From the IMG/VR virus record IMGVR_UViG_3300023176_002901: 64,000 bases of DNA, one strand, 5' to 3'. Below the pieces are notes generated by a model that worked only from the letters and a program-made list of their open reading frames with translations, did no database searches and had not been told where the DNA came from. How positions within the stretch are numbered: position 1 is the stretch's first letter; each line of letters starts with the position of its first letter. Both the position numbers and the translations under genes were made by a program. Source of the DNA: an uncultured virus (IMG/VR IMGVR_UViG_3300023176_002901). Taxonomy: Duplodnaviria; Heunggongvirae; Uroviricota; Caudoviricetes; Crassvirales. Below are positions 1 to 64,000 of this stretch, one piece after another.

Positions 1-1156
1 ATGCTGAACTAACAGCACAACGATACCATCCGTTCCCGTAGTCCTCTATTTTAGCGGTAAGGGTGGATGTATTTTGTGAAATTGTGCCGTTTGTTAAATT
101 AAAAAATACGCCACTTGTGGTTACATTGTCCGCACCTACAAAAATATAATTATATCCGCCCGCTTTTGCAAAGACACTAAAACTTTGCGCAGTGCTTGCA
201 GTTGCGCTCCGTAGAGTAAAGTGGTCGTTTGATGAAGTGTCTGCGACTAACAAGTCGGCATCACTATATCCAGCGGGCGAGGTTGTGTTATTTGCAGTAA
301 TTGAACTGCGTACTTTAGTCCATCCAGCATTATCAAATTGCTCCGAGTAAGTCGCAAGGTTCGTCCGTTGTGGCTCAAGCAAAAGAGAAGGGCTATTAGC
401 CCCTCCCGAATAGTCAAGGCGAGGGATGTTAGCAAGAGGTCCTACAGATACAGCAGAGGTGGTTGTTGGGATGTAGTCGGTAGGTACGCCCGTTTCCATC
501 TGAGCGCCCCATACCAGTATGCCGTCGGTTCCGTTTGGCGTAACAGTAATTACGCTATCGGAATCGGTTGGATAAATGTGCATATACCCCGTACCTCCGT
601 TGCCTAAATCGGTGAAACCAATACGCCACCATCCGTTACCCGCGTCGGTTGCAAATCTATTACTAACATTTGGCCCGCTTCCGTTTGTGATTGCCCCAGT
701 TGTTAGGTTTACCCACATTACGGTACCAGTGCTTCCATTCAATGTGTAAAGCGCCGCAAAATTTTTGCCCGCCGCTTTGACGTAAACGCTTTGCCCGTAC
801 TCGACGTTGATCGTGGTAGTGAAAGATTGAATAGCGGCAACAACCACAGCACTTACCGAAGGGTACAAAAGGTCGGCGGTAGTTGTTCCATCGGGCGCGG
901 TTCCAGCGTTGGCGCTTATAATTGCACCCGCCTGCAATGACCAATCGCTACCTTGATTGAATTGCTCGCTATATTTAAATAGATTCGTCCGCACCTTCTC
1001 AATCAACCCATCAGGACCTACGCGGGTGGCAGTATCATTAGAACGTGAGAATGTTAAATCGGCCGATCCGTCATCAGGCACCGAGCTATATACCTTACTG
1101 GTCTTGTAACCAGATGGAACCATAACAACCGATGCATCTTCATAGAAGTTACTCAT
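1..1156 (-). CDS. Tail fibre / receptor-binding-like protein, runs off window start (allele A of the gene seen again at the window end)
   Basis: Hand translation from ATG at 1156 (MSNFYEDASVVMVPSGYK...DLTFSRSNDTATRV...LLLEPQRTNL...) stays open to base 1; paralogous to 61045-62718. Absent from the ORF track because it has no stop codon in the window. Confidence 0.8.
   Translation of the reverse strand, partial: MSNFYEDASVVMVPSGYKTSKVYSSVPDDGSADLTFSRSNDTATRVGPDGLIEKVRTNLFKYSEQFNQGSDWSLQAGAIISANAGTAPDGTTTADLLYPSVSAVVVAAIQSFTTTINVEYGQSVYVKAAGKNFAALYTLNGSTGTVMWVNLTTGAITNGSGPNVSNRFATDAGNGWWRIGFTDLGNGGTGYMHIYPTDSDSVITVTPNGTDGILVWGAQMETGVPTDYIPTTTSAVSVGPLANIPRLDYSGGANSPSLLLEPQRTNLATYSEQFDNAGWTKVRSSITANNTTSPAGYSDADLLVADTSSNDHFTLRSATASTAQSFSVFAKAGGYNYIFVGADNVTTSGVFFNLTNGTISQNTSTLTAKIEDYGNGWYRCAVSSA
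357..630. repeat. Imperfect direct repeat of 63727-64000
   Basis: 274 bp aligned by eye with 5 mismatches (468-470, 538, 550); offset 63,370 bp. Confidence 0.95.
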
Positions 1157-1158
1157 CT

Positions 1159-2745
1159 TTATTCTGCCTTTAGAATTGTCACCGCACTTTCGTATCCAAG
1201 CAAGCCCTCAAACGTACCTCCGTCAGCAATGACGCGGTCGTAGTAGTCTTGTGTCTCAGGGAAGATGGCAATGGGCAACTTAACAACCAAGCCCCCTACT
1301 GAAACCGTTACATAGTCAGCAGCACCCACAAAGACACCACCCAATCCTACGTTACCAAGCTTCCAAGCTGCATTCGTTGAGGTCTCAGGAGAAGCCGTCT
1401 GGATATCTCCGTCTACGTCAAGCTTGGTCTCAGGGGTAGTGGTTCCGATGCCTACGTTGCCAGATGAATCAATGCGCATACGCTCGGCAGATGCGTCCTC
1501 ATCATAAATTGAAAACGCTCCATCGGTCTTACTTGAAATTAACCAATCACGACCAGCAATAGAAGATAATTCAATGTTTGAATCTCCCGTATTTGCTTTA
1601 AATCTTACTCTTGAACTCGTACTATTTACATCAAGAATATAACTTGGGGAGGAGTCACCAATGCCTACATTACCCGAAGAGTCAATGCGTACACGCTCGG
1701 AATACGAGCCACTTACTTTTGTATTGAATAAGATGTCGTTAGCATAGACTTTAAAGTCAAGCGGATTTACTCTTGCGCTATCTAATACTTCAAAGGATAC
1801 ACCATCGGCAACGGGCGTTACCTCTAAGCGAGCATTTGAAGCATCAGCAAGGTTAAATTTTCCAAAAAGACTACTCGTGCCGATGCCTACATTGCCAGAA
1901 GAGTCAATGCGCATCCGCTCGGCGCCTTGAGGAGCAAATAATATATCCCTATTTTCTTTACGAATAGAGATATAATCTCCATCTCCGTCAATCATTAAAA
2001 GTTGTGGCTCAGAAGATGTTGATGTTGTCGTTAATCTTAATTGAGTTGCGCCCGCTGAACTAACATCCAATTTAGCAGCAGGACTACTCGTTCCAATGCC
2101 TACGTTGCCAGAGTTGGCGAATGTCATAACATCAAGACCTTGTCGTCCAATAGTCAAAGTTCCGCTTGAACCAATTGAGTCCAAATACCACATTCGGTTA
2201 GTGTAGGTTGGGTCGCTTGAATCAAAAGCGATTCCCACACGGCCACTTGCACGAACGCCAAGACGAACCGTGTCCGTTCCCTGCTGTGAAAAAATAGAAG
2301 TGTTTGCGGTGCCGCCTATTTGGACATTTCCTACATTATTAGTGGGTACAACTCCAATGCCAACATTCCGAGAGGAGTCAATAAGCATCGCATTGCTTCC
2401 GTCTACATTGAACTCCATAGAAGTTCCTGCCTCACCGTTAGTGGGGTCAGCAGCAAGAACAATCTTTCCGCTCGCCTCCGTGTAGATGCTCGCCAAGCGT
2501 CCGCTCGTGCCAGTGAAATCAATGATTCCACCCGCAGAAGCAGCAGCGCTACCGATAGTGAGCGTGTTTAGGTTAGCATAGTTGTTGGGGGTGATACCCA
2601 CACCAAAGTCACCACTCACAAAGGAAGCGGTGAAGCTGGAGTTGAATCCATTGGTAAACTCACCCGTAGTGGGAGCGCCAGCGCTGGTGCCAATCGTTAC
2701 TACGTTGCCGTAGGTGTTTCTAATTTCTTGACCAGTTAAGTTCAT
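1159..2745 (-). CDS. Tail fibre protein with ERMRIDSSGNVGIG repeats
   Basis: 528 aa, five GNVGIG-type repeats typical of beta-rich phage fibres. Confidence 0.8.
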   Translation of the reverse strand: MNLTGQEIRNTYGNVVTIGTSAGAPTTGEFTNGFNSSFTASFVSGDFGVGITPNNYANLNTLTIGSAAASAGGIIDFTGTSGRLASIYTEASGKIVLAADPTNGEAGTSMEFNVDGSNAMLIDSSRNVGIGVVPTNNVGNVQIGGTANTSIFSQQGTDTVRLGVRASGRVGIAFDSSDPTYTNRMWYLDSIGSSGTLTIGRQGLDVMTFANSGNVGIGTSSPAAKLDVSSAGATQLRLTTTSTSSEPQLLMIDGDGDYISIRKENRDILFAPQGAERMRIDSSGNVGIGTSSLFGKFNLADASNARLEVTPVADGVSFEVLDSARVNPLDFKVYANDILFNTKVSGSYSERVRIDSSGNVGIGDSSPSYILDVNSTSSRVRFKANTGDSNIELSSIAGRDWLISSKTDGAFSIYDEDASAERMRIDSSGNVGIGTTTPETKLDVDGDIQTASPETSTNAAWKLGNVGLGGVFVGAADYVTVSVGGLVVKLPIAIFPETQDYYDRVIADGGTFEGLLGYESAVTILKAE

Positions 2746-2757
2746 GTCTTAATATTT

Positions 2758-2880
2758 TTATGATTCCCAAACATCGTTAGCATCGTCCCATATCTCCGGA
2801 TATGTGCTCCATATAATAGCAATGATGCTGCCGCCAACGGCAACAATCCGCTTATACATCTGTAGTCCTAAGCCTAACAT
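2758..2880 (-). CDS. Small hypothetical protein (MLGLGL..., 40 aa)
   Basis: Hand-read ORF filling the gap between neighbouring genes. Confidence 0.6.
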   Translation of the reverse strand: MLGLGLQMYKRIVAVGGSIIAIIWSTYPEIWDDANDVWES

Positions 2881-2881
2881 C

Positions 2882-3148
2882 TTAAGCGATGTATGCTAGG
2901 ACACTACCACTAACAACAGATACTTCAGAGAACAGCCCATAGATGGCCGTTCCGGCAAGCATAACCTGCCCGCTTAAATCATCTCCAGCCTCGGAGGTCA
3001 TTGATACAACAGAATCTTCAAGAGCATACACGACGCGGTAGTGCTCTCCGGCAGTACTGGTGCCACTCGTTACAATACGACGGAAACCAAACTGACCAAA
3101 TGACGCCAGCTGAAAGTTAGCTGGGTTATTGATGTTCGAATAAGACAT
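2882..3148 (-). CDS. Hypothetical protein, probably structural
   Basis: ORF downstream of the TATCTTTG box at 3194-3201; ATG start chosen at 3148. Confidence 0.7.
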   Translation of the reverse strand: MSYSNINNPANFQLASFGQFGFRRIVTSGTSTAGEHYRVVYALEDSVVSMTSEAGDDLSGQVMLAGTAIYGLFSEVSVVSGSVLAYIA

Positions 3149-3193
3149 AGCCAAATAAAAAGTTAAAAGTTAAAGGTGCAATGCTACGCACCA

Positions 3194-3201
3194 CAAAGAT
3201 A
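3194..3201 (-). promoter_or_regulatory. Bacteroidota -7 promoter box (TATCTTTG)
   Basis: Matches TAnnTTTG, intergenic, oriented to the downstream gene. Confidence 0.7.
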
Positions 3202-3492
3202 TTAATATTTTCCTTTCCTACTTTTGGGGGATGATTGAGTACTACCACCGGGTCCAGCCCATAAGTTTTTACACGCCCAGTACCGCGGCGTTAGTTTGTT
3301 GGTCGCGCTCGAGCACTTGTGACGCGCTCGAAATGACTTACGAGCAGCAGCACTATAGTTGTGCCCATAGCCAGTAGCGCCGAAGTGAATGAGCTTCTCC
3401 TGCCCGTTGGCGCAGGCCTTGACCATCTTCTTCTTGCCAGCGCGGTCCGATTTCGTCGGACGGTTGCAGGCCATCTTACTTTTATTTGCCAC
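3202..3492 (-). CDS. Small basic Cys-containing protein (HFGATGY...RKSFRARHKC...RYWACK)
   Basis: 96 aa, very K/R-rich; function unknown. Confidence 0.8.
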   Translation of the reverse strand: MANKSKMACNRPTKSDRAGKKKMVKACANGQEKLIHFGATGYGHNYSAAARKSFRARHKCSSATNKLTPRYWACKNLWAGPGGSTQSSPKSRKGKY

Positions 3493-3832
3493 GTCTTACT
3501 GGTTTTACACGTTTACCCATACCCACCCGAGACTTCTCAGCCTTCTTCTTGGCGAGCGTTGAGCGAGACATCTCGCCCTTCGTTACTGGGGTCTTTGACG
3601 ACACACGCTTGCTAGGTCGGCAGTATTCATTCTTACCACCCCCGCCGCAGGGCTTACCCGTCCGGGTATCTACCCACTTCTCAGCAGTCCAGCGCTTTAG
3701 GCTCTTTCCCTCCTGCGTCTTACGCACACTGCCGCTAGCCTTGCGACATTTCGCAATAGCCTGACTGGCGCGAGCACTAGGGAATATCTTATACTGCGCC
3801 TTGACCTTAGTATAGCAAGCGTCTTTCGGCAT
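3482..3832 (-). CDS. Small basic protein (KDACYTKVK...LKRWTAEKWVD...YCRPSKRVS)
   Basis: 116 aa, K/R-rich, coupled to neighbours. Confidence 0.8.
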   Translation of the reverse strand: MPKDACYTKVKAQYKIFPSARASQAIAKCRKASGSVRKTQEGKSLKRWTAEKWVDTRTGKPCGGGGKNEYCRPSKRVSSKTPVTKGEMSRSTLAKKKAEKSRVGMGKRVKPVRRGK

Positions 3833-3933
3833 TACTTTTTCTTGCTGTACGGCTTAGACATAGGCTTACCGCCTCTGCTCTTATGCGTACATGGCATGTC
3901 TTTTTTCTTCTTCATGGTACAACCACAACTCAT
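3832..3933 (-). CDS. Basic micro-protein (33 aa, MSCGCTMKKKKD...)
   Basis: Hand-read; TAATG stop/start overlap with the next gene; promoter box at 3951-3958. Confidence 0.6.
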   Translation of the reverse strand: MSCGCTMKKKKDMPCTHKSRGGKPMSKPYSKKK

Positions 3934-3939
3934 ATTAGT

Positions 3940-3958
3940 TAACTTTGGTACAAATATA
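3940..3958. promoter_or_regulatory. Two face-to-face -7 boxes: TAACTTTG (+, 3940-3947) and TATATTTG (-, 3951-3958)
   Basis: Both match TAnnTTTG; each lies 17 nt upstream of an ATG (3965 on +, 3933 on -). Confidence 0.7.
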
Positions 3959-3964
3959 CTTTAA

Positions 3965-4576
3965 ATGAAATATCCCCTTACCACGGCAGAAAAGCGCCTG
4001 AAGGAGAAGGTAGAGAAACGAAAAGCAGCAAAGACACGCCTTCCCCTAACCAAGAAAGAGCGCGTCTACAGACAGGCAGAATACAAAAACGACTTCATGA
4101 AGTACTGGCGCGTAGTACGCCGGTGGCTGATGGTTAAGCACAACCTCAACATAACGGATATCGACATGCTGCTGTTCCTCTTCTCCGAGGGATACTTCAC
4201 CGTTAAGAAGTTCGAGGAGTACCAGACCCTGTTCTCGTGGGACAAGAAACGCCTCAAGCGCCTTATCGACAACGGGTGGATACATATATGGCGCAACCAC
4301 GGCGCCGGAAAGGCACGCCTATACGAGATAACGCCGCACTGCCGCGCCGTCATACAGAACATGTACCGCAAGCTAAACGGTGAGTGTATATCCGAGGATA
4401 TGTACCGCAACCCCATCTTCAGAAACGAGGCCGGATACGCCGACAAGATGCACCGCAACTACATCCTAAAGCTCAACGAGTCTATTCGACAAGGACAACG
4501 TCGCGCTCGAGTATCACGCTATAAACTTCGCCTTCGAGAATCATCGAATGACCAGCAGAACGGTCATACTGAATGA
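3965..4576 (+). CDS. Putative winged-helix DNA-binding regulator
   Basis: 203 aa; MarR-like pattern (LNITDIDMLLFL...LKRLIDNGWI...ARLYEIT); the only clear + strand gene within the - strand block. Confidence 0.55.
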   Translation: MKYPLTTAEKRLKEKVEKRKAAKTRLPLTKKERVYRQAEYKNDFMKYWRVVRRWLMVKHNLNITDIDMLLFLFSEGYFTVKKFEEYQTLFSWDKKRLKRLIDNGWIHIWRNHGAGKARLYEITPHCRAVIQNMYRKLNGECISEDMYRNPIFRNEAGYADKMHRNYILKLNESIRQGQRRARVSRYKLRLRESSNDQQNGHTE

Positions 4577-4736
4577 CATCACCGTCCGCAATAGCCGTCA
4601 CATCCGTGCCTACACGCACCACGTGGGCCCTCTTATAGCGCACATTTAAGTCGTCATCCTGAATCATAAGACCACTGGAGGTGACCTTTTGCTCGTCTAT
4701 TTGCTTGATAATCAGGTATTTACCTATTGCTTTCAT
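4482..4736 (-). CDS. groES: Co-chaperonin GroES
   Basis: MKAIGKYLII...TSSGLMI mobile loop...VVRVG...GDVIQY...ILERDVV. Confidence 0.9.
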   Translation of the reverse strand: MKAIGKYLIIKQIDEQKVTSSGLMIQDDDLNVRYKRAHVVRVGTDVTAIADGDVIQYDRSAGHSMILEGEVYSVILERDVVLVE

Positions 4737-4993
4737 CGTATCTCCCATAAAAAGTCCTCTACCCAGATGGGGGTTCTCTCTCCCATCCACGCGTTGAACG
4801 TATTAAACTCAAGGAACTCGGCGGCCTCTTCTTCGCCCATATCTCTAGCCATGATGGAGATGGCCTTACTGCGTGAGTACACAACGCGGAATGACACCGG
4901 GTCGATACCAATGATGGCGCCGTCTAGTCCGTCGGCGAACAGCAGGCCCTCGTCATCATGCCCGCCGTAGAACTCAACAATCAAGTCCTTCAT
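4733..4993 (-). CDS. Hypothetical acidic protein between groEL and groES
   Basis: 86 aa, 4-nt overlaps with both neighbours. Confidence 0.75.
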   Translation of the reverse strand: MKDLIVEFYGGHDDEGLLFADGLDGAIIGIDPVSFRVVYSRSKAISIMARDMGEEEAAEFLEFNTFNAWMGERTPIWVEDFLWEIR

Positions 4994-6594
4994 TTGTCCT
5001 CGTAGGTTCTAGCCAGCGTAACGATGGCGTTAGTACTCAGTATGGTCGTTGCCACACTCACGGCATTCTTCAGGGCGTTCTTAGTGACCTTCAGTGGGTC
5101 GATGACGCCCATCTTGTACATGTCTCCGTAGACGTTGTTCTTCACATCGTAGCCGTTGTTGTCGTCATCCGACACGTCGAACATAATCTCCGTAGCGTTG
5201 AGGCCGGCATTCTCGAGTATCTGCGTCAGCGGAGCCGATAGGGCATACGCCATTATGGAATACGCGATACGCTCCTCGCTGGAGAGCTCCGGGTTATGTG
5301 ACTGTATGTGGCAGGTGTCCGCCTCGCGCCATAGCGCCAGACCACCGCCGGGGAGTATCCCCTCCTCAAGAGCGGAGCGCACAGCACACACCGCGTCATC
5401 GACGCGGTCAAAAATCTCTTTCTGCTCGACGTCAGAGTTACCACCCACATATATGATACCGATACCTCCCGTCAGGCTAGCAATACGCTGCTTTATGAAG
5501 TCCCTATCACCGCGCTTGGTGGCAGCGTCGTGCGCTTCCCACAGCTCCTTCACTCGTGCGTTGATGTCGTCGCTCTGCCCTTCGTCGCGCACGATTACCG
5601 TGCTGTCCTTGCCGACGATGACCTTAGCGGCGTGGCCGAGGTCTTTCATCGTCACCAAACTTAGGTCATCGCCCATGCTCTCGCTTATGAACCGCCCGCC
5701 TACGCTCACAGCAATGTCACTCATCAGCTCGTGCTGCTTGTATCCGAACTGAGGGGGTGTGATGGTGCACATCTTAAGGCCGTTCTTCACAACGTTCGCC
5801 GCCAGCGTATTACCAACCTGCGTGCTACAGGGGCCTATGATGAGGAGCTTCTTACGGTCCGCCACAATAGGCTTCAGGACCGACTCCACCTGCAAGACGT
5901 TACTAATCTCGTGGTCTGTCAGTAGGATGTACACGTCCTCGAGGATACACTCATCCTTCTTCTGGTTGTTGACGAACAGCTTGTTGTCATAGCCGCGGTC
6001 AATCTTAATACCGTCCGTTACGTCGCAGTATGTGGCCTCGCTCATGCTCTTCTCCACCGTCACGAGCCCATTCTCTCCTACCTTATTGTAGGCCTCCGCT
6101 ATGATACCACCGATGACGGGGTCGTTATTGGCGGAGATGGCCGCCACATCCTTAATCTTACGTGCACCCACCCTACGCGAGCGCTTCTCAAGGGAGCCCA
6201 CCACGTCGTTGGCGATGCGCTGCACCTGCCGGATGACCTCCGTGCTGTTCACCTCGGGGGTGATGAGCGACATACCGCGTACAGCAATGGCCTCCGTCAG
6301 CACAATAGCCGTGGTGGTGCCGTCACCGGCGCTTGTCGCCGTCCTATCGGCGGCCTCCTTCATCATACGAACGGCTAGGTTCTCCACGGGGTCAATAAGG
6401 TCGATGCTCTTGGCAACAGTAACACCATCCTTAGTGACAGTAATCCCGTGGGTATGGTATTGGCTTTCTATCAGCACCGTCTTACCGCGAGGACCGAGGG
6501 TGCTCTTCACCGCCTTGGCGATTGTGGCGATGCCGTTGCCTAATCTGCGACGCGCATCGTCGTCGAACGTAAGGCTCTTTGGTGTGTAGTCCAT
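4990..6594 (-). CDS. groEL: Chaperonin GroEL
   Basis: TLGPRG, TKDGVTVAK, AGDGTTTA, EEGILPGGG and GVIDP motifs; no GGM tail. Confidence 0.97.
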   Translation of the reverse strand: MDYTPKSLTFDDDARRRLGNGIATIAKAVKSTLGPRGKTVLIESQYHTHGITVTKDGVTVAKSIDLIDPVENLAVRMMKEAADRTATSAGDGTTTAIVLTEAIAVRGMSLITPEVNSTEVIRQVQRIANDVVGSLEKRSRRVGARKIKDVAAISANNDPVIGGIIAEAYNKVGENGLVTVEKSMSEATYCDVTDGIKIDRGYDNKLFVNNQKKDECILEDVYILLTDHEISNVLQVESVLKPIVADRKKLLIIGPCSTQVGNTLAANVVKNGLKMCTITPPQFGYKQHELMSDIAVSVGGRFISESMGDDLSLVTMKDLGHAAKVIVGKDSTVIVRDEGQSDDINARVKELWEAHDAATKRGDRDFIKQRIASLTGGIGIIYVGGNSDVEQKEIFDRVDDAVCAVRSALEEGILPGGGLALWREADTCHIQSHNPELSSEERIAYSIMAYALSAPLTQILENAGLNATEIMFDVSDDDNNGYDVKNNVYGDMYKMGVIDPLKVTKNALKNAVSVATTILSTNAIVTLARTYEDK

Positions 6595-6616
6595 AATTTG
6601 ATTTGATTAGCTACCC

Positions 6617-6624
6617 CAAATATA
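6617..6624 (-). promoter_or_regulatory. -7 box (TATATTTG) upstream of groEL
   Basis: TAnnTTTG 22 nt before the ATG; another copy at 6815-6822 precedes the upstream ORF. Confidence 0.7.
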
Positions 6625-6625
6625 C

Positions 6626-6796
6626 TTAAAGGCCGTCGATATACCTAACCAAATCCTTAATGGAATGGTAGAACACCACGCCCCCCATCTCACCGTTGAA
6701 GTAGTCGTTGGAGTGCTCCCTCTTAAAGGCAGCCCACATCTTCGTATAGGGATTGTAGTGAAACAAGTAGTCCTGAAAGTGCTCCGAGTGTGCCAT
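6626..6796 (-). CDS. Small hypothetical protein (MAHSEHFQDYLFHYNPY...)
   Basis: ATG at 6796 follows the promoter box at 6815-6822. Confidence 0.7.
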   Translation of the reverse strand: MAHSEHFQDYLFHYNPYTKMWAAFKREHSNDYFNGEMGGVVFYHSIKDLVRYIDGL

Positions 6797-7065
6797 TGTA
6801 GTAGTATTATACCACAAATATACCATATCGACACAACACGTGTCGCGCGAATGCGCACTTTGTGTCAATATTGGAAATCATAACTGGCTCTTATTGTGTA
6901 AGTTAACTCACTCAATGACAGAAATGTCGTTTTTTGAGGGCTTTTCCCTATCTCTCTATATATATTTTACCTGAGAGATATATTTTTTTTTAATTAACTG
7001 CTCTAAAAATCGACATAAATGGAATATAAGAGATAACTATCTAGTTTCTAATTAGATAGCTAAAA

Positions 7066-7110
7066 CAAAATCGACACAAAATCGACACAAAATCGACACA
7101 GAGTGACACA
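7066..7110. repeat. Tandem 11-bp repeat CAAAATCGACA x3 plus a degenerate copy; origin-like
   Basis: Exact copies at 7066, 7077 and 7088; related copy near 7006; next to an AT-rich tract. Confidence 0.85.
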
Positions 7111-7165
7111 GTGCTGGACTCATAGGACTTATATGGGCATATTGAGTCTAGTAGTAACTCCTATG

Positions 7166-7193
7166 AAAATAGAAAGAGGGGACCGAAGTCCCC
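7166..7193 (-). terminator. Intrinsic terminator candidate
   Basis: GGGGAC-TTCG-GTCCCC hairpin on the - strand followed by a T-rich tract. Confidence 0.6.
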
Positions 7194-7219
7194 CCTAACC
7201 AGCAATCAATCATATCGTA

Positions 7220-7372
7220 TTACTTCATGGAGCGCATAGCCATAGCCTCCATCATAGCCTCAGCAGCCTCCTTCTTCATCTGCGCCATCTTCTTGTGACG
7301 AAGAGCAGACTGAATACCCGTCTCTCCGGGATTAATAGGACTGGAGTCTTGAATCATCTTTACCGTTTTCAT
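7220..7372 (-). CDS. Small Met/Ala-rich hypothetical protein (50 aa)
   Basis: Hand-read; ATGA overlap with the upstream ORF, followed by a terminator. Confidence 0.65.
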   Translation of the reverse strand: MKTVKMIQDSSPINPGETGIQSALRHKKMAQMKKEAAEAMMEAMAMRSMK

Positions 7373-7512
7373 AACCAGAGAAAATTAATACTTAACAAAC
7401 CAACATGCAACTGAAGCTCACTGTAGTCCGTCTCCTCGTCAACACCATAGTAAGCAAAGCCTACCAAGAATCCATTGCGAACACGGTTCTGAACCTGAAT
7501 CATCCACTGCAT
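7369..7512 (-). CDS. Small hypothetical protein (47 aa)
   Basis: Hand-read; TATATTTG box at 7516-7523 directly upstream. Confidence 0.6.
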   Translation of the reverse strand: MQWMIQVQNRVRNGFLVGFAYYGVDEETDYSELQLHVGLLSINFLWL

Positions 7513-7967
7513 ACACAAATATACGAATATCAGATGAGTGTAGTGTTTGGGTTATATGCCAGTATACGCGCCGTGCCCCGCGCCGGAAAGCGATTTTTTT
7601 TTCGAGGGGGGGGTCGCGATTTCAAAATTTCCTTGCGGATTTTTGGCGAATCCGTGTTTAAACATGCATCGACAAGGAATTAGATGTTTAAACAAATAAA
7701 TCGAGCATCGGAAATGCGTGTTCAAACAAACAATAATAAACTGCGCACGGGGGGAGCCGTCCTCCCACCGATAAAGAGAAAGCCGTCTCACCTTAGACTC
7801 TTTTCAACCGACCCGAGGAAAGAGAGGTCGGTTAGCCCCTCCCCCGACCTACATCTCCCTTAATTTCCGACAAACTATACTTTTCTGCGTTTTGTAACTC
7901 GCTGATATTCAGTGAGTTTGAAAGTCAGTTCAGCGTTTCATACGCAAAACTTTTTTAATATGCAATA

Positions 7968-8561
7968 GTTGGAAACCGAAACCTTCGTGAGTCCTTTGCA
8001 ATGTCCAACCGACATAGCATGGTCAACGAGCCATGAGGTTGGGGCGGAGATAGGCAACGAGACACTATAGTCCGCAACGCTCTTTGAAATAGCCCGAGGG
8101 GAGATAGCCACGAGGGATGACTGCTGAAGCCGTGAGGAGTACAAGTACCGAACGGAGGCGAGTGGGAGGTGTTCCCTCCTATGAGCCAAGACAATGACCA
8201 CCGCAGATGAGCGCACCATAGAGTGCGATGGTGAGCAATGGACACGAAAAGACACGAGGGAGGCAGTTGTCGCGGATGGGGAAATAGCCGAGGGATAGCG
8301 GTCAGCGATGAGAGGCAAAATTGAAAGCCTCTGCGATGTAGCCTTACATGGTAGAGATACCATAGATGCGAGAGTAGAGCATGGGACACCATGGTACTTG
8401 ATGGTAGCACGGGGTGAGCAGAGACAAGTAGGTAGGTGCCCGAGTTAGAAAAACCGACATAAAGGTCACATGATTGAGGTGGCGGTGCAGTAGGGGTGAA
8501 CCTACCGCATTGTCATTGGGGCGCATGGTGGTCATGAGGGGTTCGTTTCCCCTCCGCCCCA
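7968..8561 (+). ncRNA. Candidate large structured ncRNA (~600 nt), family unassigned
   Basis: No convincing ORF; many hairpins, some with GNRA loops; long-range helix GACAATG(8190-96)/CATTGTC(8508-14); ends in a tRNA-like element. Confidence 0.65.
8518..8561 (+). ncRNA. tRNA-like element 1 (acceptor + T arm, no anticodon arm)
   Basis: GGGGCG/CGCCCC stacked on GAGGGG-TTCGTTT-CCCCTC; linker contains TGG. Confidence 0.65.
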
Positions 8562-8578
8562 CTAAAAAACCAAGAACC

Positions 8579-8791
8579 ATGAAATACATTCCTTCCACGG
8601 ATGACCAATGGATAAAGTTGGTCACCACGAGCCGAAAGTCCTTCGGCAGAGCCTCCACGAGAGGCGCGAACTACCACGCCAAAGAGCGTGGTTTGGTGGT
8701 TAAGAAAAACCGCATTTCGGATGCTATCCGAGAGGCAATAACCGCCGACTATGAGAACACCCGTTTAGTATATGTGTGTCACGCTAAATAA
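8579..8791 (+). CDS. Early hypothetical protein (70 aa)
   Basis: ATG after an A-rich leader directly behind the tRNA-like element. Confidence 0.7.
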   Translation: MKYIPSTDDQWIKLVTTSRKSFGRASTRGANYHAKERGLVVKKNRISDAIREAITADYENTRLVYVCHAK

Positions 8792-8799
8792 TAGAAACC

Positions 8800-8928
8800 A
8801 TGACTATTGAAGCATTAATTCGTGAAGAGTTGGAACATGACTACTACGCCATGGAAACCAACCCAAGGGTCGACAAAGGCATCCTCCGCTTAATGGAGTG
8901 CGTCATTGAAGACATTCAGGTTAACTGA
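8800..8928 (+). CDS. Early micro-protein (42 aa); stop codon lies inside the hammerhead core
   Basis: Hand-read MTIEALIREELEHDYY...IQVN*; A-rich leader. Confidence 0.6.
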   Translation: MTIEALIREELEHDYYAMETNPRVDKGILRLMECVIEDIQVN

Positions 8929-8968
8929 CGAGGGTTCAGTACCCGAAACGCCGTGAGGCGTCTTAACC
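8919..8968 (+). ncRNA. Type I hammerhead ribozyme 1
   Basis: GGTTAA-CTGACGA-GGGT(TCAGT)ACCC-GAAA-CGCC(GTGA)GGCG-TC^TTAACC; full consensus core; predicted cut after C8962. Confidence 0.93.
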
Positions 8969-8983
8969 AAAAACCTTAATCTA

Positions 8984-9622
8984 ATGATTAATGACTTGAA
9001 AGAAATTCGCTTGGTACGAAACCTCCGAGCCGAATACAATCAGCGAGTGCTAAAGCAGTACCGCACCGAGAATTCTCTCATCACCACTCAAGAGACCCTC
9101 CAAGGGGATGTTTTCCTCTCGCACGAACAACGAGTTGGTGAGCGCAGAACGAGCACTCATTCTTACGGCTTTGAGGCGGACAACACTCGCAAGATGCACC
9201 TCCGCAGAACCAAAAACGCCGAGTTGATAGAGTTTAAGTTGGTGTGTGATATCATCACCATTGACTACAACTTTAGTGAAGAGCCTCGTTTCGTTACTAC
9301 GGAAATGTCCGAAGAGACGGCTCAACTCGCACCTCGTATGAAGGTCATTTACGGCACGAAGGAGGCGAAAGCCCTCCGAGATATGGCTCGTATGCAATAC
9401 ACCCTCAAAGACCTCTACAAGGGCAAAGAAACCCAAGGAATTGATGCCCTTGGTGCAATCAAGCCGGGCATCATCATTGACTGCCTCTCGGAATTGGTTG
9501 AACGAGCAGATGCTGTCTGCGAGTGGGGCACGATATGGGATGCTAAAGATGTTGCATACAAACTTGAGGAAAAGGTTGACTTCCAATTCAAGACGCCGAC
9601 CTTGAATTTCAACGCCAAATAA
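8984..9622 (+). CDS. Early hypothetical protein flanked by the two hammerheads
   Basis: 212-aa ORF, no recognisable motif. Confidence 0.8.
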   Translation: MINDLKEIRLVRNLRAEYNQRVLKQYRTENSLITTQETLQGDVFLSHEQRVGERRTSTHSYGFEADNTRKMHLRRTKNAELIEFKLVCDIITIDYNFSEEPRFVTTEMSEETAQLAPRMKVIYGTKEAKALRDMARMQYTLKDLYKGKETQGIDALGAIKPGIIIDCLSELVERADAVCEWGTIWDAKDVAYKLEEKVDFQFKTPTLNFNAK

Positions 9623-9627
9623 GCAAA

Positions 9628-9680
9628 GGTTAACTGACGAGTGCTTTAGTAGCCGAAACCGCCTCCGGGCGGTCTTAACC
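9628..9680 (+). ncRNA. Type I hammerhead ribozyme 2
   Basis: GGTTAA-CTGACGA-G[T]GCT(TTAGT)AGCC-GAAA-CCGCC(TCCG)GGCGG-TC^TTAACC; predicted cut after C9674. Confidence 0.92.
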
Positions 9681-9695
9681 AAAAACTCTAATATC

Positions 9696-10634
9696 ATGAC
9701 AAAGACCGACATCTTTGAAAAAGTAAAGCAGACCCTCATTGAGGGCATTGAAAAGGACGGCTTGAATTGGTTCAAGCCATGGAAGGATTCACGAGGCGGT
9801 GGTTTGGACGATTGGCGTCCTATCAACCGCAAGACGGGTCAACCCTACAAGGGCATGAACATTTGGTTCTTGAGTTCAGCGATGCGTGACATGGGCTATG
9901 AGCACAACGAGTGGCTCACCTATAAAAACGCACAAGAGTTGGGCGGTAGTGTCCGCAAGGGCGAGTCCTCTACCGAGGTGTTCTTTTGGAACATTGGGTA
10001 TTGGAATCCAACTACCAAAAAAGCCTACAAAAGCATGGCTGATGCCCTCGCCAAGGGTGAGAGCAAGGAGGACATCAAAGAATTCTTCTCGCTGAAGGTT
10101 TGGAATGTGTTCAACATTGCTCAATGCGATGACATTGAGCCACGCAACCCAAGCCAACCCATTGAGCCCGAGGAGGAGAATATCTTCAGCCCTATCGAGG
10201 AGGCGGAGCGCATCATTGCCGAGTGGGACACAAAGCCTCGCATACAACACGGAGGCAACTCGGCTCACTATAGCCCGAGCATGGACTATGTGCAGATGCC
10301 CGAACCAAAAAACTTCGTGGACGGGGACTCTTATTATAAGACGCTCTTCCATGAGTTGGTGCATAGCACGGGACATGAGACGCGCCTCAAGCGCAAAGGC
10401 ATCGTGGAGTTTGATAAATTCGGCTCCGACCGCTATGCGATGGAGGAGTTGGTCGCAGAGAGCGGTTCTATGATGTTGACGGGTCTTGCGGGACTCAACC
10501 CGAAGGATTCCGATGACAACTCGGTTGCCTATGTCAAGAATTGGTCGAAGCGACTCAAGCAAGAGCCAAGCAAGGCGATTGTTGGAGCGCTGACTCAATC
10601 AGCCAAGGCTGTTGAGTTAATCATGGGCAAGTAA
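9696..10634 (+). CDS. ardC: ArdC-like antirestriction / ssDNA-binding protein with zincin-like domain
   Basis: W.KPW, P.N..TG.PY.G.N, WLTYKNAQELGG.VRKGE, VFN.AQ, HELVHSTG and YAMEELVAE motifs. Confidence 0.92.
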   Translation: MTKTDIFEKVKQTLIEGIEKDGLNWFKPWKDSRGGGLDDWRPINRKTGQPYKGMNIWFLSSAMRDMGYEHNEWLTYKNAQELGGSVRKGESSTEVFFWNIGYWNPTTKKAYKSMADALAKGESKEDIKEFFSLKVWNVFNIAQCDDIEPRNPSQPIEPEEENIFSPIEEAERIIAEWDTKPRIQHGGNSAHYSPSMDYVQMPEPKNFVDGDSYYKTLFHELVHSTGHETRLKRKGIVEFDKFGSDRYAMEELVAESGSMMLTGLAGLNPKDSDDNSVAYVKNWSKRLKQEPSKAIVGALTQSAKAVELIMGK

Positions 10635-10642
10635 GCCCGAAA

Positions 10643-10686
10643 GGATGGATGGTCGCAGAGGGGGTTCGACTCCCCCTCCATTCCCA
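10643..10686 (+). ncRNA. tRNA-like element 2 (acceptor + T arm, ends in CCA)
   Basis: GGATGG/CCATTC stacked on AGGGGG-TTCGACT-CCCCCT, then CCA; linker ATGGTC. Confidence 0.65.
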
Positions 10687-10737
10687 AACTTAATAACCAA
10701 ACTCACGAGTGCGAGAGGATAACACGGCACAACTACG

Positions 10738-10959
10738 ATGATGACTAAAAACCTCATCTCTACGGCTAAATGGGGAGGTATGTTCCTCGCCTACAACGCC
10801 CTCTTCTTCTTGGTGGGATACTTGTTTCTCGCCTTGTTCAACGGACTCGATATGTCCACTTGGTGTAATGAGGTAGTGAATCTACTGCATGTAGTTGCGC
10901 CTTTGTTAGGGTTCGCTGTTTTCATGGCGGATATGATTGACCAACCCAATAATAAATAA
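10738..10959 (+). CDS. Small membrane protein (two hydrophobic segments)
   Basis: 73-aa hydrophobic ORF. Confidence 0.7.
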   Translation: MMTKNLISTAKWGGMFLAYNALFFLVGYLFLALFNGLDMSTWCNEVVNLLHVVAPLLGFAVFMADMIDQPNNK

Positions 10960-10963
10960 GGCC

Positions 10964-11149
10964 ATGAAAGAAGATTTGTTAATGCAGATTTCCTCAATCC
11001 TCAGCCACACTCACGCTCATCGGCTACTGATGAAGTTGGGCGCAAAGGTGGGTCTCAATGATGATAGCCAAGAGGAGTTTGTCAATCGGCTTGAAGCGTT
11101 TGCCGAAGAAACAATGCTTGAACTGCTCGATGAGCAAGAAGAAGATTAA
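10964..11149 (+). CDS. Hypothetical protein
   Basis: ATG right after the previous stop. Confidence 0.65.
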   Translation: MKEDLLMQISSILSHTHAHRLLMKLGAKVGLNDDSQEEFVNRLEAFAEETMLELLDEQEED

Positions 11150-11168
11150 TCAAATAAAATTAAATGCT

Positions 11169-11948
11169 ATGGAAAACTACAAGAAAGTCGAATGGAGCGA
11201 CCTCGATGAGGCGCAGAAGAACATCGCCGATGTTGCGTTCAACAAGGTCGATGCGAAGTACCAAGCCCACCTCGAACGGGCTACTGAACTACGCAATATA
11301 TTAATAGAGGCGGGGTTTGACAAGGATGATGTCCGTCACCCTAAATACACCAATGAAGTGTCCGAACGGGAGGAAATCATTGAGTTGGACGGCGAGAAGG
11401 TGAAGGTCTCCAAGTGGATGCATGTCTACTGCGGTGAGGTCATGATTCGTATGCCCAAGGCCATGCACGACGGACTCGGTAACTATTATATGGAGAACCT
11501 ATGGACAAATGTCAAGTTCGATGTGTCCTACCCTCGGTGGATGGCTGAACCCATCTATGATAAGAAGAAACTTGAGTGCGGTGCGCTCTCCAATCGGGCT
11601 ATCAAGCCAAGCACTCTGCTTGAGAAATACAAAGAGCATTGCGAGGGTGTTGAGCATCGTATTAATAGAGAGAACGACTACCGAGTTAAGGCCAAGCGCC
11701 ACCTCTCTATATATAAGGAGAAGTACCCCGATGCTGATGTGTCGCTGAAGCGCACCGAGCGTTGGGTACAAAGCAGTCGCTCAACCCACGGGAATTGGGA
11801 GGTGAAGATTGTGTTCCCGAACGACAACTACGCCTACATCCGAGTCAATCGCTACAACCACAACGATGATGAGATTGTATCGTTCTCGTGGAATGCGTGG
11901 GACACGGCTGACACGGAAGGCAAATTAGATATTCTATCTGCACAATAG
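11169..11948 (+). CDS. Hypothetical protein
   Basis: Long ORF; ATG chosen after an A-rich leader. Confidence 0.8.
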   Translation: MENYKKVEWSDLDEAQKNIADVAFNKVDAKYQAHLERATELRNILIEAGFDKDDVRHPKYTNEVSEREEIIELDGEKVKVSKWMHVYCGEVMIRMPKAMHDGLGNYYMENLWTNVKFDVSYPRWMAEPIYDKKKLECGALSNRAIKPSTLLEKYKEHCEGVEHRINRENDYRVKAKRHLSIYKEKYPDADVSLKRTERWVQSSRSTHGNWEVKIVFPNDNYAYIRVNRYNHNDDEIVSFSWNAWDTADTEGKLDILSAQ

Positions 11949-11967
11949 GTTTTTGGTTAGATAAGTG

Positions 11968-11994
11968 GGGGAGGTGTGCAGACCTCCCCTTTTT
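11968..11994 (+). terminator. Intrinsic terminator candidate
   Basis: GGGGAGGT...ACCTCCCC followed by TTTTT. Confidence 0.65.
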
Positions 11995-12009
11995 AAATCA
12001 AGTAGCATC

Positions 12010-12243
12010 ATGAGTACCATTATAGTAAACAATGTCGAGATGCCCGAGGCGCATGTCGTATTAATCTTCGCCAAGGGGGCGCTGAAGATATTGTCTATGG
12101 GCATGACCATACGCAATGTATCCCTCACCAAGATTAAAAAGAAGTTAGCCTCGGAGGGTATAGTATTAAAGGGGAGAACGCATGTCGCATGTCTCGCCGA
12201 GGTGGAGGAGTTGTTGTCCTCATACGACAAAAAAAGTTCCTGA
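12010..12243 (+). CDS. Hypothetical protein
   Basis: ORF in the early gene array. Confidence 0.65.
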   Translation: MSTIIVNNVEMPEAHVVLIFAKGALKILSMGMTIRNVSLTKIKKKLASEGIVLKGRTHVACLAEVEELLSSYDKKSS

Positions 12244-12283
12244 CCAAATTTTTTATTCGAAACTTTCAAAAGTCATTTGTGAT

Positions 12284-12592
12284 ATGAAACACGCAGAAGA
12301 TATCAAGAAGATGCATGTCCGCCTCTCGGATGGTGGGCTCATCGAACTGCTCTATGCGGATGAGCAAAGGCTCACCCCCATTGCAACCTTTGAGGTTGAC
12401 AAAGACAATCCATTGGAGGATGATTGGTTTGAGTTCATCTATAAGAATGAACCATACGACCTAAACATATGGTCGACCTTCACCCAAGAAGAGGGAGAGC
12501 ACATGGGTGCATCTATCTATGAGGTAATCTTGGATGGAGACACCTATGATACGGATACGGCAGAGTGGGTAACAATTGGAATTTTTTCTTAA
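12284..12592 (+). CDS. Hypothetical acidic protein
   Basis: ORF in the early gene array. Confidence 0.7.
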   Translation: MKHAEDIKKMHVRLSDGGLIELLYADEQRLTPIATFEVDKDNPLEDDWFEFIYKNEPYDLNIWSTFTQEEGEHMGASIYEVILDGDTYDTDTAEWVTIGIFS

Positions 12593-12594
12593 TC

Positions 12595-12843
12595 ATGAGT
12601 AAGATTTCACAAAACTCAGCATTCAAGTGGAGCGCTGAAGATTTAGTTTCAAATGCAGATAGAGCATTTATGAATGGGCACATCAGTGCAGAAGACTACA
12701 AAAGCATTCGTATCATGAGCGATGATGACAAGTTGTTTTACTTGGAGGGTATTGTTGAGCAATTTCAAGAGCATCTAATTGAGTCCATCAATAATGATAT
12801 ATATGCAACCATCGTAGACAACTTTAATCAATTAAAAAAATGA
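12595..12843 (+). CDS. Hypothetical protein
   Basis: Coupled ORF. Confidence 0.7.
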   Translation: MSKISQNSAFKWSAEDLVSNADRAFMNGHISAEDYKSIRIMSDDDKLFYLEGIVEQFQEHLIESINNDIYATIVDNFNQLKK

Positions 12844-13097
12844 AAGTAGTTAGCATTAGATATTGGGAAACTCGCCGAGGCATTGGCTACGAAGCCGTAA
12901 CTGATTTCGGTGGCACGATTTGGAACGATGGGATGGGTGGAGGCACATACCTCATGCCCACTTGGAAGAAGGACGGGAGTAACTTAACCAACGCCCAACT
13001 GCACGACCTACTACCCAACGATGTACGAACGGGGTGGGCGTATGAGCAATTCTTGGACAACTTAATTAACATTTACGAAGGAACGCCATTGCTATGA
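12840..13097 (+). CDS. Hypothetical protein (ETRRGIGY...IWNDGMGGGTY)
   Basis: ATGA overlaps on both sides. Confidence 0.75.
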   Translation: MKVVSIRYWETRRGIGYEAVTDFGGTIWNDGMGGGTYLMPTWKKDGSNLTNAQLHDLLPNDVRTGWAYEQFLDNLINIYEGTPLL

Positions 13098-13354
13098 GAG
13101 ATAATAGTTTACCATGGGAGGTGTTTGACGGGGGCGTCTACGAAGACCTCCTCCTTGACACACAAATTGACTACAAGGCCGAGCGCATTGTAGTAGCGGA
13201 TGAGTGGGGTACTGAAGTTCAGTACCATGTAGTAGATGTACGGGTCACCCTCCGCCACAACGGACGCCAAATAGGTGTTCACTTGGACAATCACTTTAAG
13301 TATGAACTCGAGGAAACCATCAGCAGTTACCTCACAAGAATCAACGAACGATGA
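13094..13354 (+). CDS. Hypothetical protein
   Basis: Coupled ORF. Confidence 0.7.
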   Translation: MRDNSLPWEVFDGGVYEDLLLDTQIDYKAERIVVADEWGTEVQYHVVDVRVTLRHNGRQIGVHLDNHFKYELEETISSYLTRINER

Positions 13355-13554
13355 AAATTAAATTCAGTGGCGATAGCATCGCCATCTACACCTCGCTTAA
13401 CGGACACCAAACAAAAGTCCGCATCGACCATATGGTTCGAGATGAGCGTTGCCTTGGAGGACACAAGGTCTATGTCAAGACAATCGCCAAGGGGAGACCA
13501 AGTAAGAACCCCTTCCGTTATGTTCCTATTAATAGAATCAAGTTCTTGTCATGA
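13351..13554 (+). CDS. Hypothetical basic protein
   Basis: Coupled ORF. Confidence 0.65.
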   Translation: MKIKFSGDSIAIYTSLNGHQTKVRIDHMVRDERCLGGHKVYVKTIAKGRPSKNPFRYVPINRIKFLS

Positions 13555-13718
13555 TGAAGTTTGCTAAGGAGATGCTACTTGCAACTCTCGCTATGATGCT
13601 GATTGGCTCCGCCTCGGTGAGCATTGTCCTCTATCAAGAGGGCTCTGCCGATGCTATATGGGTAGCCATGGTATGCATGACCTCATTCTTTTTATTAATC
13701 ACTAAACTTAAATAAGCC

Positions 13719-14474
13719 ATGCCGAATTGGGTATACACCACAATCAAAACGGACGCCAAGAACGAAGCGTTCGTTAAGGAAGTCATGGGTAAGGGCGGAC
13801 TCTGCGAGTACTACCTCCCCATGCCCGATGAAATCCGTTTCACCAACTCCCCTAATCGTATTATAAGCGAGGAGGAGTACGCCATCAAGGAAGCGCTCGG
13901 TCAAACGAGAGAAGAGAATAACTACACCACATCGTACTACCAAACGCAGGAGATGGTCGATGAACTGAAGGCCAAGTATAGCGCAGAGAATTGGTACGAT
14001 TGGGCGCACATGTATTGGGGTACGAAGTGGGGCGATAGCCGTATGGAGTACGACATAGACGGAGACACCATGTATATTAGATACCAAAGCGCATGGTCAC
14101 CCGTCACTTGGGATATTGTTGAGACCTTCATGACTCATCTTGTCAATGCTGAGTACACATGGGAGGAGGAGCAAGGCTTCGGCGCTCAGGTCATATATAT
14201 AAACGGAGACTTTGATAGCATGTTGGAGTGGGACATGCCCGTGTTTAAGTACACGGCGTGGTTAGACACCGAGGTGCAGTCAAGTACCAACAGCAGTAAG
14301 TTCGTACAAGAAATGTACGGCTACTTGGAGGAGGACTACGAGAACAACATGGGAGTCTACGAGAAGGGGTGGCACTGCTATTCCGATTGGTATACCGAGA
14401 GCAGTCTCGTTACGGATGAGGAGATGATTAAGAAACTTGAATCCATGAAGACCGATGAGCAGATTGAATTCTAA
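13719..14474 (+). CDS. DUF1281/YubB-like ferredoxin-fold protein
   Basis: MPNW start, WYDW...WGTKW and SAWSP motifs. Confidence 0.75.
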   Translation: MPNWVYTTIKTDAKNEAFVKEVMGKGGLCEYYLPMPDEIRFTNSPNRIISEEEYAIKEALGQTREENNYTTSYYQTQEMVDELKAKYSAENWYDWAHMYWGTKWGDSRMEYDIDGDTMYIRYQSAWSPVTWDIVETFMTHLVNAEYTWEEEQGFGAQVIYINGDFDSMLEWDMPVFKYTAWLDTEVQSSTNSSKFVQEMYGYLEEDYENNMGVYEKGWHCYSDWYTESSLVTDEEMIKKLESMKTDEQIEF

Positions 14475-14641
14475 TCCCAAAGAGATGGAGCAGTTCATGC
14501 GAATTGCTATGGCTCGGCTAAGAGGCGAATATAGATTCGCCCCTCAGCGCCGAGCAGTTGCCGCCCGAATGTATACTAAATGGTTAAATAGAAAATGATG
14601 TTTCGTATACCGAGCATCAGTTCAAACCTTAAAACGAAGAT

Positions 14642-14881
14642 ATGAAAACACCAATGCAAGAGTTGATTGAGCAACTCCAAAACAAATACGAACAACTACA
14701 ACAGAGCGGAGACCTTGTAGCCGCTATGTATGTACAAGATGCAATTGAACTTGCACACTCTATGCTTGAAAAAGAGAAAGAGGCAATATGTGAGTTTGCT
14801 GCAAACTATGCTACCGGATGCGATAGTGGAACAATAATCACATCAGACCAAGCATTTAACGAAACCTTTAATGCCAAATAG
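14642..14881 (+). CDS. Hypothetical protein (MKTPMQELI...LEKEKE...FNETF) inside a direct-repeat-flanked cassette
   Basis: 79 aa; 16-bp repeat at 14586-14601 and 14876-14891. Confidence 0.75.
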   Translation: MKTPMQELIEQLQNKYEQLQQSGDLVAAMYVQDAIELAHSMLEKEKEAICEFAANYATGCDSGTIITSDQAFNETFNAK

Positions 14882-15042
14882 AAAATGATGTATAAGTTGA
14901 CCTTTGTCCCCACTCTGCGCAACACCCTCGCCGTTAAGACTTGCGTGTTGGTAAAGAGTGCCGGCTCCATTGAGGAGTTGTCGAGAATGCAGTACGAAGC
15001 CCCCAATCCCTTGGAGTGGATGCTTGAATCTATTGAGGAGTT

Positions 15043-15372
15043 ATGAAGAAGGTAGAAGAGATGTATCCCGAAACGACACAAGCGTTTAAGGAGAAGATGG
15101 AGGAGATGTATGAGACCTTCTGCAAGAAGATGTGGGACTACGGCAGTAATAACATCGCCCTTGGGCGTGACCTATCGGAAGACCACAACAAGAAGATGTC
15201 CCTGATGGGCATATGGTTCCGCAGTAATGACAAGATGTCACGCATCGAGAACATCCTTGAGCGAGGGGACTTGGCGAGCACCGCCAATGAACCACTTGAG
15301 GATAGTTACCTTGACTTGGCCAACTATTCAATCATCGCAACCATCGTCCACAAAAATTTGTGGGGTAAATAA
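15043..15372 (+). CDS. DUF1599 / nucleotide-modification-associated domain protein
   Basis: KK.WDYG..N, R..DK..R and EPLEDSYLDLANY motifs. Confidence 0.75.
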   Translation: MKKVEEMYPETTQAFKEKMEEMYETFCKKMWDYGSNNIALGRDLSEDHNKKMSLMGIWFRSNDKMSRIENILERGDLASTANEPLEDSYLDLANYSIIATIVHKNLWGK

Positions 15373-15528
15373 ATTGTTCGTAAATTAGCAACGCAATCAA
15401 ATCATAAACTATGAATCAACTACCTGACAATCAGGAAGATAGAGTCACTATCGTATCGAGCGACTCGCTCTCCACCATGGTGGACTTGTTCAAATCTTTT
15501 GGCGAATACTTTCAATTTGATAAAGGAG

Positions 15529-15912
15529 ATGTACATGAAGAGTGAGATATGGAAGCAGTCCATAGATGATGGGCTCTCCGCCCATATAGATTACGGCGAG
15601 ACCGAGGCCACCATTCTTTATGGTGTGCGCCTCGAGAAGGCCGGCAACAACTACGATTTTTTTATTGCATACGAGGGAGACTTCTATAGGAAGATGCCCC
15701 CCAACTATGTAGACACCATCCTTGAGTTAGGGTGGCGCAAGGGGCTGTGTCAACTCCTTGTTGACCGATGTCAAAGAAACATCGATTCAAGGCAGTCATC
15801 TTTAGAAAAGCAACTAAATGCAGAGGCTCCCGACCAAAAAGAAATCGACCGACTCGGTGTAGTCATTAGTAACCTTGAAGCCAAGCGTGATAAATACGCG
15901 GTTCAACTTTAA
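15529..15912 (+). CDS. Hypothetical protein
   Basis: ORF with coiled-coil-like C-terminus; start uncertain. Confidence 0.7.
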   Translation: MYMKSEIWKQSIDDGLSAHIDYGETEATILYGVRLEKAGNNYDFFIAYEGDFYRKMPPNYVDTILELGWRKGLCQLLVDRCQRNIDSRQSSLEKQLNAEAPDQKEIDRLGVVISNLEAKRDKYAVQL

Positions 15913-15926
15913 TCAATCAATCAATT

Positions 15927-16505
15927 ATGTCAAATTCCACTTTCAAAACCTTATCCGAGGTAAGTATCAAGGGTAAGACCGAACGCAAGGGTAATCTTGA
16001 TTACCTCTCTTGGGCAACAGCATGGTCTATGCTCAAGCACCACTATCCCAATGCTCAACGCATTGTATATGAAGACCAAGCCACCGGCTTGAACTTCTTT
16101 ACCGATGGCCGTAGTGCATATGTCAAGGTGGGTATTGTCGTTGATGAGTTAGAGCACATCGACTACTTGCCCATTATGGACTACCGCAACAACGCCATTC
16201 CCATTGACAAGGTAACATCCTTCGATGTGAATAAAACCATTCAGCGGTCAACGGCTAAGGCTATTGCGCTCCATGGTCTCGGCCTATCCTTGTGGATGGG
16301 TGAGGACATCGCCGATGTGGCTCCCGTAGTGCAGAGCGCACCCGAGCAACTACCACTAAAGGTTGGCGATGCCAATTGGGAGAAAGTCTCTAAATATATA
16401 GAGGCTAATAAGGGGCTTGGCTCCGATGCCATCATCAAGAACCTTGAGGTTAAGTATAAGATTACTGCCCAAGTGAAGACTGCCATCAATAAGGCTTGCG
16501 CGTGA
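15927..16505 (+). CDS. Sak/DUF1071-type (Rad52-like) single-strand annealing protein
   Basis: YLSWATAW, LPIMDYRN, VNKTIQR..AKAIALHGLGL motifs. Confidence 0.85.
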   Translation: MSNSTFKTLSEVSIKGKTERKGNLDYLSWATAWSMLKHHYPNAQRIVYEDQATGLNFFTDGRSAYVKVGIVVDELEHIDYLPIMDYRNNAIPIDKVTSFDVNKTIQRSTAKAIALHGLGLSLWMGEDIADVAPVVQSAPEQLPLKVGDANWEKVSKYIEANKGLGSDAIIKNLEVKYKITAQVKTAINKACA

Positions 16506-17242
16506 TGCAGAACATCATCGAGAAACTCAACGATGATGCGAATTACTACGGAGAATTGGGGAGGCAGTTCCTCTCCAACTCCGACATTCGCTCACTACTA
16601 AAAGACCCGCGGTCTTTTAAGCAACCACAGCCCGAGAGCAAACCACTCATTGAGGGGCGCTACTTCCACACCCAACTCCTTGAGCCTGAGAAAGTTAAGG
16701 ACATTGAGGTGGTGGATGCATCTACTCGCAACACCAACATCTACAAGGATGCTGTTGCGAAATCCAAATCGGACATGCTATTATTAAGAAGCGAGGCTGA
16801 TGAGATTGACGCCATCGTGTCTGCGATGAAGAGCAACTTCCGGTTTTACGAATTAATCTACGGAGACAACAACGCCTATGAGGTTCCCAATGTGCAAGAA
16901 ATAAAGGGCGCAATGTGGAAGGGCAAGGCTGATGTTGTCAATCACTCCGAGGGTCTTGTGATTGACCTCAAGACCACACAAAATATCGATGACTTCCGTT
17001 GGTCGGCACGCAAGAATAACTACGATAGCCAAGCGTATATATATCAGATGCTCTTTGGTTACCCGGTGTTGTTCCTTGTTGCCGAGAAGGGAACCGGTCG
17101 CCTTGGAATCTATAATGTCAGCGAGGACTTTCTTCGTGGCGGGGAGGAAAAGGTCGAGCAGGCTCTTGATGTTTACCATAAGTTCTATGGCGAGCATGCT
17201 ACTGAAGACATCGATAATTATTTCTTTTCCGAAACCCTTTAA
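16505..17242 (+). CDS. PD-(D/E)XK exonuclease, RecE/ExoVIII-like
   Basis: LSNS, G..FH..LLEP, KGKAD, IDLKTT, Y..QAYIY motifs. Confidence 0.85.
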   Translation: MQNIIEKLNDDANYYGELGRQFLSNSDIRSLLKDPRSFKQPQPESKPLIEGRYFHTQLLEPEKVKDIEVVDASTRNTNIYKDAVAKSKSDMLLLRSEADEIDAIVSAMKSNFRFYELIYGDNNAYEVPNVQEIKGAMWKGKADVVNHSEGLVIDLKTTQNIDDFRWSARKNNYDSQAYIYQMLFGYPVLFLVAEKGTGRLGIYNVSEDFLRGGEEKVEQALDVYHKFYGEHATEDIDNYFFSETL

Positions 17243-17252
17243 TCCCTGAACT

Positions 17253-17534
17253 ATGGCTCAAGAAAAAATCTTCGCCGACGGCTTCATCTTGAAGCGCAGA
17301 GAAAAGGCTCCCGACTTTGTATTGGGTAGTCTCTCTATCAAACTTGAGGAGGCACTCCCCTTCTTGAACAGCAACCAAAAGAATGGTTGGGTTAATCTTA
17401 ATCTTATGATATCCAACACGGGTAAATACTATGTGGAATTGGATACATTTGTCCCTAAGAAACAAGAGGACAATGCTCAACCTGCGGCGCCGACACCAAG
17501 TGTTGCCGTAGACACGGAGGACTTACCATTCTAA
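17253..17534 (+). CDS. Putative ssDNA-binding protein
   Basis: Acidic EDLPF tail; follows the annealase/exonuclease pair. Confidence 0.65.
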   Translation: MAQEKIFADGFILKRREKAPDFVLGSLSIKLEEALPFLNSNQKNGWVNLNLMISNTGKYYVELDTFVPKKQEDNAQPAAPTPSVAVDTEDLPF

Positions 17535-17536
17535 TT

Positions 17537-17561
17537 AGGGGAGGGCGAAAGCCCTCCCTTT
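17537..17561 (+). terminator. Hairpin / terminator
   Basis: GGGAGGGC-GAAA-GCCCTCCC-TTT. Confidence 0.6.
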
Positions 17562-17576
17562 ATAATCTTTAATCTA

Positions 17577-20006
17577 ATGAGCGAGAGTTTAGTAACCATT
17601 TTTAGGAACATCAAGGAGACCGAGCAGCCCTTCTATAGAGATGTGGACTTTATCCTTAATAGAATCAAAGAGGGCGCATCCAAAGAACTCGTAAAGAGAA
17701 TCCGCTTGGAGAAAGAGAAGAGCGTCATCAATGAACTGAAGCAACAACTGCCTGCCGTCTGCTTTAGTGGCACATTCAACAAGAGGCAAGACAGCGCTAT
17801 CCAAGAGCACAGCGGATTCCTCTGCCTTGACTTTGACGGCTACAAAAAACAAAAGGAATTACTCGAGGCCAAGGAGCGCTTGGCCAAGGACAAGTATGTA
17901 TACTCGGTGTTCATTAGCCCGTCCGGCAAGGGACTCAAGGCTCTCGTGCGCATCCCGGCGGAGGTAGACAACCACAAGAACTACTTCAATGCCCTTGAGA
18001 ATTATTTCTCTGATGAGCACTTCGACAAGACAAGCAAGAACATTAGTCGTGTGTGCTACGAATCCTACGACCCACTCATCTATATCAATCACAACTCAAG
18101 CGTATGGACAAGCCTTGAAGACCAACGCTACAATGAGATTGATAAAAAGAAAGACCGACCCACCATTCCAATCACGGATGAGAACAAGATAGTTGACATC
18201 CTAATCCGTTGGTGGGAGAAGAAATATCCCATGGTGGAGGGGCAGCGCAATCACAATGTATATATCCTTGCCGCCGCATTCAATGACTTTGGCGTGAGCA
18301 AGTCTCTCGCTACCTATGTGCTGTCTCACTATCAAACCTCTGACTTTGGGGAGGGTGAGATTAAGAGAACGATTGACTCAGCGTATTCAGCCACCGAGAA
18401 GTTCGGTACCCGATACTATGAGGACGAGGATAGGGTAACCCAAATCAAGAACAAGTTGAGAATGGGTGTGCCAAAAAAAGAAATCCGTCATCAACTTGAA
18501 GAGTCCAATGTTGATGGCGATACTATTGACTTGGTTATCTCTCGCATCGAAGAGGAGCAGGCCGGTCAAAAATTTTGGACAAAGAGCGACAAGGGTGTGG
18601 TTAAGATTGTGCCTATTCAGTTCAAGATGTTCCTCGAGGACAACGGTTTTTATAAATACAATCCGGAGGGCAGTAAGAACTATGTGTTCGTAAGGGTAAC
18701 CAATAACCTCATCGACCACACGAGCGAGAACGAAATTAAAGACTTTGTTCTTGACTATCTGCTTGACCTTCAGGATGCATTGGTGTACAATTACTTCGCT
18801 GACTTCACCCGATACTTCAAGGAAGATTTCCTTACGCTATTGGCGTCTATCGATGTGTACTTCATCGAGGACACCAAGGATGCGGCCTACCTATATTATA
18901 AGAACTGCGCCGTAAAGATTACGCACGACCGGGTGGAGACTATCGACTACCTTGACCTCGGTGGATATGTGTGGAAGGACCACGTAATTGACCGGGTCTT
19001 TGAACCCGTCGATGAACCGACTACTGATTTTGAGAAGTTCATCTGCAACATCTGCAACAACGACACCAACCGGATGAAGAGCATGGAGTCTACCATTGGG
19101 TTCCTGCTTCACGCCTACAAGGATTTGTCGTTCTGCCCCGCCGTCATCTTAAACGATGAGGTCATCAGCGATAACCCTGAGGGTGGTACGGGTAAGGGCT
19201 TGCTCATGAATGGCATATCACAATTAAAGAAGTTGGTAGTCATCGACGGCAAGTCGTTCACCTTCGAGCGCTCGTTCGCATATCAGTTGGTATCGGCAGA
19301 CACGCAGATACTATGTTTTGATGACGTTAGAAAGCACTTTGACTTTGAAAGGCTGTTCTCCGTGGTGACGGAGGGATTAACGCTTGAGAAGAAGAATAAG
19401 GACGCCATTAAGATTCCGTTCAGCAAGTCCCCCAAGATTACTATCACTACCAACTACGCCATCAAGGGCGCAGGCAACTCGTTTGCCCGGCGCAAGTGGG
19501 AGTTGGAGTTGCATCAGTATTATAACAAGCACTACACCCCGCTCGATGAGTTCGGTAAGTTGTTGTTCGGCGATTGGGACGATGATGAGTGGTTGCAGTT
19601 CGACAACTACATGATTAACTGCCTTCGTGCTTACCTACGGACGGGATTGGTGCAGAGTTCGTTTGTTAACCTGAAGATTCGGCAGTTGTCAGCAGAGACA
19701 TCACACGAGTTTATTGAGTGGTGCGGTCTCATCGACGGGAACATAGCATCGGAGGTGATGCTTGCTTTGATTGATGGGCGCAAGGTTTACAAGCATGAGT
19801 TGTACATGGACTTTATCCAAGAGAACCCGGACTTCGCACCCAAGGCTAAGATGACTATCTCCCGAACGAGGTTCAATAAGTGGCTCACATCTTACTGCGT
19901 ATTTAAATCAGAGGTTACGCCCGAAGAGGGGCGCGACTCGCAGGGCAGGTGGATGCGCATGAAGAGCAAGCATGAGTTAGAGAAGAATGGAAAATTTGAA
20001 TTCTAA
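17577..20006 (+). CDS. Primase-helicase (BT4734/VirE-N-like AEP domain, PriCT, P-loop helicase)
   Basis: K..LP...FSG.F, CLDFD, FISPSGKGLK, EGQRN, GGTGKG Walker A, FDD Walker B, ITTN. Confidence 0.85.
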   Translation: MSESLVTIFRNIKETEQPFYRDVDFILNRIKEGASKELVKRIRLEKEKSVINELKQQLPAVCFSGTFNKRQDSAIQEHSGFLCLDFDGYKKQKELLEAKERLAKDKYVYSVFISPSGKGLKALVRIPAEVDNHKNYFNALENYFSDEHFDKTSKNISRVCYESYDPLIYINHNSSVWTSLEDQRYNEIDKKKDRPTIPITDENKIVDILIRWWEKKYPMVEGQRNHNVYILAAAFNDFGVSKSLATYVLSHYQTSDFGEGEIKRTIDSAYSATEKFGTRYYEDEDRVTQIKNKLRMGVPKKEIRHQLEESNVDGDTIDLVISRIEEEQAGQKFWTKSDKGVVKIVPIQFKMFLEDNGFYKYNPEGSKNYVFVRVTNNLIDHTSENEIKDFVLDYLLDLQDALVYNYFADFTRYFKEDFLTLLASIDVYFIEDTKDAAYLYYKNCAVKITHDRVETIDYLDLGGYVWKDHVIDRVFEPVDEPTTDFEKFICNICNNDTNRMKSMESTIGFLLHAYKDLSFCPAVILNDEVISDNPEGGTGKGLLMNGISQLKKLVVIDGKSFTFERSFAYQLVSADTQILCFDDVRKHFDFERLFSVVTEGLTLEKKNKDAIKIPFSKSPKITITTNYAIKGAGNSFARRKWELELHQYYNKHYTPLDEFGKLLFGDWDDDEWLQFDNYMINCLRAYLRTGLVQSSFVNLKIRQLSAETSHEFIEWCGLIDGNIASEVMLALIDGRKVYKHELYMDFIQENPDFAPKAKMTISRTRFNKWLTSYCVFKSEVTPEEGRDSQGRWMRMKSKHELEKNGKFEF

Positions 20007-21277
20007 TGGTAGAGTATAGAGATTATCAAAAGGATATTATAAATAGGGGCAGTGACATCCTTGACAAGCATGGGTTCTTGTACCTCGCTATGGAGGTTCG
20101 CACCGGCAAGACACTCACCTCCCTCGGGATATGCGAGAAGGTTGGAGCGGACCACGTGTTGTTCCTTACCAAGAAGAAGGCGATATCTTCTATCACGGCA
20201 GACCTTGATAAGTTGTGCCCATCGTATGCCATCTTCGTTATTAATTACGAGAGCATACACAAGTTGCCCAATGTGAAGTGGGATATTATTATATGTGATG
20301 AGGCGCACTCCATGGGGGCATTCCCCAAGCCAAGCGGCAGAGCGAAGAAGGTGGCGTCTCTTATATATAAGAACAAATCCAAGGTCATCCTGCTATCGGG
20401 GACACCAACCCCCGAGTCCTACTCGCAGATGTACCATCAGGTGTATGGCATCCCGAATAACCCATTCAGAAAATATCGTAACTTCTATGCTTTTGCCGCC
20501 GACTATGTGCACATTACATCCAAGCGGATTAACGGCTACGAAATCAAAGACTATGGGGGTGGCCTCCGGCACATCCTTGACATGATGTCACCCTATACCA
20601 TATCCTTTACGCAGAAGGAGGCTGGGTTTATTGTGGAGACAACCGAGAGGATTCTTGAGGTGTCTCTACTGCCATCCACCTATAAGATTATAAAGAAACT
20701 CAAGAAGGATGCTGTGGTTGAGGGCAACGACGAGGTTATCCTTGCAGACACGGGCGTCAAGATGATGAGCAAGGTGCATCAGTTGTGCTCGGGGACTATT
20801 AAGTTTGAGAGCGGTAACTCTATGGTGCTCGACCTATCGAAGGCTGAGTTTATCAAGAGTCATTTTGCAGGCAAGCGCATTGGTGTCTTCTATAAGTTCA
20901 AAGAGGAGCTCAATGCCATTAAGAAAGTATTCGGCAAGGATGTAACCGAAAGCCTCGACGAGTTCAACAAAGGGCGTCAGGTCATAGCCTTACAAATCAT
21001 CAGCGGACGTGAGGGTATAAGCTTACGGGAGGCGGATGTGTTGGTGTACTACAACATTGACTTCAGCGCCACAAGTTATTGGCAGTCACGCGATAGGATG
21101 ACCACGAAGGACCGACCCAAGAACGATGTCTATTGGATATTTTCAAAGGGTGGAATAGAGTCAGAGATATACAAAGCGGTAACCAAGAAGAAAGACTACA
21201 CGCTGAATCACTTTAAACGAGACCTCGTAAATTTACTGAATGATGACGGAGCAGCAGATACAGGGCAAGAGGATTAG
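20006..21277 (+). CDS. SF2 (SNF2-like) helicase
   Basis: RDYQ, RTGKT, DEAH, LSGTP, EGISL and QSRDR motifs. Confidence 0.9.
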   Translation: MVEYRDYQKDIINRGSDILDKHGFLYLAMEVRTGKTLTSLGICEKVGADHVLFLTKKKAISSITADLDKLCPSYAIFVINYESIHKLPNVKWDIIICDEAHSMGAFPKPSGRAKKVASLIYKNKSKVILLSGTPTPESYSQMYHQVYGIPNNPFRKYRNFYAFAADYVHITSKRINGYEIKDYGGGLRHILDMMSPYTISFTQKEAGFIVETTERILEVSLLPSTYKIIKKLKKDAVVEGNDEVILADTGVKMMSKVHQLCSGTIKFESGNSMVLDLSKAEFIKSHFAGKRIGVFYKFKEELNAIKKVFGKDVTESLDEFNKGRQVIALQIISGREGISLREADVLVYYNIDFSATSYWQSRDRMTTKDRPKNDVYWIFSKGGIESEIYKAVTKKKDYTLNHFKRDLVNLLNDDGAADTGQED

Positions 21278-21485
21278 GCAACTCGAGGCGCAGGGGTACT
21301 ATGTCATTAAGTTAATAAAGACAAATAAGAACGGCATACCAGACCTCATTGCCATACCTCCAGACTGCGAAGTGCTTTTTTCCGAAGTCAAAAGGCCGAC
21401 GGGAAAGCTGTCGGAGTTGCAGAAGTATAGATTAAAAGAATTAGATAAACATGGATGCAAGACAGAAGTATACCGAGGCGAATGA
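21240..21485 (+). CDS. VRR-NUC domain nuclease
   Basis: GIPDL...EVKRP.GKLSELQ. Confidence 0.88.
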   Translation: MMTEQQIQGKRIRQLEAQGYYVIKLIKTNKNGIPDLIAIPPDCEVLFSEVKRPTGKLSELQKYRLKELDKHGCKTEVYRGE

Positions 21486-21789
21486 ATGTATCATATCGGA
21501 GGAGTTCTTAGAATCAATCCGAACATTCAGAAAGGGAGTAGCCATCAACATAGGTGCGCTATTAGATAAGACCATCCATCAAGTCGACGACAACATGGAA
21601 CTCCCACAACTTTGGGGCGGTGTTGTTGATAATGACGGCAGTGATTTTTATTTTAGCATAGAGGTTTGGTCGCAAGATGACGGAGAGAATACCGCCATCA
21701 TAGGCATACAAGAGATAAGCCTTGACGACTACCTCGATTTAATTAACTCTAATAGATATCTACATGAACGAGTGGACGTATGTAATTAG
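21451..21789 (+). CDS. Hypothetical acidic protein
   Basis: ORF in operon; start uncertain. Confidence 0.65.
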   Translation: MDARQKYTEANECIISEEFLESIRTFRKGVAINIGALLDKTIHQVDDNMELPQLWGGVVDNDGSDFYFSIEVWSQDDGENTAIIGIQEISLDDYLDLINSNRYLHERVDVCN

Positions 21790-22297
21790 TACGATTAACG
21801 CAGTTCTTGGCGTTGATATACTGAATGGACGCCGCAACAGGGAATTAGTTGATGCGCGTACTATCTTCTATTACATCATGAGAAATGATTTCAATAAGAA
21901 GGTGTCGGCCATAGGGAAGCATGTGTACAAGCACCATGCTACGGTCCTTCACTCGCTGAAAAGTTTTGATATTCTAGTTAAGTCTGATAGAAAGTTTAAG
22001 GAGGACTATCAAAAGGTTGTGTCTGCCCTCAATGGGGCAGAGGAAGTCGGAGTGCTATTGACCGAAGATGAGATTAAAAAAATACAAGAAGAAAATTCTT
22101 ACTTGCTGAGTCACAATGAATTACTAACTTTAGAATTAGAAAAGAAATCCAAGACAATAAAAAAGTTAGAAAACGATATGCTCAAGTTTTCATTTTATAT
22201 GCCATTGTTTGACAGGATTTCTTATGCCGCCCCTCAAGGAAAAGAAGAGGAGCTCATGAAGAAATTAAATACTTTTTTGAATGGATTACAACTATAA
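21764..22297 (+). CDS. DnaA C-terminal (domain IV)-like HTH protein with coiled coil
   Basis: R.RELVDAR.I..Y...IG....KHHATVLHS resembles the DnaA R...V.ARQ...IG..F.RDHTTV.H pattern. Confidence 0.75.
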   Translation: MNEWTYVISTINAVLGVDILNGRRNRELVDARTIFYYIMRNDFNKKVSAIGKHVYKHHATVLHSLKSFDILVKSDRKFKEDYQKVVSALNGAEEVGVLLTEDEIKKIQEENSYLLSHNELLTLELEKKSKTIKKLENDMLKFSFYMPLFDRISYAAPQGKEEELMKKLNTFLNGLQL

Positions 22298-22508
22298 CAA
22301 CATGGAGGAAATCATCGCTAAGAAGTGGTGCAATAGATGCAAGGTTCATAAACTATTGGAGATAGATGCGCGCCTATATACTCAACTCGGGAAGACCTCC
22401 AGCAAGAAAGAGAAGCAAGAGGTTAAGCGCATGTCTAAAAAAATTTACACAAATATCAATAAGATAGACCCTGAAATTGGGAAGATATTGTTATCTTCAA
22501 TGGATTAA
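22281..22508 (+). CDS. Hypothetical basic protein
   Basis: ORF in operon. Confidence 0.7.
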   Translation: MDYNYNNMEEIIAKKWCNRCKVHKLLEIDARLYTQLGKTSSKKEKQEVKRMSKKIYTNINKIDPEIGKILLSSMD

Positions 22509-22518
22509 ATAACTAAGG

Positions 22519-22716
22519 ATGCCCATACACCACATTCATAGTCAGAAAGTTTCAAGCATAAATCACCTAATGAGGGAGCTCAACTCCCTAACGGATGACA
22601 TATATGAATCATTGATGGATGAGGACCACGAGTCCGCCGCCAATGCAATGACTATATTAATAGCGCAGGTGTCCGGCATCCTTGAAGCATTGAAGGATGG
22701 GCAGGAAAACGGTTAG
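22519..22716 (+). CDS. Hypothetical protein
   Basis: ORF in operon. Confidence 0.7.
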   Translation: MPIHHIHSQKVSSINHLMRELNSLTDDIYESLMDEDHESAANAMTILIAQVSGILEALKDGQENG

Positions 22717-23725
22717 GCTTAGGCTCAAGAACGAAGAGTATGAGTTAGTCCAAAGCCATAGGGCTCTAAAGGAAGAGTGCGAACGCCTCGGTATTCCGGT
22801 CGAAAGCATAAATCACTATTGGCATAAGGGGAAGCACTTCTCTATGCACTCCACCACGAACAACCCCTCCGTGTCGTGGGATGATATCAAAGATGGTATC
22901 ATAAAGGAGATGAAGACGTACTCCCCGAAGTACGAACCCATCAAGCGCACCAAATCAAAAGACCCTCACTGCTTAGTCATAGACCCAGCGGATGTACACA
23001 TAGGAAAGCTGGCTACATCATTTGAGACCGGAGAGGAGTACAACTCCCAGATTGCAGTATCCAGAGTCAAGGAGGGAGTGCAGGGAATCCTTGACAAGTC
23101 AAGCGGATTTAACATAGACAAGATTGTTCTCATCGGAGGCAACGACATCCTGCACATAGACACACCGCGTCGCACCACAACATCAGGAACCCCACAAGAT
23201 ACGGATGGAATGTGGTATGATAACTTCTTGACTGCCAAGCAGTTGTACGTGGACATCATAGAACAGCTCGTTCAAATAGCTGACGTTCATTTCGTATACA
23301 ACCCGTCAAACCACGACTATACCAATGGTTTCTTCTTGGCTGACGTTATCATGACGTGGTTCCGAAGCCATAAAAACATAACCTTCGACTGCTCCATAAG
23401 CCACCGCAAGTACTTTCAGTATAGCAATAACCTTATTGGAACTACGCACGGAGACGGAGCCAAGGCTCAGGACTTACCGTTATTGATGGCGCAAGAGTCA
23501 CCCGATATGTGGGCATCTACAAAGCATCGGTATGTATACACGCACCACATACACCATAAAACATCTAAGGATTTTATTGGTGTGACCGTAGAGAGTTTGC
23601 GTAGCCCAAGTGGCACGGACTCATGGCACCACCGAAATGGCTATCAGCATAACCCTAAGGCTATAGAAGGATATATACACCACCCAGAACACGGCCAAGT
23701 GGCGAGATTAACTCACATATTTTAA
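22697..23725 (+). CDS. Calcineurin-like metallophosphoesterase
   Basis: DVHIG, GND, SNHD, HGD and HHIH motifs. Confidence 0.85.
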   Translation: MGRKTVRLRLKNEEYELVQSHRALKEECERLGIPVESINHYWHKGKHFSMHSTTNNPSVSWDDIKDGIIKEMKTYSPKYEPIKRTKSKDPHCLVIDPADVHIGKLATSFETGEEYNSQIAVSRVKEGVQGILDKSSGFNIDKIVLIGGNDILHIDTPRRTTTSGTPQDTDGMWYDNFLTAKQLYVDIIEQLVQIADVHFVYNPSNHDYTNGFFLADVIMTWFRSHKNITFDCSISHRKYFQYSNNLIGTTHGDGAKAQDLPLLMAQESPDMWASTKHRYVYTHHIHHKTSKDFIGVTVESLRSPSGTDSWHHRNGYQHNPKAIEGYIHHPEHGQVARLTHIF

Positions 23726-23978
23726 GGAATGGACAAAGAGACGAGAGAAAAATATTTACAGTTTGCTTTGGTGGTTGCAATAGATATACTACTTTGGGTG
23801 TGGATTATTAAATTCCTTACACTCTAATGAAATCAATCGAAACGTATAAGCTTGTTGGCAGCCTGCACCTGCTGCCCTATGTGACTATTTGTTATGATAG
23901 TTTAATTTGCGAAAAGGCAATCACAATTGGGTGGCTTTGGTGGGGTATATCCATTGTAAAAAAAGATTCCCTTCACCT

Positions 23979-24146
23979 ATGAAATACCGCGTTCATTATA
24001 CCTACTTTGACCAAGCCGTAAATAAGGCAGCGAAATGGGAGCAGAGAGAAAAGGACTTTGAGACAAAAGAAGAAGCTCGTAATTTTGTAAAGAAGATAGA
24101 TTGGAACGTATCAGTTCGTAACGTAAACATTCAGCCAGTGCCATGA
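23979..24146 (+). CDS. Small hypothetical protein
   Basis: ATGA-coupled within a run of micro-ORFs (23729-24297). Confidence 0.6.
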   Translation: MKYRVHYTYFDQAVNKAAKWEQREKDFETKEEARNFVKKIDWNVSVRNVNIQPVP

Positions 24147-24284
24147 GCGACTATAAATTTCTCTACTGGGATGACCCCGGGGATAGTCAAGATGATGTAG
24201 ACAATCAGGAAGCCATCAAGCGTATGGAGATTATCATGCGCAACGGAAACTCGGGCGTCCATTACGACATCTACGAGGACGAGG

Positions 24285-24509
24285 ATGAAGATTCCTAATC
24301 CTAAATATGTAGAGGGGGAAACCTTTATCGTTGATGGGAAGAAGTACTTAGTTCTTGATTACCTGATGGTCACAAAAAAGTTTCAGGTGTCAGAGCAGTT
24401 CTCTTATTATACCATACAAGACCTACAAACAAACAAGGTGTACCAAATGCCTTGGTCCAAAATACAAAACACAGAATCACGCTACGCAGGAATCCTCCGA
24501 TATGAATGA
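24285..24509 (+). CDS. Hypothetical protein
   Basis: Coupled ORF. Confidence 0.65.
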   Translation: MKIPNPKYVEGETFIVDGKKYLVLDYLMVTKKFQVSEQFSYYTIQDLQTNKVYQMPWSKIQNTESRYAGILRYE

Positions 24510-24870
24510 CCCAAAACACTTCGACTATTTCGCTGACCATCCATCATTAAGGGGTGAGGCTAAAATACCAATGAACGCAGACGAGCTCTTTCGCTCGGTC
24601 GAACAATGGGCAGTGGCCAGAGGCCTTGACGACCCAAAGAACAAAAGCAAGCAGGCGCTCAAGGTTATGGAGGAGGTTGGTGAGACCATGGCCGCCATGG
24701 CTCGAGGCAACAAGGCCGCACTCAAGGATGGCATCGGTGACTCTATGGTCACGCTAATCATATTGGCTATGCAGTGTGGACTATCTGCTAGGGATTGCCT
24801 GGCTTCTGCTTACGATGAAATCAAAGACAGGAAAGGCAAGACTGTCAATGGCGTATTTATAAAGGAGTAA
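24502..24870 (+). CDS. MazG-like NTP pyrophosphohydrolase
   Basis: Q..K..EEVGE...DGIGD..VTL...AYDEIKDRKG..VNGVFIK. Confidence 0.85.
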   Translation: MNDPKHFDYFADHPSLRGEAKIPMNADELFRSVEQWAVARGLDDPKNKSKQALKVMEEVGETMAAMARGNKAALKDGIGDSMVTLIILAMQCGLSARDCLASAYDEIKDRKGKTVNGVFIKE

Positions 24871-24877
24871 TCCTCCC

Positions 24878-24950
24878 GCGCCTTTAGCTCAGTGGTTAGA
24901 GCAGTGGACTCATAATCCATTGGTCGTAGGTTCAAATCCTTCAAGGCGCA
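24878..24950 (+). tRNA. tRNA with CAT anticodon, probably tRNA-Ile2 (lysidine) rather than Met
   Basis: Cloverleaf, loop CTCATAA, C4:G69 and C5:G68 pairs, discriminator A; one T-stem mismatch; CCA not encoded. Confidence 0.85.
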
Positions 24951-24954
24951 CACC

Positions 24955-25027
24955 GCCCCCATAGCTTAATGGATAGAGCAACGCACTTCTAATGCGTAGG
25001 TTGCTGGTTCGACTCCAGCTGGGGGTA
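24955..25027 (+). tRNA. tRNA-Arg(TCT)
   Basis: Cloverleaf with ACGCA-CTTCTAA-TGCGT anticodon arm; CCA not encoded. Confidence 0.92.
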
Positions 25028-25063
25028 CAAAGTGTAAAATAAAAACACCACAAAGTGTAAAGT

Positions 25064-28000
25064 CTACTCTCCAAGCATAGCCTTTCGGTACGCCTCAATC
25101 TCCTTATCGCTTTTCTTCTTATCTCCTCCTTCTATAACATAGTCAGAGTAGTTGAAGAGCCTGAGCAACGCCTCGCCCGGGTCCTTTGAATCGGGGATGG
25201 CTTCGATATTCTTAACCATCTTGTGGATGTTAGAAGCAGGGATGCCCGTCAGTTCTGTGATGTGATTAATCATTCTCCACATGTACTTATCCTTCTTCAC
25301 TGGGTCAGTAGCCTTGGTGAATGATTTGATATCCTTAAATACCAATCCAATCTGCTCGAATACAGGGAGCGTAGTAAATTCTCCAGCCCACGGAGCGCCA
25401 CTAACGAGGTCCTTGACTGCCGTAAGAATATCTCCAACAATAAACAAGGCGTTGAGGTTGCCAAGCAATGCCGCACGGCCAAGTGCCTGCTCATCCTCCT
25501 CATCCCAATCGGAAAGTAATCCGGGAAGGCCGAGGGCAACCCATTGGAACACCATAGGAACAAGGATGTGATATGTCACTACTCGTCTTGCGATATCACC
25601 ATATCCGTCCTGTGTTGGTAGACCCTTCATCTTTCTACTTAGGCTCATGAAGGCGCTCATCTCTCTGCGAAGCAACGCCTTTGGTGAAGATAAGAACACA
25701 TTCAAGAATCGGTATGCAGGGCCGCCAGTTTGGAACCAGTCCTTGTTGGTAATGCCACTATCTTGCTGCGTTCTGAGTGCCTGTTTAGTCGCCTTTTCGC
25801 TCGCATACTTCTGAGCCCCAGCCTCGTCACCGGGATTCTTCTCCAAGTACTGCTGCTTGTAGTACAAGTAGTTAGCAAGACCACCCATGATACCACCCTT
25901 GTCACCCTGCTTAACCAAGTACATGAGTGAGTTCATTAGGTTTCTCGTCTGCTCTTTTGTGACTGTAATATCCTTGCCACCTACCTTTTTATTTACAAGG
26001 ATTGGAGACTCATTGAGAGAACCCTCATAGCTGTATCCTTCTAGGATATCTCCAATGTTTGAGTTCTCATATCTCTCCTGAAACAGGGGCGAGTTAGCAT
26101 ACCACTCCTTCCATAGTTTGCGAGCCTGAGGAAGAGCGAGGGCAGTGTACTTACTCCAGTTTGTGTAGCCGATATAGTCAGCAAAGGCAAATGCAGAAGT
26201 GAGCTGCTTCAGGAATACCGTTGGGTTGATGGCAAGCTTAGACTTGATATACATACCCATCATAGCATTGGCAAGCTGAGATTCGTTTTGAGAGATTCCC
26301 TTTCTTGCAACCTTTTGCATCATGTCCTTCAGAGCGTCGTATGTATTCTTACCACCGAGCTCTATGATTGCTGCCTTTACGTTCGCATTGTCAAGAACCT
26401 TGCTCAGGTCTCTCATGGCCTCAGCATAGGCACGGAAGTATTCCATGTCTTTGAGGTATGAGTTGAGCACCGAGTTGCCATCGACACTTTGAATGGGACG
26501 AGAGTTCTTTACCCTCGCCTTGGTAGACTGGCCACCAACGCTGGTCTGGTATTCAGAAGAGCCGGCCAGTAAGTCGAACTGAAGGTCGCCCTCTTCGCCC
26601 TCTCTAAAAATTCTGCCTGCATAGAACTGATTCCATGGCATGTTGGTTCTATAGATGGCCTTGTATACCTCGTTGTATTTTTCATACAGGCTGGGATACA
26701 GCTCGTTAACCTGCCAGTCTGCCCACTCTTTTGTCTTGGCATCAAGTCTGTCGGTAATCTGCTGCATGATTCTAGCATACTGGTTCTTACCAAACTTCTT
26801 CTCAAAGGATGCCACATTAGCGGGGTCCTTGTATTGATTATACAAGTAGTAAGCTTGGTTATTACTGAGAACAACCTCAAGCTTTTCAAGCTGTCTAATT
26901 ATCTGCGCCTTACGTTTGTTGGTGGCAGAGTCGTATTCCTTCTTCAGCTCATTAGCCTTCTCCTCGTTAAGCCATATGACATTCTTGTCATTGATGAGGT
27001 CTTTACTCACAACAGGCACAGCATTACGCTGCATCTCAAGCTTGTAGTTATCGCCCCATATCTCCTTGGCTTTGTTGCTGATGATATCAAACACTTGTTT
27101 CTTGCCAGAGACAAAAGAAACTCGAGCCTTGAAGAGCCTGTCATCAAAGATTTCCATGAGCTTGTTGCCGCCCATGGCCTCAGACAGTCCGCTTGATATT
27201 CTTTGAAGCAATAGAGCGAGGTCCATTTGCTTGGTGAAGAACTCATCCACGCTGTTCTTTATCTTACCAACAAAGGACTTAATACCTCCATCAAAGGTCT
27301 TCCTTCTCTGCTCCTTGTTCTTAAGTTCTATAAGCTTCTCCTTGTTAGCCTCTTCACCCTCCTCGGAAAGGTCGAGCTCCTCACCCGTGATGCCATTGTA
27401 GGCGTCAGATATAAGATGCTCATAGTAAGCACGTTGAGCATCAATCTCTCCGCGCATCTGCGAGCGACCCGTAGATATAAGAGTACGGAGGTTGTCTCTC
27501 ACGGCAGCAAGGGCGTCTACCTTATGCGGGTTGTTATCCTCCATAAGCATCGCCTCGTTGTACATAAGAGCAATAGAGAGCGCGTTCATCTCGTCGCTCT
27601 CTTCCTGCGTCAGCGCGGTCTTTACAGACAGCTTATTGAATCTCTTCTCCTGCTTCTGCATTAGGTCCTCAATGTTCTGAGCAGACATACCCTCATCTAC
27701 GAGCATTGGGCTCTTCTTATTGGTAAGGGAACCAAGGATGTTCTGCAAGGACACGCTTACTCTGCCCACTCTACGACCCGATACCATTCTAGTGGTGGGG
27801 GTCTTCAGGAGTTTGTCAATAGCAGCACTTAGGTCACGCACATAGAACTCGTTGACGAATCCAGTGACGCGCTCCATCACTGCGGGCAGTGAGTCTGGAG
27901 TGGCGTCTGTGATAGCCTTCATCAGCTTGTTGACATCAGCCTTATTGAATACGGTCTTAGGCAAGTTCTTGCGGATGAACATGCGCATAGCGCGCTTAGC

Positions 28001-31000
28001 TTTTTCAAGTTCAGCCGCGCCCTTCTTCATGTTGGAAAGCATCGCACGCAACGCCTTGAAGTCCGCTTGGAACTTCTTGTTGGCGGCGGGGATGTTCAAT
28101 GCCTTGTCCAATCCAATCTGCATCTCCGCCTGAATGGTTGGGCTCTGCGCTTTAAAGAAATCAGAGTTAACCAACAGCTCCTGAGCCTTGGCTCTTACAT
28201 CCGCAGCGTTGTGTAGCAACACGCCCAATCTCTTGGCATTAGCATAGCGCTTAATCTTCTTGGTCAACTCGTTGAAGAACGCCTGACCCTGAGCAACACC
28301 GCCCTCCGCATTGGCGAAGCCATCGGGGAGCATAGTGCCCATCACATCGATAGGCACAGCGAGTGCTGACTTAATCTCGGTGGCGCTGTATCCCTGCTCC
28401 TTCAAGAAAGCAGCTATAACTCTATCGGTGTAGCCCCTCTCGCGCACATCATTGATGAACTCGTAGATGCTCTGCGTTCCGGCGCCATAGCCTTGGCGGC
28501 GTAGTGAGTTGGCGCTTCCGCCCCCGCCAATAACTCTAAGGAATGGGTTGAAGAACTTCCCATCCAGCGTCATGTGGTAACCGGAGACCTCACCGGTGCG
28601 CTCATCACGTCTAGGCTTTGTGCCGAGCCTGTCATCAAGCTTGCGCACAGCGATTCTAAACTGAGCGGGGTCGGTAGTAGCGGGAACAAATCCCTTATGG
28701 TTCATATTAAAGCGGTGACCTAGCTCCTGAGCCTGACTCTGAGGCTTAGCGCTCCAGTTCTGGTATGCAGTGGCGTCGCCCCTCTTCTGACGGATAGCGG
28801 GAGGTGGTTCAACGCCAGCCTCTGCCCTTAGGTATTCACCGTGGAGTCTCTGTATATCATTAAAGAGCTCTTGACTTATAAATCCGTCTTTAAGCTCTTT
28901 GCGTGCTAAAGAATATCTTTCTGGGTCAACGCTCTTAGCCAAGAGATTGCCAGAGCTTTCCAGATACACACTGCTAATAAATTCACCATGGTCATCCCCG
29001 GCTATTTCCTCAATACTTCCGAGCGATTTCACTCTACTTGAAGTTGAAAAAAACGAACCGCCAACCGTAACTAGATTTGATATGACAATGGGAGTCGAGC
29101 CGGGACCCTCTTCTGAGCCTTCCCAAATAAGTAGGCCTGAAGCAACAGTCTTGAGCTTTCCGGTATCCTTGAAATTTTCTGACGGCTTAAACTGTAACCC
29201 GCCACCCACATATTCAAGGTCGCCAAAAGAATCTACTTCTACATTAATGCTAACTTCTCCGGAGACGCTTCTTAAAGACCCAAGATTTATAGCGTGACCC
29301 GCGTAATCGTCTGACGCCGAAATGGTCAAATAATTTACAGTTTCTAAAGCCCCCAAGTCAAACCCTGAATCACCTAAGCGGACTCTAAGAGAACCGACAA
29401 TTTCTTTTAAGTGTGGACCAAGGGTTCTTAGTGTTTTATTGTCAGTTATTTGTAACGACCCTTCAAGTTTTTTTAATTTACCTAGGTCCCTCAGTCTTGA
29501 TTTCTCTCCTATCACAATTGGGCTTGACCTAACAATTTCCTCAAGTTCTCCAAAGCTTTCTAAAGTATCCGGAACCCCGTATTCAAAACGTCCAAGACGC
29601 TTCATCTTGCCAAGCGTTATTATTGAAGGCGGTAAATTTAAATCCCCTTCAACAACCTTCAACTCCCCAAGAGACATTAATTTTTGTGCATATGACAAAT
29701 CAAGATTGTCACCTACACGCTCTAATTTACCAAGAGACTCAAGCTGCCCTGCGCTATACAAGTTAACATTATCTTGGACAGTGGTTAAATTGCCAAGGCT
29801 TCTTATGTCGTTTACTATATGCACACCTTGGTCGACACTTGTTACTCCTATATGAAAATCTAAGGAGTTTTCTTGTATGAATAAATCACCGCCAACTAAC
29901 TCAATATTACCGGTGCTGTTTTTATCATATATGGTTGCGTCCCCTTCAACAGTTTTTAAATTAGCGGGGATGAGCTGTGACTGTTGGTTGTAATGTCCCG
30001 CGATGACCCTCAAGCTTTTAGCACTATTGGAGATAGCGTTTGAAACCATTCGGACGGCCCCCTCTTCGCCATACGCCTCAACGAGGCTTGCAAAAATGTC
30101 AAACGATGTAAAGCTCCCTCCCGAATAGAGCACTACATAGTCTGTAGCATGCGACACATAATCGGATGGGTCCTCGTTATTTATCGCTTCACCGAATAAC
30201 TCAAACACCCTAGCTTTTCCTTTTATCTCAAGCCTGCTGCCAATTTGCTTCCCATCTCTCATGGCCTCTATCGCCGCAGCTTTTAAGCCCATACGAATTA
30301 AATTGTCGCCATAAAAGTTTCCAATAAGAACCTCGGTCTCCGGGGTTAATTCTTCCATGCCTCGGGCAACTTTTCCTTTTATCTCAGGAGCAACATCGTT
30401 AGCATCAATCTTTAAATTAAAGTCCTCATTGAGTCGCTCGACGAAACCATTTCCCCCATACTGCATGAAGCTGTATCGGTTTGCTTCAGCAGTAAGGCTA
30501 GATACCGTTCTAAAGTCCTGCAAGGTTAAAGGGCGCTTCGATATCTCCTCCCTAAACATCCTTATCTTTTCGTTGAAGCGCTGCCCCTCTGCCCATTTCT
30601 CACCGCCCGGAACGGCGCCACTTTCCAAGAACTGCTCAGCTACAGGGCGCATCTTTGGCTCCATCTGTTGTCCTTCAAGGATACCTCGCACCTCTTCAAT
30701 GCTTCCTCTTCTTGTTCTTACGGCAATACGGGCTTTTGGCACGCCGCCTTTATCCGTTGTTACAAAGACATAGAAATCGCCGCCCCTAAGCTGCCCTTCG
30801 GCTCCGGTCTTTGTGCACCATGGCGTATCCTGAACAAGCTGACTTAAGGCGTCTGCGTTGTCATTAATATCTTGCTCACTAACACCGTCGCCACCGGGGA
30901 ACTTAAGCCACGTGCCCTCAGCGGTATCGTACATCTTAAATGCCTTAACAACATTGGGCGCGTTGGCCATCATCGTCTCAACGTATTCTTTTAATACTGC

Positions 31001-34000
31001 GTCTGATGATATGGTCTGCTCGCCAACCATTCTACTAATGGTGCCCTCGTCGTATGGCGTGTAGTTACGAAGAGTTTGGCGATTTCTCTTTTTGTAGCTC
31101 CCTGTTCTAGCGTCGTAGTTATGTGTGACGACAGCATCGAAAAGCATCAAGCGAATGGCGGGGGGTATACCGATTTCATGTTGTAGAAAGGCTGCCCATT
31201 TCTTTATAGTGTCATCTTGAGTGACTTGATATTCGTTTAGCACACGCATTCTGTGATAATCACTTTCTGCCTTCTCTTCAATTTCCGCAACCGTTTTCCT
31301 ACTGAGACCCATCCGGTCTGCTTCTTTTGCCTGACCAAGAATATCTTTGGTGATGTTATCGCCATCGTATATTTTAAGAAAGTCAATTATATAACTATCA
31401 GTTTGGTTAACCTGTGCGCCTATAGCAAACGCTATAGATTCTAGAAATCTATATACAGCCTGTGCTGGAGAGCTGCTTTTTGGGAATAGGCGGTTGGCCA
31501 ATAGGATGACAGCATTAACATCTTTGAGATTTGTTTTTTTAACGTCTGCCCTATTAACATCGGCGGATGTATCTGAATCAAATAATAGGCTATCTAAAAC
31601 CCTTTCAACAATGCCTTCGGCTCTACTCGCTTGAAGGATTTCTTCGCTGGTGGGCTCTACTCCATCTTTTTTATAGCCCATTGCCGTGAAAAAGCGACCG
31701 CTATCTTCAAGAACTGGAAGTATCTCCCCCAGCATCTTAATGGCTTCCTGCTGGTACTTCTCTTGGATACCAGCCTTCTGATACTTAATGCCTTCAGTCG
31801 GAGTGATGGTAATCAATCCCTTCTTCTGACGCATAGCGTTCTTAGTTTCAAGGGTCTGAGGTGAGCGCTTCATGCTTTGCGCACCATCATAAGCTACTCG
31901 AGTAACAGAGAATCCAAACTTCTCATAGAACTTAGTCAAGTCCTTGGCCATCTTTGCGAGCTTGGCTTCAGAATACTCTTTACGAGTTACCGGGTCTCCT
32001 TGATATCGCTTTGTTGGATACGCATCAAGTTTAATAGTCAGGCCAAGTTTATCGGCGGCTGCCGTAATACGATTCATTAACCTAGTGCCAGCTCCAGTTC
32101 CAGCAAGCCTTGGGTCAAATAATTCAATGCCATCTATGTATATAACATTACCCTCTTTAGGGCTGATACGTATGTTCATTTCAAGCTCCGGATTCTCAAC
32201 CGAAGTGTCCATAGTCATAAATCCACCCCGCATAATAATGCTTGGGAATATGTGGAAGTCTGGGTCGTTTGCCATTTCGGCAAACAAGTTGGCTACATTG
32301 TTGTAAGGCTGATAGAATTCTCTACGCCAATTGAAATCCTCATCCATGAAGTACACCCTCACTTCGTCCGCGGTAAGAGCATCATCGGTACTTGTTGGAT
32401 ATGGTTTTCTTCCCTTTCTGTTCAGGCTTTCACGAGCCTCCTCGTTGGTCATCGCCTTCTTCTGACGAAGTGCTGGCTTCTTGACCTTGATGTTCTCGAT
32501 AGCCATCTGCTGCTCTCCCGTAAGCTGAGCTGCTGGGAGGGCATCTTCTAGAGTAATGACCGTGGGCTCCTCAACTATATCGGTAGGAATCTCAGCGACA
32601 TACTGAGCGCCCATGGCGGAGCGTGCAGCCTGAGGCTTCGCTCTTTCTCCAATCTCTATCTGAGGACCGGTTACTGGCTTGGCCTTGGGATATACTTTGC
32701 GCACATCCACGGCCTTATCGAACACCATTATGGGTGTCCCCTCAATAACAAACGGATAAGAGGGGTGGGTATCCATTCCCTCCTTGCGGGTATCGATTAC
32801 CTTGCTGTCCTTATTGAACTGAATAGCAGATATAATATCTCCATATTGTACCTTCTCAAGAGATGGGTCGTTGACATAGTCAAGAACGCCCGTCTTCATC
32901 TTTGCCGTTGGCATCAATGGCGGTATCCCAAAGCGCTCATAAGAGGTGGCAGAGAAGAACGACTTAGTGAATGCACCACGAGTGTCATATGAGATTACTC
33001 CCTTGCCTTCAATGGGCATAAGGTCTCTCAGGTCTTCCAAGGTTTCTATTTGTCCCTTGTGTCCTTTCTTCTCTAGCTGTTCGGCAATAGTAACGCCGGG
33101 AGTTCTTGATGCTGTTCTAAGTTTGGCGTTGACATAGTCAATCAATTCCTGTGGAGACGCGCCCTTCATGACGGCGTTCTGAATTTCCGCCATTAGATAT
33201 TCATAAAAGGAAAGGCTACCAGCAATACCATCAGAAGCCTGAGACATCACCAATCCTACACCATCGCTCTCTTTTACTTTCTTTAGAATCTTGTTGGCTG
33301 CCGTCTCGCTAGTAAACGCCCAGCCCATACCGCTACCATAGGGGTATAGGTATCCACCCTTGAAGAAGTATCTCGTTCCAGATGGGCTCTCAATTTCACC
33401 ATAGGTTGCTTGGTCGGCTGCAAATACAAACGCATTAGCGCCCGACAAGTCGTTGATGCTACCGCGCTTGATAGCCTCTATGTCGATGCCACCTCGGTTA
33501 AGCTGCTGCTTGCGTGTGGCGTTTATGTTTATAGAATCTGAGCCCTTCTCATTAATGTTCTCAGCAACAGTGCCAGATGCGACTGTTGAGCCGGGCTCCG
33601 CAGCGCTATCAAGAACAACGAGGTCAGCCGCTACAATCGCCTTGCCTCTCGCAACCTTGCGGGCGAGGACGTCAAGCATAGCGGTTACGCTCTCGTCGGT
33701 TTTACCAAACTCAGAAGGAAGAGACACATTGAATGCTCTCGCCAATCGCTTAATAAACTCTACAATCTGTCCCTTAACCGTCGACGTTGCGTTGACGTAC
33801 TCTCTAGACAGCGCACCCATGAGCTGAGCGAGGCGCTCCTCATTCTGGAAGTTCTCGTCGTAGTTCTGTGCGAAGGCATCAATCTCTTTTGCTAGGGCAC
33901 TGTCATCCGCAAGAGTCTTGCGGACATTCTCCATCATGGTCTTGGCCACAGCCTGAGCCTTGGAGTCCGTTCTAACCTTGTTCAAGAATATAGCATGGAA

Positions 34001-36454
34001 CACCTCGTGCGCTACCGTGCTTGCGTCCGCTGTCGCAAGGTTGATATGGATTACGCCATCGTTGTAGGCGCCCTCATCTGTCGCTGCTGTTCCGGTGTTC
34101 TTAGAGAACTCCTCGCCTGTGGCGTGAAGTATAATCTTCACATCGGGCAACAGCTTTTGAATGGCCTTAGCTCCACGAACGGCGAGCTTCTCAATGCGAG
34201 TCTGCTCCTTAGTGAGTGGCTGTGCGCCCGTCTCATTAACGACCAGATTGTCGGAGAGCTTTCTACCCCCCTCGAATACGGCAGCAACCTCTTCATTTGT
34301 GGCGGCAGCTACTGGTGCTTGACCAAGCGCTTCAGCCTTGAGGTCTTCGAGTTGTTGTTGCTCCTCCTCAGTGAGGGTTACTTCTTCTTCGACACGCGCT
34401 TCGGGAGCGACTTCAGGTTCTGCTTGGGGTGCTCCTTCCGCCACTTCTTCGCCAACTCTGGCTTCTGGCTGAACAGGAACTTCACTTGTTGCTTGCTCTT
34501 GAATGGCATCTTCTTGTGATTTTGTATATAGTTCTTTTATCTTCTCATCAATCTTAGCGACCTTTTCTTTTGCTATAGACTGAACCGCATCGTCCTTACC
34601 GGCGACCTTTTCTAAAGTTAACTGCTTTTCTCTTACGAGATTAAACATCTCTGCCTGAGCTTCCTCCGGCATATCCTCGGGGATTTTACCAAGAACGTCA
34701 ATGAACTCATCAACATTGGCAATCACCCTATCACCTTCGGCTCGTTCCATCTTACCAGCAGCAACCTGTTGGTCGATGTACTCAGATACTTTTTCTCTTT
34801 TAATTGCGCCAACAAATTCCTTGGCCTGCTTGAAGTCTTCTGATGTAACACCCTCAGGTCTAGAGAATGCACCGACTGTTCCAGCTATAATGCCACCGCC
34901 AATAGCTTCTTGAGCTCCGGCATATAGCACGTCCATCACAATTTCTTGTGCGGTCTTTGGCTTGAAAATATTCTTGCCTTGAGAGTCGGTTACATATTGA
35001 TTAATCAAATCATTTGACAACTCCTGAAGAGCACCCGTCTCAAATTCAGAGAGGCCACCCTTTGTAATCTTACTGGCGTATCCCCTTAATCCCTTGGCTT
35101 CTTGGCGAACAACTCTTTCAAAAGCCTCGGCTCCCACGTCTTCGCCCATTCCAGCAAGTCGGGTAAGAACCTTACCCGCCAAAATTCTTTTCACCATGGG
35201 CATCCCATTCAGGGTGTTTCTCAAACCAACTCTTTCAAGTATTCCCTCAATGCCAGCGGTGGCGAGTAAGTATGTTTGTCTTTGAGCCTCAGTCATTTGA
35301 AGGTCTGGATTCGCAGCAAGCTCATTTGCTAATTGCTCTTCCGCCGCCTGATAAGACATGTCCATAAAAGATAAGCCCATCGTAGAAGCAGATGTTGCCA
35401 TCGCGGGCAACGAGGTCATTAGTCCACGAACGGCACCCGAAAAGAATCTATCCTGAAGCTCTCTCTCTTTTCTTTTATCAATGGCGTATCCAGCCTTTTT
35501 GATAATTTCCTCTCGGCCCGCTTCCTTTATATATGGTAGAACTTCATTCTCAATACCCTTGTCTACCGTGGCAAAGTATTCCATGTATGCCGCATTGGCC
35601 GCAAGGGCATCTGAGTAGCCATCATCAATGGCCTTCTTATACATAACATATAAGTCGGGGTGCTTATCTTTTTTGTCCTCAATAAAGCGAGCAATCACCT
35701 GACCGTTCAGTGAGTTCTCTTCTCGGATATTGTTAACCCAGTTTCCAAATCCCTCAATGAGACCGTTCCACTTGTCGCCAACCCACTCTCCAGCAGTAAC
35801 TTCTACTGGCTCAAGTAATTCTGATTTATCCTCTTTGGGTTTTACTAAACCTTTTACTACTTGGTTAAATGCAACAAATGGGGCGGCAAGCGTTGGAACC
35901 TCTGGAGCCTTTATCTCCTCGGGTTGCGGCATCTCAACGGCGCCCTCTTCAATGCGACCCTCCATAACTGCCTGAGCCTCTGGAGATATCCCTTCTTCGC
36001 CAGCAATAGCGCCGGTCTCAAGGTCCATAGTAATGCCCTCCTCGGTAACAACCTCGGTTGGTCTAGTCTCATATGGCACAGGAATGGGCTGCTCTTGTGG
36101 AGCAACACCGCCCGCCTCTTGGATAGCCTGCTGCGTCTGTGGCGCTAAGCGTGGAGACGGGGGGAGTGTAAGGTCACGCCCGGGTAAAGAAGCCAAAGTA
36201 GGCGTCTCCATAGGAGAAGCCAACTGCTCTTCTTGAAAAGAAACCTCTGAAGGTTCTTCTTTTTTTTTTAATGGAGCATACTTTACATCGAACTCTTCAC
36301 GCCCTTTGGTATATAAGCCGTCTCTAGTTACAACACCAAATACTTTATCTCTATATTGTGGGTCTTCGTACTTAACTATAAACTCTTCATATGAGTTGGT
36401 ATAGTAACCCTTAGATACGAGGGTGTCGTATAACTTTTTGAGCTCGTCATTCAT
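25064..36454 (-). CDS. Giant modular internal virion / polyvalent protein (zincin HExxH, GNAT-like, PcfJ-like, LRR-like solenoid)
   Basis: 3796 aa; AHEVFH near 34000; GTGAGTRLM acetyl-CoA loop near 32090; PWCT...RIAVR...EVRG near 30800; L..LG.L..V.G.L repeats at 28950-29980; last of three internal-protein genes after the tail genes. Confidence 0.8.
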   Translation of the reverse strand: MNDELKKLYDTLVSKGYYTNSYEEFIVKYEDPQYRDKVFGVVTRDGLYTKGREEFDVKYAPLKKKEEPSEVSFQEEQLASPMETPTLASLPGRDLTLPPSPRLAPQTQQAIQEAGGVAPQEQPIPVPYETRPTEVVTEEGITMDLETGAIAGEEGISPEAQAVMEGRIEEGAVEMPQPEEIKAPEVPTLAAPFVAFNQVVKGLVKPKEDKSELLEPVEVTAGEWVGDKWNGLIEGFGNWVNNIREENSLNGQVIARFIEDKKDKHPDLYVMYKKAIDDGYSDALAANAAYMEYFATVDKGIENEVLPYIKEAGREEIIKKAGYAIDKRKERELQDRFFSGAVRGLMTSLPAMATSASTMGLSFMDMSYQAAEEQLANELAANPDLQMTEAQRQTYLLATAGIEGILERVGLRNTLNGMPMVKRILAGKVLTRLAGMGEDVGAEAFERVVRQEAKGLRGYASKITKGGLSEFETGALQELSNDLINQYVTDSQGKNIFKPKTAQEIVMDVLYAGAQEAIGGGIIAGTVGAFSRPEGVTSEDFKQAKEFVGAIKREKVSEYIDQQVAAGKMERAEGDRVIANVDEFIDVLGKIPEDMPEEAQAEMFNLVREKQLTLEKVAGKDDAVQSIAKEKVAKIDEKIKELYTKSQEDAIQEQATSEVPVQPEARVGEEVAEGAPQAEPEVAPEARVEEEVTLTEEEQQQLEDLKAEALGQAPVAAATNEEVAAVFEGGRKLSDNLVVNETGAQPLTKEQTRIEKLAVRGAKAIQKLLPDVKIILHATGEEFSKNTGTAATDEGAYNDGVIHINLATADASTVAHEVFHAIFLNKVRTDSKAQAVAKTMMENVRKTLADDSALAKEIDAFAQNYDENFQNEERLAQLMGALSREYVNATSTVKGQIVEFIKRLARAFNVSLPSEFGKTDESVTAMLDVLARKVARGKAIVAADLVVLDSAAEPGSTVASGTVAENINEKGSDSININATRKQQLNRGGIDIEAIKRGSINDLSGANAFVFAADQATYGEIESPSGTRYFFKGGYLYPYGSGMGWAFTSETAANKILKKVKESDGVGLVMSQASDGIAGSLSFYEYLMAEIQNAVMKGASPQELIDYVNAKLRTASRTPGVTIAEQLEKKGHKGQIETLEDLRDLMPIEGKGVISYDTRGAFTKSFFSATSYERFGIPPLMPTAKMKTGVLDYVNDPSLEKVQYGDIISAIQFNKDSKVIDTRKEGMDTHPSYPFVIEGTPIMVFDKAVDVRKVYPKAKPVTGPQIEIGERAKPQAARSAMGAQYVAEIPTDIVEEPTVITLEDALPAAQLTGEQQMAIENIKVKKPALRQKKAMTNEEARESLNRKGRKPYPTSTDDALTADEVRVYFMDEDFNWRREFYQPYNNVANLFAEMANDPDFHIFPSIIMRGGFMTMDTSVENPELEMNIRISPKEGNVIYIDGIELFDPRLAGTGAGTRLMNRITAAADKLGLTIKLDAYPTKRYQGDPVTRKEYSEAKLAKMAKDLTKFYEKFGFSVTRVAYDGAQSMKRSPQTLETKNAMRQKKGLITITPTEGIKYQKAGIQEKYQQEAIKMLGEILPVLEDSGRFFTAMGYKKDGVEPTSEEILQASRAEGIVERVLDSLLFDSDTSADVNRADVKKTNLKDVNAVILLANRLFPKSSSPAQAVYRFLESIAFAIGAQVNQTDSYIIDFLKIYDGDNITKDILGQAKEADRMGLSRKTVAEIEEKAESDYHRMRVLNEYQVTQDDTIKKWAAFLQHEIGIPPAIRLMLFDAVVTHNYDARTGSYKKRNRQTLRNYTPYDEGTISRMVGEQTISSDAVLKEYVETMMANAPNVVKAFKMYDTAEGTWLKFPGGDGVSEQDINDNADALSQLVQDTPWCTKTGAEGQLRGGDFYVFVTTDKGGVPKARIAVRTRRGSIEEVRGILEGQQMEPKMRPVAEQFLESGAVPGGEKWAEGQRFNEKIRMFREEISKRPLTLQDFRTVSSLTAEANRYSFMQYGGNGFVERLNEDFNLKIDANDVAPEIKGKVARGMEELTPETEVLIGNFYGDNLIRMGLKAAAIEAMRDGKQIGSRLEIKGKARVFELFGEAINNEDPSDYVSHATDYVVLYSGGSFTSFDIFASLVEAYGEEGAVRMVSNAISNSAKSLRVIAGHYNQQSQLIPANLKTVEGDATIYDKNSTGNIELVGGDLFIQENSLDFHIGVTSVDQGVHIVNDIRSLGNLTTVQDNVNLYSAGQLESLGKLERVGDNLDLSYAQKLMSLGELKVVEGDLNLPPSIITLGKMKRLGRFEYGVPDTLESFGELEEIVRSSPIVIGEKSRLRDLGKLKKLEGSLQITDNKTLRTLGPHLKEIVGSLRVRLGDSGFDLGALETVNYLTISASDDYAGHAINLGSLRSVSGEVSINVEVDSFGDLEYVGGGLQFKPSENFKDTGKLKTVASGLLIWEGSEEGPGSTPIVISNLVTVGGSFFSTSSRVKSLGSIEEIAGDDHGEFISSVYLESSGNLLAKSVDPERYSLARKELKDGFISQELFNDIQRLHGEYLRAEAGVEPPPAIRQKRGDATAYQNWSAKPQSQAQELGHRFNMNHKGFVPATTDPAQFRIAVRKLDDRLGTKPRRDERTGEVSGYHMTLDGKFFNPFLRVIGGGGSANSLRRQGYGAGTQSIYEFINDVRERGYTDRVIAAFLKEQGYSATEIKSALAVPIDVMGTMLPDGFANAEGGVAQGQAFFNELTKKIKRYANAKRLGVLLHNAADVRAKAQELLVNSDFFKAQSPTIQAEMQIGLDKALNIPAANKKFQADFKALRAMLSNMKKGAAELEKAKRAMRMFIRKNLPKTVFNKADVNKLMKAITDATPDSLPAVMERVTGFVNEFYVRDLSAAIDKLLKTPTTRMVSGRRVGRVSVSLQNILGSLTNKKSPMLVDEGMSAQNIEDLMQKQEKRFNKLSVKTALTQEESDEMNALSIALMYNEAMLMEDNNPHKVDALAAVRDNLRTLISTGRSQMRGEIDAQRAYYEHLISDAYNGITGEELDLSEEGEEANKEKLIELKNKEQRRKTFDGGIKSFVGKIKNSVDEFFTKQMDLALLLQRISSGLSEAMGGNKLMEIFDDRLFKARVSFVSGKKQVFDIISNKAKEIWGDNYKLEMQRNAVPVVSKDLINDKNVIWLNEEKANELKKEYDSATNKRKAQIIRQLEKLEVVLSNNQAYYLYNQYKDPANVASFEKKFGKNQYARIMQQITDRLDAKTKEWADWQVNELYPSLYEKYNEVYKAIYRTNMPWNQFYAGRIFREGEEGDLQFDLLAGSSEYQTSVGGQSTKARVKNSRPIQSVDGNSVLNSYLKDMEYFRAYAEAMRDLSKVLDNANVKAAIIELGGKNTYDALKDMMQKVARKGISQNESQLANAMMGMYIKSKLAINPTVFLKQLTSAFAFADYIGYTNWSKYTALALPQARKLWKEWYANSPLFQERYENSNIGDILEGYSYEGSLNESPILVNKKVGGKDITVTKEQTRNLMNSLMYLVKQGDKGGIMGGLANYLYYKQQYLEKNPGDEAGAQKYASEKATKQALRTQQDSGITNKDWFQTGGPAYRFLNVFLSSPKALLRREMSAFMSLSRKMKGLPTQDGYGDIARRVVTYHILVPMVFQWVALGLPGLLSDWDEEDEQALGRAALLGNLNALFIVGDILTAVKDLVSGAPWAGEFTTLPVFEQIGLVFKDIKSFTKATDPVKKDKYMWRMINHITELTGIPASNIHKMVKNIEAIPDSKDPGEALLRLFNYSDYVIEGGDKKKSDKEIEAYRKAMLGE

Positions 36455-36458
36455 GCTC

Positions 36459-36466
36459 CAAATTTA
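36459..36466 (-). promoter_or_regulatory. -7 box (TAAATTTG) 4 nt before the giant gene ATG
   Basis: TAnnTTTG match. Confidence 0.55.
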
Positions 36467-36487
36467 ATAAATTATTAGCTATGCTTC

Positions 36488-38200
36488 TTAATCGAGCTCG
36501 CCAGTAACCGTGGTTGTTTGGGTTGTTGTTTGAGTTGATTGTTTTTTCTTAAGCTCATCTTCAATAAACGTCTTAAGCTTAGTCATCTCAGCAATTCGGT
36601 CAGCCTCATCTGTGTAGTCAAACTCAACAACAAATTCTTTACCTTCTGGAGTTGTGATAGTTATCTCATCACCAGCCAATGTGCCAGTGGTTTTAGCTGA
36701 ATACCCGGCTCCAAGAGCCTTAGCGACTCTGTCCATAATTGGTAGTGCCTCTTCTTGAAATAATCCAAACACACTTGGGTCAGCGATATTAGACTCTGTG
36801 AGTATCTTGGTTGATTCAGCCCTTGGGTCAAGCGCTCCAGCCGATGTGAATCCTTGACCCGCATAATCTTCGCTGCGCCCCTTGTATGGACTCTTCTGCC
36901 AATCAATGAAGGTCTGCTCAATAGGCAATCCCGGAATCAAGAAGCCACCGGCTCTAGTTGCAAACTGCTCAAAACCACTTGAGGCACCAGTTGGAGCCTT
37001 TGGCATGGCAAGTCTTTCAATTCTTCCATCCGTAAACGTGATGTTCATATTGCCATCAGCAGTCTTATTAATAGACTTAATGGCTGGGTTCAGTGCGCGT
37101 ATGGCATCAGCAGCAACGGCTGCTTCATTAGCGCTTCCTGAGTAGAGCTTACGAACGAGCTCGAGGTGTGCGAGGTTCTGCTTCTTTTGCTCTCCCCTTC
37201 CAAGTTCTGCTTCCGTCGGACGCTGAATAGGCATGGGAGTTTCAGCGCGGTCAAGCTGTACTCTGAGCTGAGCGCGAACCGCCTCTGCGGCTGCCTTGCG
37301 CTGCTCTTCCGTAGGTTTGGGTTGGTATAAACCAGAGCTGTCCTGCTCTACCAATATCTTCTTTGGGTCGGATGCCGCCTCTTTTGGGTCTACGGTAAAC
37401 GTATAATCTAAATAGTCTGTAAGAATACCACCGATGTTTCTAGGAGACGTCATCATGGACGCTATGATATCGTTCTCTGCCTGAACATATTCCTTTCGCT
37501 GCATGATGTCCTTCAACGCCATGACGCCTCCCGCTCTGATTGAACGGGTGTAGTCCCCAAGAACCTTCACTCTCTTAGATACTTCTGCCGGAACATCGTA
37601 CTTATTAATCTGGTCTTTTGATTGGGCCGTCATTGCGGCAATACCCATATACTTAGATGGGTCTGCAATCACGTTTCCGTCTTTATCTTTTTCCGCAATA
37701 ACAACACTATAACCTAGTGGGTCAACAAAGATGGCTGTACTAGCTGGGTCTCGATACTTGTCCAGCATTTCGTTTTTAAATTGCTCAAGCGCTCCCGCCT
37801 CGCCATTCTGCAAGCGCTCCATAGCCTTAGCGTAAAGGTCTCTATCCTGCTGAGCCGCATCAGCCAACAGGTTAACGCCATCCATAATGTTCTGACGCTT
37901 CTTTAAATATTCATTTGGGTCTAGAAGACCGGCCTTCATCTGCTTCTCCGCTAGCAATAATGCTTCGCGGATGTTTGACGCGCCATCCATGAAATAATCA
38001 CTAGATGTCGGCGGCAAATTCTGCTGCATTTTTTCAGCAGCAACAAGAGTCTCTCTAGTTTTATCGTCAATAGCCTGACGCTTCTGCTTTCTCTCTTCTG
38101 AGATTTGTATCAAATCATCAGATAACGTTTTACCTATGGACGCCCAATCAACAAACGCCTCATCGCCCCGCTTAACGTATCCTAAATAACTCTTAGCCAT
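36488..38200 (-). CDS. Probable internal virion (ejection) protein
   Basis: 570 aa, helical composition; assigned by position. Confidence 0.6.
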   Translation of the reverse strand: MAKSYLGYVKRGDEAFVDWASIGKTLSDDLIQISEERKQKRQAIDDKTRETLVAAEKMQQNLPPTSSDYFMDGASNIREALLLAEKQMKAGLLDPNEYLKKRQNIMDGVNLLADAAQQDRDLYAKAMERLQNGEAGALEQFKNEMLDKYRDPASTAIFVDPLGYSVVIAEKDKDGNVIADPSKYMGIAAMTAQSKDQINKYDVPAEVSKRVKVLGDYTRSIRAGGVMALKDIMQRKEYVQAENDIIASMMTSPRNIGGILTDYLDYTFTVDPKEAASDPKKILVEQDSSGLYQPKPTEEQRKAAAEAVRAQLRVQLDRAETPMPIQRPTEAELGRGEQKKQNLAHLELVRKLYSGSANEAAVAADAIRALNPAIKSINKTADGNMNITFTDGRIERLAMPKAPTGASSGFEQFATRAGGFLIPGLPIEQTFIDWQKSPYKGRSEDYAGQGFTSAGALDPRAESTKILTESNIADPSVFGLFQEEALPIMDRVAKALGAGYSAKTTGTLAGDEITITTPEGKEFVVEFDYTDEADRIAEMTKLKTFIEDELKKKQSTQTTTQTTTVTGELD

Positions 38201-38205
38201 TGGTC

Positions 38206-39066
38206 TTACTTATTGTATTGGCCCATTAGGAACATCATATATGGGTCTACGGATTGAGAAACTTGATTCAAAAACACATTTGGATAACCCGATTGTCCTC
38301 TTTGGGTATCCATTACATATCCTTCATATCCAGTAGGATAGTTCTTATCCATGTACTCCTTCAGCTTTTGCTGTTGAGACTGGAATTGATTGAACATATC
38401 AGACTCTCCGGGCATTAATCCCTGACCAATCTGACTTCCTGCCTGACCGCCTATCTCACCAAGCGATTGACCAATTCCCTCTGCCGCCTCCATTCCAGCT
38501 GCGGCCTCTCTGGCCTTTTTATATAAGGGCATCCCAGTGGCTAGTGTGCCAGCGGCATTAACCAATCCCATTGTTCCGCTCGTCATTGCTTTGCCAGCGG
38601 CTTCCTCAGCCTGCGCTGCTGCCACCTGAGCGCCGAAGGCTTCCCTTACGTCAAGATTTGATAGCAAGCCAAGTCTTCTGGCTTCATCCTCAGCGACAGC
38701 TAAATCTCTTTTATAAATATCTTGAGCCATTGCTTCGCGCTGCTTTTCAGCGGCAGTGAGGCCAAGGGCGCCAACTCTTCCAACACTGGCAGCGAGTTCC
38801 CTAGCTCCCGCTTCTCTTGCAGCCTCTATGGCCTGCATAGACTGTGCCGTTATCTCGCGCTGAGCCGTCTCATATGCTTCAGTGGGAACCTGAAGTCTTT
38901 CAAGCGGAGCCTGCGTAAGCTTAGCCCTAGCATCTGCAACCGCCTTAGCGGCAGCAGCTTCAGCCTCTTTCATGTATTTTTTTTGCTGGGCCGCTTGGGT
39001 ATAGCTCATCAAAGAACCTCCAACCTGAGCTCCAACTGATATTAATACGGGTAATGGTATTGGCAT
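38206..39066 (-). CDS. Probable internal virion / DNA-pilot protein
   Basis: Hydrophobic Gly/Ala N-terminus and Ala/Gln coiled coil; TATCTTTG box at 39074-39081. Confidence 0.6.
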   Translation of the reverse strand: MPIPLPVLISVGAQVGGSLMSYTQAAQQKKYMKEAEAAAAKAVADARAKLTQAPLERLQVPTEAYETAQREITAQSMQAIEAAREAGARELAASVGRVGALGLTAAEKQREAMAQDIYKRDLAVAEDEARRLGLLSNLDVREAFGAQVAAAQAEEAAGKAMTSGTMGLVNAAGTLATGMPLYKKAREAAAGMEAAEGIGQSLGEIGGQAGSQIGQGLMPGESDMFNQFQSQQQKLKEYMDKNYPTGYEGYVMDTQRGQSGYPNVFLNQVSQSVDPYMMFLMGQYNK

Positions 39067-39083
39067 AACTTTACAAAGATAGT

Positions 39084-39839
39084 TTAAGGATATGACTTAA
39101 ATATGCCAGCCTCAGCGCTAAAGAGCTCCACAGGCTGTGTGTTTTCATTCGTTAATGTAACCTCGCAGAAATAACCCAGTGTTCCATGTGATTCTGCTTG
39201 AGGATTTTTAACATAAAATATATAGTTTCCCGGAGATGGAACGGGCCCGGCTGTGGCATCCACTGTTACGGTTGTATAATCTGACGATACACTAACAACA
39301 TCGCCGACCAACAACTCTTGGGGCGTTGAATAAAAGTAGATAGCATCTCCATTGCTAATCATCGTTCCGACATTGAATCCGAAATCAATTTCATACAGGC
39401 TTCCGCCAACATTGGTAACGCTAACCGCAGTTCCAATGCCATTGACGGAACGCTGCTTTAGATTAACTACATTCTCATGCGCCCTAATAAAAGCAAAGTA
39501 TGAGCCTTCTTTAAGTTCAAACCATCCGCTCTCAATAACACCAGTCTGCAAATCGGTAACCGCCTCGGCTTTCCATGAGTCGTCAGACTCAAGGGATATA
39601 GTCTTGAATACTTTATTCTCTGTTGGCGATTGATTGAACACCGTAGTTATTGAGCAGTTTGGAGAATTGTGAACGCCATAAAACTCACCGCGACTTTCAT
39701 TGGTGTGGTGTTTAAATATATTACCGCCATTGAACGTATACAGATTATCACTCATTCCAATAATATATTCTGGAATGTAGGAATAAAATGTGGGAAATCC
39801 CTTTACGGATGGGCTATAAGATAGTGTTTTATCGCTCAT
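39084..39839 (-). CDS. Tail protein resembling the C-terminal part of a nozzle/stabilisation protein
   Basis: TLSYS...GFPTFYSYIPE...FN..P...KVFKTISLES...KEGSYFA. Confidence 0.6.
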   Translation of the reverse strand: MSDKTLSYSPSVKGFPTFYSYIPEYIIGMSDNLYTFNGGNIFKHHTNESRGEFYGVHNSPNCSITTVFNQSPTENKVFKTISLESDDSWKAEAVTDLQTGVIESGWFELKEGSYFAFIRAHENVVNLKQRSVNGIGTAVSVTNVGGSLYEIDFGFNVGTMISNGDAIYFYSTPQELLVGDVVSVSSDYTTVTVDATAGPVPSPGNYIFYVKNPQAESHGTLGYFCEVTLTNENTQPVELFSAEAGIFKSYP

Positions 39840-42800
39840 TATAGACAGGTTATTTCTAGTTGATACTGAGCACCAGCTCCCACTGATATAATTCTAACGG
39901 TTGCATTTTCTGGGAAGGCTGTAGATTTACTTACGGCCATACTTCCAGATGTAGTGACAGCACCGCTAGATGTTGTGGTTCCATTGTATATAACTTGGAA
40001 CTCAATGGTTCCAGCAATAGGACCAATCGTCCACACAAGATTAAATGAGCCTGTGGCATCACCAAGGGCAAGCGTGAACTCAGTCACCTCGTCAGCTCCG
40101 ATGTTTGTATTAATAAGAGTGCCACATGGGACTACCGTTGGAGTCCACTCAACAGCGTCATCCGCTTTAATTGAAAGGACATATTCATCTAGGTATGGGT
40201 CATATCCACCGAGCTTCTGTGAGCGCGGAGAGTTGTTAAACTCATCTCTAAACCAAGAGCCCATTCCGTATTCGGATACAACCTCAAGTGTTTCATTATT
40301 ATAGCTAGAGCCACTGAGCTTAAGGACTGCCCCTCTGGTCACGTCGGTGAAGAACTTATCCTTACCAAATGAGGCAAAGCTTTCGGGGTTCTGACTGATG
40401 CCATACTCCTCGAGTCTAGCAATCTGAGTACCAAGAACTTCCGGAACAGAAGTGATGGCTCCGCCCGCAGCGGCATCAGACAATAAGTTCTTGCCCGCAA
40501 GTACATAAGATATCTTATCCTCCTGAAGAACAAGGATGTCTGTCTGTCTTCCGTGAAGCTTTTGAATAGAGGCGAATGAGCGCTCCAAATCCTTATAGTT
40601 GACAAGGGCTGTGTTGAACTCGTTAAGCTTATTGACGTTGGTGTCAGCGTTATAGATGCCACTGTATATGACGGACGCAAAACGATGCGCCTCTATGTAG
40701 TCCTCTTCTGCAACAGCGCTGAATCTGTTTCCTATAACAACAGCGCTAGATGTTATTCCATCTGAATACCTATACCCTTCTACGCCATTTCCAAAAGTAT
40801 AGCAATTGAAGAAGTCCAAATTAGATATTGCTGGCTGCGATGGTCCTTGGTTCAAGACATTACCCCTATGATATCCTCCAACAATTTGAAATGATTGAGA
40901 GCTCTCATAGTACAGTTCATCATTCACTGCCTCCGCTTCCGTTTCAAAAGCTATGAACGTATTAACGGAGCCTCCGAGTGAAAACTTGCCAGCGTTTATC
41001 TTCATATATAAACCATCGGGAGCTCCAGAAATAAAGCCATCTGGTTGATACTGAACATCAAGAACGTCAACAGTTACCAATGACGAAACTGGTCCGTTGG
41101 TGTCAGTCTTTACTGTCAAACTATCCCCGGGCTTTGGAAGCAACTGGTTCTGGCCCTCAAGAAGAAACCAGTACTCATTGCCCATCGCTACCGTATTATA
41201 AAACTCACGGCTATATACAATGTTGTAATTGCCTTTGGATGGCTTTATAGTGTACTTATATGTCGTTGCCCACTTGGGGGGGAGGTGGTTTATTCTAGTC
41301 CTAATAAAGTTTTTGCTTGATGATGTATTAGGTCCGAAGAATGTGCTGTTGGTTTCACAAATAACAGACGTTGAGTTTCGTCCAAACTCATCCATGTATA
41401 TGATTCCAATATCGTATCCCGTATTGCTGTGCAAACTGTTAGCTTGGTCTTTCTTGTAAAAAACAGAAGAGACGGATGTGGCTGAAAAATACTGAGCGAT
41501 ATATCTAGTGTATGGCGCCGTATCGTTCGCCCGAACAAACTTAGTTACAGGAAACTGGAATGATATAACATCACTAGCGGCAACTGAAGCTGTAATTATC
41601 GGAGTCGATGCTGCCGTAGTGCCATACTCTTCTTTTACCCATGGTCCACCGGGAGGGGTTGCGGTATCCACTGGGTTTGGTACAGCACACTCAAATATGT
41701 CCGTCCAAGTCAAGCCCGTGCATATAGTATCTACTGGCTGTATGTTTACAGCTGTCCCTATGGTATCCTGAAAATGCGTTGAATTCCAGAAGTCATACGC
41801 TGTAGCATAATTTGCGTCAGCCGTTATAACAAACCTTATACTAAATGGAGTCATGGGGTTCAACGTTACCGATGTTCCCACGGCCGTTGTTGCCCCTAAG
41901 TCAAAATTTATATCCATGTAGAAAACGTCTCCCTCTTCTATGGATACATTACTAAAGTCTACCTCAATGATTGAGTCTGGAACGGGTACTGGAGGTGCAA
42001 TATAATATGCGCCTCCATTATTCGTTGAATCAGTAAGGCCATCGGCAAGGATGGATTCACTAATTGGCTCTACGGTATAGTCAATGGTTATTGGCTGATT
42101 ATCAGAATCAACAATATCGTATCCATCTACATAGTTTCCAAATGTGACGCGATTCCCCATAATGGTTTGCGCCTTTGCTAAACGCGGCACATTGTCATAC
42201 ACCCTTAGCAACTCACTTTCTGGAAGCGTAGTGTATATTTTGTTTGCCGAAAACTTGACAGACACACTGGCGTTATCTGCCCATCCCTGCTCATCCTTAT
42301 CAAACTTCTCAATTACATTAACAATGTTTGAGTCATTAAGCTTAAAGCAAACATCTATGCCAACTACTAGGTCGGAGCCAGTATTTATTGTAATCTCAGC
42401 AGCGTTAAATAAGCTAGACATTCCCGTATTGGTTACGGTGTCGTCATCAAGCTCAAAAACACCGGGCACAAATGCAGCATTAGAAAATTGAGACAATGCG
42501 CTATACTCCCCATCTTTATACTTATATCTGTACGCAAAACATACAAATCTGGTATCTATAAAATTCTCAAATCCCCCTGCGGTAAGTGTTGTTACTACAG
42601 GAGAGGCCGACGGAGGTGCGGTTATCAATGCAATATCTGCCTCAGATATTTGGTCAACGCCAGCCACGGGAAAGGGGTAGTGTCTATTGACGTTAATCTT
42701 TCTTGGCTGATTGTAGTTGTCGGTCCACAAAAGCAGGTCATCTACAATATTGACCCCCGTGATTAAGTATTGTGGGTTGAAGTTTAAAACAGACGTAGAT

Positions 42801-43132
42801 ATAACGTGGTATGTCAGTGCATCAATAACCTCATTATAGGATACAATCATATCAACGCCATCTACCGGAGAGTGAACAAACCAGTAAATAGTCTCAGTTG
42901 AATCGTTTTGAATAGCGCCAATACACACAGCGCTGCTGCTTAGTGCCGAGCCGTTATACTCGAGGGTAGTTAGTTGGGTGTTACCCCTTACGTTTTTTAC
43001 AGAACCAACATTGGTGCCCTCAACAGAAGATACCTCCACGTTGAGTGCATCAACGTACTCTCCGTTGGGTATGAGCCTCTCATCAAGGCTCTTGTTCATG
43101 CGACCCTTTATAAAGTTGTTCTGTACGTTCAT
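39839..43132 (-). CDS. Tail nozzle / stabilisation protein (tail tubular B-like)
   Basis: F..GRMNK.LDERL.PNGEY.DALN N-terminus, beta-propeller-like composition, YGIS.NPESFA. Confidence 0.75.
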   Translation of the reverse strand: MNVQNNFIKGRMNKSLDERLIPNGEYVDALNVEVSSVEGTNVGSVKNVRGNTQLTTLEYNGSALSSSAVCIGAIQNDSTETIYWFVHSPVDGVDMIVSYNEVIDALTYHVISTSVLNFNPQYLITGVNIVDDLLLWTDNYNQPRKINVNRHYPFPVAGVDQISEADIALITAPPSASPVVTTLTAGGFENFIDTRFVCFAYRYKYKDGEYSALSQFSNAAFVPGVFELDDDTVTNTGMSSLFNAAEITINTGSDLVVGIDVCFKLNDSNIVNVIEKFDKDEQGWADNASVSVKFSANKIYTTLPESELLRVYDNVPRLAKAQTIMGNRVTFGNYVDGYDIVDSDNQPITIDYTVEPISESILADGLTDSTNNGGAYYIAPPVPVPDSIIEVDFSNVSIEEGDVFYMDINFDLGATTAVGTSVTLNPMTPFSIRFVITADANYATAYDFWNSTHFQDTIGTAVNIQPVDTICTGLTWTDIFECAVPNPVDTATPPGGPWVKEEYGTTAASTPIITASVAASDVISFQFPVTKFVRANDTAPYTRYIAQYFSATSVSSVFYKKDQANSLHSNTGYDIGIIYMDEFGRNSTSVICETNSTFFGPNTSSSKNFIRTRINHLPPKWATTYKYTIKPSKGNYNIVYSREFYNTVAMGNEYWFLLEGQNQLLPKPGDSLTVKTDTNGPVSSLVTVDVLDVQYQPDGFISGAPDGLYMKINAGKFSLGGSVNTFIAFETEAEAVNDELYYESSQSFQIVGGYHRGNVLNQGPSQPAISNLDFFNCYTFGNGVEGYRYSDGITSSAVVIGNRFSAVAEEDYIEAHRFASVIYSGIYNADTNVNKLNEFNTALVNYKDLERSFASIQKLHGRQTDILVLQEDKISYVLAGKNLLSDAAAGGAITSVPEVLGTQIARLEEYGISQNPESFASFGKDKFFTDVTRGAVLKLSGSSYNNETLEVVSEYGMGSWFRDEFNNSPRSQKLGGYDPYLDEYVLSIKADDAVEWTPTVVPCGTLINTNIGADEVTEFTLALGDATGSFNLVWTIGPIAGTIEFQVIYNGTTTSSGAVTTSGSMAVSKSTAFPENATVRIISVGAGAQYQLEITCL

Positions 43133-43133
43133 G

Positions 43134-44057
43134 TTACTTTATCCACTTATCTTGACCACGCAAATTCATAAGCAATCTTCCGGGGTGGATGTTGCTAATT
43201 CTAATCTTGGCATTGCGCAACAACGCCGTCTTTTCCTTGCGAGCTCTATTGACAATGTATTCTTGCACTCCAAGCTTGGAGGACAGGATGGCATATCTAA
43301 TGTATGCGTAGATGTAATCTTCGAATAGCTTGTTGACCGTAATCAAAGAGGCGTCACCGCCCTCCATGCCATCAGAAACATACTCAAGGATACAAACCTT
43401 GTTGTCCATTCCTGAGCTGAAGTTTATAACGCCAGCCTTCTTGTCTATTCTAAATGTGGGATTAGCGTTTGCCGTCTCCGTGTTAAGACCATACCACCCT
43501 CCAATGCCGTATTCAAAATACCAAGAGCCATTATAGAACCAACCTTCCTGCCCATCAAAAGGACTTCCCTCATTGAGGTATATGCTCTTCTGCTGTCCCG
43601 TAATTCTATCGTAGTCGATGTTTGAAAAAGTGGGCTCAATAATGTTGCCGCTTTGGTCAAACAATATCTTGCCGCTTCCGTCCTGAAGGTATGCCTTTGC
43701 GCTATTGAGCTGGATATTTTCTGTTAGCGGGAATATGACGCCATCTTTGTACATAGAGATGCGCACCCAGTTTACGTAATCGGAAGGCAGAACAAACCTA
43801 AGTTGACTATCTACGCTCAGTTCAAGAACCTTAATTTCTTTAAATGCGTCATAGTTGAGTTCCTGAATGCCGCGCTTGGCGTGAAACAAAACCTGATATC
43901 TATTTGTATTATTCACGAGCTCGTGATTACCCGCATAGATAAGCATGAAGTTGTTTACAATATCCTCAAGGCTAACATACTGATAGGTGCCCCAGTTGGC
44001 ATCATCAGGAGAAGAGCCACTGTTCGCATAATATTGATACTCGGTTAGGTATGCCAT
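43134..44057 (-). CDS. Head-tail adaptor / tail ring protein
   Basis: LPSDYVNWVRI motif and position. Confidence 0.6.
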   Translation of the reverse strand: MAYLTEYQYYANSGSSPDDANWGTYQYVSLEDIVNNFMLIYAGNHELVNNTNRYQVLFHAKRGIQELNYDAFKEIKVLELSVDSQLRFVLPSDYVNWVRISMYKDGVIFPLTENIQLNSAKAYLQDGSGKILFDQSGNIIEPTFSNIDYDRITGQQKSIYLNEGSPFDGQEGWFYNGSWYFEYGIGGWYGLNTETANANPTFRIDKKAGVINFSSGMDNKVCILEYVSDGMEGGDASLITVNKLFEDYIYAYIRYAILSSKLGVQEYIVNRARKEKTALLRNAKIRISNIHPGRLLMNLRGQDKWIK

Positions 44058-44060
44058 GGT

Positions 44061-44762
44061 TTATTGTTCGCTAGCGTTTTCTTTTTGTTCCTCTGCGTTT
44101 CCAAATGTATAGATATCGCCCTCTCTTACTGAGATGCCAGCGTATTGCAAAATCAAATTGACCAACTCAGGTTCATCCGTGGCTGGCAACTCAAAGTCTT
44201 GATAATCAAGGGCTGACTGGTTGAATACAGGCTCGCCATTTACGAGTGTGAAATAAGTCCACTTGGGGTCCTGAGGATATCTTATGTAAAACGCAGTGAT
44301 GTCCGTTGCTCCATTGATTGTAGATGGCTGAATTTCAATATTGTTGCCACGCTGCACATACAATGGGAATGTTTGCGTAGGCGCCATAAGCGTAGAGGAC
44401 ATATATCGCAACTTGCTCTCAGCGATAGGCTCAACAATCTTTGTTGTTGGATTGTATTGTACTACATCTAAAAGGTAATAATCAGCTGGAAGCGCGTAAG
44501 AGTTTCCAGATACCTGAGTAAGTTGGGCTGATTCAGAAAAGGTAGATATGACCTCCTCATACTGTTTGGTTATATCGGCCAATCCAGTACCAGACATACG
44601 GGCGTTCTCCTTGTTAATCTGATTGTTATACTTTTGAAAGTACTGCTCAAAAATATCTAACTGAGCCTGCTTTGCAAACTGGTTAAAATCAGCCGGAGAG
44701 ATGTATCCGTAGTTATTTTTATTTATTACCGACAGCACGGTATTGCGCACTGAATCTATCAT
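44061..44762 (-). CDS. Head-tail adaptor (tail tubular A-like)
   Basis: LPADYY, YIRYP..P and DFELP motifs; TATCTTTG box at 44778-44785. Confidence 0.65.
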   Translation of the reverse strand: MIDSVRNTVLSVINKNNYGYISPADFNQFAKQAQLDIFEQYFQKYNNQINKENARMSGTGLADITKQYEEVISTFSESAQLTQVSGNSYALPADYYLLDVVQYNPTTKIVEPIAESKLRYMSSTLMAPTQTFPLYVQRGNNIEIQPSTINGATDITAFYIRYPQDPKWTYFTLVNGEPVFNQSALDYQDFELPATDEPELVNLILQYAGISVREGDIYTFGNAEEQKENASEQ

Positions 44763-44788
44763 ATGCCAACTTTTTCACAAAGATAGAT

Positions 44789-44818
44789 AAAAAAAAGGGG
44801 CCGCTATTCGCAGCCCCT
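44789..44818 (-). terminator. Intrinsic terminator
   Basis: GC hairpin followed by T8 on the - strand. Confidence 0.7.
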
Positions 44819-44843
44819 CTCCAACACTAAAACACAAAACAAC

Positions 44844-45587
44844 TTACTCTAGGTTTCTATCCAATAGCTTGATAGTCTCAATACCCTCGTCACTTTGTAA
44901 ATATGAAGATACAATAAACTGGGGGGACTCTCCGTGTGGAATGGTCAACATTTTAGATTTGTTGCCGGGTAAATTAAAGTAAACGTCTCTGTTGTTATTA
45001 CGGAGTCGCAACAATCCAGAATCGAAATACTTAATAACCTTGCCCTGAAGGGACAGCAATGGGTCATTTAAGACATCCAAAAAGTCCATTGGTCTGGTCT
45101 TGGCATACACAAGGACATCGCGCTTAAGTTCTGCGGTCGTCATCTTATCAACGCTAGAGCCAATCAACACTCTAGCAACAAGCTCGAGCATTTCAATATC
45201 CATAGACTTAGCCTGAATCAAGGCCTCAACCTCCATGTCAAGTCTTTCCATTTCTTGTATCGCATCCTTTTCATTGTCTAGCTCAACGTAAATAGAGCCG
45301 TTGCTAGGATGCAATTCTAAGAAATGCTGCAAGACCGGGTTGGTTTTGGGGACGTGAAGAAAGCCATTCTCAAAGATAATGGGTTCCAATACCGCATTGC
45401 CATCCTGCTCATCCTCAAACGGAGAGCGTTGGTTGCTGGCATACCGAAGTGGTCGGTTGCTTTGTCCATCAAAATAAAGGAGTGGTTTTCTTCTCGTATT
45501 ACGAGATGCCAACATCAAGGTTAGCGGTGCGTTCTTACGCTTGAGAACATACGACTTGTCTTTAGTCGCTACATATTCTTTTGACAT
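44844..45587 (-). CDS. Hypothetical protein downstream of the capsid gene
   Basis: 247-aa ORF. Confidence 0.75.
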   Translation of the reverse strand: MSKEYVATKDKSYVLKRKNAPLTLMLASRNTRRKPLLYFDGQSNRPLRYASNQRSPFEDEQDGNAVLEPIIFENGFLHVPKTNPVLQHFLELHPSNGSIYVELDNEKDAIQEMERLDMEVEALIQAKSMDIEMLELVARVLIGSSVDKMTTAELKRDVLVYAKTRPMDFLDVLNDPLLSLQGKVIKYFDSGLLRLRNNNRDVYFNLPGNKSKMLTIPHGESPQFIVSSYLQSDEGIETIKLLDRNLE

Positions 45588-45606
45588 TTGATATGATTTA
45601 AGTTTT

Positions 45607-45638
45607 AAAAAAAAAGGGGGAGGGAAGAACCCTCCCCC
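45607..45638 (-). terminator. Intrinsic terminator after the capsid gene
   Basis: GGGGGAGGG/CCCTCCCCC 9-bp stem followed by T9 on the - strand. Confidence 0.8.
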
Positions 45639-45657
45639 ATTGGAATCCGATTAAGGA

Positions 45658-47070
45658 TTAGTCTTCGAACAATACGAAGTTGTTAGCACCCAAGGTACAA
45701 ACAGCACGCTCAGACAAGAAGTGAACCTCCATGGCATCCAAGCTAGAGGTAGCAGCACCACCAGCAGAGCCAGTCATCCAAGTCTTGTAGCGACGGTCTT
45801 CCGTTTCAGAAGCACGATAGCGAACGTGCAAGAAAGGACGCTTAGCGTTCTTGCCAAGGATTTGGTCGTAAACGGTCGTAGAACCAGCAGGAACCAACAA
45901 GCCGTTAATCTTACCACCATACAATCCACCGCGCATCGTGGGGTCGTTCAAGTATTTCCAGTCGGTCTTGTAGAAGTCATAACCGCGACGGAAGCCTTTG
46001 AAGCCGAGGTTCAAAGCCATAGTCTCGTCGTTGTCAAACAAACCGTAAGAAGTACCGCCCGTACCGTAGCTGTTTTGAGCAGCCAACATATCGTCAACGT
46101 CAAAGCCAAACTGACGGTTCAAGAAGATTACGTTCTCCTCGATAGCGCCTTGCTTGTCCAAACGCTCGATGATGGTATCAAACTCAGCAAGAGTGGAGGG
46201 GTTACCACCTGACCATACGTTACCACGCTGGCCTACAACATAGAAGATACCTTCAGAGCCCTTGTTACCAACGTCGCCGGTAGCAGCAATAGCACCTGAA
46301 CCAGTCTCAGCAGGAACTGCTTCAACCATAGCGGTCTCCAAGTAGTCTTCAAAGCGCAAGCGAGTCTCGTGCTCAGACTTCAAATACCACAAGTAACCAG
46401 CAGCGCCGTTCTCCGTGGTAACCTCAACCCACCCGATTTGAGCCATGTCAGAACCAGATACAGCGTACTTGTCCTTGATGATGATGGGGCTGTTCTCGAA
46501 GATTTCGTCGTCAGCCTCGAGGCTTCCGCTCATGCCTTCGGTGCCCTTCTTGAACTCAGAACCGTAAACAAACAAAGAACAAGCCGTAGCAGCAGCAAAA
46601 GTCTGACCGCCTGCCTCGTAGTATGCAACGTCAATAGTTCCAGCGCCAGTGTCTACAGCAGTAACAATAGCCTTGTTGGAGTTGTTGGCCGTAGCGTTCT
46701 GAGAAACCATGATGGTTTGTCCAACGCGAATCGCAATGCTACCGGAGCCGGGAACAAGCGTGTCGTTGATGGTCAACGTAGCCGTGTCAGCCGCAGCAGA
46801 TGCAGCAGAAGTTACGTTGGTGTACTTGGTGTGCAAACGACCCTGCTCTGCCCATTTGATAAGGTCAGAGTTAGAGGGCATTTCTGCACCTACCATGCGC
46901 AAGAAAGATGCTATAGTACGGTTACCATAGCGCTCGAACTCCTTCTCGTAGGTATCGGGAAGATACTGGTTCAAGAAGTCGAAGTTCGTGATGTAGTTGG
47001 TGCTAAGAAGCACCTGCTCAGCACTGGGCTGTAAAGCGTAGCCGGGTACTGATTGTAATGAACCTGCCAT
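45658..47070 (-). CDS. Major capsid protein
   Basis: 470 aa after portal and scaffold, biased codon use, strong terminator behind it. Confidence 0.8.
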   Translation of the reverse strand: MAGSLQSVPGYALQPSAEQVLLSTNYITNFDFLNQYLPDTYEKEFERYGNRTIASFLRMVGAEMPSNSDLIKWAEQGRLHTKYTNVTSAASAAADTATLTINDTLVPGSGSIAIRVGQTIMVSQNATANNSNKAIVTAVDTGAGTIDVAYYEAGGQTFAAATACSLFVYGSEFKKGTEGMSGSLEADDEIFENSPIIIKDKYAVSGSDMAQIGWVEVTTENGAAGYLWYLKSEHETRLRFEDYLETAMVEAVPAETGSGAIAATGDVGNKGSEGIFYVVGQRGNVWSGGNPSTLAEFDTIIERLDKQGAIEENVIFLNRQFGFDVDDMLAAQNSYGTGGTSYGLFDNDETMALNLGFKGFRRGYDFYKTDWKYLNDPTMRGGLYGGKINGLLVPAGSTTVYDQILGKNAKRPFLHVRYRASETEDRRYKTWMTGSAGGAATSSLDAMEVHFLSERAVCTLGANNFVLFED

Positions 47071-47090
47071 TTTTTGTCAGATTTAAAGGG

Positions 47091-48167
47091 TTATTTTTTT
47101 CTTATTTTAAGACCTCTTCCAGAATCTGGAGAGAGGGATGCAACCTTGAATCCGCCTTTGCTAACGGTTTGTGGAGATTGTCTAACGTCCATATTAATGT
47201 TCTTAGACTTTCTAGACAAATCGTCAACAGCGTCAGACATGCCCTGTTCGTAGAAGAACTTGGCAAATCTTTCTGGATTCATGGCTACGGCCAAAGCCTT
47301 GTGGTATGCGCCGGCGTTTTCAATTAGACCATCTTCATTAGTAAACTTCTTAAAGAAATTCATAATATCAGATTGCGCCTTCTTTAGTTCCGCAGCTTCA
47401 GCTGGAGAAAAGTTGAACGTCTTATCGTTGACATTAAATTCAAAACCTTTGAACCCGTCACCGAAGACCTCATCTGTCTTTCGCTGAAACCATTCGTATC
47501 GTTTCTGATTCTCCTCCTCGACACCCTTGGCATTTGACATATATTCTCTATAAGCTTCGAGCTCTTCTTGGCTGACTCCAGAAGTGGCATCCGTACTTGA
47601 CTCAAGTGGCGCTTTATACTTCTCTCGTTGTTCCTTAAAGTGCTGCTTAGCTTTTGCGAGCTCTTTTTTCTTGGCTAATTTTTTACGCTTAACATCAGCC
47701 TCATCGTCCAAGTCCTCATCGTAATGAAACTTTTCGTTTAGCATGAACTCAATATCTTCCGAGTCTAAGTCGGATTCAATTGCGGCGTAATAGTTAGCCA
47801 ATAATTCGTCTGGGTCTTTGTCATCTATGTTCTCGTTTAGTCTAACGAAATCATTGATACCTCGACCCGTTTCCTTTTTGTACTTAAGATAGGCTGCGAC
47901 ATCCTCGGGAAGTTCTGAAGATTCTTGTCTGACTTCAATTAAATCGTCTAGCGATTTAATCTCTCTGCCGTATCTGTTTCCAATAAATGAAAGAACGTCT
48001 TCCTCTTTTAATTCTTGCGTTGACTCTGTCGTTGTCTCTTGTGGTTCAACAACTTCGTCTTGTTGTGATTGATTCAGCTCAGCTTCATGCTTATCCAAAA
48101 GTTCTTGCTCGACCTCTTGGACAGACTTGGCTTCAATAGAACCAACCTCTTTTACCTTAAATTCCAT
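47091..48167 (-). CDS. Scaffolding protein (putative)
   Basis: Acidic coiled coil with a basic C-terminus between portal and capsid; TAATTTTG box at 48184-48191. Confidence 0.65.
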   Translation of the reverse strand: MEFKVKEVGSIEAKSVQEVEQELLDKHEAELNQSQQDEVVEPQETTTESTQELKEEDVLSFIGNRYGREIKSLDDLIEVRQESSELPEDVAAYLKYKKETGRGINDFVRLNENIDDKDPDELLANYYAAIESDLDSEDIEFMLNEKFHYDEDLDDEADVKRKKLAKKKELAKAKQHFKEQREKYKAPLESSTDATSGVSQEELEAYREYMSNAKGVEEENQKRYEWFQRKTDEVFGDGFKGFEFNVNDKTFNFSPAEAAELKKAQSDIMNFFKKFTNEDGLIENAGAYHKALAVAMNPERFAKFFYEQGMSDAVDDLSRKSKNINMDVRQSPQTVSKGGFKVASLSPDSGRGLKIRKK

Positions 48168-48209
48168 AGATTTGATTTTGATACAAAATTATAACAAAAA
48201 AATGAACCC

Positions 48210-50645
48210 TTATCTGGGCTCAAATTCTGCAAAGTCAAAGCCATCCAACGAGTCTTCGTTTGATTCAAAGTTGATGGAGGGCAATGTTTTTTGGCGCTGC
48301 TCTATGAGCTTAGACTGCTGAGTATTTTGTCGGTCAATTCTCTTGGCCTTCTCGTCCTCTTTCATCTTGTCTCTCTCCGTCAAGGCCCCAACCTCTACGC
48401 CCTTAATGCGCATCTGGTATGAGAACTCTTCGGCCATCAAAGACTTCTTCAGTTCTGCCTCATTGCGCATCTTTTCAATTTCGAATGCAATCTCGGCCTG
48501 CTTAACCTGCATCTTAGATTGAGACTCGAGTTGTATTTTTTGAGCAGCAATCTCAGCAGCCATCTGTTGTGACTGCATATTTATCTGAGCCTGAGCTTGT
48601 TGCTTCTGCATCTCTGCCATTTGCATTTGCTCAAAGTTCTTAGCCCTCTTAACCTTTAGAAGCTGGTTTGCAAGCTTCAAGTTTTTAACCTCGCGAATAT
48701 CAATGGCATCCTCAAGACTAATATCTCCCTTCGACAATGCCATCTGGATATTTGCTTCAAGCTGCGCCTTCTGCTCTTCGTCTGGAGAAACCTCAATAAA
48801 GATTCCGAAGTCGTAAATGTAGAGGTCTTTAATCTGGTCAAGTATTCTAACGTTGTACTTGCCAATCTGCATCGTGAACTCTTCCTTAAAGTCTGAGTAC
48901 TGCAAGATGTCCGCAACACGACAAGACAAAGCCTCGGCGAGCGAGCGAGTCATAAATAGGCTCCCCTCCAAAATGTGTCGGGTCGCCGTATTTGAGTTAA
49001 GAGCAGCAAGCTTCTGCACGCCAACGAGAGCGTTGGGGTCTGGTGTAGAACCATCCCTCGCTTCATTAAGGCCAGTCACCGCACGAATCATATCCATGTA
49101 GTGGTTGTAATTCCCAATGAGAGCCGCCATCTTGGATTGCCCAGAGCTGGCTGTCAACTGCTGAATCGGTACGCGAGCATTATTAAACTCACCATCCTGA
49201 GTATAGGAACGACCAACCACGCTACCGGTTTGGAAATATAGGCGTAGTGCGTCCTCTGGGTTGTATGCTGCCCCCGTTCCGAGGTCAACCTCATTCAGGC
49301 CATCTGCATCAATGAAGACGCCATCAGGGACAACCTTCGATATTACTTGCTGTAGCTTGAGGTGTGTGAGCTGAATCAAGTCAGCGAATGGAATCATTCT
49401 TCTAACCAAAGACTCGATGTTACCCTTGTACATTCTGGGAGCAACAGCAATATAATTTGGAAGGGCATTCTGCGTAGCTGACTTTGGACGAACCATGTTC
49501 TCCATCATCTGCCACTTGAGCATGATGTTTGTTCCCATCACCATGACGCCCTCATACCATACATCGATGGTTTTTTCCACCTTTTCGAACTTTCCGTCCT
49601 GCATCATTTCTACAGGTGGGTTAAAGGTGTCATCCTTCTCAATGACTCTAGAGCCGCCGGTTTCGTTTATCTTTTTCTTGTAGACAAACTTCTTAGTTGT
49701 CTTGTAATTGAAATACAACAACGTTGCCGTGTCCTTGTAGAAGATGTCGTTCTCATAGAACTGTGCAACATTATAATAATCATACCAGCTTTGGCTATAC
49801 TGAGAAATTTCTTCAAGGTCCTTGTTTGTGAGCGATGGGTCAATCTTAATTAATTCCGTAATTGGAAGTGTTTTAATCTCTCCCCAGTAGAAGCAATCTC
49901 TAAAGTATGGGTCCTCTGTATAACTATAAACCACATTAGCTGGGTCTACATAGCTAACTCTAACGCCATCCCCCGCAAGGAACTCGTGCTTGATTGTTCC
50001 AACGCCAATGGTTGCAATGTCATAGTCCACCCGTCTGCGTGTGTCATCGTAATGATTTTCCGCAAGCAATGTGTTGATGGCTTCCTCTTCAGCTATCTCA
50101 ATGGATGGCTTATACTTTAACTGCATGTGCAGCTTAAGCTCGTCCTCATCTCTGGGGAGTTCCATTGGGTTAACATTAAATGGATTGATGCCAAACGCTT
50201 CAGACATTTTTGTCAAAGCATCTTTCGCAACCATATCGCCTTCTACGACATCTTGATATTGGTTTCTCTTCTCTGCCGATACCGCATCCTGAGCGTATGC
50301 TTTTACCGTGAATAGTCTGTCAGACATACCGTTTACAACGATGTCTACAAACTTTGGAAGGATTGGAACTGGCGTCCAGTCTAGGTTCAAATAACTAAGG
50401 TCACCGTCAATAGCCAGCTCATTTTTGTATTTAGCAACCGACTGCTCTCCCCTAGCATATAGTCTCAAGCGATTGAAGTCTCTCCACTGGTTGTAGTACC
50501 TACAGCCGTTTCCATCTTTACGGAACCATTCGTATTGAATGGCTTGGCCTATCTGTAGGCCGAACTCATCCGTGGCTTTCTCTGAATCAGAAACAAATTG
50601 ACTTGGAAACCCAGTGGCTGATATATTTACTTTAACTTCTTTCAT
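48210..50645 (-). CDS. Portal protein
   Basis: 811 aa after terminase, long Gln/Met coiled-coil C-terminus; TAACTTTG box at 50689-50696. Confidence 0.8.
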   Translation of the reverse strand: MKEVKVNISATGFPSQFVSDSEKATDEFGLQIGQAIQYEWFRKDGNGCRYYNQWRDFNRLRLYARGEQSVAKYKNELAIDGDLSYLNLDWTPVPILPKFVDIVVNGMSDRLFTVKAYAQDAVSAEKRNQYQDVVEGDMVAKDALTKMSEAFGINPFNVNPMELPRDEDELKLHMQLKYKPSIEIAEEEAINTLLAENHYDDTRRRVDYDIATIGVGTIKHEFLAGDGVRVSYVDPANVVYSYTEDPYFRDCFYWGEIKTLPITELIKIDPSLTNKDLEEISQYSQSWYDYYNVAQFYENDIFYKDTATLLYFNYKTTKKFVYKKKINETGGSRVIEKDDTFNPPVEMMQDGKFEKVEKTIDVWYEGVMVMGTNIMLKWQMMENMVRPKSATQNALPNYIAVAPRMYKGNIESLVRRMIPFADLIQLTHLKLQQVISKVVPDGVFIDADGLNEVDLGTGAAYNPEDALRLYFQTGSVVGRSYTQDGEFNNARVPIQQLTASSGQSKMAALIGNYNHYMDMIRAVTGLNEARDGSTPDPNALVGVQKLAALNSNTATRHILEGSLFMTRSLAEALSCRVADILQYSDFKEEFTMQIGKYNVRILDQIKDLYIYDFGIFIEVSPDEEQKAQLEANIQMALSKGDISLEDAIDIREVKNLKLANQLLKVKRAKNFEQMQMAEMQKQQAQAQINMQSQQMAAEIAAQKIQLESQSKMQVKQAEIAFEIEKMRNEAELKKSLMAEEFSYQMRIKGVEVGALTERDKMKEDEKAKRIDRQNTQQSKLIEQRQKTLPSINFESNEDSLDGFDFAEFEPR

Positions 50646-52924
50646 CTGTTGACAAGTTCACTTTGGAAGCCCTTGTTATTATATCTAGCAAAGTTAATGC
50701 TTATTTTAGTTTCCTTTTTCTCAGGCTGATATAGATGCTTTTGGTTTGCCATAATTGCCAATCCAGAACTAATCGTAGCGTCAAACTTTGTTCTATTGTT
50801 TATATCGAAGCGAGCCCAGTCCTCCAGTGTCCTGTTAAAATACATAGAGCCAACCTCCTCCGAGTCCCTATATGTGCCCTCTAAATCTAAGCCAACATAT
50901 TTTTCTATATAAGACTCTATAGCAGACGCGTGCGCCTGTTTTACCTCTTCGCTTGAGTTGGGTATACCCCCAAGTTCGCGCTCAGATTTTGATAATTTAG
51001 TGAAGTGCTTGTCAGGTCTGTTCATGCTAAAATTTCTATACCCCCTATTCTTAAAGTGATATAAAAGCCTTGGCTTGTTGTTTTCTGCCAACACGGGCAT
51101 ACCATAAAACACACACGCCATAAGAACATCTTCAAAAAATATTTCTGCTGTCTGCGGTCTGGCAACATACTCTAGGAAAAACTCATTAGAGGGGGCGTCG
51201 TCCATGTTGAACTTAGTCATCCCGTGCAGAGCCCCATTAGAACCCCCGCCGCCTACTACTCCAGATATATCATAGGAGTCACAGCCAAACGAACCAATGT
51301 GTTCGTTGCCGGGGAAACGTACTCCATTACGCATCAGTACATTGTTTTGCATTCTGGCTGATGGTATCCAGCTAACTTTAAACCTCCCCCTCGGGTCTGG
51401 AGTCCATATGACCTTCGTGTCCTTTATGCCATCCTTCCAATGAAACGAGCCAACGGTTATAAAGTGCTCTTTGATTGTGGCGTCATTAAAGTCAATCTGC
51501 TGATATATCTTGGTTAGATTGAATATAGACTGCTTACTCTCGTCCCTGAAGGCGTGAGACTCCGTTCTGGGGAACTGACGGTAGAATTCGTTTAGCGCAT
51601 CTGGGTCTGACTTTAGTGAGGCTACCTCATTTTCCCAGTAGTCAATAGCTCCTATTTTTATCATGTCCCCATCTATGCCCACAATGGGGTTATCTGGTGT
51701 CTGTAAAACAGGCATGCCGTGCTTATCTATGTACCCCTCGAAGTTCCACTCCATTGGGATGAATAGAGAATAGAGCCCACTCTTTGTCTGCCCATTCGGG
51801 CTGCGCTTTGTTGTATCCGAATCGTAATACAGTTTCTTAAAGTTATCACCGCCCTTATCCAGTGCGTTAGACGTAGAGCCCATCATGCACTTACCAATAA
51901 CTTTTGAGCCCAACCGCAAACAAGTTTTAGTGACCCGCCAATTGTTAAGGATGTTGTCTGGCTTCATCCACTTACCTGATTCGTCGTGAACAAGGAGCTG
52001 TAGCTTCTCGCCGTCATAACTGTTGTCTGCCGTATTGCGCCAGTCGATAGTAGTATTAAGGCCCTCCACATCATCCACCTCCGTGTTGGACATGTTCTTC
52101 TTGGTAATTTTAGATGCCGGTATTCTGTATGCAAGCTCTGTCTTCGGCTTGTCCATGCCATCCATAATCGGGCGAAAGAAGAACGGAAGGTTGCTGTTGA
52201 TGGGAACAACCTTGTCGGTAAACATCTTTTTGGCGTCGGTACCAGTCTTTGACAGGATGCCAATCCTTGAGTCTTTTGCGACTGTTGCCATGTTCACGCA
52301 CTCCGACGAGCCCATAAATGAAAATCCAGAACGACGAATCTTCAGATAGCACATTCCAAATGCCCTAGGGTCAGCCTTAACAGCTTCCCAGAAAATAAAG
52401 AATATCCTGTTGGCCTCTCGAAAGTCTGGATTACCAACGTCAATCTTTGTCCACTGCAAGTACATATAGTGGGAGCCCGTTATATACGTCGGCTCTCCGT
52501 CATTCATAAACCAGAAACCCTGCTCGCGTCTATCGAACTCTCCCTCAATGTAGTCTACCCATTTAGACTTGAACTCGTTTGACTTTTCGTGCCATTGGAA
52601 TATGGACTTTATCTTGTTGAGTTCTGCTGGGTAATCAAACGCCTCCCAGTATTGCTCATCCGCTTTTTTGTCTCTAGCATAAACCTCCTTAGGTACCGCC
52701 GGAAGGGCGACTGCCAGATTTGATATCAGATATATATCACCAATAGTCCCGTCCTTCGAGATGACCACCATGTCGTTCTTCTCGTCATAACCATACTGCC
52801 AAGAACGCGCCTTATTTTTTTTATTCCTTAAAGCGGTGGGTATATAGTCCGGTAGGATGTAATAGATGCTATTTTGCTCTTCGTTCTGCAAAGCCCTGCT
52901 TACTTTGAGTTGTTTGTTCACCAA
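50642..52924 (-). CDS. terL: Terminase large subunit (start uncertain)
   Basis: KIRRSGFS Walker A-like, LLVHDESGK Walker B, GSTSN, GCDSYD nuclease acid, FDATIS. Confidence 0.88.
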   Translation of the reverse strand: MVNKQLKVSRALQNEEQNSIYYILPDYIPTALRNKKNKARSWQYGYDEKNDMVVISKDGTIGDIYLISNLAVALPAVPKEVYARDKKADEQYWEAFDYPAELNKIKSIFQWHEKSNEFKSKWVDYIEGEFDRREQGFWFMNDGEPTYITGSHYMYLQWTKIDVGNPDFREANRIFFIFWEAVKADPRAFGMCYLKIRRSGFSFMGSSECVNMATVAKDSRIGILSKTGTDAKKMFTDKVVPINSNLPFFFRPIMDGMDKPKTELAYRIPASKITKKNMSNTEVDDVEGLNTTIDWRNTADNSYDGEKLQLLVHDESGKWMKPDNILNNWRVTKTCLRLGSKVIGKCMMGSTSNALDKGGDNFKKLYYDSDTTKRSPNGQTKSGLYSLFIPMEWNFEGYIDKHGMPVLQTPDNPIVGIDGDMIKIGAIDYWENEVASLKSDPDALNEFYRQFPRTESHAFRDESKQSIFNLTKIYQQIDFNDATIKEHFITVGSFHWKDGIKDTKVIWTPDPRGRFKVSWIPSARMQNNVLMRNGVRFPGNEHIGSFGCDSYDISGVVGGGGSNGALHGMTKFNMDDAPSNEFFLEYVARPQTAEIFFEDVLMACVFYGMPVLAENNKPRLLYHFKNRGYRNFSMNRPDKHFTKLSKSERELGGIPNSSEEVKQAHASAIESYIEKYVGLDLEGTYRDSEEVGSMYFNRTLEDWARFDINNRTKFDATISSGLAIMANQKHLYQPEKKETKISINFARYNNKGFQSELVNR

Positions 52925-53153
52925 TAGAATCTCCGCTTAACGCGGCCTTCTCTTGTTCTATTCTTGATAAAATTTCAAACGCATCAAAGATTGCCAGCTT
53001 CTTTGTTGCTGCGGCATTCTTTAGTCGGTCCGCAGCCAGCTCGCTGTCCGGGTCATCGTGAACAATGATTCCCTCCTCAGCAACCTTAATAAGCTCTTCT
53101 ACAGCCCGCTGGCCAGCCCTTATGATTCGCTCTTTAATTTCATTTGAATTCAT
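52869..53153 (-). CDS. Putative terminase small subunit
   Basis: Small helical protein directly upstream of terL. Confidence 0.5.
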   Translation of the reverse strand: MNSNEIKERIIRAGQRAVEELIKVAEEGIIVHDDPDSELAADRLKNAAATKKLAIFDAFEILSRIEQEKAALSGDSIGEQTTQSKQGFAERRAK

Positions 53154-53716
53154 TACAGCAAGATACAAATGTTTTTGCTGTTCATCCTATAGAGCTTTTC
53201 TCCGTCTATCTCAAACTCATACTCCGTCCCCGGCGTATAGACCACCTCGTCACCAACTGACAGTCCCATTTGAGACAGGTCTTGAGTTATGTATTTTATA
53301 CGCCCAACTAGCGGTTCCTTTGATGAGGTCTTGTGTAAGTAGTAGTCTTTCTTGTCTGATGGAGACAAAAAACAATACTTACCCATAGACTTCCACTCTT
53401 CTCCATTGTGAAACATAAAGAACTGGTCCTCGTCTACAAAAAACAAATCGCCACCAAGGAAGCTTCTTCCGCTTCGCTCTCTGCCGCGCATATCATTGTA
53501 AAACTTAAACACATTGTGGTGCACCAGCAATGTGTCACCAACCTTTATCTCTCCAGAATAATGAGCAGGAACCTCAACAACTTCAGCGAACCTATTCGAT
53601 ACCCTGTGGTCTTCCTTTGATGAGCTAATAATAAATTCAATTCCGCCAAAATCACGGACGTTGTCGTATCTGCGTCCGCTTACTGGCTTAACAATAAAGT
53701 AGAATGGAGAGCGCAT
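53153..53716 (-). CDS. Tandem GroES-like domain protein
   Basis: Two GroES-like halves (IKVGDTLLV; LSVGDEVVY...FEIDGEKLYRM). Confidence 0.6.
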   Translation of the reverse strand: MRSPFYFIVKPVSGRRYDNVRDFGGIEFIISSSKEDHRVSNRFAEVVEVPAHYSGEIKVGDTLLVHHNVFKFYNDMRGRERSGRSFLGGDLFFVDEDQFFMFHNGEEWKSMGKYCFLSPSDKKDYYLHKTSSKEPLVGRIKYITQDLSQMGLSVGDEVVYTPGTEYEFEIDGEKLYRMNSKNICILL

Positions 53717-53817
53717 CAGCTACCACATGAATCGCATTCGGGGTTGTCAATACTGCAAGCAGGAGTAACGGGTTCTTGTGCCAACTCTCCGAGCCAGCTG
53801 TCGAATGAATCTTTCAT
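53716..53817 (-). CDS. 33-aa acidic peptide ending ACSIDNPECDSCGS
   Basis: Hand-read; TGATG overlap with the next gene; fills the intergenic gap exactly. Confidence 0.7.
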   Translation of the reverse strand: MKDSFDSWLGELAQEPVTPACSIDNPECDSCGS

Positions 53818-53821
53818 GTGT

Positions 53822-54046
53822 TTAAAAATTGATGTTATACTCTATAGATATGGGCATGTTTTCATTGAACTCCTTCCAAAGAAAGACCTCATTGTCCGCT
53901 TCCACCCAAACTTTTATGCTGCCTGTTGAGCTATCTCTTTTTATCAGATGTATCTTGTGTGAGCCACCCAGAACCTCTTGCTCAACAATATAATGCATGG
54001 CGCCAGACTTATAATCGGCGCCAACCGATATCTTGCGAATGTCCAT
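53822..54046 (-). CDS. Hypothetical protein (IRKISVGADYK...MPISIEYNI)
   Basis: 74-aa ORF. Confidence 0.8.
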   Translation of the reverse strand: MDIRKISVGADYKSGAMHYIVEQEVLGGSHKIHLIKRDSSTGSIKVWVEADNEVFLWKEFNENMPISIEYNINF

Positions 54047-54059
54047 TATTTAATTAAAA

Positions 54060-55073
54060 TTAAGCGTATGCTGGGAACCTATACGTCGTTCCCTCAATAT
54101 TTATATCAATCCAAGCATCGGGTTCGCCAAGAATATTTGCCGGGTCTCCATTGGTAAATACTCCAGCAACAGTAGTTGGAGCCACTTGAGCGGGCGCGCC
54201 CCCCACAGAGCCAACCTGACCCTCAACAATATAATCCGGGGTCCAGTTCTCCCATACGGAAAGTGTGCTGTTATAGCGTAGAAGCTGACCGTTTGTAGCC
54301 GTGGCAATACGAACATTGTGAAGCTCCTCAAGCTCGTAGCCATTATCAATCTTCACATAGATTGAACCAACGGATGCGTTTGCGTTTACGACAAACCCAA
54401 CAATGACCGTATGCTGTGGAGCGGTTGGTTTTACATTAGTTATGCCACCCATAACAGTGGGGGACAAATAAAGAACATCTCCATCTGCCCACGTCTCTCC
54501 CTGAAGAGCCCCCGTAGTGTTTATATCGCGCACCAATCCGGAGCTGGTAACATACCCCTCTGCATTGTTAGCTATATTCTCGGTGACAATGCCAAGTGTG
54601 TTGGCGCTGTTTGCATCTGAGTCTGCCATTGCGCGAGATACGGAGAGGCGGTTTCCCTGAGCGCCAAGAATTTTTACTACCTGATATGCGGCCTGAGTAA
54701 AGTTGACTCCCGACTTATTGACTACGCGAGTAACCTGCTCCTGGCCAACCTGGAGAGTGACGTTACCGCCCATAAGGCGCAGGTCAACAGTTCCGTCAGT
54801 AGAGTTCCAAGCCATCTGGCCTACGTCCGAGACGGGAGTTGTACCCATAAAAGTAAGCCTGTCAAGTTCCATATCGCCATCAAGCACAACATCTTGAGTG
54901 GCAGAGTTGCCAGCATCAAGAACCTGCTGAAGGGTATTAGGAACTTCTACATAAAGGTCAGCGATGCTTTGCGCTGTGAAATTTTTTGTAGCATTGGAAT
55001 CGCTTCCGTCTGTTCCAACAACAATATCTGAACCTTGTGGGCTTACCGTAGGATATGAATCAATCTTGGCCAT
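54060..55073 (-). CDS. Virion fibre / decoration protein
   Basis: TLQQVLDAGN, GDVLYLS, LEELHNVRI...NGQLLRYN...WEN fibre motifs; promoter box at 55096-55103. Confidence 0.65.
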   Translation of the reverse strand: MAKIDSYPTVSPQGSDIVVGTDGSDSNATKNFTAQSIADLYVEVPNTLQQVLDAGNSATQDVVLDGDMELDRLTFMGTTPVSDVGQMAWNSTDGTVDLRLMGGNVTLQVGQEQVTRVVNKSGVNFTQAAYQVVKILGAQGNRLSVSRAMADSDANSANTLGIVTENIANNAEGYVTSSGLVRDINTTGALQGETWADGDVLYLSPTVMGGITNVKPTAPQHTVIVGFVVNANASVGSIYVKIDNGYELEELHNVRIATATNGQLLRYNSTLSVWENWTPDYIVEGQVGSVGGAPAQVAPTTVAGVFTNGDPANILGEPDAWIDINIEGTTYRFPAYA

Positions 55074-55108
55074 TTGAGAATCTTTACTTGAATAACAAAG
55101 ATACTAAA

Positions 55109-55525
55109 TTAGTTTATGATGAATACCCGTGCTAAGTAGCGCACAAGCAGCACCAGTGCGCCACCAATAACAAGAAGCGCAAGCGCATCAAAGACTCTTT
55201 CTTTTATGCTCGTTGGCTTTTTAAGCTCGGTAGTAGTAATTGATTTCGTAACAACAATAGTGTCACTTGGGCAGTCAGCCTCTATATTGACAAAGTTGTC
55301 GCGGTATTCAATCTTTAATTTGACGCGGTCCTGATATATAACCGTATCCTTGAACAATTCTAGTGTGTCACGAATAGTTCTCTCTTTTGTGACAATGACC
55401 GTGTCCTTCTTTACAACAACCGTCTGCTGTATGCTTGGGTCCTTGCGTATCGCCTGCTTTAGATGCCATTGTGCTGAGCACCCATAGAGCATAAGGGTGA
55501 GGGTTGCTATAGTAAGCCATCTCAT
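55109..55525 (-). CDS. Lipoprotein with C-terminal TM segment; unimolecular spanin candidate
   Basis: Signal peptide with LYGC lipobox, beta-rich middle, hydrophobic C-terminus; follows the endolysin. Confidence 0.6.
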   Translation of the reverse strand: MRWLTIATLTLMLYGCSAQWHLKQAIRKDPSIQQTVVVKKDTVIVTKERTIRDTLELFKDTVIYQDRVKLKIEYRDNFVNIEADCPSDTIVVTKSITTTELKKPTSIKERVFDALALLVIGGALVLLVRYLARVFIIN

Positions 55526-55971
55526 TTATAGGGGACGTATTTAGTTTTGCCGTCTTTCTTTATAGCCTTAAGAACCTGACCGCGATTATGGCCATAGTGA
55601 TAGGATACGTGCACCCAGTCGGGTTGTTTCTCGTTTCCAAATTCCCAGATGAGCTGGTCGAACTGAAGATTGTTCTTGATGTATTCAAATACTTCTTTAT
55701 TGTCGTCGATGTCAATGTCCGCAGCAGCCCCATTGATTGCGCAGTGCTGAGAGGTGGTACTCCCGCCAATAGCCTTGTTGAGTTCCGGAACGCGCAGCCC
55801 GCTAGATATTCTAATAGGCCCAATGGCATCACGAAGCGGCTGGAGAACCTTGTGGCACAGCTCTACAAGATTCTCAAGCTGCTCTGGGTTTGGCGTATTG
55901 TCTATGCCTAATCTTTTTGCGGTAGAACTTTTAGTTAGCTCTGCAAGTGTGAAGTTCTCAGATAGTTTCAT
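55522..55971 (-). CDS. Endolysin, peptidase M15 family
   Basis: LSENFTLAEL, ISSG.R...LN.AIGG...SQH...AAD, WVHVSY. Confidence 0.9.
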   Translation of the reverse strand: MKLSENFTLAELTKSSTAKRLGIDNTPNPEQLENLVELCHKVLQPLRDAIGPIRISSGLRVPELNKAIGGSTTSQHCAINGAAADIDIDDNKEVFEYIKNNLQFDQLIWEFGNEKQPDWVHVSYHYGHNRGQVLKAIKKDGKTKYVPYK

Positions 55972-56102
55972 CGTCCCTGACCTCTGTATTTCTTTTTATA
56001 GTTCCTGCTTGACTTGAGCGCGGACCCTTTCTTGCTATGCTTCTTAAGCTTTTTAGACTTGCTAACATAAGAACCTATGGTTTGAGCTTTAATCTTTGCC
56101 AT
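55968..56102 (-). CDS. Basic micro-protein ending YKKKYRGQGR (44 aa)
   Basis: Hand-read; overlaps both neighbours. Confidence 0.7.
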   Translation of the reverse strand: MAKIKAQTIGSYVSKSKKLKKHSKKGSALKSSRNYKKKYRGQGR

Positions 56103-56425
56103 TAGTATCTGCTTACTACGTCGTTAATCTCAGAGAAGTGCATATGAAGCTTCATATCAATGCCCGCCTCCCAGCGGTAGCGCTCTTGGCCATCGTTGAA
56201 ATAGATGATGGTAGGAACAGATTTGATATTGTATTTCTTTTTTACCTCTGGCTTAGCCTCAATGTCAATGCGGTATAGCTTTGCTCCGCTGACGCGCCCC
56301 AGGTCTTTGTATCCATTGCTCTTATTAAAACCAGCGTTAAATTCTATCACGCTCTTTCCCTCGGGCTGCTTGTGGCTTACTGCAACGGAAAACAATAAGA
56401 AAGATGCAAGCAAAAATGGTTTCAT
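56102..56425 (-). CDS. Exported thioredoxin-fold protein lacking CxxC
   Basis: Signal peptide; VIEFNAGFN in place of WCxxC; YNIKSVPTIIYF.DG. Confidence 0.7.
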   Translation of the reverse strand: MKPFLLASFLLFSVAVSHKQPEGKSVIEFNAGFNKSNGYKDLGRVSGAKLYRIDIEAKPEVKKKYNIKSVPTIIYFNDGQERYRWEAGIDMKLHMHFSEINDVVSRY

Positions 56426-56712
56426 TTTATCTCGTATAGACGGGTTTCAATCTTATCAAGTTGCGTCTTAATGTCCTCAATATTCTTGGCGTTGGTCATA
56501 ATGGTTTCACGCACCAGATTGTCTTTGAGGTCAAACTCTATGCGGGATACGGCTGGCTCAGGCAATTGCTTGGCGATGTCAATTTCTGCTTTTACATCGT
56601 AGTACATACCAACAGCTACTGAAAGACCAATAGCCAACGCAATCAGTGTCTTGATGCTTACTCCTAGAACGGTGTCCTCCCCAATCTCCTTGAGGTTTTT
56701 GTTGTCGCTCAT
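56422..56712 (-). CDS. Single-TM protein with coiled coil (lysis module)
   Basis: TM segment LIALAIGLSVAVGMYY. Confidence 0.65.
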   Translation of the reverse strand: MSDNKNLKEIGEDTVLGVSIKTLIALAIGLSVAVGMYYDVKAEIDIAKQLPEPAVSRIEFDLKDNLVRETIMTNAKNIEDIKTQLDKIETRLYEIK

Positions 56713-56963
56713 TTCTTTGCAAATTTCTCAAGCCCAGCAATACCGAAGCTTCCAAGTGTAACGATAACAAAAGAGTTGTAGGTGAACTCATTGATTACCA
56801 AATCTTTACCCACAAAGCCACTTACTACATCGGCAATCATTACGAGTACCATAACGGCAAACGACAAAAAGCCAATGATGGTCTTCTCATTGTAATCGTT
56901 CGTATCCTTGAAGATATCGGCAAATGCCATAAACTTATTCTTTATAGTTTTTATAATTACCAT
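56709..56963 (-). CDS. Holin-like two-TM protein
   Basis: Two hydrophobic helices and a basic tail; promoter box at 56992-56999. Confidence 0.55.
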   Translation of the reverse strand: MVIIKTIKNKFMAFADIFKDTNDYNEKTIIGFLSFAVMVLVMIADVVSGFVGKDLVINEFTYNSFVIVTLGSFGIAGLEKFAKK

Positions 56964-57003
56964 AATTGAATTTGAATGAGTTCTCTTGTCGCAAAGATAA
57001 TTC

Positions 57004-57026
57004 AAAAAAAAACCCCCTTTCGGGGG
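57004..57026 (-). terminator. Intrinsic terminator
   Basis: CCCCC-GAAA-GGGGG followed by T9 on the - strand. Confidence 0.75.
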
Positions 57027-57032
57027 ATTCCT

Positions 57033-57266
57033 TTATTCTGCCGGGGTAAACTCCCCGGTCGATAGGTCTAGCGTTCCGTCGCCCATCTCATCAGAAATTT
57101 CTTTTCGGGTCTCTTGAAGCTTAGCCTCAAGTTCTTTGTGGATGGCAAGAAGTTCGTTCTTACGGTTTTCCATCAGAGCGATTGCTCCGATTTCAAGCTG
57201 GACAGTCTGCATGTCCTTCTGTATTTCGCGGATAGTCTCTACCAGCTTTTCATCTACTTTGGCCAT
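57033..57266 (-). CDS. Small coiled-coil protein
   Basis: Own promoter box (57291-57298) and terminator. Confidence 0.75.
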   Translation of the reverse strand: MAKVDEKLVETIREIQKDMQTVQLEIGAIALMENRKNELLAIHKELEAKLQETRKEISDEMGDGTLDLSTGEFTPAE

Positions 57267-57305
57267 AGTAAATTGGTTTTAATTAGATAACAAATATACA
57301 ACAGA

Positions 57306-58706
57306 CTATCGTGAATCTAAAATGTACCACTGCCCCGCAATGCCAATAACGCTTACTACGGCACGTGCGGCAGCAAGCTCAACGTAGGCGAGGCCGTTGA
57401 TGTTCGTACCTGTATCGGCGGCATTCGGATAGATGCGTACAATATTGCTTGCGCTTACGTTTGCGCTCGCCAAAAAGCGGAAGATGGGATTGTAGGTTCC
57501 ATAGCCATAGATGCTTGGAAGGTATACGGTTCCTGTTCCTGCGCCCCCCGTCCAGTCGTTGAAGATAATGTGCGACTGGGTGGCTACCGTGTTTGAGGAG
57601 CCGGAGGAGCTTGTAATGGTCTTTGCGTCTGGGCGGTATCCACCCTCAAGCTCAATAGCCTCTTGGAACGTAGCGTCGTTTTCAATCAGGGCATCTCCAG
57701 CAACATGCAGATTGGCCGATGGACTGACGGTCTTAATACCAATCGCGCCCCCAAGCGCCTTGCTTATTACCGCGTAGTTATCGTATGGAACACCGCCCCC
57801 CGTAGAAAAAGCAAGGTATGTGCCCGTGATTCCATCAATACCAATGCGCCAAAAAGACGCTGTAGACGTTGAGTCCGTCATTACTATCTGCGTCTCAAAG
57901 GCGTCGCTGGATATCTGGAGGGAGTTGTTTGTTTTAATCTCGTTGTCAAACGTCGCGGTCCCCGAAGAGTTGATACTTATGGTAGTGCCTGCCGTTCCTA
58001 CGTCAGAGATAGAGCTGTTGCCAAGCGTTGTTCCTGATACCCACTTAGCAATCTGGTTTGTTGTTCCACTACCTGCCGTACTTCCCGTTGAGTTGATGGT
58101 GATGGAATCTGTCGCGTCGTCTGTAGTGATGGTGATATTGCTACCTGCAACAAGGGTCAGCGTATCGGTAGCGCTATCGGCCACAACATCGCTCTGTCCG
58201 CTAACAGCAATTGTCTTAAAGGCATCCGATGCCTTGCTGTTAAATGTGTTCCAGTCCGTAGAGGATAGGTACCCGTCCGTAGAGGCGCCCGACTGGGTGA
58301 TGCTTATGGTGCCTGAAGTTGTTATGGTTCCCCCCTGAATAGGCGCCGTTGTGGCGATGCTCGTCACTGTTCCGGTGCCTCCAGTGGCGGCTATTGTAAA
58401 GGTGGGGTAGGTGCCCGTTACATTTATTCCTGTGCCAGAGTTGAGCACAACTACTTGGTCGGGTGCTGTGTTTGTAACGGTGATGCTTCCCGCCGTAGTG
58501 ATGGGTCCGCCGGAGACACTTATGCCCGTGCCGGCGGTAAGGTCAACGGAGGTCACTGTGCCTCCGCTGCTTGCCGTTAGATTAAGGTCCGCCCTTAATC
58601 TATTTAAAAGAGTCAGGTAGGTAACGCCCTTATTTAAAGACTCCCTCGGGTCGTATATTAAGAACTGGTCTCCGGGAGAGATTTGATTGATTACCCTTAC
58701 TGACAT
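57306..58706 (-). CDS. Tail fibre protein
   Basis: GTVTSV..TAGTGI, GYLSSTDW.TFN.K and DTLTLVAG repeats. Confidence 0.75.
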   Translation of the reverse strand: MSVRVINQISPGDQFLIYDPRESLNKGVTYLTLLNRLRADLNLTASSGGTVTSVDLTAGTGISVSGGPITTAGSITVTNTAPDQVVVLNSGTGINVTGTYPTFTIAATGGTGTVTSIATTAPIQGGTITTSGTISITQSGASTDGYLSSTDWNTFNSKASDAFKTIAVSGQSDVVADSATDTLTLVAGSNITITTDDATDSITINSTGSTAGSGTTNQIAKWVSGTTLGNSSISDVGTAGTTISINSSGTATFDNEIKTNNSLQISSDAFETQIVMTDSTSTASFWRIGIDGITGTYLAFSTGGGVPYDNYAVISKALGGAIGIKTVSPSANLHVAGDALIENDATFQEAIELEGGYRPDAKTITSSSGSSNTVATQSHIIFNDWTGGAGTGTVYLPSIYGYGTYNPIFRFLASANVSASNIVRIYPNAADTGTNINGLAYVELAAARAVVSVIGIAGQWYILDSR

Positions 58707-58715
58707 GCTTTGCCA

Positions 58716-59054
58716 TTAATCAGCGAGCGTGATGGTAACGCTGGTGGGGTTAACCTGTGCCTCAATCTGGGCATCCAGAGAAGCCTTCTTTTCAGCAACA
58801 ACCTCTTCGCCCATAGCGCTCTCTACCCATCCCGTAACAATCTCATTGGTGAGCTGGTCAACGGGGATAAAGGTATCGGGGGAGATGTCCTCCAAGCTGA
58901 TGGCGATGGTGCCATACAAAGAGGTAGAGTAGGTGACGTCGGCTTCGGTGCGCTCTCCAGCGAGAATCCAATGGACATTGTATACAACGTCTGTTAGCTC
59001 ATCGTAGGAAGGATAGGCATCAACGGTTTTGCAGTTCCAAGTGTAGGTAGTCAT
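58716..59054 (-). CDS. Tail-fibre-associated small protein (chaperone-like)
   Basis: TW......DVVYNVHW...LT.E.V.GWV pattern; position between fibre genes. Confidence 0.6.
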   Translation of the reverse strand: MTTYTWNCKTVDAYPSYDELTDVVYNVHWILAGERTEADVTYSTSLYGTIAISLEDISPDTFIPVDQLTNEIVTGWVESAMGEEVVAEKKASLDAQIEAQVNPTSVTITLAD

Positions 59055-59060
59055 TATCTA

Positions 59061-59303
59061 TTAGGGTTGAGGTTCAACAACGGGTGCAGGGGCAGTGTCC
59101 CAAGCATCTTGCGCCAAGTTGCGGTAGTAAGTACCAACGCCCAATACCTCATCGGCAGAGGGGTCATTCACTTGCAATACCGTGCGCCAATAAGATGAGG
59201 CGATTACTGCGCCATCCTTTACCACATCGGTGGTCTTGCGTACTTCAATCGTGCCATCGGGCTTGATGTTGAAAGCACTTACATAGATGTTTTCTTCAAT
59301 CAT
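59061..59303 (-). CDS. Tail-fibre-associated small protein
   Basis: 80 aa, directly after a fibre gene. Confidence 0.65.
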   Translation of the reverse strand: MIEENIYVSAFNIKPDGTIEVRKTTDVVKDGAVIASSYWRTVLQVNDPSADEVLGVGTYYRNLAQDAWDTAPAPVVEPQP

Positions 59304-59322
59304 TGTTTTGTTGTTTTATTTT

Positions 59323-60624
59323 TTATACGAAGTAGGTTACTGTTGCTCGGCAAGTCATTGTTCCCGCGCTTAAATAGGTATTTACAGCAAGACCCGAATG
59401 CGTTCCCGTTGACCCGTTATCTGCAATAAAGTCCGAACCTGAATTAGACGCAGCCTTTTGGATTAGTGGATTACTTAAATCAATAGCAAGATTGTCAAAA
59501 AGCAATGCTGCTTCGGGGTACATATTGGCTTCGGCAGTAAAAGGAAATGCGGTTAACTGCAGCGTACCTCCCGATAGTGTACCCTTTGTGAAAACCAAAT
59601 GAAAAGTGGCAGTTACTTGTCTTCCTATTTTTGTATATGTTCCTAATTGAGTTGTGTAGGATGCTTGACCACCGCCACCTGCTGCAATAAGCACAGGCGT
59701 CCAAGTCCCCTCCTCGTAGTCATCCAATGCGTTGGCTGCTGCGGTGTCCCCGTTGAAGGTTAGGCCGTTTGCCGTTGCTCGTACAATTTCATTATTGTTG
59801 ACACATAAAGCCGTGTAGGAACCATTAAGGCGAAGCGGTTGGTATGAAACGGTAAGAGTAGAATTTACTCCGTGAATAGTTGATGCGCCTGAACTAAACG
59901 TACCGCCATTATCAAAGCGTATTCCGTATGTCGCTCCTGCAATTCCTGCGGTAGTACCTTCAACACCTGATTCAACATCCAATTTAATGGAAGGCGAAGT
60001 CGTGCCAATGCCTACATTGCCCGTACCACCTGCAACAACAAAAGCGGGTGTGCTAAATGTGCTTCCACCTGCCGTAGTAGATGGCGTAATTTCAAAACCA
60101 TTGTTTACATTGTATTGACGGCCTATTAAGAAGTTGTAGTTGCTTCCTATGGTTTTTAGAAATAATTTACTTCCCGCGCCCGTAGATGATTCATATAAGG
60201 TTAATGAAGTAGAAACTTCTGCTGTACCCGATACGGATAAAGTGCTTTGAGGATTACTCGTACCAATTCCCACATTACCCGTAGAGGTGATGCGCATACG
60301 CTCCGATAAAGAGCCACCATTTGCCGTGCGAAACCAAAGGTCTGCGGCATTAGTTGCTTCACCACTATTTTGGATAGACAAGCCAAGAGATGCGCCTCCT
60401 TTGATTGCACCATTTGTATTTTGTGATAGAACAATAACAGTTCCTGAAGAAGATGAAATGCCAGAATTTACATCAAGAGGAGCAAAAGGCAAACTCGTAC
60501 CAATGCCAACATTGCCTCCTGAGCCATCCACCTTAAAGATAAGGGTCTCCTTGCCGTCATAGACATTAAAGTCCTTGAAGGTCTCCGTTGCCTCGTTATA
60601 TGTCTTATGATTTATCGTAGCCAT
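59323..60624 (-). CDS. Tail fibre protein (GNVGIG repeats, LDDYEEGTWTP C-terminal domain)
   Basis: Repeats plus YTKIGRQV tip motif; TATCTTTG box at 60629-60636. Confidence 0.8.
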   Translation of the reverse strand: MATINHKTYNEATETFKDFNVYDGKETLIFKVDGSGGNVGIGTSLPFAPLDVNSGISSSSGTVIVLSQNTNGAIKGGASLGLSIQNSGEATNAADLWFRTANGGSLSERMRITSTGNVGIGTSNPQSTLSVSGTAEVSTSLTLYESSTGAGSKLFLKTIGSNYNFLIGRQYNVNNGFEITPSTTAGGSTFSTPAFVVAGGTGNVGIGTTSPSIKLDVESGVEGTTAGIAGATYGIRFDNGGTFSSGASTIHGVNSTLTVSYQPLRLNGSYTALCVNNNEIVRATANGLTFNGDTAAANALDDYEEGTWTPVLIAAGGGGQASYTTQLGTYTKIGRQVTATFHLVFTKGTLSGGTLQLTAFPFTAEANMYPEAALLFDNLAIDLSNPLIQKAASNSGSDFIADNGSTGTHSGLAVNTYLSAGTMTCRATVTYFV

Positions 60625-60641
60625 AATGCAAAGATACTATT

Positions 60642-61043
60642 TTAAGGTTGGTCAATTGGAGCAGGAGGCTGGCAGTAGGCCGCGTCTGGGTTGGCCACGC
60701 AGTACGCCTCAGCATACTCCTTGTCAAGGCTGTAGCCCATTGATGACACGCCAACTGGCACAGGCCAAACGATAGCCGATTCCCACGTTGCTAATGGCTC
60801 ATCGTGCCAAACAACATCCACACTAATCAAAGGAGATGTTACCTCACAAACAGGGTTCCCTTCAGCGTCTGTTCCCCATTGCTCACAAAGGTTGCCAATG
60901 TAGTAGACTACATCCACAAGGGCTTGGTTCCAGCTCTTGACTTCATTGCCGTCAGGGTCTGTGGTGGTGATTTCAATCTCAGCCTTAGCGGCCTCCCAAG
61001 CTGTTGGGTTCTTGAATCCGTATTTTCTAAAATGTTGTGCCAT
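60642..61043 (-). CDS. Tail-fibre-associated protein
   Basis: 133 aa after the paired fibre genes. Confidence 0.65.
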   Translation of the reverse strand: MAQHFRKYGFKNPTAWEAAKAEIEITTTDPDGNEVKSWNQALVDVVYYIGNLCEQWGTDAEGNPVCEVTSPLISVDVVWHDEPLATWESAIVWPVPVGVSSMGYSLDKEYAEAYCVANPDAAYCQPPAPIDQP

Positions 61044-61044
61044 A

Positions 61045-62718
61045 TCAGAGAGTTGTTAGTGTAATTGCGTCAGTGTCACTTATTTCTGTTGGGAAAATTA
61101 AAAATTTATTTATACTCTTTCGGAAATCAGCATTATATCCTATATACTCTAAATTTGAAGTAAATGTCAAAGAATCGCTGAACACTTGCGTTCCGTTTAC
61201 ATAAGCCTTTGCAGTTGTCCCGTTCCATTTTATTAGCATCTTATATTGGTTTAAAGTATTATTTGAATAAATACCATTAAAAACGCTATTTGACCTATAC
61301 GCAAAACGAACACTTCCATCAATATCGCTTGCCACTTCAATAGAATTAACAGATGGAAAGCTCGTATTGCTTCTATAATATAAGCCATCCGTTGATGCGT
61401 CTCTTGCTGTAGCTGTTGTTAATCCTCGCTCAAACTCAAGAAAAAAAGTACCAGAAGACAAAGTTGAAATACCAGATACTTCTTTATCCATAACATCAGC
61501 TCCCCTTGTTACAGCAGCACCATAGGTTGGGATGTAGGAGGTGGCGTAGGTTACATTGTCCTCACATTGTGCTCCATAAATATAAAATGCAGGCTGACCA
61601 TTTCCAACGTGATTACCACTACCGCCGTCCGACGAAGCAATGCCTAAATAGATTCCTCCAGTAGTTGAAGTTGGATTGTGATAAATACATCTATACCAAC
61701 CGTTTCCGCAATCTTCAATAGATGTAACAACCGAACCTTGTGCCCCCCCTACAACTCCGTTCACAATGTCAAACCAAGCCGTTGGACCATTATCAATGGT
61801 GAACCACCTATTTGCAGTTCCGCCAGCCCATTTAGCATAAACACTATACACTTTATTAGAAGATGAAGCAGAAGCTCCAGTGTTAATTCTGTGGTAATTA
61901 GTGCTTGTGTCTTCTGTATATAGATATGCATTTTCAACCCCTTGTGGAGATACTTCGGCATTTGCCGTTAAAGTACCACCAGATAAGCTCCACGCACCAA
62001 AGTATTCACTATATGCAAGCCCATTCGTCCGTTGTGGCTCCAACAGCAAAGAACCTGTACGCGGAAGGACAGGGTCAAAGTTTATACGGGGAACATTAGC
62101 TACTGGTCCTACGCTTACTGCTGCTGTAGTGGTCTCAATGTAGTCAGTTGCTACAGTTCCTGCCTCTACTTGGAAACCCCATATCAATGCTTCGTCACCT
62201 ATTATAGCTGGGTCTGGAACTTCAACTCCACAAATTGTTGCACCTGATATTGTTGTTGTTACAGAAACTCGTTGCCAATTAGATGTTAGTGCAATAGTTG
62301 TTGGAATAGCTCCAATACGAACCTGTGCATTCTTACCTATTGAAGAACCTATGCCCTTCATATAGCACGAAGCCGTTATAACTCCATTAAATGAGATTGA
62401 TTGATAAATGTAAGGGTCAATATTAGTAGCTGTAACTTTAGTTGCGGTATTTGTTCCATCTGGCGCAGTTTCAGCATTTGCCGTATATGTTCCGTTTCTT
62501 GGAACCCAAGTGCCAATTTGGCTAAAGTCTTGGCTATATAGTGCAAGATTCGTCCGTACCTTCTCAATGTATCCATTAGGACCCACCCTCGTTGCCGTAT
62601 CGTTACTACGAGTAAAGGTCAAGTCAGCACTACCCCCCGCTGGTTTGCTGGTAAAGACAGTACCTGCCTCCACCCCAGAGGGAATCATTACTAATGATGC
62701 ATCAGATAAATAACTCAT
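61045..62718 (-). CDS. Tail fibre / receptor-binding-like protein (carbohydrate-binding-like repeats, LamG-like end)
   Basis: TF.RS..ATRV, LLLEPQRTN, GNGWYR, GAQ.E and ATSYIPT motifs. Confidence 0.75.
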   Translation of the reverse strand: MSYLSDASLVMIPSGVEAGTVFTSKPAGGSADLTFTRSNDTATRVGPNGYIEKVRTNLALYSQDFSQIGTWVPRNGTYTANAETAPDGTNTATKVTATNIDPYIYQSISFNGVITASCYMKGIGSSIGKNAQVRIGAIPTTIALTSNWQRVSVTTTISGATICGVEVPDPAIIGDEALIWGFQVEAGTVATDYIETTTAAVSVGPVANVPRINFDPVLPRTGSLLLEPQRTNGLAYSEYFGAWSLSGGTLTANAEVSPQGVENAYLYTEDTSTNYHRINTGASASSSNKVYSVYAKWAGGTANRWFTIDNGPTAWFDIVNGVVGGAQGSVVTSIEDCGNGWYRCIYHNPTSTTGGIYLGIASSDGGSGNHVGNGQPAFYIYGAQCEDNVTYATSYIPTYGAAVTRGADVMDKEVSGISTLSSGTFFLEFERGLTTATARDASTDGLYYRSNTSFPSVNSIEVASDIDGSVRFAYRSNSVFNGIYSNNTLNQYKMLIKWNGTTAKAYVNGTQVFSDSLTFTSNLEYIGYNADFRKSINKFLIFPTEISDTDAITLTTL

Positions 62719-64000
62719 CAGAGTGTGGTTAAGAGTGAGAGGTCTGCGTTGGAAAGGCGGGTCTGGAATAGGAGGGCTTGCTTAAAGTATTGCGAGTACT
62801 CATACCCAGTAACCGTGTAACTATTTAGTTTAATTTGCGACATTGAAGATGGGATTGCACCGCTTGTATCCGTTCCTTCTTGCGCTCCGTTTACATACAA
62901 AACAAAATCGTTTTCTTTATAAGCAAATGCTACTTTTAAAGTGGCCCCAGTTTCGTAAATAGATGAACTATCAAAATTCACTTGTGTTGCGCCATTGTAC
63001 ACAAAAGCGTTTACTCTACCCGAAGAAGTTAAAATAAGTTCCATAAAATTGGTACCCGAACCCAATAAGGCAAATCTTCCCCCTCTTCGTGCCTCTACCT
63101 CTACAAACACAGTCCCTTCCGTCTGCCCAATCAAAGAAGAAACGCCCGTTTTGTACGCCTCATCAACCCCCCGTGTCACCGCAGCCGAAAGGGTGGGGAT
63201 GTACGAGGTGGCGTAGGCTCCGACCTCCGCTTGCAATCCCCAAATCGTCCGAACTGAACCAGCAACGGCATCTAATGTTGTACCATTAGCAGACAATGTA
63301 GCATAATATCCAACCGAACACAAAGTATTAGAACCCGTATCCGTAGCCGTTGAGCATATGCGCCAATATGTCCCGTAATCCTCTACTTTGGTGGTAGCGG
63401 TCAAAGTACTATCAGCATAAGTTACCGTTCCATTTACGGCATCTACAATTCCATATACGAGTTTGTAAGTGCCTCCTTGAAAATACATTGTGAATCCACC
63501 GTAAGCCGTTTCGCTCGTTTCTTTCTTTACAAACACGGAAATTGTAAGCGTTGAATTTGCAGAAAGAGAAATGTTTTGGGTTACTGTTTTATATGTACCC
63601 GCAACGGTAGATTGAATACCATCAGCACCTCCATAGCCATCGGGGGCCGTTGCGATGTTTGTGGTAATAGTTGGCGAACCACCTTTTGACCAAGCCGCGT
63701 TGTCTATTGATTCGCTGAATTTCAAGAGGTTCGTCCGTTGTGGCTCAAGCAAAAGAGAAGGGCTATTAGCCCCTCCCGAATAGTCAAGGCGAGGGATGTT
63801 AGCAAGAGGTCCTACAGATACAGCAGAGGTGGTTGTTTCAATGTAGTCGGTAGGTACGCCCGTTTCCATCTGAGCGCCCCATACCAGTATGCCGTCGGTT
63901 CCGTTTGACGTAACAGTAACTACGCTATCGGAATCGGTTGGATAAATGTGCATATACCCCGTACCTCCGTTGCCTAAATCGGTGAAACCAATACGCCACC
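62718..64000 (-). CDS. Tail fibre / receptor-binding-like protein, 5' end beyond window (allele B of 1-1156)
   Basis: Frame open to window end; same motifs; near-identical to 357-630. Confidence 0.8.
   Translation of the reverse strand, partial: WRIGFTDLGNGGTGYMHIYPTDSDSVVTVTSNGTDGILVWGAQMETGVPTDYIETTTSAVSVGPLANIPRLDYSGGANSPSLLLEPQRTNLLKFSESIDNAAWSKGGSPTITTNIATAPDGYGGADGIQSTVAGTYKTVTQNISLSANSTLTISVFVKKETSETAYGGFTMYFQGGTYKLVYGIVDAVNGTVTYADSTLTATTKVEDYGTYWRICSTATDTGSNTLCSVGYYATLSANGTTLDAVAGSVRTIWGLQAEVGAYATSYIPTLSAAVTRGVDEAYKTGVSSLIGQTEGTVFVEVEARRGGRFALLGSGTNFMELILTSSGRVNAFVYNGATQVNFDSSSIYETGATLKVAFAYKENDFVLYVNGAQEGTDTSGAIPSSMSQIKLNSYTVTGYEYSQYFKQALLFQTRLSNADLSLLTTL

What the first reader, a model, noticed from the sequence alone, without database searches (positions are those of the whole stretch)
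7968..8561. Unassigned ~600-nt highly structured ncRNA candidate as the first early product
A purine-rich tract with no convincing ORF in an otherwise gene-dense genome. Visible helices: GTTGGA/TCCAAC (7968-8009), GGAGG/CCTCC (~8165), CGCAC/GTGCG (~8212), AGAGGC/GCCTCT (8311-8332), ATGGTA-GAGA-TACCAT (8348-8363), CATGG-GACA-CCATG (8380-8393), and long-range GACAATG/CATTGTC plus CACCGC/GCGGTG closing a ~320-nt domain. Size and phage context recall ROOL/GOLLD-class RNAs, but I cannot match it to either from memory.
Basis: partly seen in the sequence, partly recalled or inferred. Interest (0 to 1): 0.82.

Follow-up and report, generated by a model that had tools for sequence, protein, structure and literature searches.

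The report
Conserved non-coding leader of phage early operon
A roughly 600-base stretch without genes at the head of a phage's early gene block is a conserved, hairpin-rich leader, most likely made as RNA, that matches no known RNA family and whose job is still unknown.

Summary
Short perfect hairpins are enriched: 11 against 2.6±1.6 in shuffles, 0 of 300 reaching 11. Whole-region folding energy is no better than that of neighbouring coding DNA.

Homologues are few: the same phage again, plus one sister clade (L048, L081, L087). In that clade the element differs at 8.9% of sites against 25.6% at four-fold sites of the adjacent ArdC gene, with no codon periodicity. Four hairpins recur in both clades with different stem sequences. 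One is a two-helix module with a CAACGA loop. G-U pairs favour the + strand RNA.

Rfam gives no match (ROOL and GOLLD models are part of that library), apart from a sub-threshold, non-conserved preQ1-I hit. Related phages lack the element, and the genes after it differ, so it is an accessory module of the leader.

Metatranscriptome contigs cover 7557-8631 at 2-4 times the flanking depth. This is weak evidence, because a terminal repeat would look the same.

The neighbouring early genes are separated by canonical type I hammerhead ribozymes.

Best reading: a protein-binding leader RNA (confidence 0.42).

The parts
7557..7967 (+). Upstream part of the non-coding leader. It holds a block (about 7510-7660) conserved in many related phages and a covarying hairpin followed by UUAGCCCC (7809-7845).
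   Evidence: RNA-library contigs start at 7557 (X16) and 7607 (X15). The block matches 18 other loci in two nhmmer searches at E<=0.01. Hairpin sequences were compared.
7961..8000 (+). Hairpin P1 (UGCAA / UUGCA). It includes the invariant ATATGCAATAGTT block.
Evidence: The pairs are kept in window, L048, L081 and L087. L073 has GCAAG/CUUGC at the same place.
8005..8042 (+). Module A: outer helix CCAACC/GGTTGG, bulge GACATAG, inner helix CATGGT/GCCATG, hexaloop CAACGA, single A.
   Evidence: The same architecture with other stems occurs in L048 (CCGCC/GGCGG) and L081/L087 (CCGTAC/GTACGG, outer CCGC/GCGG). Of 15 IMG/VR matches to the unpaired-motif pattern, only the window's phage forms the stem.
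8074..8099 (+). Conserved block 1 (GCAACGCTCTTTGAAATAGCCCGA).
   Evidence: Aligned with the L048 clade. A pattern scan of IMG/VR finds only the two contigs.
8151..8197 (+). Conserved core: AACGGAGGC, hairpin X (8162-8182, closed by GGC/GCC), then single-stranded CCAAGACAATGA.
   Evidence: The flanks are invariant in 4 of 4 sequences. The hairpin X stem differs (GTGGGAGG/CCTCCTAT against GTGTAGG/CCTACAC) but still pairs.
8199..8233 (+). Module B: CACC/GGTG outer helix, GCAGATGAG bulge, CGCAC/GTGCG inner helix, loop CATAGA.
   Evidence: It sits at the same position as the L081/L087 module, with a compensatory C-G to U-A change. It is absent from L048.
8311..8393 (+). Lineage-specific run of short hairpins (AGAGGC/GCCTCT, ATGTA/TACAT, ATGGTA-GAGA-TACCAT, CATGG-GACA-CCATG). 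They reuse CATGG/CCATG arms.
   Evidence: CATGGT occurs 4 times against 0.2 expected. No sequence homology with the L048 clade here.
8478..8517 (+). Long hairpin with a purine 5' arm, a pyrimidine 3' arm and G-U pairs. It is homologous to the 14-21 bp hairpin of the L048 clade.
Evidence: Fold z-scores are -2.4 (window), -5.6 (L048) and -7.0 (L081).
8532..8579 (+). T-arm-like hairpin GAGGGG-TTCGTTT-CCCCTC plus an A-rich tail before ATG 8579. It gives a sub-threshold preQ1-I riboswitch match.
   Evidence: 29.2 bits against a gathering score of 39, E 0.0017 for a 1.6-kb search. Not conserved in the L048 clade.
8579..8791 (+). First ORF after the leader (70 aa, no family).
   Evidence: It is not homologous to the first ORF of L073.
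8919..8968 (+). Type I hammerhead ribozyme 1: stem I GGTTAA/TTAACC, core CTGACGA..GAAA, predicted cut after C8962.
   Evidence: All core positions and three stems are present.
9628..9680 (+). Type I hammerhead ribozyme 2, predicted cut after C9674. Stem II has one bulged base.
   Evidence: Read by eye against hammerhead 1. It is not caught by the strict descriptor.

Best explanation
The stretch is the variable, accessory part of a long untranslated leader RNA on the + strand. This leader opens the early operon of an uncultured podophage related to phages of Flavobacteriaceae.

Shown:
- It is non-coding.
- It is constrained in sequence.
- It contains hairpins conserved by covariation.
- It carries repeated short single-stranded motifs.

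Inferred:
- The RNA is made first on infection, from a start near 7557-7607.
- It is not tied to any one downstream gene.
- It works as a multivalent binding platform. One or two copies of the CAACGA-loop module, and 5 to 10 copies of a clade-specific UAG[G/C]C...(A)CGAG motif, would bind many copies of a protein. That protein could be a host RNA-binding factor or nuclease that is titrated, or a phage factor that is recruited to the early transcript.
- Downstream, the polycistronic RNA is cut into gene-length pieces by hammerhead ribozymes.
For: Non-coding:
- The + strand ORFs are at most 46 aa.
- The minus-strand ORFs have no family and look like composition artefacts.
- Substitutions between L048 and L081 fall 12/19/14 over the three phases.
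- The ORF from the conserved ATG is 34, 77, 87 and 29 aa in the four sequences. Its changes fall 2/8/6 by codon position.

Constraint:
- L048 and L081 differ at 45 of 505 aligned element sites (8.9%), and at 12 of 240 in the 3' part.
- They differ at 31 of 121 four-fold sites of the adjacent ArdC gene (25.6%), where codon positions give 7/6/60.
- L081 and L087 differ at 19 of 546 element sites, while their 2.5-kb alignment is 80% identical.

Structure:
- P1, hairpin X, module A/B and the long 3' hairpin occur in both clades with different stem sequences.
- Within the L048 clade there is one compensatory pair and six G-C/G-U swaps in local hairpins, against two disruptions.
- The 21-bp L081 hairpin has eight G-U pairs, which would be C-A mismatches on the other strand.
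- GNRA loops are present (GAGA, GGAA, GCGA changing to GCAA).
- Hairpins are enriched in the window.

Motif repeats:
- ATAGC occurs 5 times against 0.6 expected, and CGAGGG 4 against 0.3, in the window.
- GTAGGC occurs 4 times against 0.1, and CCAACG 4 against 0.3, in L048.

Autonomy:
- The genes after the element are not homologous in window, L048 and L073.

RNA:
- Metatranscriptome contigs give depth 12.6 over 7557-8631 against 2.5-4.4 beside it (X16).
- In X15 the depth is 8.4-11.2 against 3.3-5.4.
Against: - Only four distinct sequences in two clades exist, so no statistical covariation test is possible.
- Global MFE is no better than that of coding DNA.
- The L048 element shows no hairpin enrichment: 5 against 3.0.
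- L048 itself has an A-A mismatch in hairpin X.
- The 3' halves of the two clades align at about chance level: 117 of 200 sites differ.
- The element is missing from L073, from the 80 hammerhead-bearing loci fetched with their flanks (apart from L144 and L145, the window's own phage) and from MW202828.1.
- No binding partner is known.
- The RNA-library contigs may contain DNA, and a collapsed terminal repeat would also double the depth.
- Low divergence could reflect recent recombination, since the gene order around the element differs between L048 and L081.
Confidence: 0.42

Rival explanations
1. The element works at the DNA level, in the genome-end region. The unidirectional short repeats would be protein-binding sites (iteron-like, packaging or ejection signals), or the stretch would be part of a direct terminal repeat. 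Transcription would be incidental.
For: - It lies at the junction of the leftward late genes and the rightward early genes, in a 2-kb non-coding region.
- It has repeated direct motifs.
- A conserved block with T9 and G8 runs lies upstream.
- The depth over 7557-8631 is about 2-fold above the flanks in X15, as a collapsed terminal repeat would give in DNA-contaminated libraries.
- Recalled, not tested: T7 has arrays of short repeats next to its terminal repeat.
Against: - The hairpins depend on G-U pairs that exist only in + strand RNA.
- GNRA loops are kept as GNRA.
- The motif copies differ by internal one- or two-base insertions, which DNA-binding sites tolerate badly.
- The X16 depth ratio is about 3-4, not 2.
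- The right limit, 8631, would fall inside an ORF.
Confidence: 0.15
2. It is an ordinary cis-acting 5' UTR of the first gene. It would control that gene's translation or stability, for example through a riboswitch such as the preQ1-like hairpin at 8532-8579.
For: - It is contiguous with ORF 8579, with no ribozyme between them.
- There is a preQ1-I match of 29.2 bits directly before the ATG.
Against: - The first genes differ between the phages that share the element.
- The preQ1-like part is below the gathering score of 39 and is absent from the L048 clade.
- 600 nt is far longer than such regulators need.
Confidence: 0.1
3. It is a spacer with no function of its own. It would have been built by duplication and decay of short hairpin units, possibly old hammerhead copies, and would look conserved only because the lineages exchanged it recently.
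For: - The CATGG/CCATG arms are reused.
- Whole hairpin blocks are gained and lost between direct repeats: indels of 83 and 30 nt.
- Positions 8110-8140 resemble hammerhead 1 (ACGAGGG...GAA..GCCGTGAGG).
- Some relatives carry three hammerheads in tandem after the leader (L119).
- The element is absent from relatives.
- Gene order around it is shuffled.
Against: - The hammerhead resemblance is not significant: 32 of 500 shuffles score as well.
- Divergence is 3 to 4 times lower than at four-fold sites of the flanking gene in two independent pairs.
- The conserved unpaired motifs (GACATAG, CAACGA, CCAAGACAATGA) persist across clades that are about 50% diverged elsewhere.
Confidence: 0.18
4. It encodes one or more small proteins, for example from the conserved ATG within CCAAGACAATGA, whose context resembles that of ATG 8579.
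For: - The ATG is invariant in 4 of 4 sequences.
- The upstream CCAAGA resembles the CCAAGAACC before ATG 8579.
- The 30-nt indel between L048 and L081 keeps the frame.
Against: - The products are 34, 77, 87 and 29 aa, and the window's bears no resemblance to the others.
- L087 is truncated by a 1-nt deletion.
- Changes fall 2/8/6 by codon position.
Confidence: 0.05

Closest known systems
ROOL and GOLLD large phage-associated RNAs
   Same: Several hundred nucleotides, phage-borne, many hairpins including GNRA loops, no known function from sequence.
   Different: No match to any Rfam model, at gathering score or at E<=10. That ROOL and GOLLD are in Rfam is recalled, not checked. There is no conserved multi-domain architecture. 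Only four sequences are known. The element is part of an mRNA leader rather than a separate gene.
Sponge RNAs with repeated protein-binding motifs (CsrB/RsmZ type; recalled)
   Same: Many copies of a short purine-rich motif, some in hairpin loops, on one untranslated RNA.
   Different: The motif here is UAG[G/C]C...CGAG or CAACGA, not A(N)GGA. No partner protein is known. No titration has been shown. GGA counts cannot be told apart from the base composition.
Untranslated early leaders of podophages that are cut off by RNA processing (the T7 A1 to R0.3 leader, cut by RNase III; recalled)
   Same: A non-coding stretch of hundreds of bases between the genome end or early promoters and the first early gene. 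Downstream, the polycistronic RNA is processed between genes.
   Different: Processing here is by hammerhead ribozymes, not RNase III. In the window no cut site separates the leader from the first ORF, although L126 and L119 have a hammerhead directly after their leaders.
Hammerhead ribozymes that flank genes in phage and prophage transcripts (Perreault et al. 2011, PMC3088659; passages read)
   Same: The neighbouring elements at 8919-8968 and 9628-9680 have the full catalytic core and three stems. They flank single genes, including an anti-restriction gene, as that paper describes for ardA in Agrobacterium tumefaciens.
   Different: These belong to the context, not to the finding itself. The 600-nt element contains no intact hammerhead core.
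preQ1-I riboswitch (RF00522)
   Same: A hairpin plus an A-rich tail directly before a start codon (8532-8579).
   Different: Score 29.2 against a gathering score of 39. The first stem pair is A-A. Not conserved in the homologues.

Membership tests
ROOL / GOLLD (Rfam covariance models) | A match to the family's covariance model (sequence plus structure). | tested here: not met
   No hit at gathering score in the 64-kb window. No hit at E<=10 in 7400-9000 or 7940-8300. No hit at E<=1 in L048, L081, L087 or L073.
preQ1-I riboswitch | Score at or above Rfam's gathering score. | tested here: not met
   29.2 bits against 39.
preQ1-I riboswitch | Conservation of the aptamer in homologous leaders. | tested here: not met
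   The L048 clade has unrelated sequence before its first ORF and gives no hit.
preQ1-I riboswitch | Ligand binding and association with queuosine genes. | not testable with these tools
   The downstream ORF (70 aa) has no family.
Hammerhead ribozyme, type I (neighbouring elements at 8919-8968 and 9628-9680) | Catalytic core C3 U4 G5 A6 N7 G8 A9 ... G12 A13 A14 ... A15.1-U16.1, H17. | tested here: met
   CTGACGA, GAA, A...T and C are all present at both sites.
Hammerhead ribozyme, type I (neighbouring elements at 8919-8968 and 9628-9680) | Three stems, with II and III capped and I open, supported by covariation. | tested here: met
   A descriptor requiring all three stems finds 198 sites in 130 of the sources searched (the window and all stored loci), with 151 distinct sequences.
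Hammerhead ribozyme, type I (neighbouring elements at 8919-8968 and 9628-9680) | A match to the Rfam hammerhead models. | tested here: not met
   No hit at E<=10 even in a 111-base search of 8890-9000. The reason was not determined; the short 6-bp stem I is a guess.
Hammerhead ribozyme, type I (neighbouring elements at 8919-8968 and 9628-9680) | Self-cleavage. | not testable with these tools
   The RNA data are contigs, which cannot show ends.
Type III toxin-antitoxin antitoxin RNA (ToxI-like) | Tandem array of near-identical repeats of about 34-45 nt. | tested here: not met
   Tandem Repeats Finder reports 0 arrays in 7400-9000 at score >=30.
RNA anti-CRISPR (solitary CRISPR-repeat mimic) | Near-identity to a CRISPR repeat of a host genome. 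| tested here: inconclusive
   A 20-mer from 7968-7987 has 1 exact match among the species-representative genomes. It is a single copy with no array. Only one exact 20-mer was tried. No Rfam CRISPR-DR hit.
Protein-coding gene | A conserved open frame with third-position bias. | tested here: not met

The most novel reading that the evidence does not exclude
A new family of large phage RNAs. A 0.6-1 kb structured leader would be the first molecule made on infection by podophages of Flavobacteriia. Through its CAACGA-loop modules and arrays of clade-specific UAG[G/C]C motifs, it would soak up a host RNA-binding defence or regulatory protein. Bacteroidota lack Hfq and ProQ (recalled). The motif would then co-evolve with that target.
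Probability: 0.15. Interest if true: 0.7.

Novelty: new member of a known kind. Interest (0 to 1): 0.42.

Why it matters
Almost nothing is known about non-coding RNAs of phages that infect marine and marsh Flavobacteriia.

If the leader is a functional RNA, it would be an RNA made before any phage protein. It would sit in an operon that is then cut up by ribozymes. That makes it a compact system for studying RNA-only steps of host takeover.

Three features point to a binding partner that could be fished out with the RNA as bait:
- the sequence constraint;
- the recurrent two-helix module;
- the clade-specific repeated motif.

If instead it is a terminal-repeat or spacer feature, the finding is ordinary.

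Tried and rejected
- **Rfam, four ways.** Only two tRNAs elsewhere, a sub-threshold preQ1-I hit and noise (box C/D sRNAs, tmRNA fragments).
- **INPHARED phages by blastn, with the window's and L081's element.** No match.
- **The nearest held virus record, G001.** It is a 44-kb fragment without the region.
- **The closest deposited genome, MW202828.1.** It has neither the element nor the hammerhead pattern.
- **Homologue hunts:**
  - via the 212-aa neighbour: the window's own phage only;
  - via ArdC: 68 loci, of which only the window's phage and L048 carry the element;
  - core pattern in IMG/VR: 2 hits;
  - core pattern in metagenomes: 26 stretches, of which 3 are real (L081, L087, L095) and 23 have no BLAST similarity to the element;
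  - block-1 pattern: 2 hits;
  - module pattern: 15 hits, 14 of them chance matches without a stem.
- **Tandem repeats.** None.
- **CRISPR-repeat mimicry.** One chance hit.
- **Hammerhead-relic origin.** p about 0.06, so not established.
- **Minus-strand ORFs of 141 and 151 aa.** No family; low-complexity products of a pyrimidine-rich strand.
- **N4-like assignment, my first guess from the 3796-aa ORF.** Dropped: that ORF has no PHROG or Pfam match, and the portal points to Flavobacterium and Cellulophaga podophages.
- **Sigma-70 promoter scan.** Nothing upstream of 7968. The promoter was not identified.
- **The perfect 10-nt long-range pair 8040-8049/8552-8561.** Present only in the window, and roughly 0.2 such pairs are expected by chance (my estimate).
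- **RNA-library parts without cover, and the small-share runs X17 and X18.** No conclusion drawn.
- **First MFE control script.** It was repeated with fewer shuffles.

Full report
**What is in the sequence**

Window 7968-8578 lies inside a 2-kb stretch without credible genes (6594-8579). This stretch sits between a leftward block (a GroEL-like gene at 4990-6594, tail genes further left) and a rightward block that begins with small ORFs and an ArdC-like anti-restriction gene.

On the + strand the longest ORFs inside the stretch are 33, 34 and 46 aa. The composition is A .286, G .324, C .213, T .177. Purine skews peak at 8100-8500.

**Is it more than chance?**

The answer is mixed.

- Perfect hairpins (stem >=5, loop 3-9) number 11, against 2.6±1.6 in dinucleotide shuffles. 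None of 300 shuffles reaches 11. Four coding controls gave 5, 7, 7 and 2.
- The whole-region folding energy is not special. Its z-score is -2.9 with 40 shuffles, against -3.6 and -3.6 for two adjacent coding stretches. The tool's own figure was -4.15 with 20 shuffles for the + strand and -2.39 for the minus strand.
- The homologous element of L048 has z -1.2, against -1.7 for its coding control. It shows no hairpin excess: 5 against 3.0.

**Known families**

- Rfam at gathering score finds only two tRNAs at 24878-25027.
- Permissive scans of the region and of the homologues find nothing relevant. The one exception is a preQ1-I match at 8532-8579: 29.2 bits against a gathering score of 39, with a first stem pair of A-A. 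The sister clade lacks it. I treat it as a probable chance hit.

**The phage**

- The 3796-aa ORF matches no PHROG or Pfam family, so I dropped my first guess of an N4-like phage.
- The portal's relatives are podophages of Flavobacterium (68 records), Cellulophaga (15), Tenacibaculum (2) and Maribacter (1). The best hit is an uncultured genome, MW202828.1, at 72.6%.
- Start codons are preceded by A/T-rich sequence without Shine-Dalgarno motifs (read by eye). This fits a Bacteroidota host; that link is recalled knowledge.

**Homologues**

The element is rare.

- ArdC-anchored loci: of 68, only the window's own phage and L048 carry it (nhmmer E 3e-7).
- Pattern scans of IMG/VR with conserved blocks return only those two contigs.
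- A scan of 241 million metagenome records returned 26 stretches. L095 is identical to the window. L081 and L087 are relatives of L048. The other 23 have no similarity to the element.
- Relatives that lack it:
  - L073 shares the upstream leader and hairpin P1 but runs into an ORF after about 70 nt.
  - 80 loci fetched through the hammerhead pattern lack it, apart from L144 and L145, which are the window's own phage.
  - MW202828.1 lacks it.
  - INPHARED has no blastn match.

**Coding or not**

It is not protein-coding.

- The minus-strand ORFs are artefacts of a pyrimidine-rich strand.
- Substitutions between L048 and L081 fall 12/19/14 over the three phases.
- An invariant ATG within CCAAGACAATGA opens frames of 34, 77, 87 and 29 aa in the four sequences. 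The products are unrelated or frameshifted, and changes fall 2/8/6 by codon position.

**Constraint**

| Comparison | Sites differing |
|---|---|
| L048 vs L081, ArdC, by codon position | 7 / 6 / 60 |
| L048 vs L081, ArdC four-fold sites | 31 of 121 (25.6%) |
| L048 vs L081, whole element | 45 of 505 (8.9%) |
| L048 vs L081, element 5' core | 19 of 222 |
| L048 vs L081, element 3' part | 12 of 240 |
| L081 vs L087, element | 19 of 546 (3.5%) |

The overall 2.5-kb alignment of L081 and L087 is 80% identical. Indels come as whole blocks of 83, 30 and 11 nt.

Between the window and the L048 clade, only the 5' core is clearly homologous (104 of 222 sites differ). The 3' part aligns near chance (117 of 200 differ), except for one hairpin described below.

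Recent exchange of the element between lineages cannot be excluded, because the gene order around it differs between L048 and L081.

**Structure shared by the two clades**

1. **P1.** UGCAA/UUGCA at 7961-8000 is invariant in the four sequences. L073 has GCAAG/CUUGC.
2. **A two-helix module.** It consists of an outer helix, a 7-9-nt bulge (GACAUAG), an inner helix, a hexaloop (CAACGA) and a single A.
   - The window has two copies: A at 8005-8042 and B at 8199-8233, the latter with degenerate loops.
   - L048 has only A. L081 and L087 have only B.
   - Inner stems are CAUGGU/GCCAUG, CGCAC/GUGCG, CCGCC/GGCGG and CCGUAC/GUACGG.
   - A scan of IMG/VR for the unpaired motifs alone gave 15 stretches. 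Only the window's phage forms the stem (6 pairs); the other 14 form 0-1 pairs.
3. **Hairpin X.** It lies between the invariant AACGGAGGC and GCCAAGACAAUGA. The stems are GUGGGAGG/CCUCCUAU and GUGUAGG/CCUACAC. L048 has one A-A mismatch.
4. **A long hairpin with a purine 5' arm and a pyrimidine 3' arm.** It is at window 8478-8517; L048 has 14 bp and L081 has 21 bp with eight G-U pairs.
   - Fold z-scores are -2.4, -5.6 and -7.0.
   - Its apex differs by paired insertions.
   - Three G-C/G-U swaps keep it intact.

The G-U pairs and the GNRA loops (GAGA, GGAA, and GCGA changing to GCAA) argue for selection on the + strand RNA rather than on DNA.

GCGGTG and CATTGTC are the two arms of hairpin 4, and the sister clade has no partner for GACAAUG. 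His first helix (GTTGGA/TCCAAC) crosses P1 and competes with the outer helix of module A.

**Repeated motifs**

- Window: ATAGC occurs 5 times (0.6 expected), CGAGGG 4 times (0.3) and CATGGT 4 times (0.2).
- L048: GTAGGC occurs 4 times (0.1) and CCAACG 4 times (0.3).

Read together, these are copies of one unit, R-UAG-[G/C]C-(A)(A)CGAG, all in the same direction and irregularly spaced. Each clade has its own variant. There are no tandem repeats.

**Expression**

Four salt-marsh metatranscriptomes hold parts of the region as contigs.

| Run | Stretch | Depth | Neighbouring depth |
|---|---|---|---|
| X16 | 7557-8631 (one contig) | 12.6 | 2.5-4.4 |
| X15 | 7607-7859 | 8.4 | 3.3-5.4 |
| X15 | 7875-8310 | 11.2 | 3.3-5.4 |

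It is weak evidence, for three reasons. Contigs carry one depth figure each. The libraries may contain DNA. A collapsed terminal repeat would also raise the depth.

**Context**

- The early genes are separated by canonical type I hammerhead ribozymes at 8919-8968 and 9628-9680.
- A descriptor that demands the full core and all three stems finds 198 sites in 130 of the sources searched, with 151 distinct sequences.
- Rfam's hammerhead models nevertheless do not report them.
- Such gene-flanking hammerheads in phage transcripts, including around an anti-restriction gene, were described by Perreault et al. 2011 (PMC3088659; passages read).
- In L126 and L119, a hammerhead directly follows ORF-poor leaders of 1,026 and 660 nt. 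In those phages the leader would be cut free.
- In the window, no ribozyme separates the leader from ORF 8579.
- The genes behind the element are not homologous in window, L048 and L073. The element therefore belongs to the operon's head, not to a particular gene.

**Reading**

Most likely (0.42), the stretch is the accessory part of a long + strand leader RNA. Its conserved hairpins and repeated single-stranded motifs would bind many copies of a protein, either titrating a host factor or recruiting a phage one.

- Shown: it is non-coding, its sequence is constrained, its hairpins covary, and it carries repeated motifs.
- Inferred: it is transcribed as a discrete abundant RNA, and it binds a protein.

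The rivals are:
- a DNA-level genome-end element or terminal repeat (0.15);
- a spacer built from decayed hairpin or hammerhead units (0.18); the resemblance of 8110-8140 to hammerhead 1 is matched by 32 of 500 shuffles;
- a gene-specific 5' UTR (0.10);
- small peptides (0.05).

**Novelty**

This is a new, small family within a known kind: untranslated, structured leaders and non-coding RNAs of phage early operons. It is not a member of ROOL, GOLLD or any other Rfam family.

The constraint, the recurrent module and the ribozyme-processed context still make the element worth an experiment.

Noticed in passing
window 8919-8968 and 9628-9680; also L073 and many of the stored IMG/VR loci: Canonical type I hammerhead ribozymes (stem I GGTTAA/TTAACC) sit 13-22 nt before early-gene start codons. 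A strict descriptor finds 198 sites and 151 distinct sequences in the loci held. Rfam's hammerhead models do not report them, even at E<=10.
   Followed up: partly
window 8532-8579: Sub-threshold preQ1-I riboswitch match (29.2 bits against 39) on a T-arm-like hairpin plus an A-rich tail directly before ATG 8579. It is not conserved in the sister clade.
   Followed up: partly
window about 7510-7660: A block with T9 and G8 runs (GATTTTTTTTTCGAGGGGGGGGTC) and flanking motifs. In two nhmmer searches it matches 18 related loci besides the element-bearing ones. It could be a promoter, a genome end or a packaging signal. RNA-library contigs begin just inside it.
   Followed up: partly
window 7809-7850; L048 3227-3256; L073 about 5400-5435 (minus strand): A three-part arrangement, CCGACC / GGTCGG / CCGACC (CGCCC / GGGCGG / CCGCCC in L048), around a conserved UUAGCCCC. 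The middle arm can pair either way, like a switch. L073 keeps only the upstream pairing.
   Followed up: no
L048 4285-5967 against L081 (minus strand) 620-2275: The 212-aa ORF and the ArdC gene stand in opposite order in the two relatives. This suggests that the hammerhead-flanked genes are shuffled as cassettes.
   Followed up: no
window 25064-36454 (minus strand): A 3796-aa ORF with no PHROG or Pfam match. It lies beside the virion genes, and two tRNA genes (24878-25027) sit next to it.
   Followed up: partly
window 4990-6594 (minus strand): A phage-encoded GroEL-like chaperonin (phrog_5725, E 3e-135). It is transcribed away from the leader.
   Followed up: no
window 8186-8298: The invariant CCAAGACAATGA contains an ATG whose context resembles that of the first real ORF. 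It opens short, non-conserved frames of 34, 77, 87 and 29 aa in the four sequences, so it may be a start site for a sequence-independent upstream ORF.
   Followed up: partly
L119 (minus strand) 3501-3899: Three hammerheads in tandem within 400 nt, directly after a 660-nt ORF-poor leader.
   Followed up: no

What the first reader, a model, noticed from the sequence alone, without database searches (positions are those of the whole stretch)
7968..10686. RNA-processing module at the head of the early operon: large ncRNA, tRNA-like element, two hammerheads, second tRNA-like element
Seen: in 2.7 kb, the start and three of the four following gene boundaries carry an RNA structure (ncRNA + tRNA-like end at 8561, hammerheads at 8919 and 9628, tRNA-like element at 10643), each followed by an A/C-rich leader and ATG. 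Known: hammerheads self-cleave; tRNA top halves are RNase P/RNase Z substrates; T7 cuts its early mRNA using host RNase III. Inference: this phage cuts its first transcript into a free ncRNA and short mRNAs (including ardC) using ribozymes and tRNA mimics. I do not know of this combination being described as one system.
Basis: partly seen in the sequence, partly recalled or inferred. Interest (0 to 1): 0.92.

Follow-up and report, generated by a model that had tools for sequence, protein, structure and literature searches.

The report
Ribozyme and mini-tRNA punctuated phage operon
The first 2.7 kb of this marine phage's rightward operon holds a conserved 550-base non-coding RNA, two genuine hammerhead ribozymes and two stripped-down tRNA look-alikes at the gene borders, which most likely mark where one long message is cut into separate pieces, though no cut has yet been observed.

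Summary
A covariance model built only from hammerheads of other phages finds exactly two hits in the 64-kb window: 8919-8968 and 9628-9680. A second model, built from anticodon-less tRNA-like elements (TLS) of other phages, ranks 10643-10687 and 8518-8564 first. Both families covary strongly and lie only on the coding strand.

Across 109 non-identical ardC loci, the two borders of ardC carry a hammerhead, a TLS or nothing. Close relatives swap one element for the other in the same slot, and one relative adds a pistol ribozyme.

The 550-nt leader is non-coding and conserved in four phages. It has compensatory hairpins.

Cleavage itself is not shown. Metatranscriptome contigs cover the region but also bridge the predicted cut sites.

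Hammerheads flanking anti-restriction genes were described in 2011 (PMC3088659). I found no paper describing the tRNA mimics in the same role, or the leader RNA ending in one. This scan has noted similar mixed punctuation on other phage DNA.

The parts
7958..7971 (+). Conserved motif ATATGCAATAGTTG at the head of the non-coding region; possible promoter or transcript start (inferred)
   Evidence: Invariant in window, L196, L047 and nearly so in L192. No sigma-70-type site was found here, and the function was not tested.
7968..8517 (+). About 550-nt conserved non-coding leader, candidate structured ncRNA. Hairpins at 8018-8035, 8164-8179 and 8212-8227 have compensatory changes in relatives.
   Evidence: Homologues: L196 (nhmmer E 8.9e-30), L047 and L192. 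Non-coding. Fold z-scores -2.74 (window) and -2.53 (L196). RNAalifold: 31 of 72 predicted pairs keep pairing after changes on both sides. No Rfam family at E<=10.
8518..8564 (+). tRNA-like element 1 (TLS1). It has an acceptor stem (8518-8523 with 8556-8561), a short linker with GG, a T-arm with the atypical loop UUCGUUU, and the tail ACUA.
   Evidence: R2 hit at 35.2 bits, E 3.6e-7. L196 keeps it with a covarying acceptor (GGGUGUC/GACACCC) and the same ACUAA tail. L047 and L192 lack it.
8579..8791 (+). orf70, first gene after the leader, unknown function
   Evidence: ORF. No Pfam or PHROG match. A homologous ORF follows the L196 leader (read by eye).
8800..8928 (+). orf42; its stop codon UGA (8926-8928) is U4-G5-A6 of the hammerhead core
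   Evidence: L196 has the same arrangement.
8919..8968 (+). Type I hammerhead 1; predicted self-cleavage between C8962 and U8963
   Evidence: R1 hit at 73.7 bits, E 1.4e-21. Core and three stems read. Family covariation.
8984..9622 (+). orf212, unknown function, flanked by the two hammerheads
   Evidence: ORF. No Pfam or PHROG match. The only relative found is the same phage.
9628..9680 (+). Type I hammerhead 2 (stem II has one bulged U); predicted cleavage between C9674 and U9675
   Evidence: R1 hit at 53.6 bits, E 6.5e-15. In the 93% ArdC relative L190, differences fall only at N7 and in loops II and III.
9696..10634 (+). ardC-like anti-restriction gene (ArdC N-terminal domain plus zincin-like metallopeptidase domain)
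   Evidence: Pfam PF08401 (E 1.7e-26) and PF18818 (E 2.8e-32).
10643..10687 (+). tRNA-like element 2 (TLS2). A 12-bp acceptor/T-arm stack, linker UGGUCGCA, canonical T-loop UUCGACU and tail CCAA.
   Evidence: R2 hit at 43.1 bits, E 2.1e-9. The same slot directly after ardC holds a TLS in 17 of 101 scorable loci.
10738..10959 (+). orf73, next gene after TLS2 (predicted membrane-like small protein, not analysed)
   Evidence: ORF. No Pfam or PHROG match.

Best explanation
This is a punctuated polycistronic operon of a Flavobacteriia-type podovirus. One transcript runs rightward from about 7970 and is cut at RNA-encoded marks of two interchangeable kinds.

(1) The two type I hammerheads cut themselves at 8962/8963 and 9674/9675. 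The upstream piece ends in the folded ribozyme with a 2',3'-cyclic phosphate. The downstream mRNA starts with a 5'-OH and a 21-nt A/C-rich leader.

(2) The two anticodon-less tRNA mimics keep only what tRNA end-processing enzymes read: an 11-13-bp acceptor/T-arm stack, a T-loop and a D-loop-like GG linker. Host RNase P would cut at their 5' side (8517/8518 and 10642/10643). RNase Z or exonucleases may cut after the tail.

Predicted products are a leader RNA of about 550 nt (7970-8517), an orf70+orf42 mRNA, an orf212 mRNA, a monocistronic ardC mRNA (9675-10642) and the downstream message.

Shown here: the elements exist, belong to conserved covarying families, sit only on the coding strand at gene borders just upstream of start codons, and replace one another in relatives.

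Inferred: that cutting occurs, which enzymes cut the tRNA mimics, and that the purpose is to give each gene its own short unstructured 5' leader and its own stability. That purpose would suit hosts whose mRNA leaders lack Shine-Dalgarno sequences.
For: Hammerheads.
- R1, built without window sequence, finds only the two sites in the window.
- All 26 hits in 855,510 bases of 100 sources are on the ardC strand; 6 of these are the model's own seeds. Five more hits in 12 further sources are also on that strand.
- 99.7% of cells are paired, and 13 of 15 pairs change on both sides. The two invariant pairs are G10.1-C11.1 and A15.1-U16.1. No shuffle of 500 reaches the observed pairing, compensatory-cell count or covariation score.
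- Rfam independently calls one family member (L264, Hammerhead_1, 34.4 bits against a 34-bit cut-off).

tRNA-like elements.
- R2 hits in the window.
- All 21 hits at E<=0.001 in the same 100 sources are on the + strand. They give 16 distinct rows, 5 of them seeds.
- 97.9% of cells are paired, and 10 of 12 pairs change on both sides. Covariation score is 0.926 against 0.253 in shuffles, 0/500 reaching it.
- A strict descriptor finds 25 distinct elements on the + strand and 1 on the - strand. Each of 20 shuffles gives 0-2 hits. 24 of 25 linkers contain GG.
- None is an ARAGORN tRNA.

Interchangeability.
- ardC border tally.
- L193 and L194 read HH-ardC-HH, while L196, L190 and the window read HH-ardC-TLS.
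- L255 has five TLS in series, two of them flanking ardC.
- L029 has a pistol ribozyme (67.5 bits) upstream of ardC and three TLS downstream.
- In 80 loci chosen only for a hammerhead, R2 finds 5 TLS. All 5 are on the hammerhead's strand and each is followed by a short leader and ATG.

Other support.
- No terminator-like site splits the + strand in the gene gaps.
- RNase P cleaves acceptor/T-stem-loop hairpins and some phage RNAs and mRNAs (PMC11143913, passages read).
- tRNA-like t-elements direct RNase P/Z cuts at plant mitochondrial mRNA ends (PMC1920247, abstract and passages read).
- Hammerheads flanking ardA cleave in vitro and in E. coli (PMC3088659, passages read).
Against: - No RNA end was mapped.
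- In run X1, RNA-library contigs bridge TLS1 and HH1 (8317-9553) and bridge HH2 and TLS2 (9547-10727). Uncut precursor or contaminating DNA is therefore present.
- Rfam's own hammerhead models miss both window copies, and the L196 copy.
- Stem I is only 6 bp, and I identified no loop-loop tertiary contact, so cutting could be slow.
- The TLS1 T-loop (UUCGUUU) lacks the usual A58, and TLS1 is absent from L047 and L192.
- 81 of 94 upstream and 78 of 101 downstream ardC borders carry neither element, so punctuation is dispensable.
- The alignments used for covariation were fitted to the models.
Confidence: 0.6

Rival explanations
1. The hammerheads cut, but the tRNA mimics are not cut sites. They stay on the RNA as stable 5' or 3' caps that shield neighbouring messages from exonucleases or insulate translation. 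Alternatively they are released only to act as decoys for host factors that read the tRNA acceptor end: CCA-adding enzyme, or acceptor-end-modifying or acceptor-end-cleaving defence toxins.
For: The elements keep the acceptor end and elbow but no anticodon arm, and most have a pseudo-CCA tail of the form N-C-N-A. They lie near anti-restriction genes. Several phages carry 3-5 copies.
Against: They occupy the same slots as self-cleaving ribozymes in relatives, which is most simply explained by a shared cutting role. Nothing here shows binding to any host factor.
Confidence: 0.2
2. The 550-nt stretch is not a released ncRNA. It is either a long structured 5' untranslated leader of orf70, or a DNA-level feature of the leading genome end (origin, packaging or entry region) that is merely transcribed through.
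For: L047 and L192 keep the region but have no TLS between it and the first gene. A further conserved non-coding block lies just upstream at about 7245-7670. An RNA-library contig in X2 starts near 7557, upstream of the proposed start. Only four homologues exist, so covariation is thin.
Against: Hairpins at 8018-8035, 8164-8179 and 8212-8227 keep pairing through changes on both sides in relatives. Folding is more stable than in shuffles for both the window and L196. The window and L196 end the region with a covarying TLS followed by ACUAA.
Confidence: 0.35
3. TLS1 with its A-rich tail is a preQ1-I-type riboswitch controlling orf70.
For: Rfam PreQ1 match at 8532-8579, 29.2 bits, E 0.0036. GGUUC (8540-8544) could pair with GAACC (8574-8578) just before the AUG (read).
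Against: The score is below the 39-bit cut-off. The homologous position in L196 gives no PreQ1 match at E<=10. The match ignores the covarying acceptor stem that encloses the hairpin. CUAAAA-type tails follow many TLS.
Confidence: 0.03
4. The tRNA-like elements are decayed tRNA genes or attachment-site remnants with no RNA function.
For: Phages carry tRNA genes (two here, 24878-25028) and integrate at tRNA 3' halves (general knowledge).
Against: The design is constant: no anticodon arm and a GG linker. Strand bias is 25:1. The stems covary. Phages carry multiple copies. The elements sit just upstream of start codons in many unrelated phages.
Confidence: 0.03

Closest known systems
Clustered hammerhead ribozymes flanking genes in prophages (Perreault et al. 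2011, PMC3088659; passages read)
   Same: Several hammerheads flank single genes or short gene blocks, including an anti-restriction gene (ardA in A. tumefaciens). The authors proposed that long phage transcripts are processed into gene-length mRNAs, and showed cleavage in vitro and in E. coli.
   Different: Here the ribozymes are type I with a 6-bp open stem I that Rfam does not score. They share the operon and the very same slots with tRNA mimics, and with a pistol ribozyme in a relative. The flanked gene is ardC. I did not see their Dataset S1, so members of this subclass may be listed there.
t-elements of plant mitochondria (Forner et al. 2007, PMC1920247; abstract and passages read)
   Same: tRNA-like folds containing the GGTTCRANYCC T-arm motif lie beside mRNA ends and are thought to direct RNase P and RNase Z cuts. 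The excised t-element accumulates.
   Different: Those are organellar and derive from tRNA genes. The phage elements are a compact design of about 42-47 nt without an anticodon arm. They recur in series and are interchangeable with ribozymes. No ends are mapped here.
MALAT1 / MEN-beta with mascRNA (Rfam RF01684; biology recalled from my own knowledge)
   Same: A long non-coding RNA whose 3' end is made by RNase P cutting at a downstream tRNA-like element. The window has the layout: 550-nt leader, then TLS1. The L196 TLS gives its best weak Rfam match to this family (20.5 bits, E 0.54).
   Different: That system is eukaryotic and nuclear. The match is far below the 42.5-bit cut-off, so this is not a member. 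No triple-helix end protection was looked for.
tRNA punctuation of animal mitochondrial transcripts (model recalled; only mitochondrial papers appeared in the listing)
   Same: A polycistronic RNA is resolved by excision of tRNA-shaped spacers.
   Different: Those spacers are functional tRNAs. The elements here cannot decode.
RNase III processing of the phage T7 early transcript (recalled from my own knowledge)
   Same: The early polycistron is cut between genes, and the anti-restriction gene becomes its own message.
   Different: T7 uses long hairpins and host RNase III. Here the marks are ribozymes and tRNA mimics.
Theta (HDV-like) ribozymes next to phage tRNAs (Kienbeck et al. 2024, PMC10879173; abstract read)
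   Same: Small self-cleaving ribozymes and tRNA-shaped RNAs work side by side in phage transcripts.
   Different: Those ribozymes trim real, often suppressor, tRNAs. Here ribozyme and tRNA mimic are alternatives at mRNA borders.

Membership tests
Hammerhead ribozyme, type I | Catalytic core C3-U4-G5-A6-N7-G8-A9, G12-A13-A14, and a cleavable H17 after U16.1 | tested here: met
   Both copies read CUGACGA ... GAA A ... GUC followed by the cut. These columns are invariant in 10 family members.
Hammerhead ribozyme, type I | Three helices around the core, supported by covariation, with conserved G10.1-C11.1 and A15.1-U16.1 | tested here: met
   13 of 15 pairs change on both sides, and the two invariant pairs are exactly these.
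Hammerhead ribozyme, type I | Open stem I (5' and 3' ends in stem I) | tested here: met
   GGUUAA pairs with UUAACC on either side of the core, and stems II and III are closed by loops.
Hammerhead ribozyme, type I | Reaches the Rfam Hammerhead_1 (RF00163) gathering score | tested here: not met
   No hammerhead match for the window at gathering threshold or at E<=10. Family member L264 reaches 34.4 against 34 bits. This is a database score, not a structural feature.
Hammerhead ribozyme, type I | Self-cleavage | not testable with these tools
   Needs in vitro transcription or end mapping.
tRNA-like processing element (t-element / mascRNA kind) | Acceptor stem stacked on a T-arm (11-13 bp) with a 7-nt T-loop UUCRANY closed by G-C | tested here: met
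   TLS2 has UUCGACU and a 12-bp stack. Family covariation. The TLS1 loop UUCGUUU departs at position 58.
tRNA-like processing element (t-element / mascRNA kind) | D-loop-like GG that could dock on the T-loop | tested here: met
   24 of 25 distinct elements have GG in the linker. Longer versions form a small hairpin with GG in its loop. Docking itself was not tested.
tRNA-like processing element (t-element / mascRNA kind) | Cut by RNase P and/or RNase Z; ends coincide with mRNA ends | not testable with these tools
   Only contigs of RNA libraries were available.
Canonical tRNA | Anticodon arm and full cloverleaf | tested here: not met
   Only 10-12 nt lie between the acceptor 5' strand and the T-arm. 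Not called by ARAGORN or Rfam tRNA.
PreQ1-I riboswitch (RF00522) | Gathering score and conservation in homologues | tested here: not met
   29.2 against 39 bits. No match in L196.
Described large ncRNAs in Rfam 15 (GOLLD, ROOL, OLE and others) | Match to the family model | tested here: not met
   No large-RNA family matches window 7600-11000 or L196 3400-5600 at E<=10.

The most novel reading that the evidence does not exclude
The 550-nt leader plus TLS1 is a bacterial-virus counterpart of MALAT1-mascRNA. It would be the first RNA made from the operon, released by RNase P as a stable, ornate non-coding RNA with repeated AACGAG-type hairpin loops. It would act as a decoy or sponge for a host RNA-binding defence or nuclease. 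The excised mini-tRNAs, with their pseudo-CCA ends, would themselves titrate enzymes or toxins that act on tRNA acceptor ends. The punctuation marks would then be anti-defence products as well as cut sites.
Probability: 0.1. Interest if true: 0.9.

Novelty: new variant of a known kind. Interest (0 to 1): 0.66.

Why it matters
The biological purpose of most bacterial and phage self-cleaving ribozymes is still open (review PMC6765202, passages read). Here three chemically unrelated devices fill the same gene borders in related phages: hammerhead, pistol, and a tRNA mimic that would need a host enzyme. The simplest reading is that the shared selected function is the cut itself. This makes the processing hypothesis directly testable, by swapping elements and mapping ends.

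It also defines a compact, widespread tRNA-mimic class that standard tRNA and Rfam searches miss. It adds a new 550-nt phage RNA whose end may be made as the MALAT1 end is. These elements could serve as small, enzyme-free or RNase P-dependent insulators for synthetic operons.

Tried and rejected
- Rfam gave no hammerhead, large-RNA or tRNA match in the region at gathering threshold or at E<=10. The PreQ1-like and tmRNA T-arm matches are sub-threshold and were rejected.
- The phage collection has no DNA match to 7900-10750. The nearest held virus record, G001, does not cover the region.
- N4-like identity was considered because of the 3796-aa ORF. It is not supported: no PHROG match. The terminase points instead to Flavobacterium, Cellulophaga and Tenacibaculum podoviruses.
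- The closest named relative, MW202828.1 (TerL 74%), has no ardC, no R1 hit and no convincing TLS. No cultured phage with these elements was found. The ArdC tblastn search reached only relatives at or below 39% identity.
- Seeding searches for more leader-RNA homologues with exact patterns gave only chance hits plus the known contigs.
- The - strand ORFs across the leader (141 and 151 aa) come from its purine-rich composition. They show only a weak local match to L047.
- MAFFT alignments of the tRNA-like elements were out of register. A gapless five-sequence seed was used instead.
- Read laying: contigs cannot show ends. In all four runs the leader part has the highest word depth, but the tool warns that depth cannot rank parts. 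An X2 contig ending at 9678 is not at the cut site.
- The promoter and terminator scan was no better than shuffles.
- Other gaps of the operon (10.9-24.3 kb) show no further elements.
Full report
CONTEXT. The window is most of the genome of an uncultured phage.
- Genes on the - strand at 25-64 kb include a portal, a large terminase and virion proteins.
- The terminase is 74% identical to that of MW202828.1. It is 46.5% identical to that of Flavobacterium elemo phages; Cellulophaga, Tenacibaculum and Maribacter phages also match, all below 60%. The host is therefore probably a member of the Flavobacteriia. This is an inference.
- A GroEL gene (4990-6594, - strand) diverges from a + strand block running from about 7970 to 25 kb. 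That block holds ardC, recombination genes, a primase and a helicase, and ends in tRNA-Met and tRNA-Arg.
- I considered an N4-like identity because of the 3796-aa ORF, but it has no PHROG match. I do not claim it.
- 'Early' is inferred from gene content.

OBSERVATION: HAMMERHEADS. Read directly, 8919-8968 and 9628-9680 are complete type I hammerheads.
- The layout is GGUUAA, CUGACGA, a closed stem II, GAA, a closed stem III that starts A and ends U, then C17. UUAACC then pairs back to GGUUAA.
- A loose core pattern alone is not significant: 3 matches against 1.6 expected. Single-sequence energies are ordinary.
- Rfam reports neither copy at its gathering score or at E<=10.
- I therefore built model R1 from six hammerheads found next to ardC in other phages, with no window sequence. 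R1 gives exactly two hits in the 64-kb window on both strands, at E 1.4e-21 and 6.5e-15.
- Across 100 sources (855,510 bases) R1 gives 26 hits, all on the ardC strand; six are its own seeds. Twelve further sources give five more hits, again all on the + strand.
- On the resulting alignment 99.7% of cells pair and 13 of 15 pairs change on both sides. The only invariant pairs are G10.1-C11.1 and A15.1-U16.1. No shuffle of 500 reaches the observed pairing, compensatory-cell count or covariation score. The alignment is fitted to the model, which favours pairing.
- Rfam does call one member of the same family (L264, 34.4 against 34 bits).

OBSERVATION: tRNA-LIKE ELEMENTS (TLS). 8518-8564 and 10643-10687 each have four parts:
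- an acceptor-type stem stacked on a T-arm, 12 bp in all;
- a 7-nt T-loop;
- a 10-12-nt linker containing UGG where a D-arm would be, with no anticodon arm;
- a tail of the form N-C-N-A.

A descriptor written after seeing them found the same design repeatedly in ardC loci of other phages.
- With a strict T-loop it finds 25 distinct elements on the ardC strand and 1 on the other strand. Each of 20 shuffles gives 0-2 hits. 24 of 25 linkers contain GG.
- Longer versions fold the linker into a small hairpin with GG in its loop.
- Model R2, built from five elements of three other phages, ranks the two window elements first, at E 2.1e-9 and 3.6e-7. Third is part of the real tRNA-Arg at E 0.05.
- Over the 100 sources R2 gives 21 hits at E<=0.001, all on the + strand. 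These are 16 distinct rows, five of them seeds.
- 97.9% of cells pair and 10 of 12 pairs change on both sides. The covariation score is 0.926 against 0.253 in shuffles.
- ARAGORN calls none of them.
- TLS1 is the weaker of the two. Its T-loop is UUCGUUU. Among the four leader homologues it is conserved only in L196, there with a covarying acceptor and the same ACUAA tail.

OBSERVATION: THE LEADER. 7968-8517 is non-coding.
- Stops occur in all + frames.
- Only 1 of 8 indels against L196 is a multiple of three.
- Mismatches are spread 94/87/84 over the three phases.

Homologues exist in only three other contigs: L196 (E 8.9e-30), L047 and L192. Pattern-seeded scans of viral and bacterial collections added none.
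- Conserved single-stranded blocks alternate with hairpins whose stems differ but still pair. Examples are 8018-8035, 8164-8179 and 8212-8227.
- RNAalifold finds 31 of 72 predicted pairs with a compensatory change. With four sequences this is suggestive only.
- The window and L196 versions fold better than shuffles, with z of -2.74 and -2.53.
- No Rfam family matches.
- The motif ATATGCAATAGTTG at 7958-7971 is shared by all four homologues (L192 differs at one base) and may mark the start. That is not shown.

WHAT LINKS THEM. Among 109 non-identical ardC loci:
- The upstream border could be scored in 94. It holds a hammerhead in 12, a TLS in 1 and nothing in 81.
- The downstream border could be scored in 101. 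It holds a TLS in 17, a hammerhead in 6 and nothing in 78.
- Model R2 later added L043 to the downstream TLS cases. It also found a TLS just after ardC in L044, whose border could not be scored.
- 36 loci have at least one element somewhere in the locus.

Relatives with ArdC 63-65% identical to the window's differ only in which element they use:
- L193 and L194 read hammerhead-ardC-hammerhead.
- L196, L190 and the window read hammerhead-ardC-TLS.
- L047 has only the upstream hammerhead.
- L192 has neither beside ardC.

More distant phages show further variants:
- L056 flanks ardC with hammerheads and carries four in all.
- L255 flanks ardC with TLS and carries five in series.
- L257 has a hammerhead upstream and a TLS downstream.
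- L029 has a pistol ribozyme (67.5 bits) about 140 bases upstream of ardC and three TLS downstream.

In a sample chosen without reference to ardC, the result is the same. R2 finds five TLS in them. Each is on the hammerhead's strand, none is an ARAGORN tRNA, and each is followed by a short A/C-rich leader and ATG.

Every hammerhead the descriptor scans listed is followed by an ATG within about 10-30 bases of stem I. For the tRNA-like elements the next ATG lies 1-78 bases on. The hammerhead core also supplies the stop codon of orf42 (8926-8928); the same holds in L196.

MECHANISM. The best reading is a punctuated polycistron.
- Hammerheads cut themselves.
- The TLS present exactly the acceptor/T-arm/elbow surface that RNase P needs. 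RNase P cleaves hairpins made of acceptor stem, T-stem and T-loop, and also cuts phage M3 and C4 RNAs and some mRNAs (PMC11143913, passages).
- Plant mitochondrial t-elements are the closest working analogue (PMC1920247).
- The common outcome would be a fresh 5' end a few bases ahead of each start codon, and independent stability for each piece. The link to leaders without Shine-Dalgarno sequences in this host group is my inference.

That cutting happens is not shown. The four RNA libraries holding this phage are kept as contigs. They cover the region, but in X1 they bridge all four sites, and in X2 one contig begins near 7557, upstream of the proposed start.

RIVALS. Each is scored in its own section:
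- TLS as protective caps or decoys rather than cut sites.
- The leader as a plain 5' UTR or a DNA-level feature.
- A preQ1-like riboswitch. This is rejected: the match is sub-threshold and absent in L196.
- tRNA gene debris. This is rejected on strand bias, covariation and copy pattern.

COMPARISON AND NOVELTY.
- Multiple hammerheads flanking genes, including ardA, and the processing idea were published in 2011 (PMC3088659). Their function is still called open in a 2019 review (PMC6765202).
- My ten library searches found no paper describing anticodon-less tRNA mimics as phage operon punctuation, their exchange with ribozymes, or this leader RNA.
- A 2023 catalogue mentions tRNA-like candidates that overlap ARAGORN calls (PMC10690425, passages). 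I did not see its supplement.
- Earlier notes of this scan report the same mixed punctuation on other phage DNA. These are leads, not evidence, and one of them was later marked as partly fallen.
- I file the module as a new variant of a known kind. The hammerheads alone are ordinary new members. The TLS class and the leader RNA are the new parts.

Noticed in passing
window 10699-10731: A 33-base stretch between TLS2 and the next ATG recurs, with 2 differences, in other contigs of RNA libraries X1 and X2, flanked by unrelated sequence and again just upstream of an ATG. This suggests a conserved leader or promoter element shared with another phage. It occurs once in the window.
   Followed up: partly
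window about 7245-7670: A second conserved non-coding block lies upstream of the leader. It is 70% identical to L047 and 69% to L192. tblastx hits in all frames indicate nucleotide-level rather than protein-level conservation.
   Followed up: partly
L270 (MW202828.1) 13476-18908: The closest named relative has no hammerhead or TLS. Eight of the intergenic gaps of its + strand operon that I printed instead hold the perfect hairpin GTGTCGTTAACGACAC followed by an A/C-rich leader. This is a third kind of gene-border mark (RNA cut site, promoter or operator), and its role is unresolved.
   Followed up: no
L255 2105-4407: Five tRNA-like elements at intervals of about 400-1000 bases. Each is followed by a leader starting CGAAAAA or (A)CUAAAA and then an ATG, and two of them flank ardC. 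This is the purest 'tRNA-mimic punctuation' seen.
   Followed up: partly
L029 5791-5857: Pistol ribozyme (Rfam RF02679, 67.5 bits) in the same operon as three tRNA-like elements, upstream of ardC with a small ORF between them.
   Followed up: partly
L336 1201-2877: Five hammerheads of the GGUUAA-stem subclass within 1.7 kb of a viral contig.
   Followed up: no
window 8926-8928; L196 about 4459-4465: The UGA inside the hammerhead core CUGANGA serves as the stop codon of the upstream small ORF in both phages.
   Followed up: yes
window 25064-36454 (-): A 3796-aa ORF with no PHROG match at 1e-5. MW202828.1 has an 11.6-kb counterpart with an uninformative annotation.
   Followed up: no
L032 5831-5865: Rfam DUF805b RNA motif (51.2 bits) in an ardC-bearing viral contig.
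   Followed up: no
window 4990-6594 (-): Phage-encoded GroEL-type chaperonin (Pfam Cpn60_TCP1, E 2.1e-64). MW202828.1 has GroEL plus GroES at the same place.
   Followed up: no

Follow-up and report, generated by a model that had tools for sequence, protein, structure and literature searches.

Twin type I hammerhead motifs bracket a single early gene of an uncultured Flavobacteriia-type phage and probably divide its message into single-gene mRNAs

Two type I hammerhead motifs, HHR-1 (8919–8968) and HHR-2 (9628–9680), lie 709 nt apart on the + strand among the early genes of an uncultured tailed phage of Flavobacteriia type, where they bracket one open reading frame (ORF); coordinates refer to the whole stretch of DNA analysed, 64,000 nucleotides in length and hereafter ‘the window’. 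They are probably genuine self-cleaving ribozymes carried in a polycistronic early transcript of the + strand, and would split that message into single-gene mRNAs. Clustered hammerheads are defined by at least two same-strand ribozymes bracketing a single gene in a phage transcription unit, and this is what is found here; the locus is a further example of an already known arrangement, not a new kind of element.

Each element was recognised in the sequence and by a covariance model, R1, and in each the core is surrounded by three helices, of which stem I is the open one. In HHR-1, stem I pairs GGUUAA (8919–8924) with UUAACC (8963–8968) and encloses the core CUGACGA (8925–8931), stem-loop II (8932–8944; stem GGGU/ACCC, loop UCAGU), GAAA (8945–8948) and stem-loop III (8949–8960; CGCC/GGCG, loop GUGA), with the additional pair A8948–U8961; U16.1 and C17 occupy 8961–8962, so that the predicted cut, after C17 (8962), falls at 8962/8963. 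HHR-2 repeats stem I (GGUUAA at 9628–9633, UUAACC at 9675–9680), the core CUGACGA (9634–9640) and GAAA (9655–9658), and differs in stem-loop II (9641–9654; G(U)GCU/AGCC, loop UUAGU, with a bulged U at 9642) and stem-loop III (9659–9672; CCGCC/GGCGG, loop UCCG); its U16.1 and C17 lie at 9673–9674 and the predicted cut at 9674/9675. Every core position is present in both copies: C3 to A9 (C3 U4 G5 A6 N7 G8 A9) and G12 to A14 are intact, A15.1 pairs with U16.1, H17 (not G) is C, and a G10.1–C11.1 pair closes stem II (G8932–C8944 in HHR-1, G9641–C9654 in HHR-2). The first-pass annotation had described two type I hammerheads with a full core, an identical stem I and loops UCAGU and UUAGU, all of which can be read directly in the letters and agrees with the scores of R1. 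It had also spoken of compensatory changes. These are present in stems II and III, but between the twins alone the compensation is thin (one G–C to C–G swap in stem II, and a stem III longer in one copy by one C–G pair), and the strong covariation evidence is that of the family.

The hammerhead fold is the minimum-energy fold of HHR-1 (−15.8 kcal/mol); that of HHR-2 (−15.9 kcal/mol) competes with a minimum-energy fold of −19.0 kcal/mol, which is 3.1 kcal/mol more stable, and neither copy has a strong thermodynamic z-score (−1.4 and −2.4). Fast cleavage at physiological Mg2+ requires a tertiary contact between elements of stems I and II. Neither an internal loop nor a pseudoknot was seen; the conserved A at −1, the A at +1 and the UNANU loop II might be candidates for tertiary contact elements.

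The pattern CTGANGA..GAAA..TCTTAACC matched twice in the window and in none of 100 shuffles. R1, for which 15 relatives were taken from other viral contigs and the window sequences excluded, gave 61.9 bits for HHR-1 (E 4e-14) and 65.9 bits for HHR-2 (E 4e-15), the third-best match on both strands of the 64-kb window reaching 10.5 bits. The Rfam search proposed at first pass succeeded in part: in 86-nt searches RF00163 (Hammerhead_1) aligned full-length to HHR-1 (17.5 bits, model positions 1–45 of 45) and to HHR-2 (14.3 bits), but both scores are below the gathering score of 34, which is a curation cut-off and no biological criterion. The best Rfam match to HHR-2 was a partial one to RF03152 (RAGATH-1 hammerhead; 20.7 bits, where the gathering score is 56.3), in which model positions 22–77 of 77 span the core together with stems I and III, and the 5′ part of the model is absent. 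Neither hammerhead was listed in a scan of the whole window at Rfam gathering scores, and a scan of 8800–9800 at E≤10 likewise listed no hammerhead.

Relatives were plentiful. Application of R1 to 100 of 125 loci seeded with GGTTAACTGACGAG gave 95 matches, 91 of them distinct, and in the resulting alignment (A2), which is fitted to the model and so leans towards its structure, 99.5% of 1437 pair cells were paired, compared with 74.3% in shuffles. Changes on both sides of a pair occurred in 345 cells as against 93 in shuffles (the observed value was reached by 0/500) and were seen in 13 of the 16 pairs; with 3′ partners slid by 1–3 columns, only 25–45% of cells were paired. G10.1–C11.1 was G–C in 88/91 rows, and H17 was C in 75/96 family elements and A in 21/96. 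A stem I that at first seemed ‘invariant’ was rejected, having been imposed by the seed GGTTAACTGACGAG itself: in a stem-I-agnostic sample, seeded on the core and the form of stem II (139 unique matches, of which 133 were full type I hammerheads), there were many covarying stem I sequences, with A at −1 in 132/133 and A at +1 in 133/133. The class is marked by a 6-bp stem I between A residues that hardly vary, a stem II of 4 bp, with a UNANU loop in most of 96 elements, and a variable stem III. On genome contigs, where a 16-base pattern is expected to give some chance matches, 84 of 125 core matches failed the filter for a full type I hammerhead. Judged by these sequence traits HHR-1 and HHR-2 belong to a large phage-borne hammerhead class, and the view that both are real hammerhead motifs, selected for the catalytic core and three helices, is supported.

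The genes around the motifs are largely nameless. HHR-1 overlaps the end of a 42-aa ORF (8800–8928, + strand) that has no match in Pfam or PHROG and whose stop codon, TGA at 8926–8928, is the UGA of the CUGA in the HHR-1 core. The 212-aa ORF between the ribozymes (8984–9622, + strand) belongs to no Pfam or PHROG family and has only four relatives (73–84% identity), nameless and domainless. Immediately 3′ of HHR-2 is an ArdC-like anti-restriction gene (9696–10634, + strand; Pfam ArdcN 1.7e-26 and MPTase-PolyVal 2.8e-32; PHROG 7245, anti-restriction protein, 3.4e-71). Both copies belong to a + strand block. The first strong terminator-like hairpin and T-run downstream (11967–11990, + strand, consensus scan) probably marks where the transcript with both ribozymes ends, the only other + strand site listed for 6400–11967 being a weak one of 5 pairs (10313–10326) inside the ArdC-like gene. 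No promoter was found; the Bacteroidota-type TTTG..TAnnTTTG was matched three times, a number that chance accounts for, and never close to the locus. Elsewhere the phage encodes terminase, portal, tail and replication genes. Across the family, the ORFs that follow the ribozymes are short, with a median of 75 aa among the 69 closed ones, and when the downstream proteins of 60 references (59 distinct) of 84 were compared with PHROGs, nine distinct proteins matched, all to families of unknown function.

From this arrangement we infer cleavage in vivo and an effect on expression, as follows. Each ribozyme would fold during transcription and cut after C17. Because stem I is the open helix, nearly the whole ribozyme would remain at the 3′ end of the upstream RNA, which would keep its stop codon and end in two hairpins and a 2′,3′-cyclic phosphate, while the downstream RNA would begin with a 5′-OH and a short, A-rich leader of 21 nt right before the ATG. 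The predicted products are a 712-nt RNA (8963–9674) carrying the 212-aa ORF and a separate mRNA for the ArdC-like protein, the translation and decay of each being freed from those of neighbouring genes; the ribozymes would act as a natural ‘insulator’ of mosaic phage gene cassettes. RiboJ, ascribed to Lou et al. in 2012, is said to be an engineered hammerhead insulator that sits just upstream of a translation start, cuts off upstream RNA and makes expression context-independent, reportedly leaving the ribozyme body on the downstream RNA. By analogy the twins may work alike; unlike RiboJ they are natural, and only 6 nt of stem I would remain on the downstream RNA.

Both predicted cut sites are spanned by contigs of a salt-marsh metatranscriptome, X1 (8400–9553 and 9547–10700, depth ~5), the habitat label being based on X1 (99% of sampled words) and X2 (42%). 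If the X1 contigs derive from RNA, uncut transcripts exist. Since all four libraries (X1–X4) are kept as contigs, in which ends, strand and level are not readable and DNA carry-over is possible, they neither show nor exclude cleavage; stretches left uncovered by X2–X4 carry no meaning.

The two leaders, at 8963–8983 (HHR-1, + strand, A-rich and predicted to stay on the downstream RNA; ATG at 8984) and 9675–9695 (HHR-2, + strand, ahead of the ArdC-like gene; ATG at 9696), both start UUAACCAAAAAC and are identical over their first 12 nt (UUAACC and six further bases). That each predicted cut lies 21 nt before an ATG was noted at first pass and is exact; it had been taken to indicate selection on both catalysis and spacing. 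The core and helices are indeed selected and the cut-to-ATG distance is constrained (median 22 nt, interquartile range 20–24, and 18–24 nt in 76/95, among 96 elements sharing the twins’ stem I), but equality at 21 nt is unremarkable, as any two members drawn at random from the family would have leaders of equal length with a probability of ~0.11 (hand calculation from family counts). The accompanying suggestion of Shine–Dalgarno-independent initiation fits the local context, an SD-like tetramer being present at only 5/43 genes of this phage, but fails as a general account: strong Shine–Dalgarno sites occur in the leaders behind 42/133 ribozymes of the agnostic sample, and since the class precedes such leaders, SD-independence cannot be the reason that it exists. 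Nor did folding bear out the idea that cleavage frees the leader. Predicted accessibility of the start region changed on cleavage from 0.46 to 0.48 and from 0.81 to 0.69 in the two window copies, and family-wide (n=90) the cleaved product (0.697) equalled the ribozyme-attached form (0.699), compared with 0.644 when upstream coding sequence was included; the family change is due to removal of upstream coding sequence, not to cleavage, and an apparent gain in a separate comparison came from losing stem I and upstream sequence.

This lack of any predicted gain at the downstream start is what would be expected if the ribozymes served instead the upstream RNA, whose hairpin-capped, cyclic-phosphate 3′ end would block 3′ exonucleases, any effect on the downstream leader being incidental. 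With type I topology the folded body stays entirely with the 5′ product, and the upstream stop lies inside or touching the ribozyme in 66/96 family members (TAA 36, TGA 12, TAG 18), being the TAA of GGUUAA in 36/96 and the TGA of CUGA in 12/96, so the upstream mRNA would still be translatable. We nevertheless consider this account unlikely as the principal explanation, since it leaves unexplained both the tight window of 18–24 nt between cut and ATG and the A-rich sequence directly after stem I; it is compatible with single-gene processing, not exclusive of it.

In L306, the closest ArdC relative (64% identity), a hammerhead is retained in this position behind an unrelated upstream gene; it has the stem II of HHR-1 and a stem I (GGUUGC/GUAACC) that differs from that of the window by a compensatory change. 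An Rfam search upstream of the L306 ORF found nothing. Among 67 other ArdC loci a hammerhead lies directly upstream in only two (L306 and L293), an undercount because the generic regular expression used skips HHR-2 of the window for its bulge, and three (L292, L311 and L315) have one directly downstream of ArdC. With so few ArdC loci having a hammerhead directly upstream, the ribozymes are judged dispensable and untied to a particular gene. R1 had no match in the 19 kb searched of MW202828.1, which is the nearest relative in GenBank (primase 69.9% identical), blastn of 8400–10700 against GenBank phages found no match, and the nearest virus record (G001) begins at window position 14574, its cover lying outside the ribozyme region. 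Within one phage, stem I tends to stay the same while stems II and III diverge freely: GGUUAA/UUAACC was found in 19/23 same-contig neighbours without the seed 14-mer, compared with 18/133 (~14%) in the agnostic sample, the former figure being somewhat inflated as R1 favours GGUUAA.

Such a pattern could arise if the elements persisted mainly as boundaries of mobile gene cassettes, their arms A-GGUUAA-CUGANGAG and GUC-UUAACC-AA acting as short recombination homologies through which early genes are exchanged among phages, and RNA cleavage being neutral or selfish. L306 has a single hammerhead before ardC where the window has an additional ORFan and a second hammerhead; the distribution is sporadic, the elements being absent from the searched part of MW202828.1 and lying beside unrelated small ORFans; stem I is concordant within contigs; and genes for a Sak-like annealing protein and an exonuclease are present in the phage. 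However, the arms are just 12–15 nt and the concordance carries the R1 bias, while the retention of all catalytic nucleotides and the covariation of stems II and III indicate that an RNA fold is selected and not merely DNA homology, and we regard a mainly cassette-boundary role as improbable.

It is conceivable, though we would give the idea little credence, that the matching of stem I within one phage is functional, providing a common 5′-OH tag on every processed mRNA. If this were true, any tagged 5′-OH end could pair again with whichever ribozyme body had been retained; the 712-nt RNA might then circularise, cassettes might be re-joined as RNA, or a factor of the phage or the host might recognise the tag. 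The hammerhead reaction can also run in reverse, and one can imagine the twins excising a 712-nt RNA that is then circularised, by the hammerhead or by an RtcB-type host ligase, or joined to another processed RNA. With identical stems I, the 5′-OH UUAACC end could pair with GGUUAA in its own 3′ ribozyme body, and besides the concordance of stem I within contigs, the leaders share their first 12 nt, AAAAAC following UUAACC in only 1/94 other family members. This reading is about as hard to credit: a stem I that is AU-rich and 6 bp long favours release of the products, no joints are reported in the X1 contigs, contigs being a poor test of joining, and Perreault 2011 (PMC3088659) sought circular or spliced RNAs from clustered phage hammerheads and detected none. 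Finally, that the motifs are non-catalytic look-alikes, whether intergenic hairpins (attenuators, protein-binding sites) or chance matches, would suit the sub-threshold Rfam scores, but the absence of the composite pattern from shuffles, R1 E-values of ~1e-14, a core intact at every position and family covariation in all three helices make it very improbable.

Single-gene processing by genuine ribozymes, the reading preferred here, also has precedent. The twins resemble RF00163 (clan CL00010) in the 11-nt catalytic core, G10.1–C11.1, A15.1–U16.1, the GUC triplet and three helices with an open stem I, the model aligning end to end; they differ in a stem I of only 6 bp with no internal loop, and their class in the unpaired, near-invariant A residues that flank it and in a stem II that is usually 4 bp with its UNANU loop. 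Perreault 2011 (PMC3088659) describes prophages in which hammerheads occur in clusters around single genes, ardA among them, with cleavage both in vitro and in E. coli (the examples tested being from Clostridium scindens, Azorhizobium and Agrobacterium); processing into single-gene mRNAs was proposed. As in those clusters, ribozymes of one orientation enclose individual genes within a polycistronic phage transcript; there, ardA stands behind one ribozyme. Here the gene is ArdC-like, of a different protein family, SD sites are missing from the leaders, and the range of hosts is Flavobacteriia-like. The A-flanked subfamily with a 6-bp stem I may already be contained in the Perreault 2011 data. 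The idea of processing, with differing stability or translation of the products, is likewise already published (Perreault 2011, PMC3088659; Weinberg 2019, PMC6765202), and the 2019 Weinberg review treats the role of hammerheads in phages and bacteria as still an open question.

For that question the locus offers a clean natural test case, with one gene bracketed, an anti-restriction gene downstream and a host group that does not use Shine–Dalgarno sites. It belongs to an abundant subclass of phage hammerheads that is missed by Rfam thresholds, and the regularities of that subclass, namely a stop in stem I, an ATG 18–24 nt past the cut, flanking A residues and a stem I shared across a genome, are testable with reporters.

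HHR-1 (8919–8968, + strand) and HHR-2 (9628–9680, + strand) both read GGUUAA, CUGACGA, stem-loop II, GAAA, stem-loop III, UC and UUAACC in that order, as type I hammerheads do, stem I being the open helix. The predicted cuts, on the + strand after C8962 and C9674 respectively, are each followed by a 21-nt leader starting UUAACCAAAAAC, and then by a 212-aa ORF lying between the two elements (8984–9622, + strand) or an ArdC-like ORF (9696–10634, + strand). A composite pattern of CTGANGA, GAAA and TCTTAACC with bounded gaps matched only these two places in the window, and none in 100 shuffles. The sequence description in the first-pass annotation was correct, and the compensatory changes that it reported between the copies are present but slight, namely a single exchange of G-C for C-G in stem II and one extra C-G pair in stem III. 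A U at position 9642 bulges from stem II of HHR-2.

Rfam at gathering scores returned two tRNAs and no hammerhead from the whole window, and a scan of 8800–9800 at E≤10 did not find one. With 86-nt queries, Hammerhead_1 (RF00163) aligned end to end with both copies but scored below threshold (17.5 bits for HHR-1 and 14.3 bits for HHR-2, gathering score 34); RAGATH-1-hammerhead gave a partial match to HHR-2 (20.7 bits, gathering score 56.3). Because these scores fall below the Rfam thresholds, routine annotation would overlook the pair. R1, a covariance model trained on 15 relatives of equal length with the window's sequences excluded, scored HHR-2 at 65.9 bits and HHR-1 at 61.9 bits (E about 1e-14 to 1e-15). 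Run with filters off over both strands of the 64 kb, it found no third match above 10.5 bits, and the window thus holds exactly two copies. On this comparative evidence both are real, well-supported hammerheads, with self-cleavage predicted.

The relatives of the pair covary extensively. Searching viral contigs for exact occurrences of GGTTAACTGACGAG gave at least 125 loci, and 96 unique complete elements, the window's two included, were extracted by script among the matches listed. Among these, stem II had four consecutive pairs in 84/96 elements (30 distinct 5′ strands) and stem III had 4–13 pairs in 93/96 (70 distinct 5′ strands); loop II was mostly UNANU, loop III frequently UUCG, UACG, GUGA or GAAA, and H17 was C in 75/96 and A in 21/96. 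R1 was applied to 100 of the loci, after removal of overlaps, duplicates, the record of the window itself and L109–L125, and gave 95 hits, 91 of them distinct. For the matches listed, in an alignment fitted to R1, 99.5% of 1437 pair cells were paired, compared with 74.3% in shuffles, and 345 showed two-sided changes, compared with 93 (0/500 shuffles as high); shifting the 3′ partners by 1–3 columns left 25–45% paired.

A further scan took the core and stem II form CTGANGAGNNNTNANTNNNCGAAAC as its seed, which made it indifferent to stem I; it gave at least 133 loci and 139 unique matches among those listed. Full type I closure was seen in 133/139 of the matches listed, whose stem I came in dozens of covarying versions; the invariant stem I of the first sample was an artefact of its seed. 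In the matches listed, GGUUAA/UUAACC was the commonest stem I (18/133), a 6-bp length was nearly invariant, the outer pair was G-C in 127–128/133, and an unpaired A lay immediately 5′ of the stem in 132/133 and immediately 3′ in 133/133. The UNANU loop is fixed by the second seed, and is therefore evidential only in the stem-I-seeded sample. We infer from these patterns a putative tertiary contact between stems I and II, involving the flanking A residues and loop II. The same architecture recurred in contigs of genomes and MAGs from a broad range of bacterial phyla and from some archaea: 41/125 core matches in cellular contigs were full type I hammerheads, all 41 with both flanking A residues, and the remaining 84 failed the filter, some chance matches being expected of a 16-base pattern. 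In some family members A9 and G10.1 are separated by an additional U next to the core (CUGAUGA-U-GGG...), as at L306:1931–1981, L299:1421–1471 and the L052 copy at 2906 (− strand), all in other viral contigs.

Position relative to the flanking genes is also conserved. In the GGUUAA sample, the distance from the cut to the first ATG of a frame of 30 codons or more had a median of 22 nt (interquartile range 20–24) and fell at 18–24 nt in 76/95 of the matches listed. The longest upstream frame stopped at the TAA within GGUUAA in 36/96 of the matches listed, at a TAG whose G opens stem I in 18/96, and at the TGA within CUGA in 12/96, as does the window's 42-aa ORF (8800–8928). The ribozyme thus occupies precisely the space between a stop codon and the translation-start region that follows. 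The proposed selection on spacing accordingly finds its evidence in this family-wide distance window; the identical 21 nt of the pair is uninformative alone, since two random members would have equal leaders with a probability of about 0.11 (calculated by hand from the matches listed). AAAAAC follows UUAACC in both copies and in 1/94 other members listed, a match suggestive of shared ancestry, gene conversion or an optimum specific to the phage.

Cleavage had also been proposed to free the leader for Shine-Dalgarno (SD)-independent initiation. The window is indeed SD-poor, with an SD-like tetramer upstream of only 5/43 long ORFs and A enriched at −14 to −10 of ORF starts, in agreement with Baez (2019, PMC6847099) on SD-less initiation in Bacteroidetes, tuned by mRNA structure. 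The class, however, is not bound to this mode: a strong SD, with a start codon at a median of 27 nt, followed the cut in 42/133 stem-I-agnostic members, but in only 2/20 of GGUUAA type (matches listed). In models of 90 family members, start-region bases past stem I had a mean probability of being unpaired of 0.644 with 150 nt of upstream RNA, 0.699 with the ribozyme attached and upstream RNA absent, and 0.697 after cleavage; on cleavage the value moved from 0.46 to 0.48 for HHR-1 and from 0.81 to 0.69 for HHR-2. In these models the ribozyme body would not occlude the start, and cleavage would insulate it from upstream coding sequence only, an effect for which the family values argue weakly and the window's own values do not.

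Folding energies are unremarkable. The minimum-energy fold of HHR-1 is the hammerhead (−15.8 kcal/mol, z −1.4), whereas the hammerhead fold of HHR-2 (−15.9 kcal/mol) is 3.1 kcal/mol less stable than a competing fold (−19.0), in which GGUUA/CUGA pairs with the loop II region, UUAG/UAGCC (within 9628–9654). HHR-1 cannot form such a helix, which in HHR-2 may make cleavage slower or conditional.

Stem I tends to be shared within a contig. Among the matches listed, 19/23 unseeded distinct R1 hits beside a seeded element had GGUUAA/UUAACC, a stem that R1 favours. In a hand count of 12 non-duplicate contigs with at least two copies from the stem-I-agnostic sample, 10/26 within-contig pairs listed had identical stem I 5′ strands, against about 4% expected from pooled frequencies, while stems II and III differed in those same pairs. 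Such sharing calls for homogenisation of, or selection on, stem I inside one phage, and both the rival and the novel readings rest on it. Several loci (L039, L045, L052, L080, L127 and others) carry 4–5 hammerheads 170–700 nt apart, each bracketing one small ORF, again usually with a common stem I and differing stems II and III.

ORFs after family members were small, with a median length of 75 aa, and 9 of 59 distinct downstream ORFs (of 84) matched PHROGs, each a family of unknown function (matches listed for both). The 212-aa gene is an ORFan, and its four relatives are unnamed. The ArdC-like gene, immediately 3′ of HHR-2, is anti-restriction; among 67 other viral ArdC loci only two (L306, L293) had a hammerhead immediately 5′ of the gene, and three (L292, L311, L315) had one immediately 3′. 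L306, the nearest ArdC relative (64% identity), has a hammerhead with stem II identical and stem III near-identical to those of HHR-1, a compensatory change in stem I (GGUUGC/GUAACC) and the extra U after A9; the gene upstream of it is unrelated to the 212-aa ORF. This comparison would fit the insertion, in the lineage of the window, of one gene together with a second ribozyme, and behaviour like that of a cassette. The ORF preceding the L306 hammerhead is itself preceded by a non-coding stretch of about 260 nt (L306:1030–1292), GC-rich and full of hairpins, which had no Rfam match at E≤5. Right after the window's ArdC-like gene is a tRNA-like mini-helix (10643–10686, + strand) with a 7-bp acceptor-like stem (GGAUGGA/UCCAUUC), a perfect T-arm (GGGGG-UUCGACU-CCCCC) and CCA; ARAGORN did not call it a tRNA, and it may be what remains of a tRNA-fragment attachment site, or may mimic a tRNA.

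The window is from a tailed phage (terminase, portal, structural and tail proteins, Sak-like annealing protein, exonuclease, primase/helicase), whose primase relatives are in phages of Flavobacterium, Nonlabens, Polaribacter, Cellulophaga, Maribacter and Bacteroides. The best of these is in MW202828.1 (69.9% identity), in 19 kb of which R1 had no hit. A GroEL-like chaperonin (4990–6594, − strand; Pfam Cpn60_TCP1 2e-64; PHROG 5725) has a counterpart there, where groEL and a 10-kDa co-chaperonin are annotated. By eye, AAAATCGACAC occurs as three exact tandem copies (7067–7099) with a fourth, inexact one some 50 nt upstream (~7006–7016), within the divergent intergenic region separating − and + strand blocks; these could be operator or iteron sites. 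Adjacent tRNA-Met (CAT) and tRNA-Arg (TCT) genes (24878–25028, + strand) mark the junction of the + strand replication block and − strand structural block, the latter opened by a single 3796-aa ORF (25064–36454, − strand) that precedes the structural genes.

Six metatranscriptome runs contained some of the stretch, if only a small part; all are stored as contigs, which cannot show cleavage. In X1, a salt-marsh run with 99% of sampled words, two contigs at a depth of about 5 run across both cut sites, with no joints reported; this uncut template in an RNA library is uncleaved RNA or DNA carry-over. The literature search found nothing specific to Flavobacteriia phages or to this subclass, which Dataset S1 or the figures of Perreault et al. 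(2011, PMC3088659) may contain. Passages of that paper describe prophages with several hammerheads flanking single genes, arrays that cleave in vitro and in E. coli, and ardA flanked or preceded by hammerheads; they propose processing of long phage transcripts, and report that spliced or circular products were sought and not found. In a passage of a 2019 review (PMC6765202), such processing might alter stability or translation efficiency, its purpose being still undefined. The mechanism offered in the first-pass annotation restates these existing hypotheses and is borne out only partly here; the two hammerheads add a further example to an already described type of phage hammerhead.
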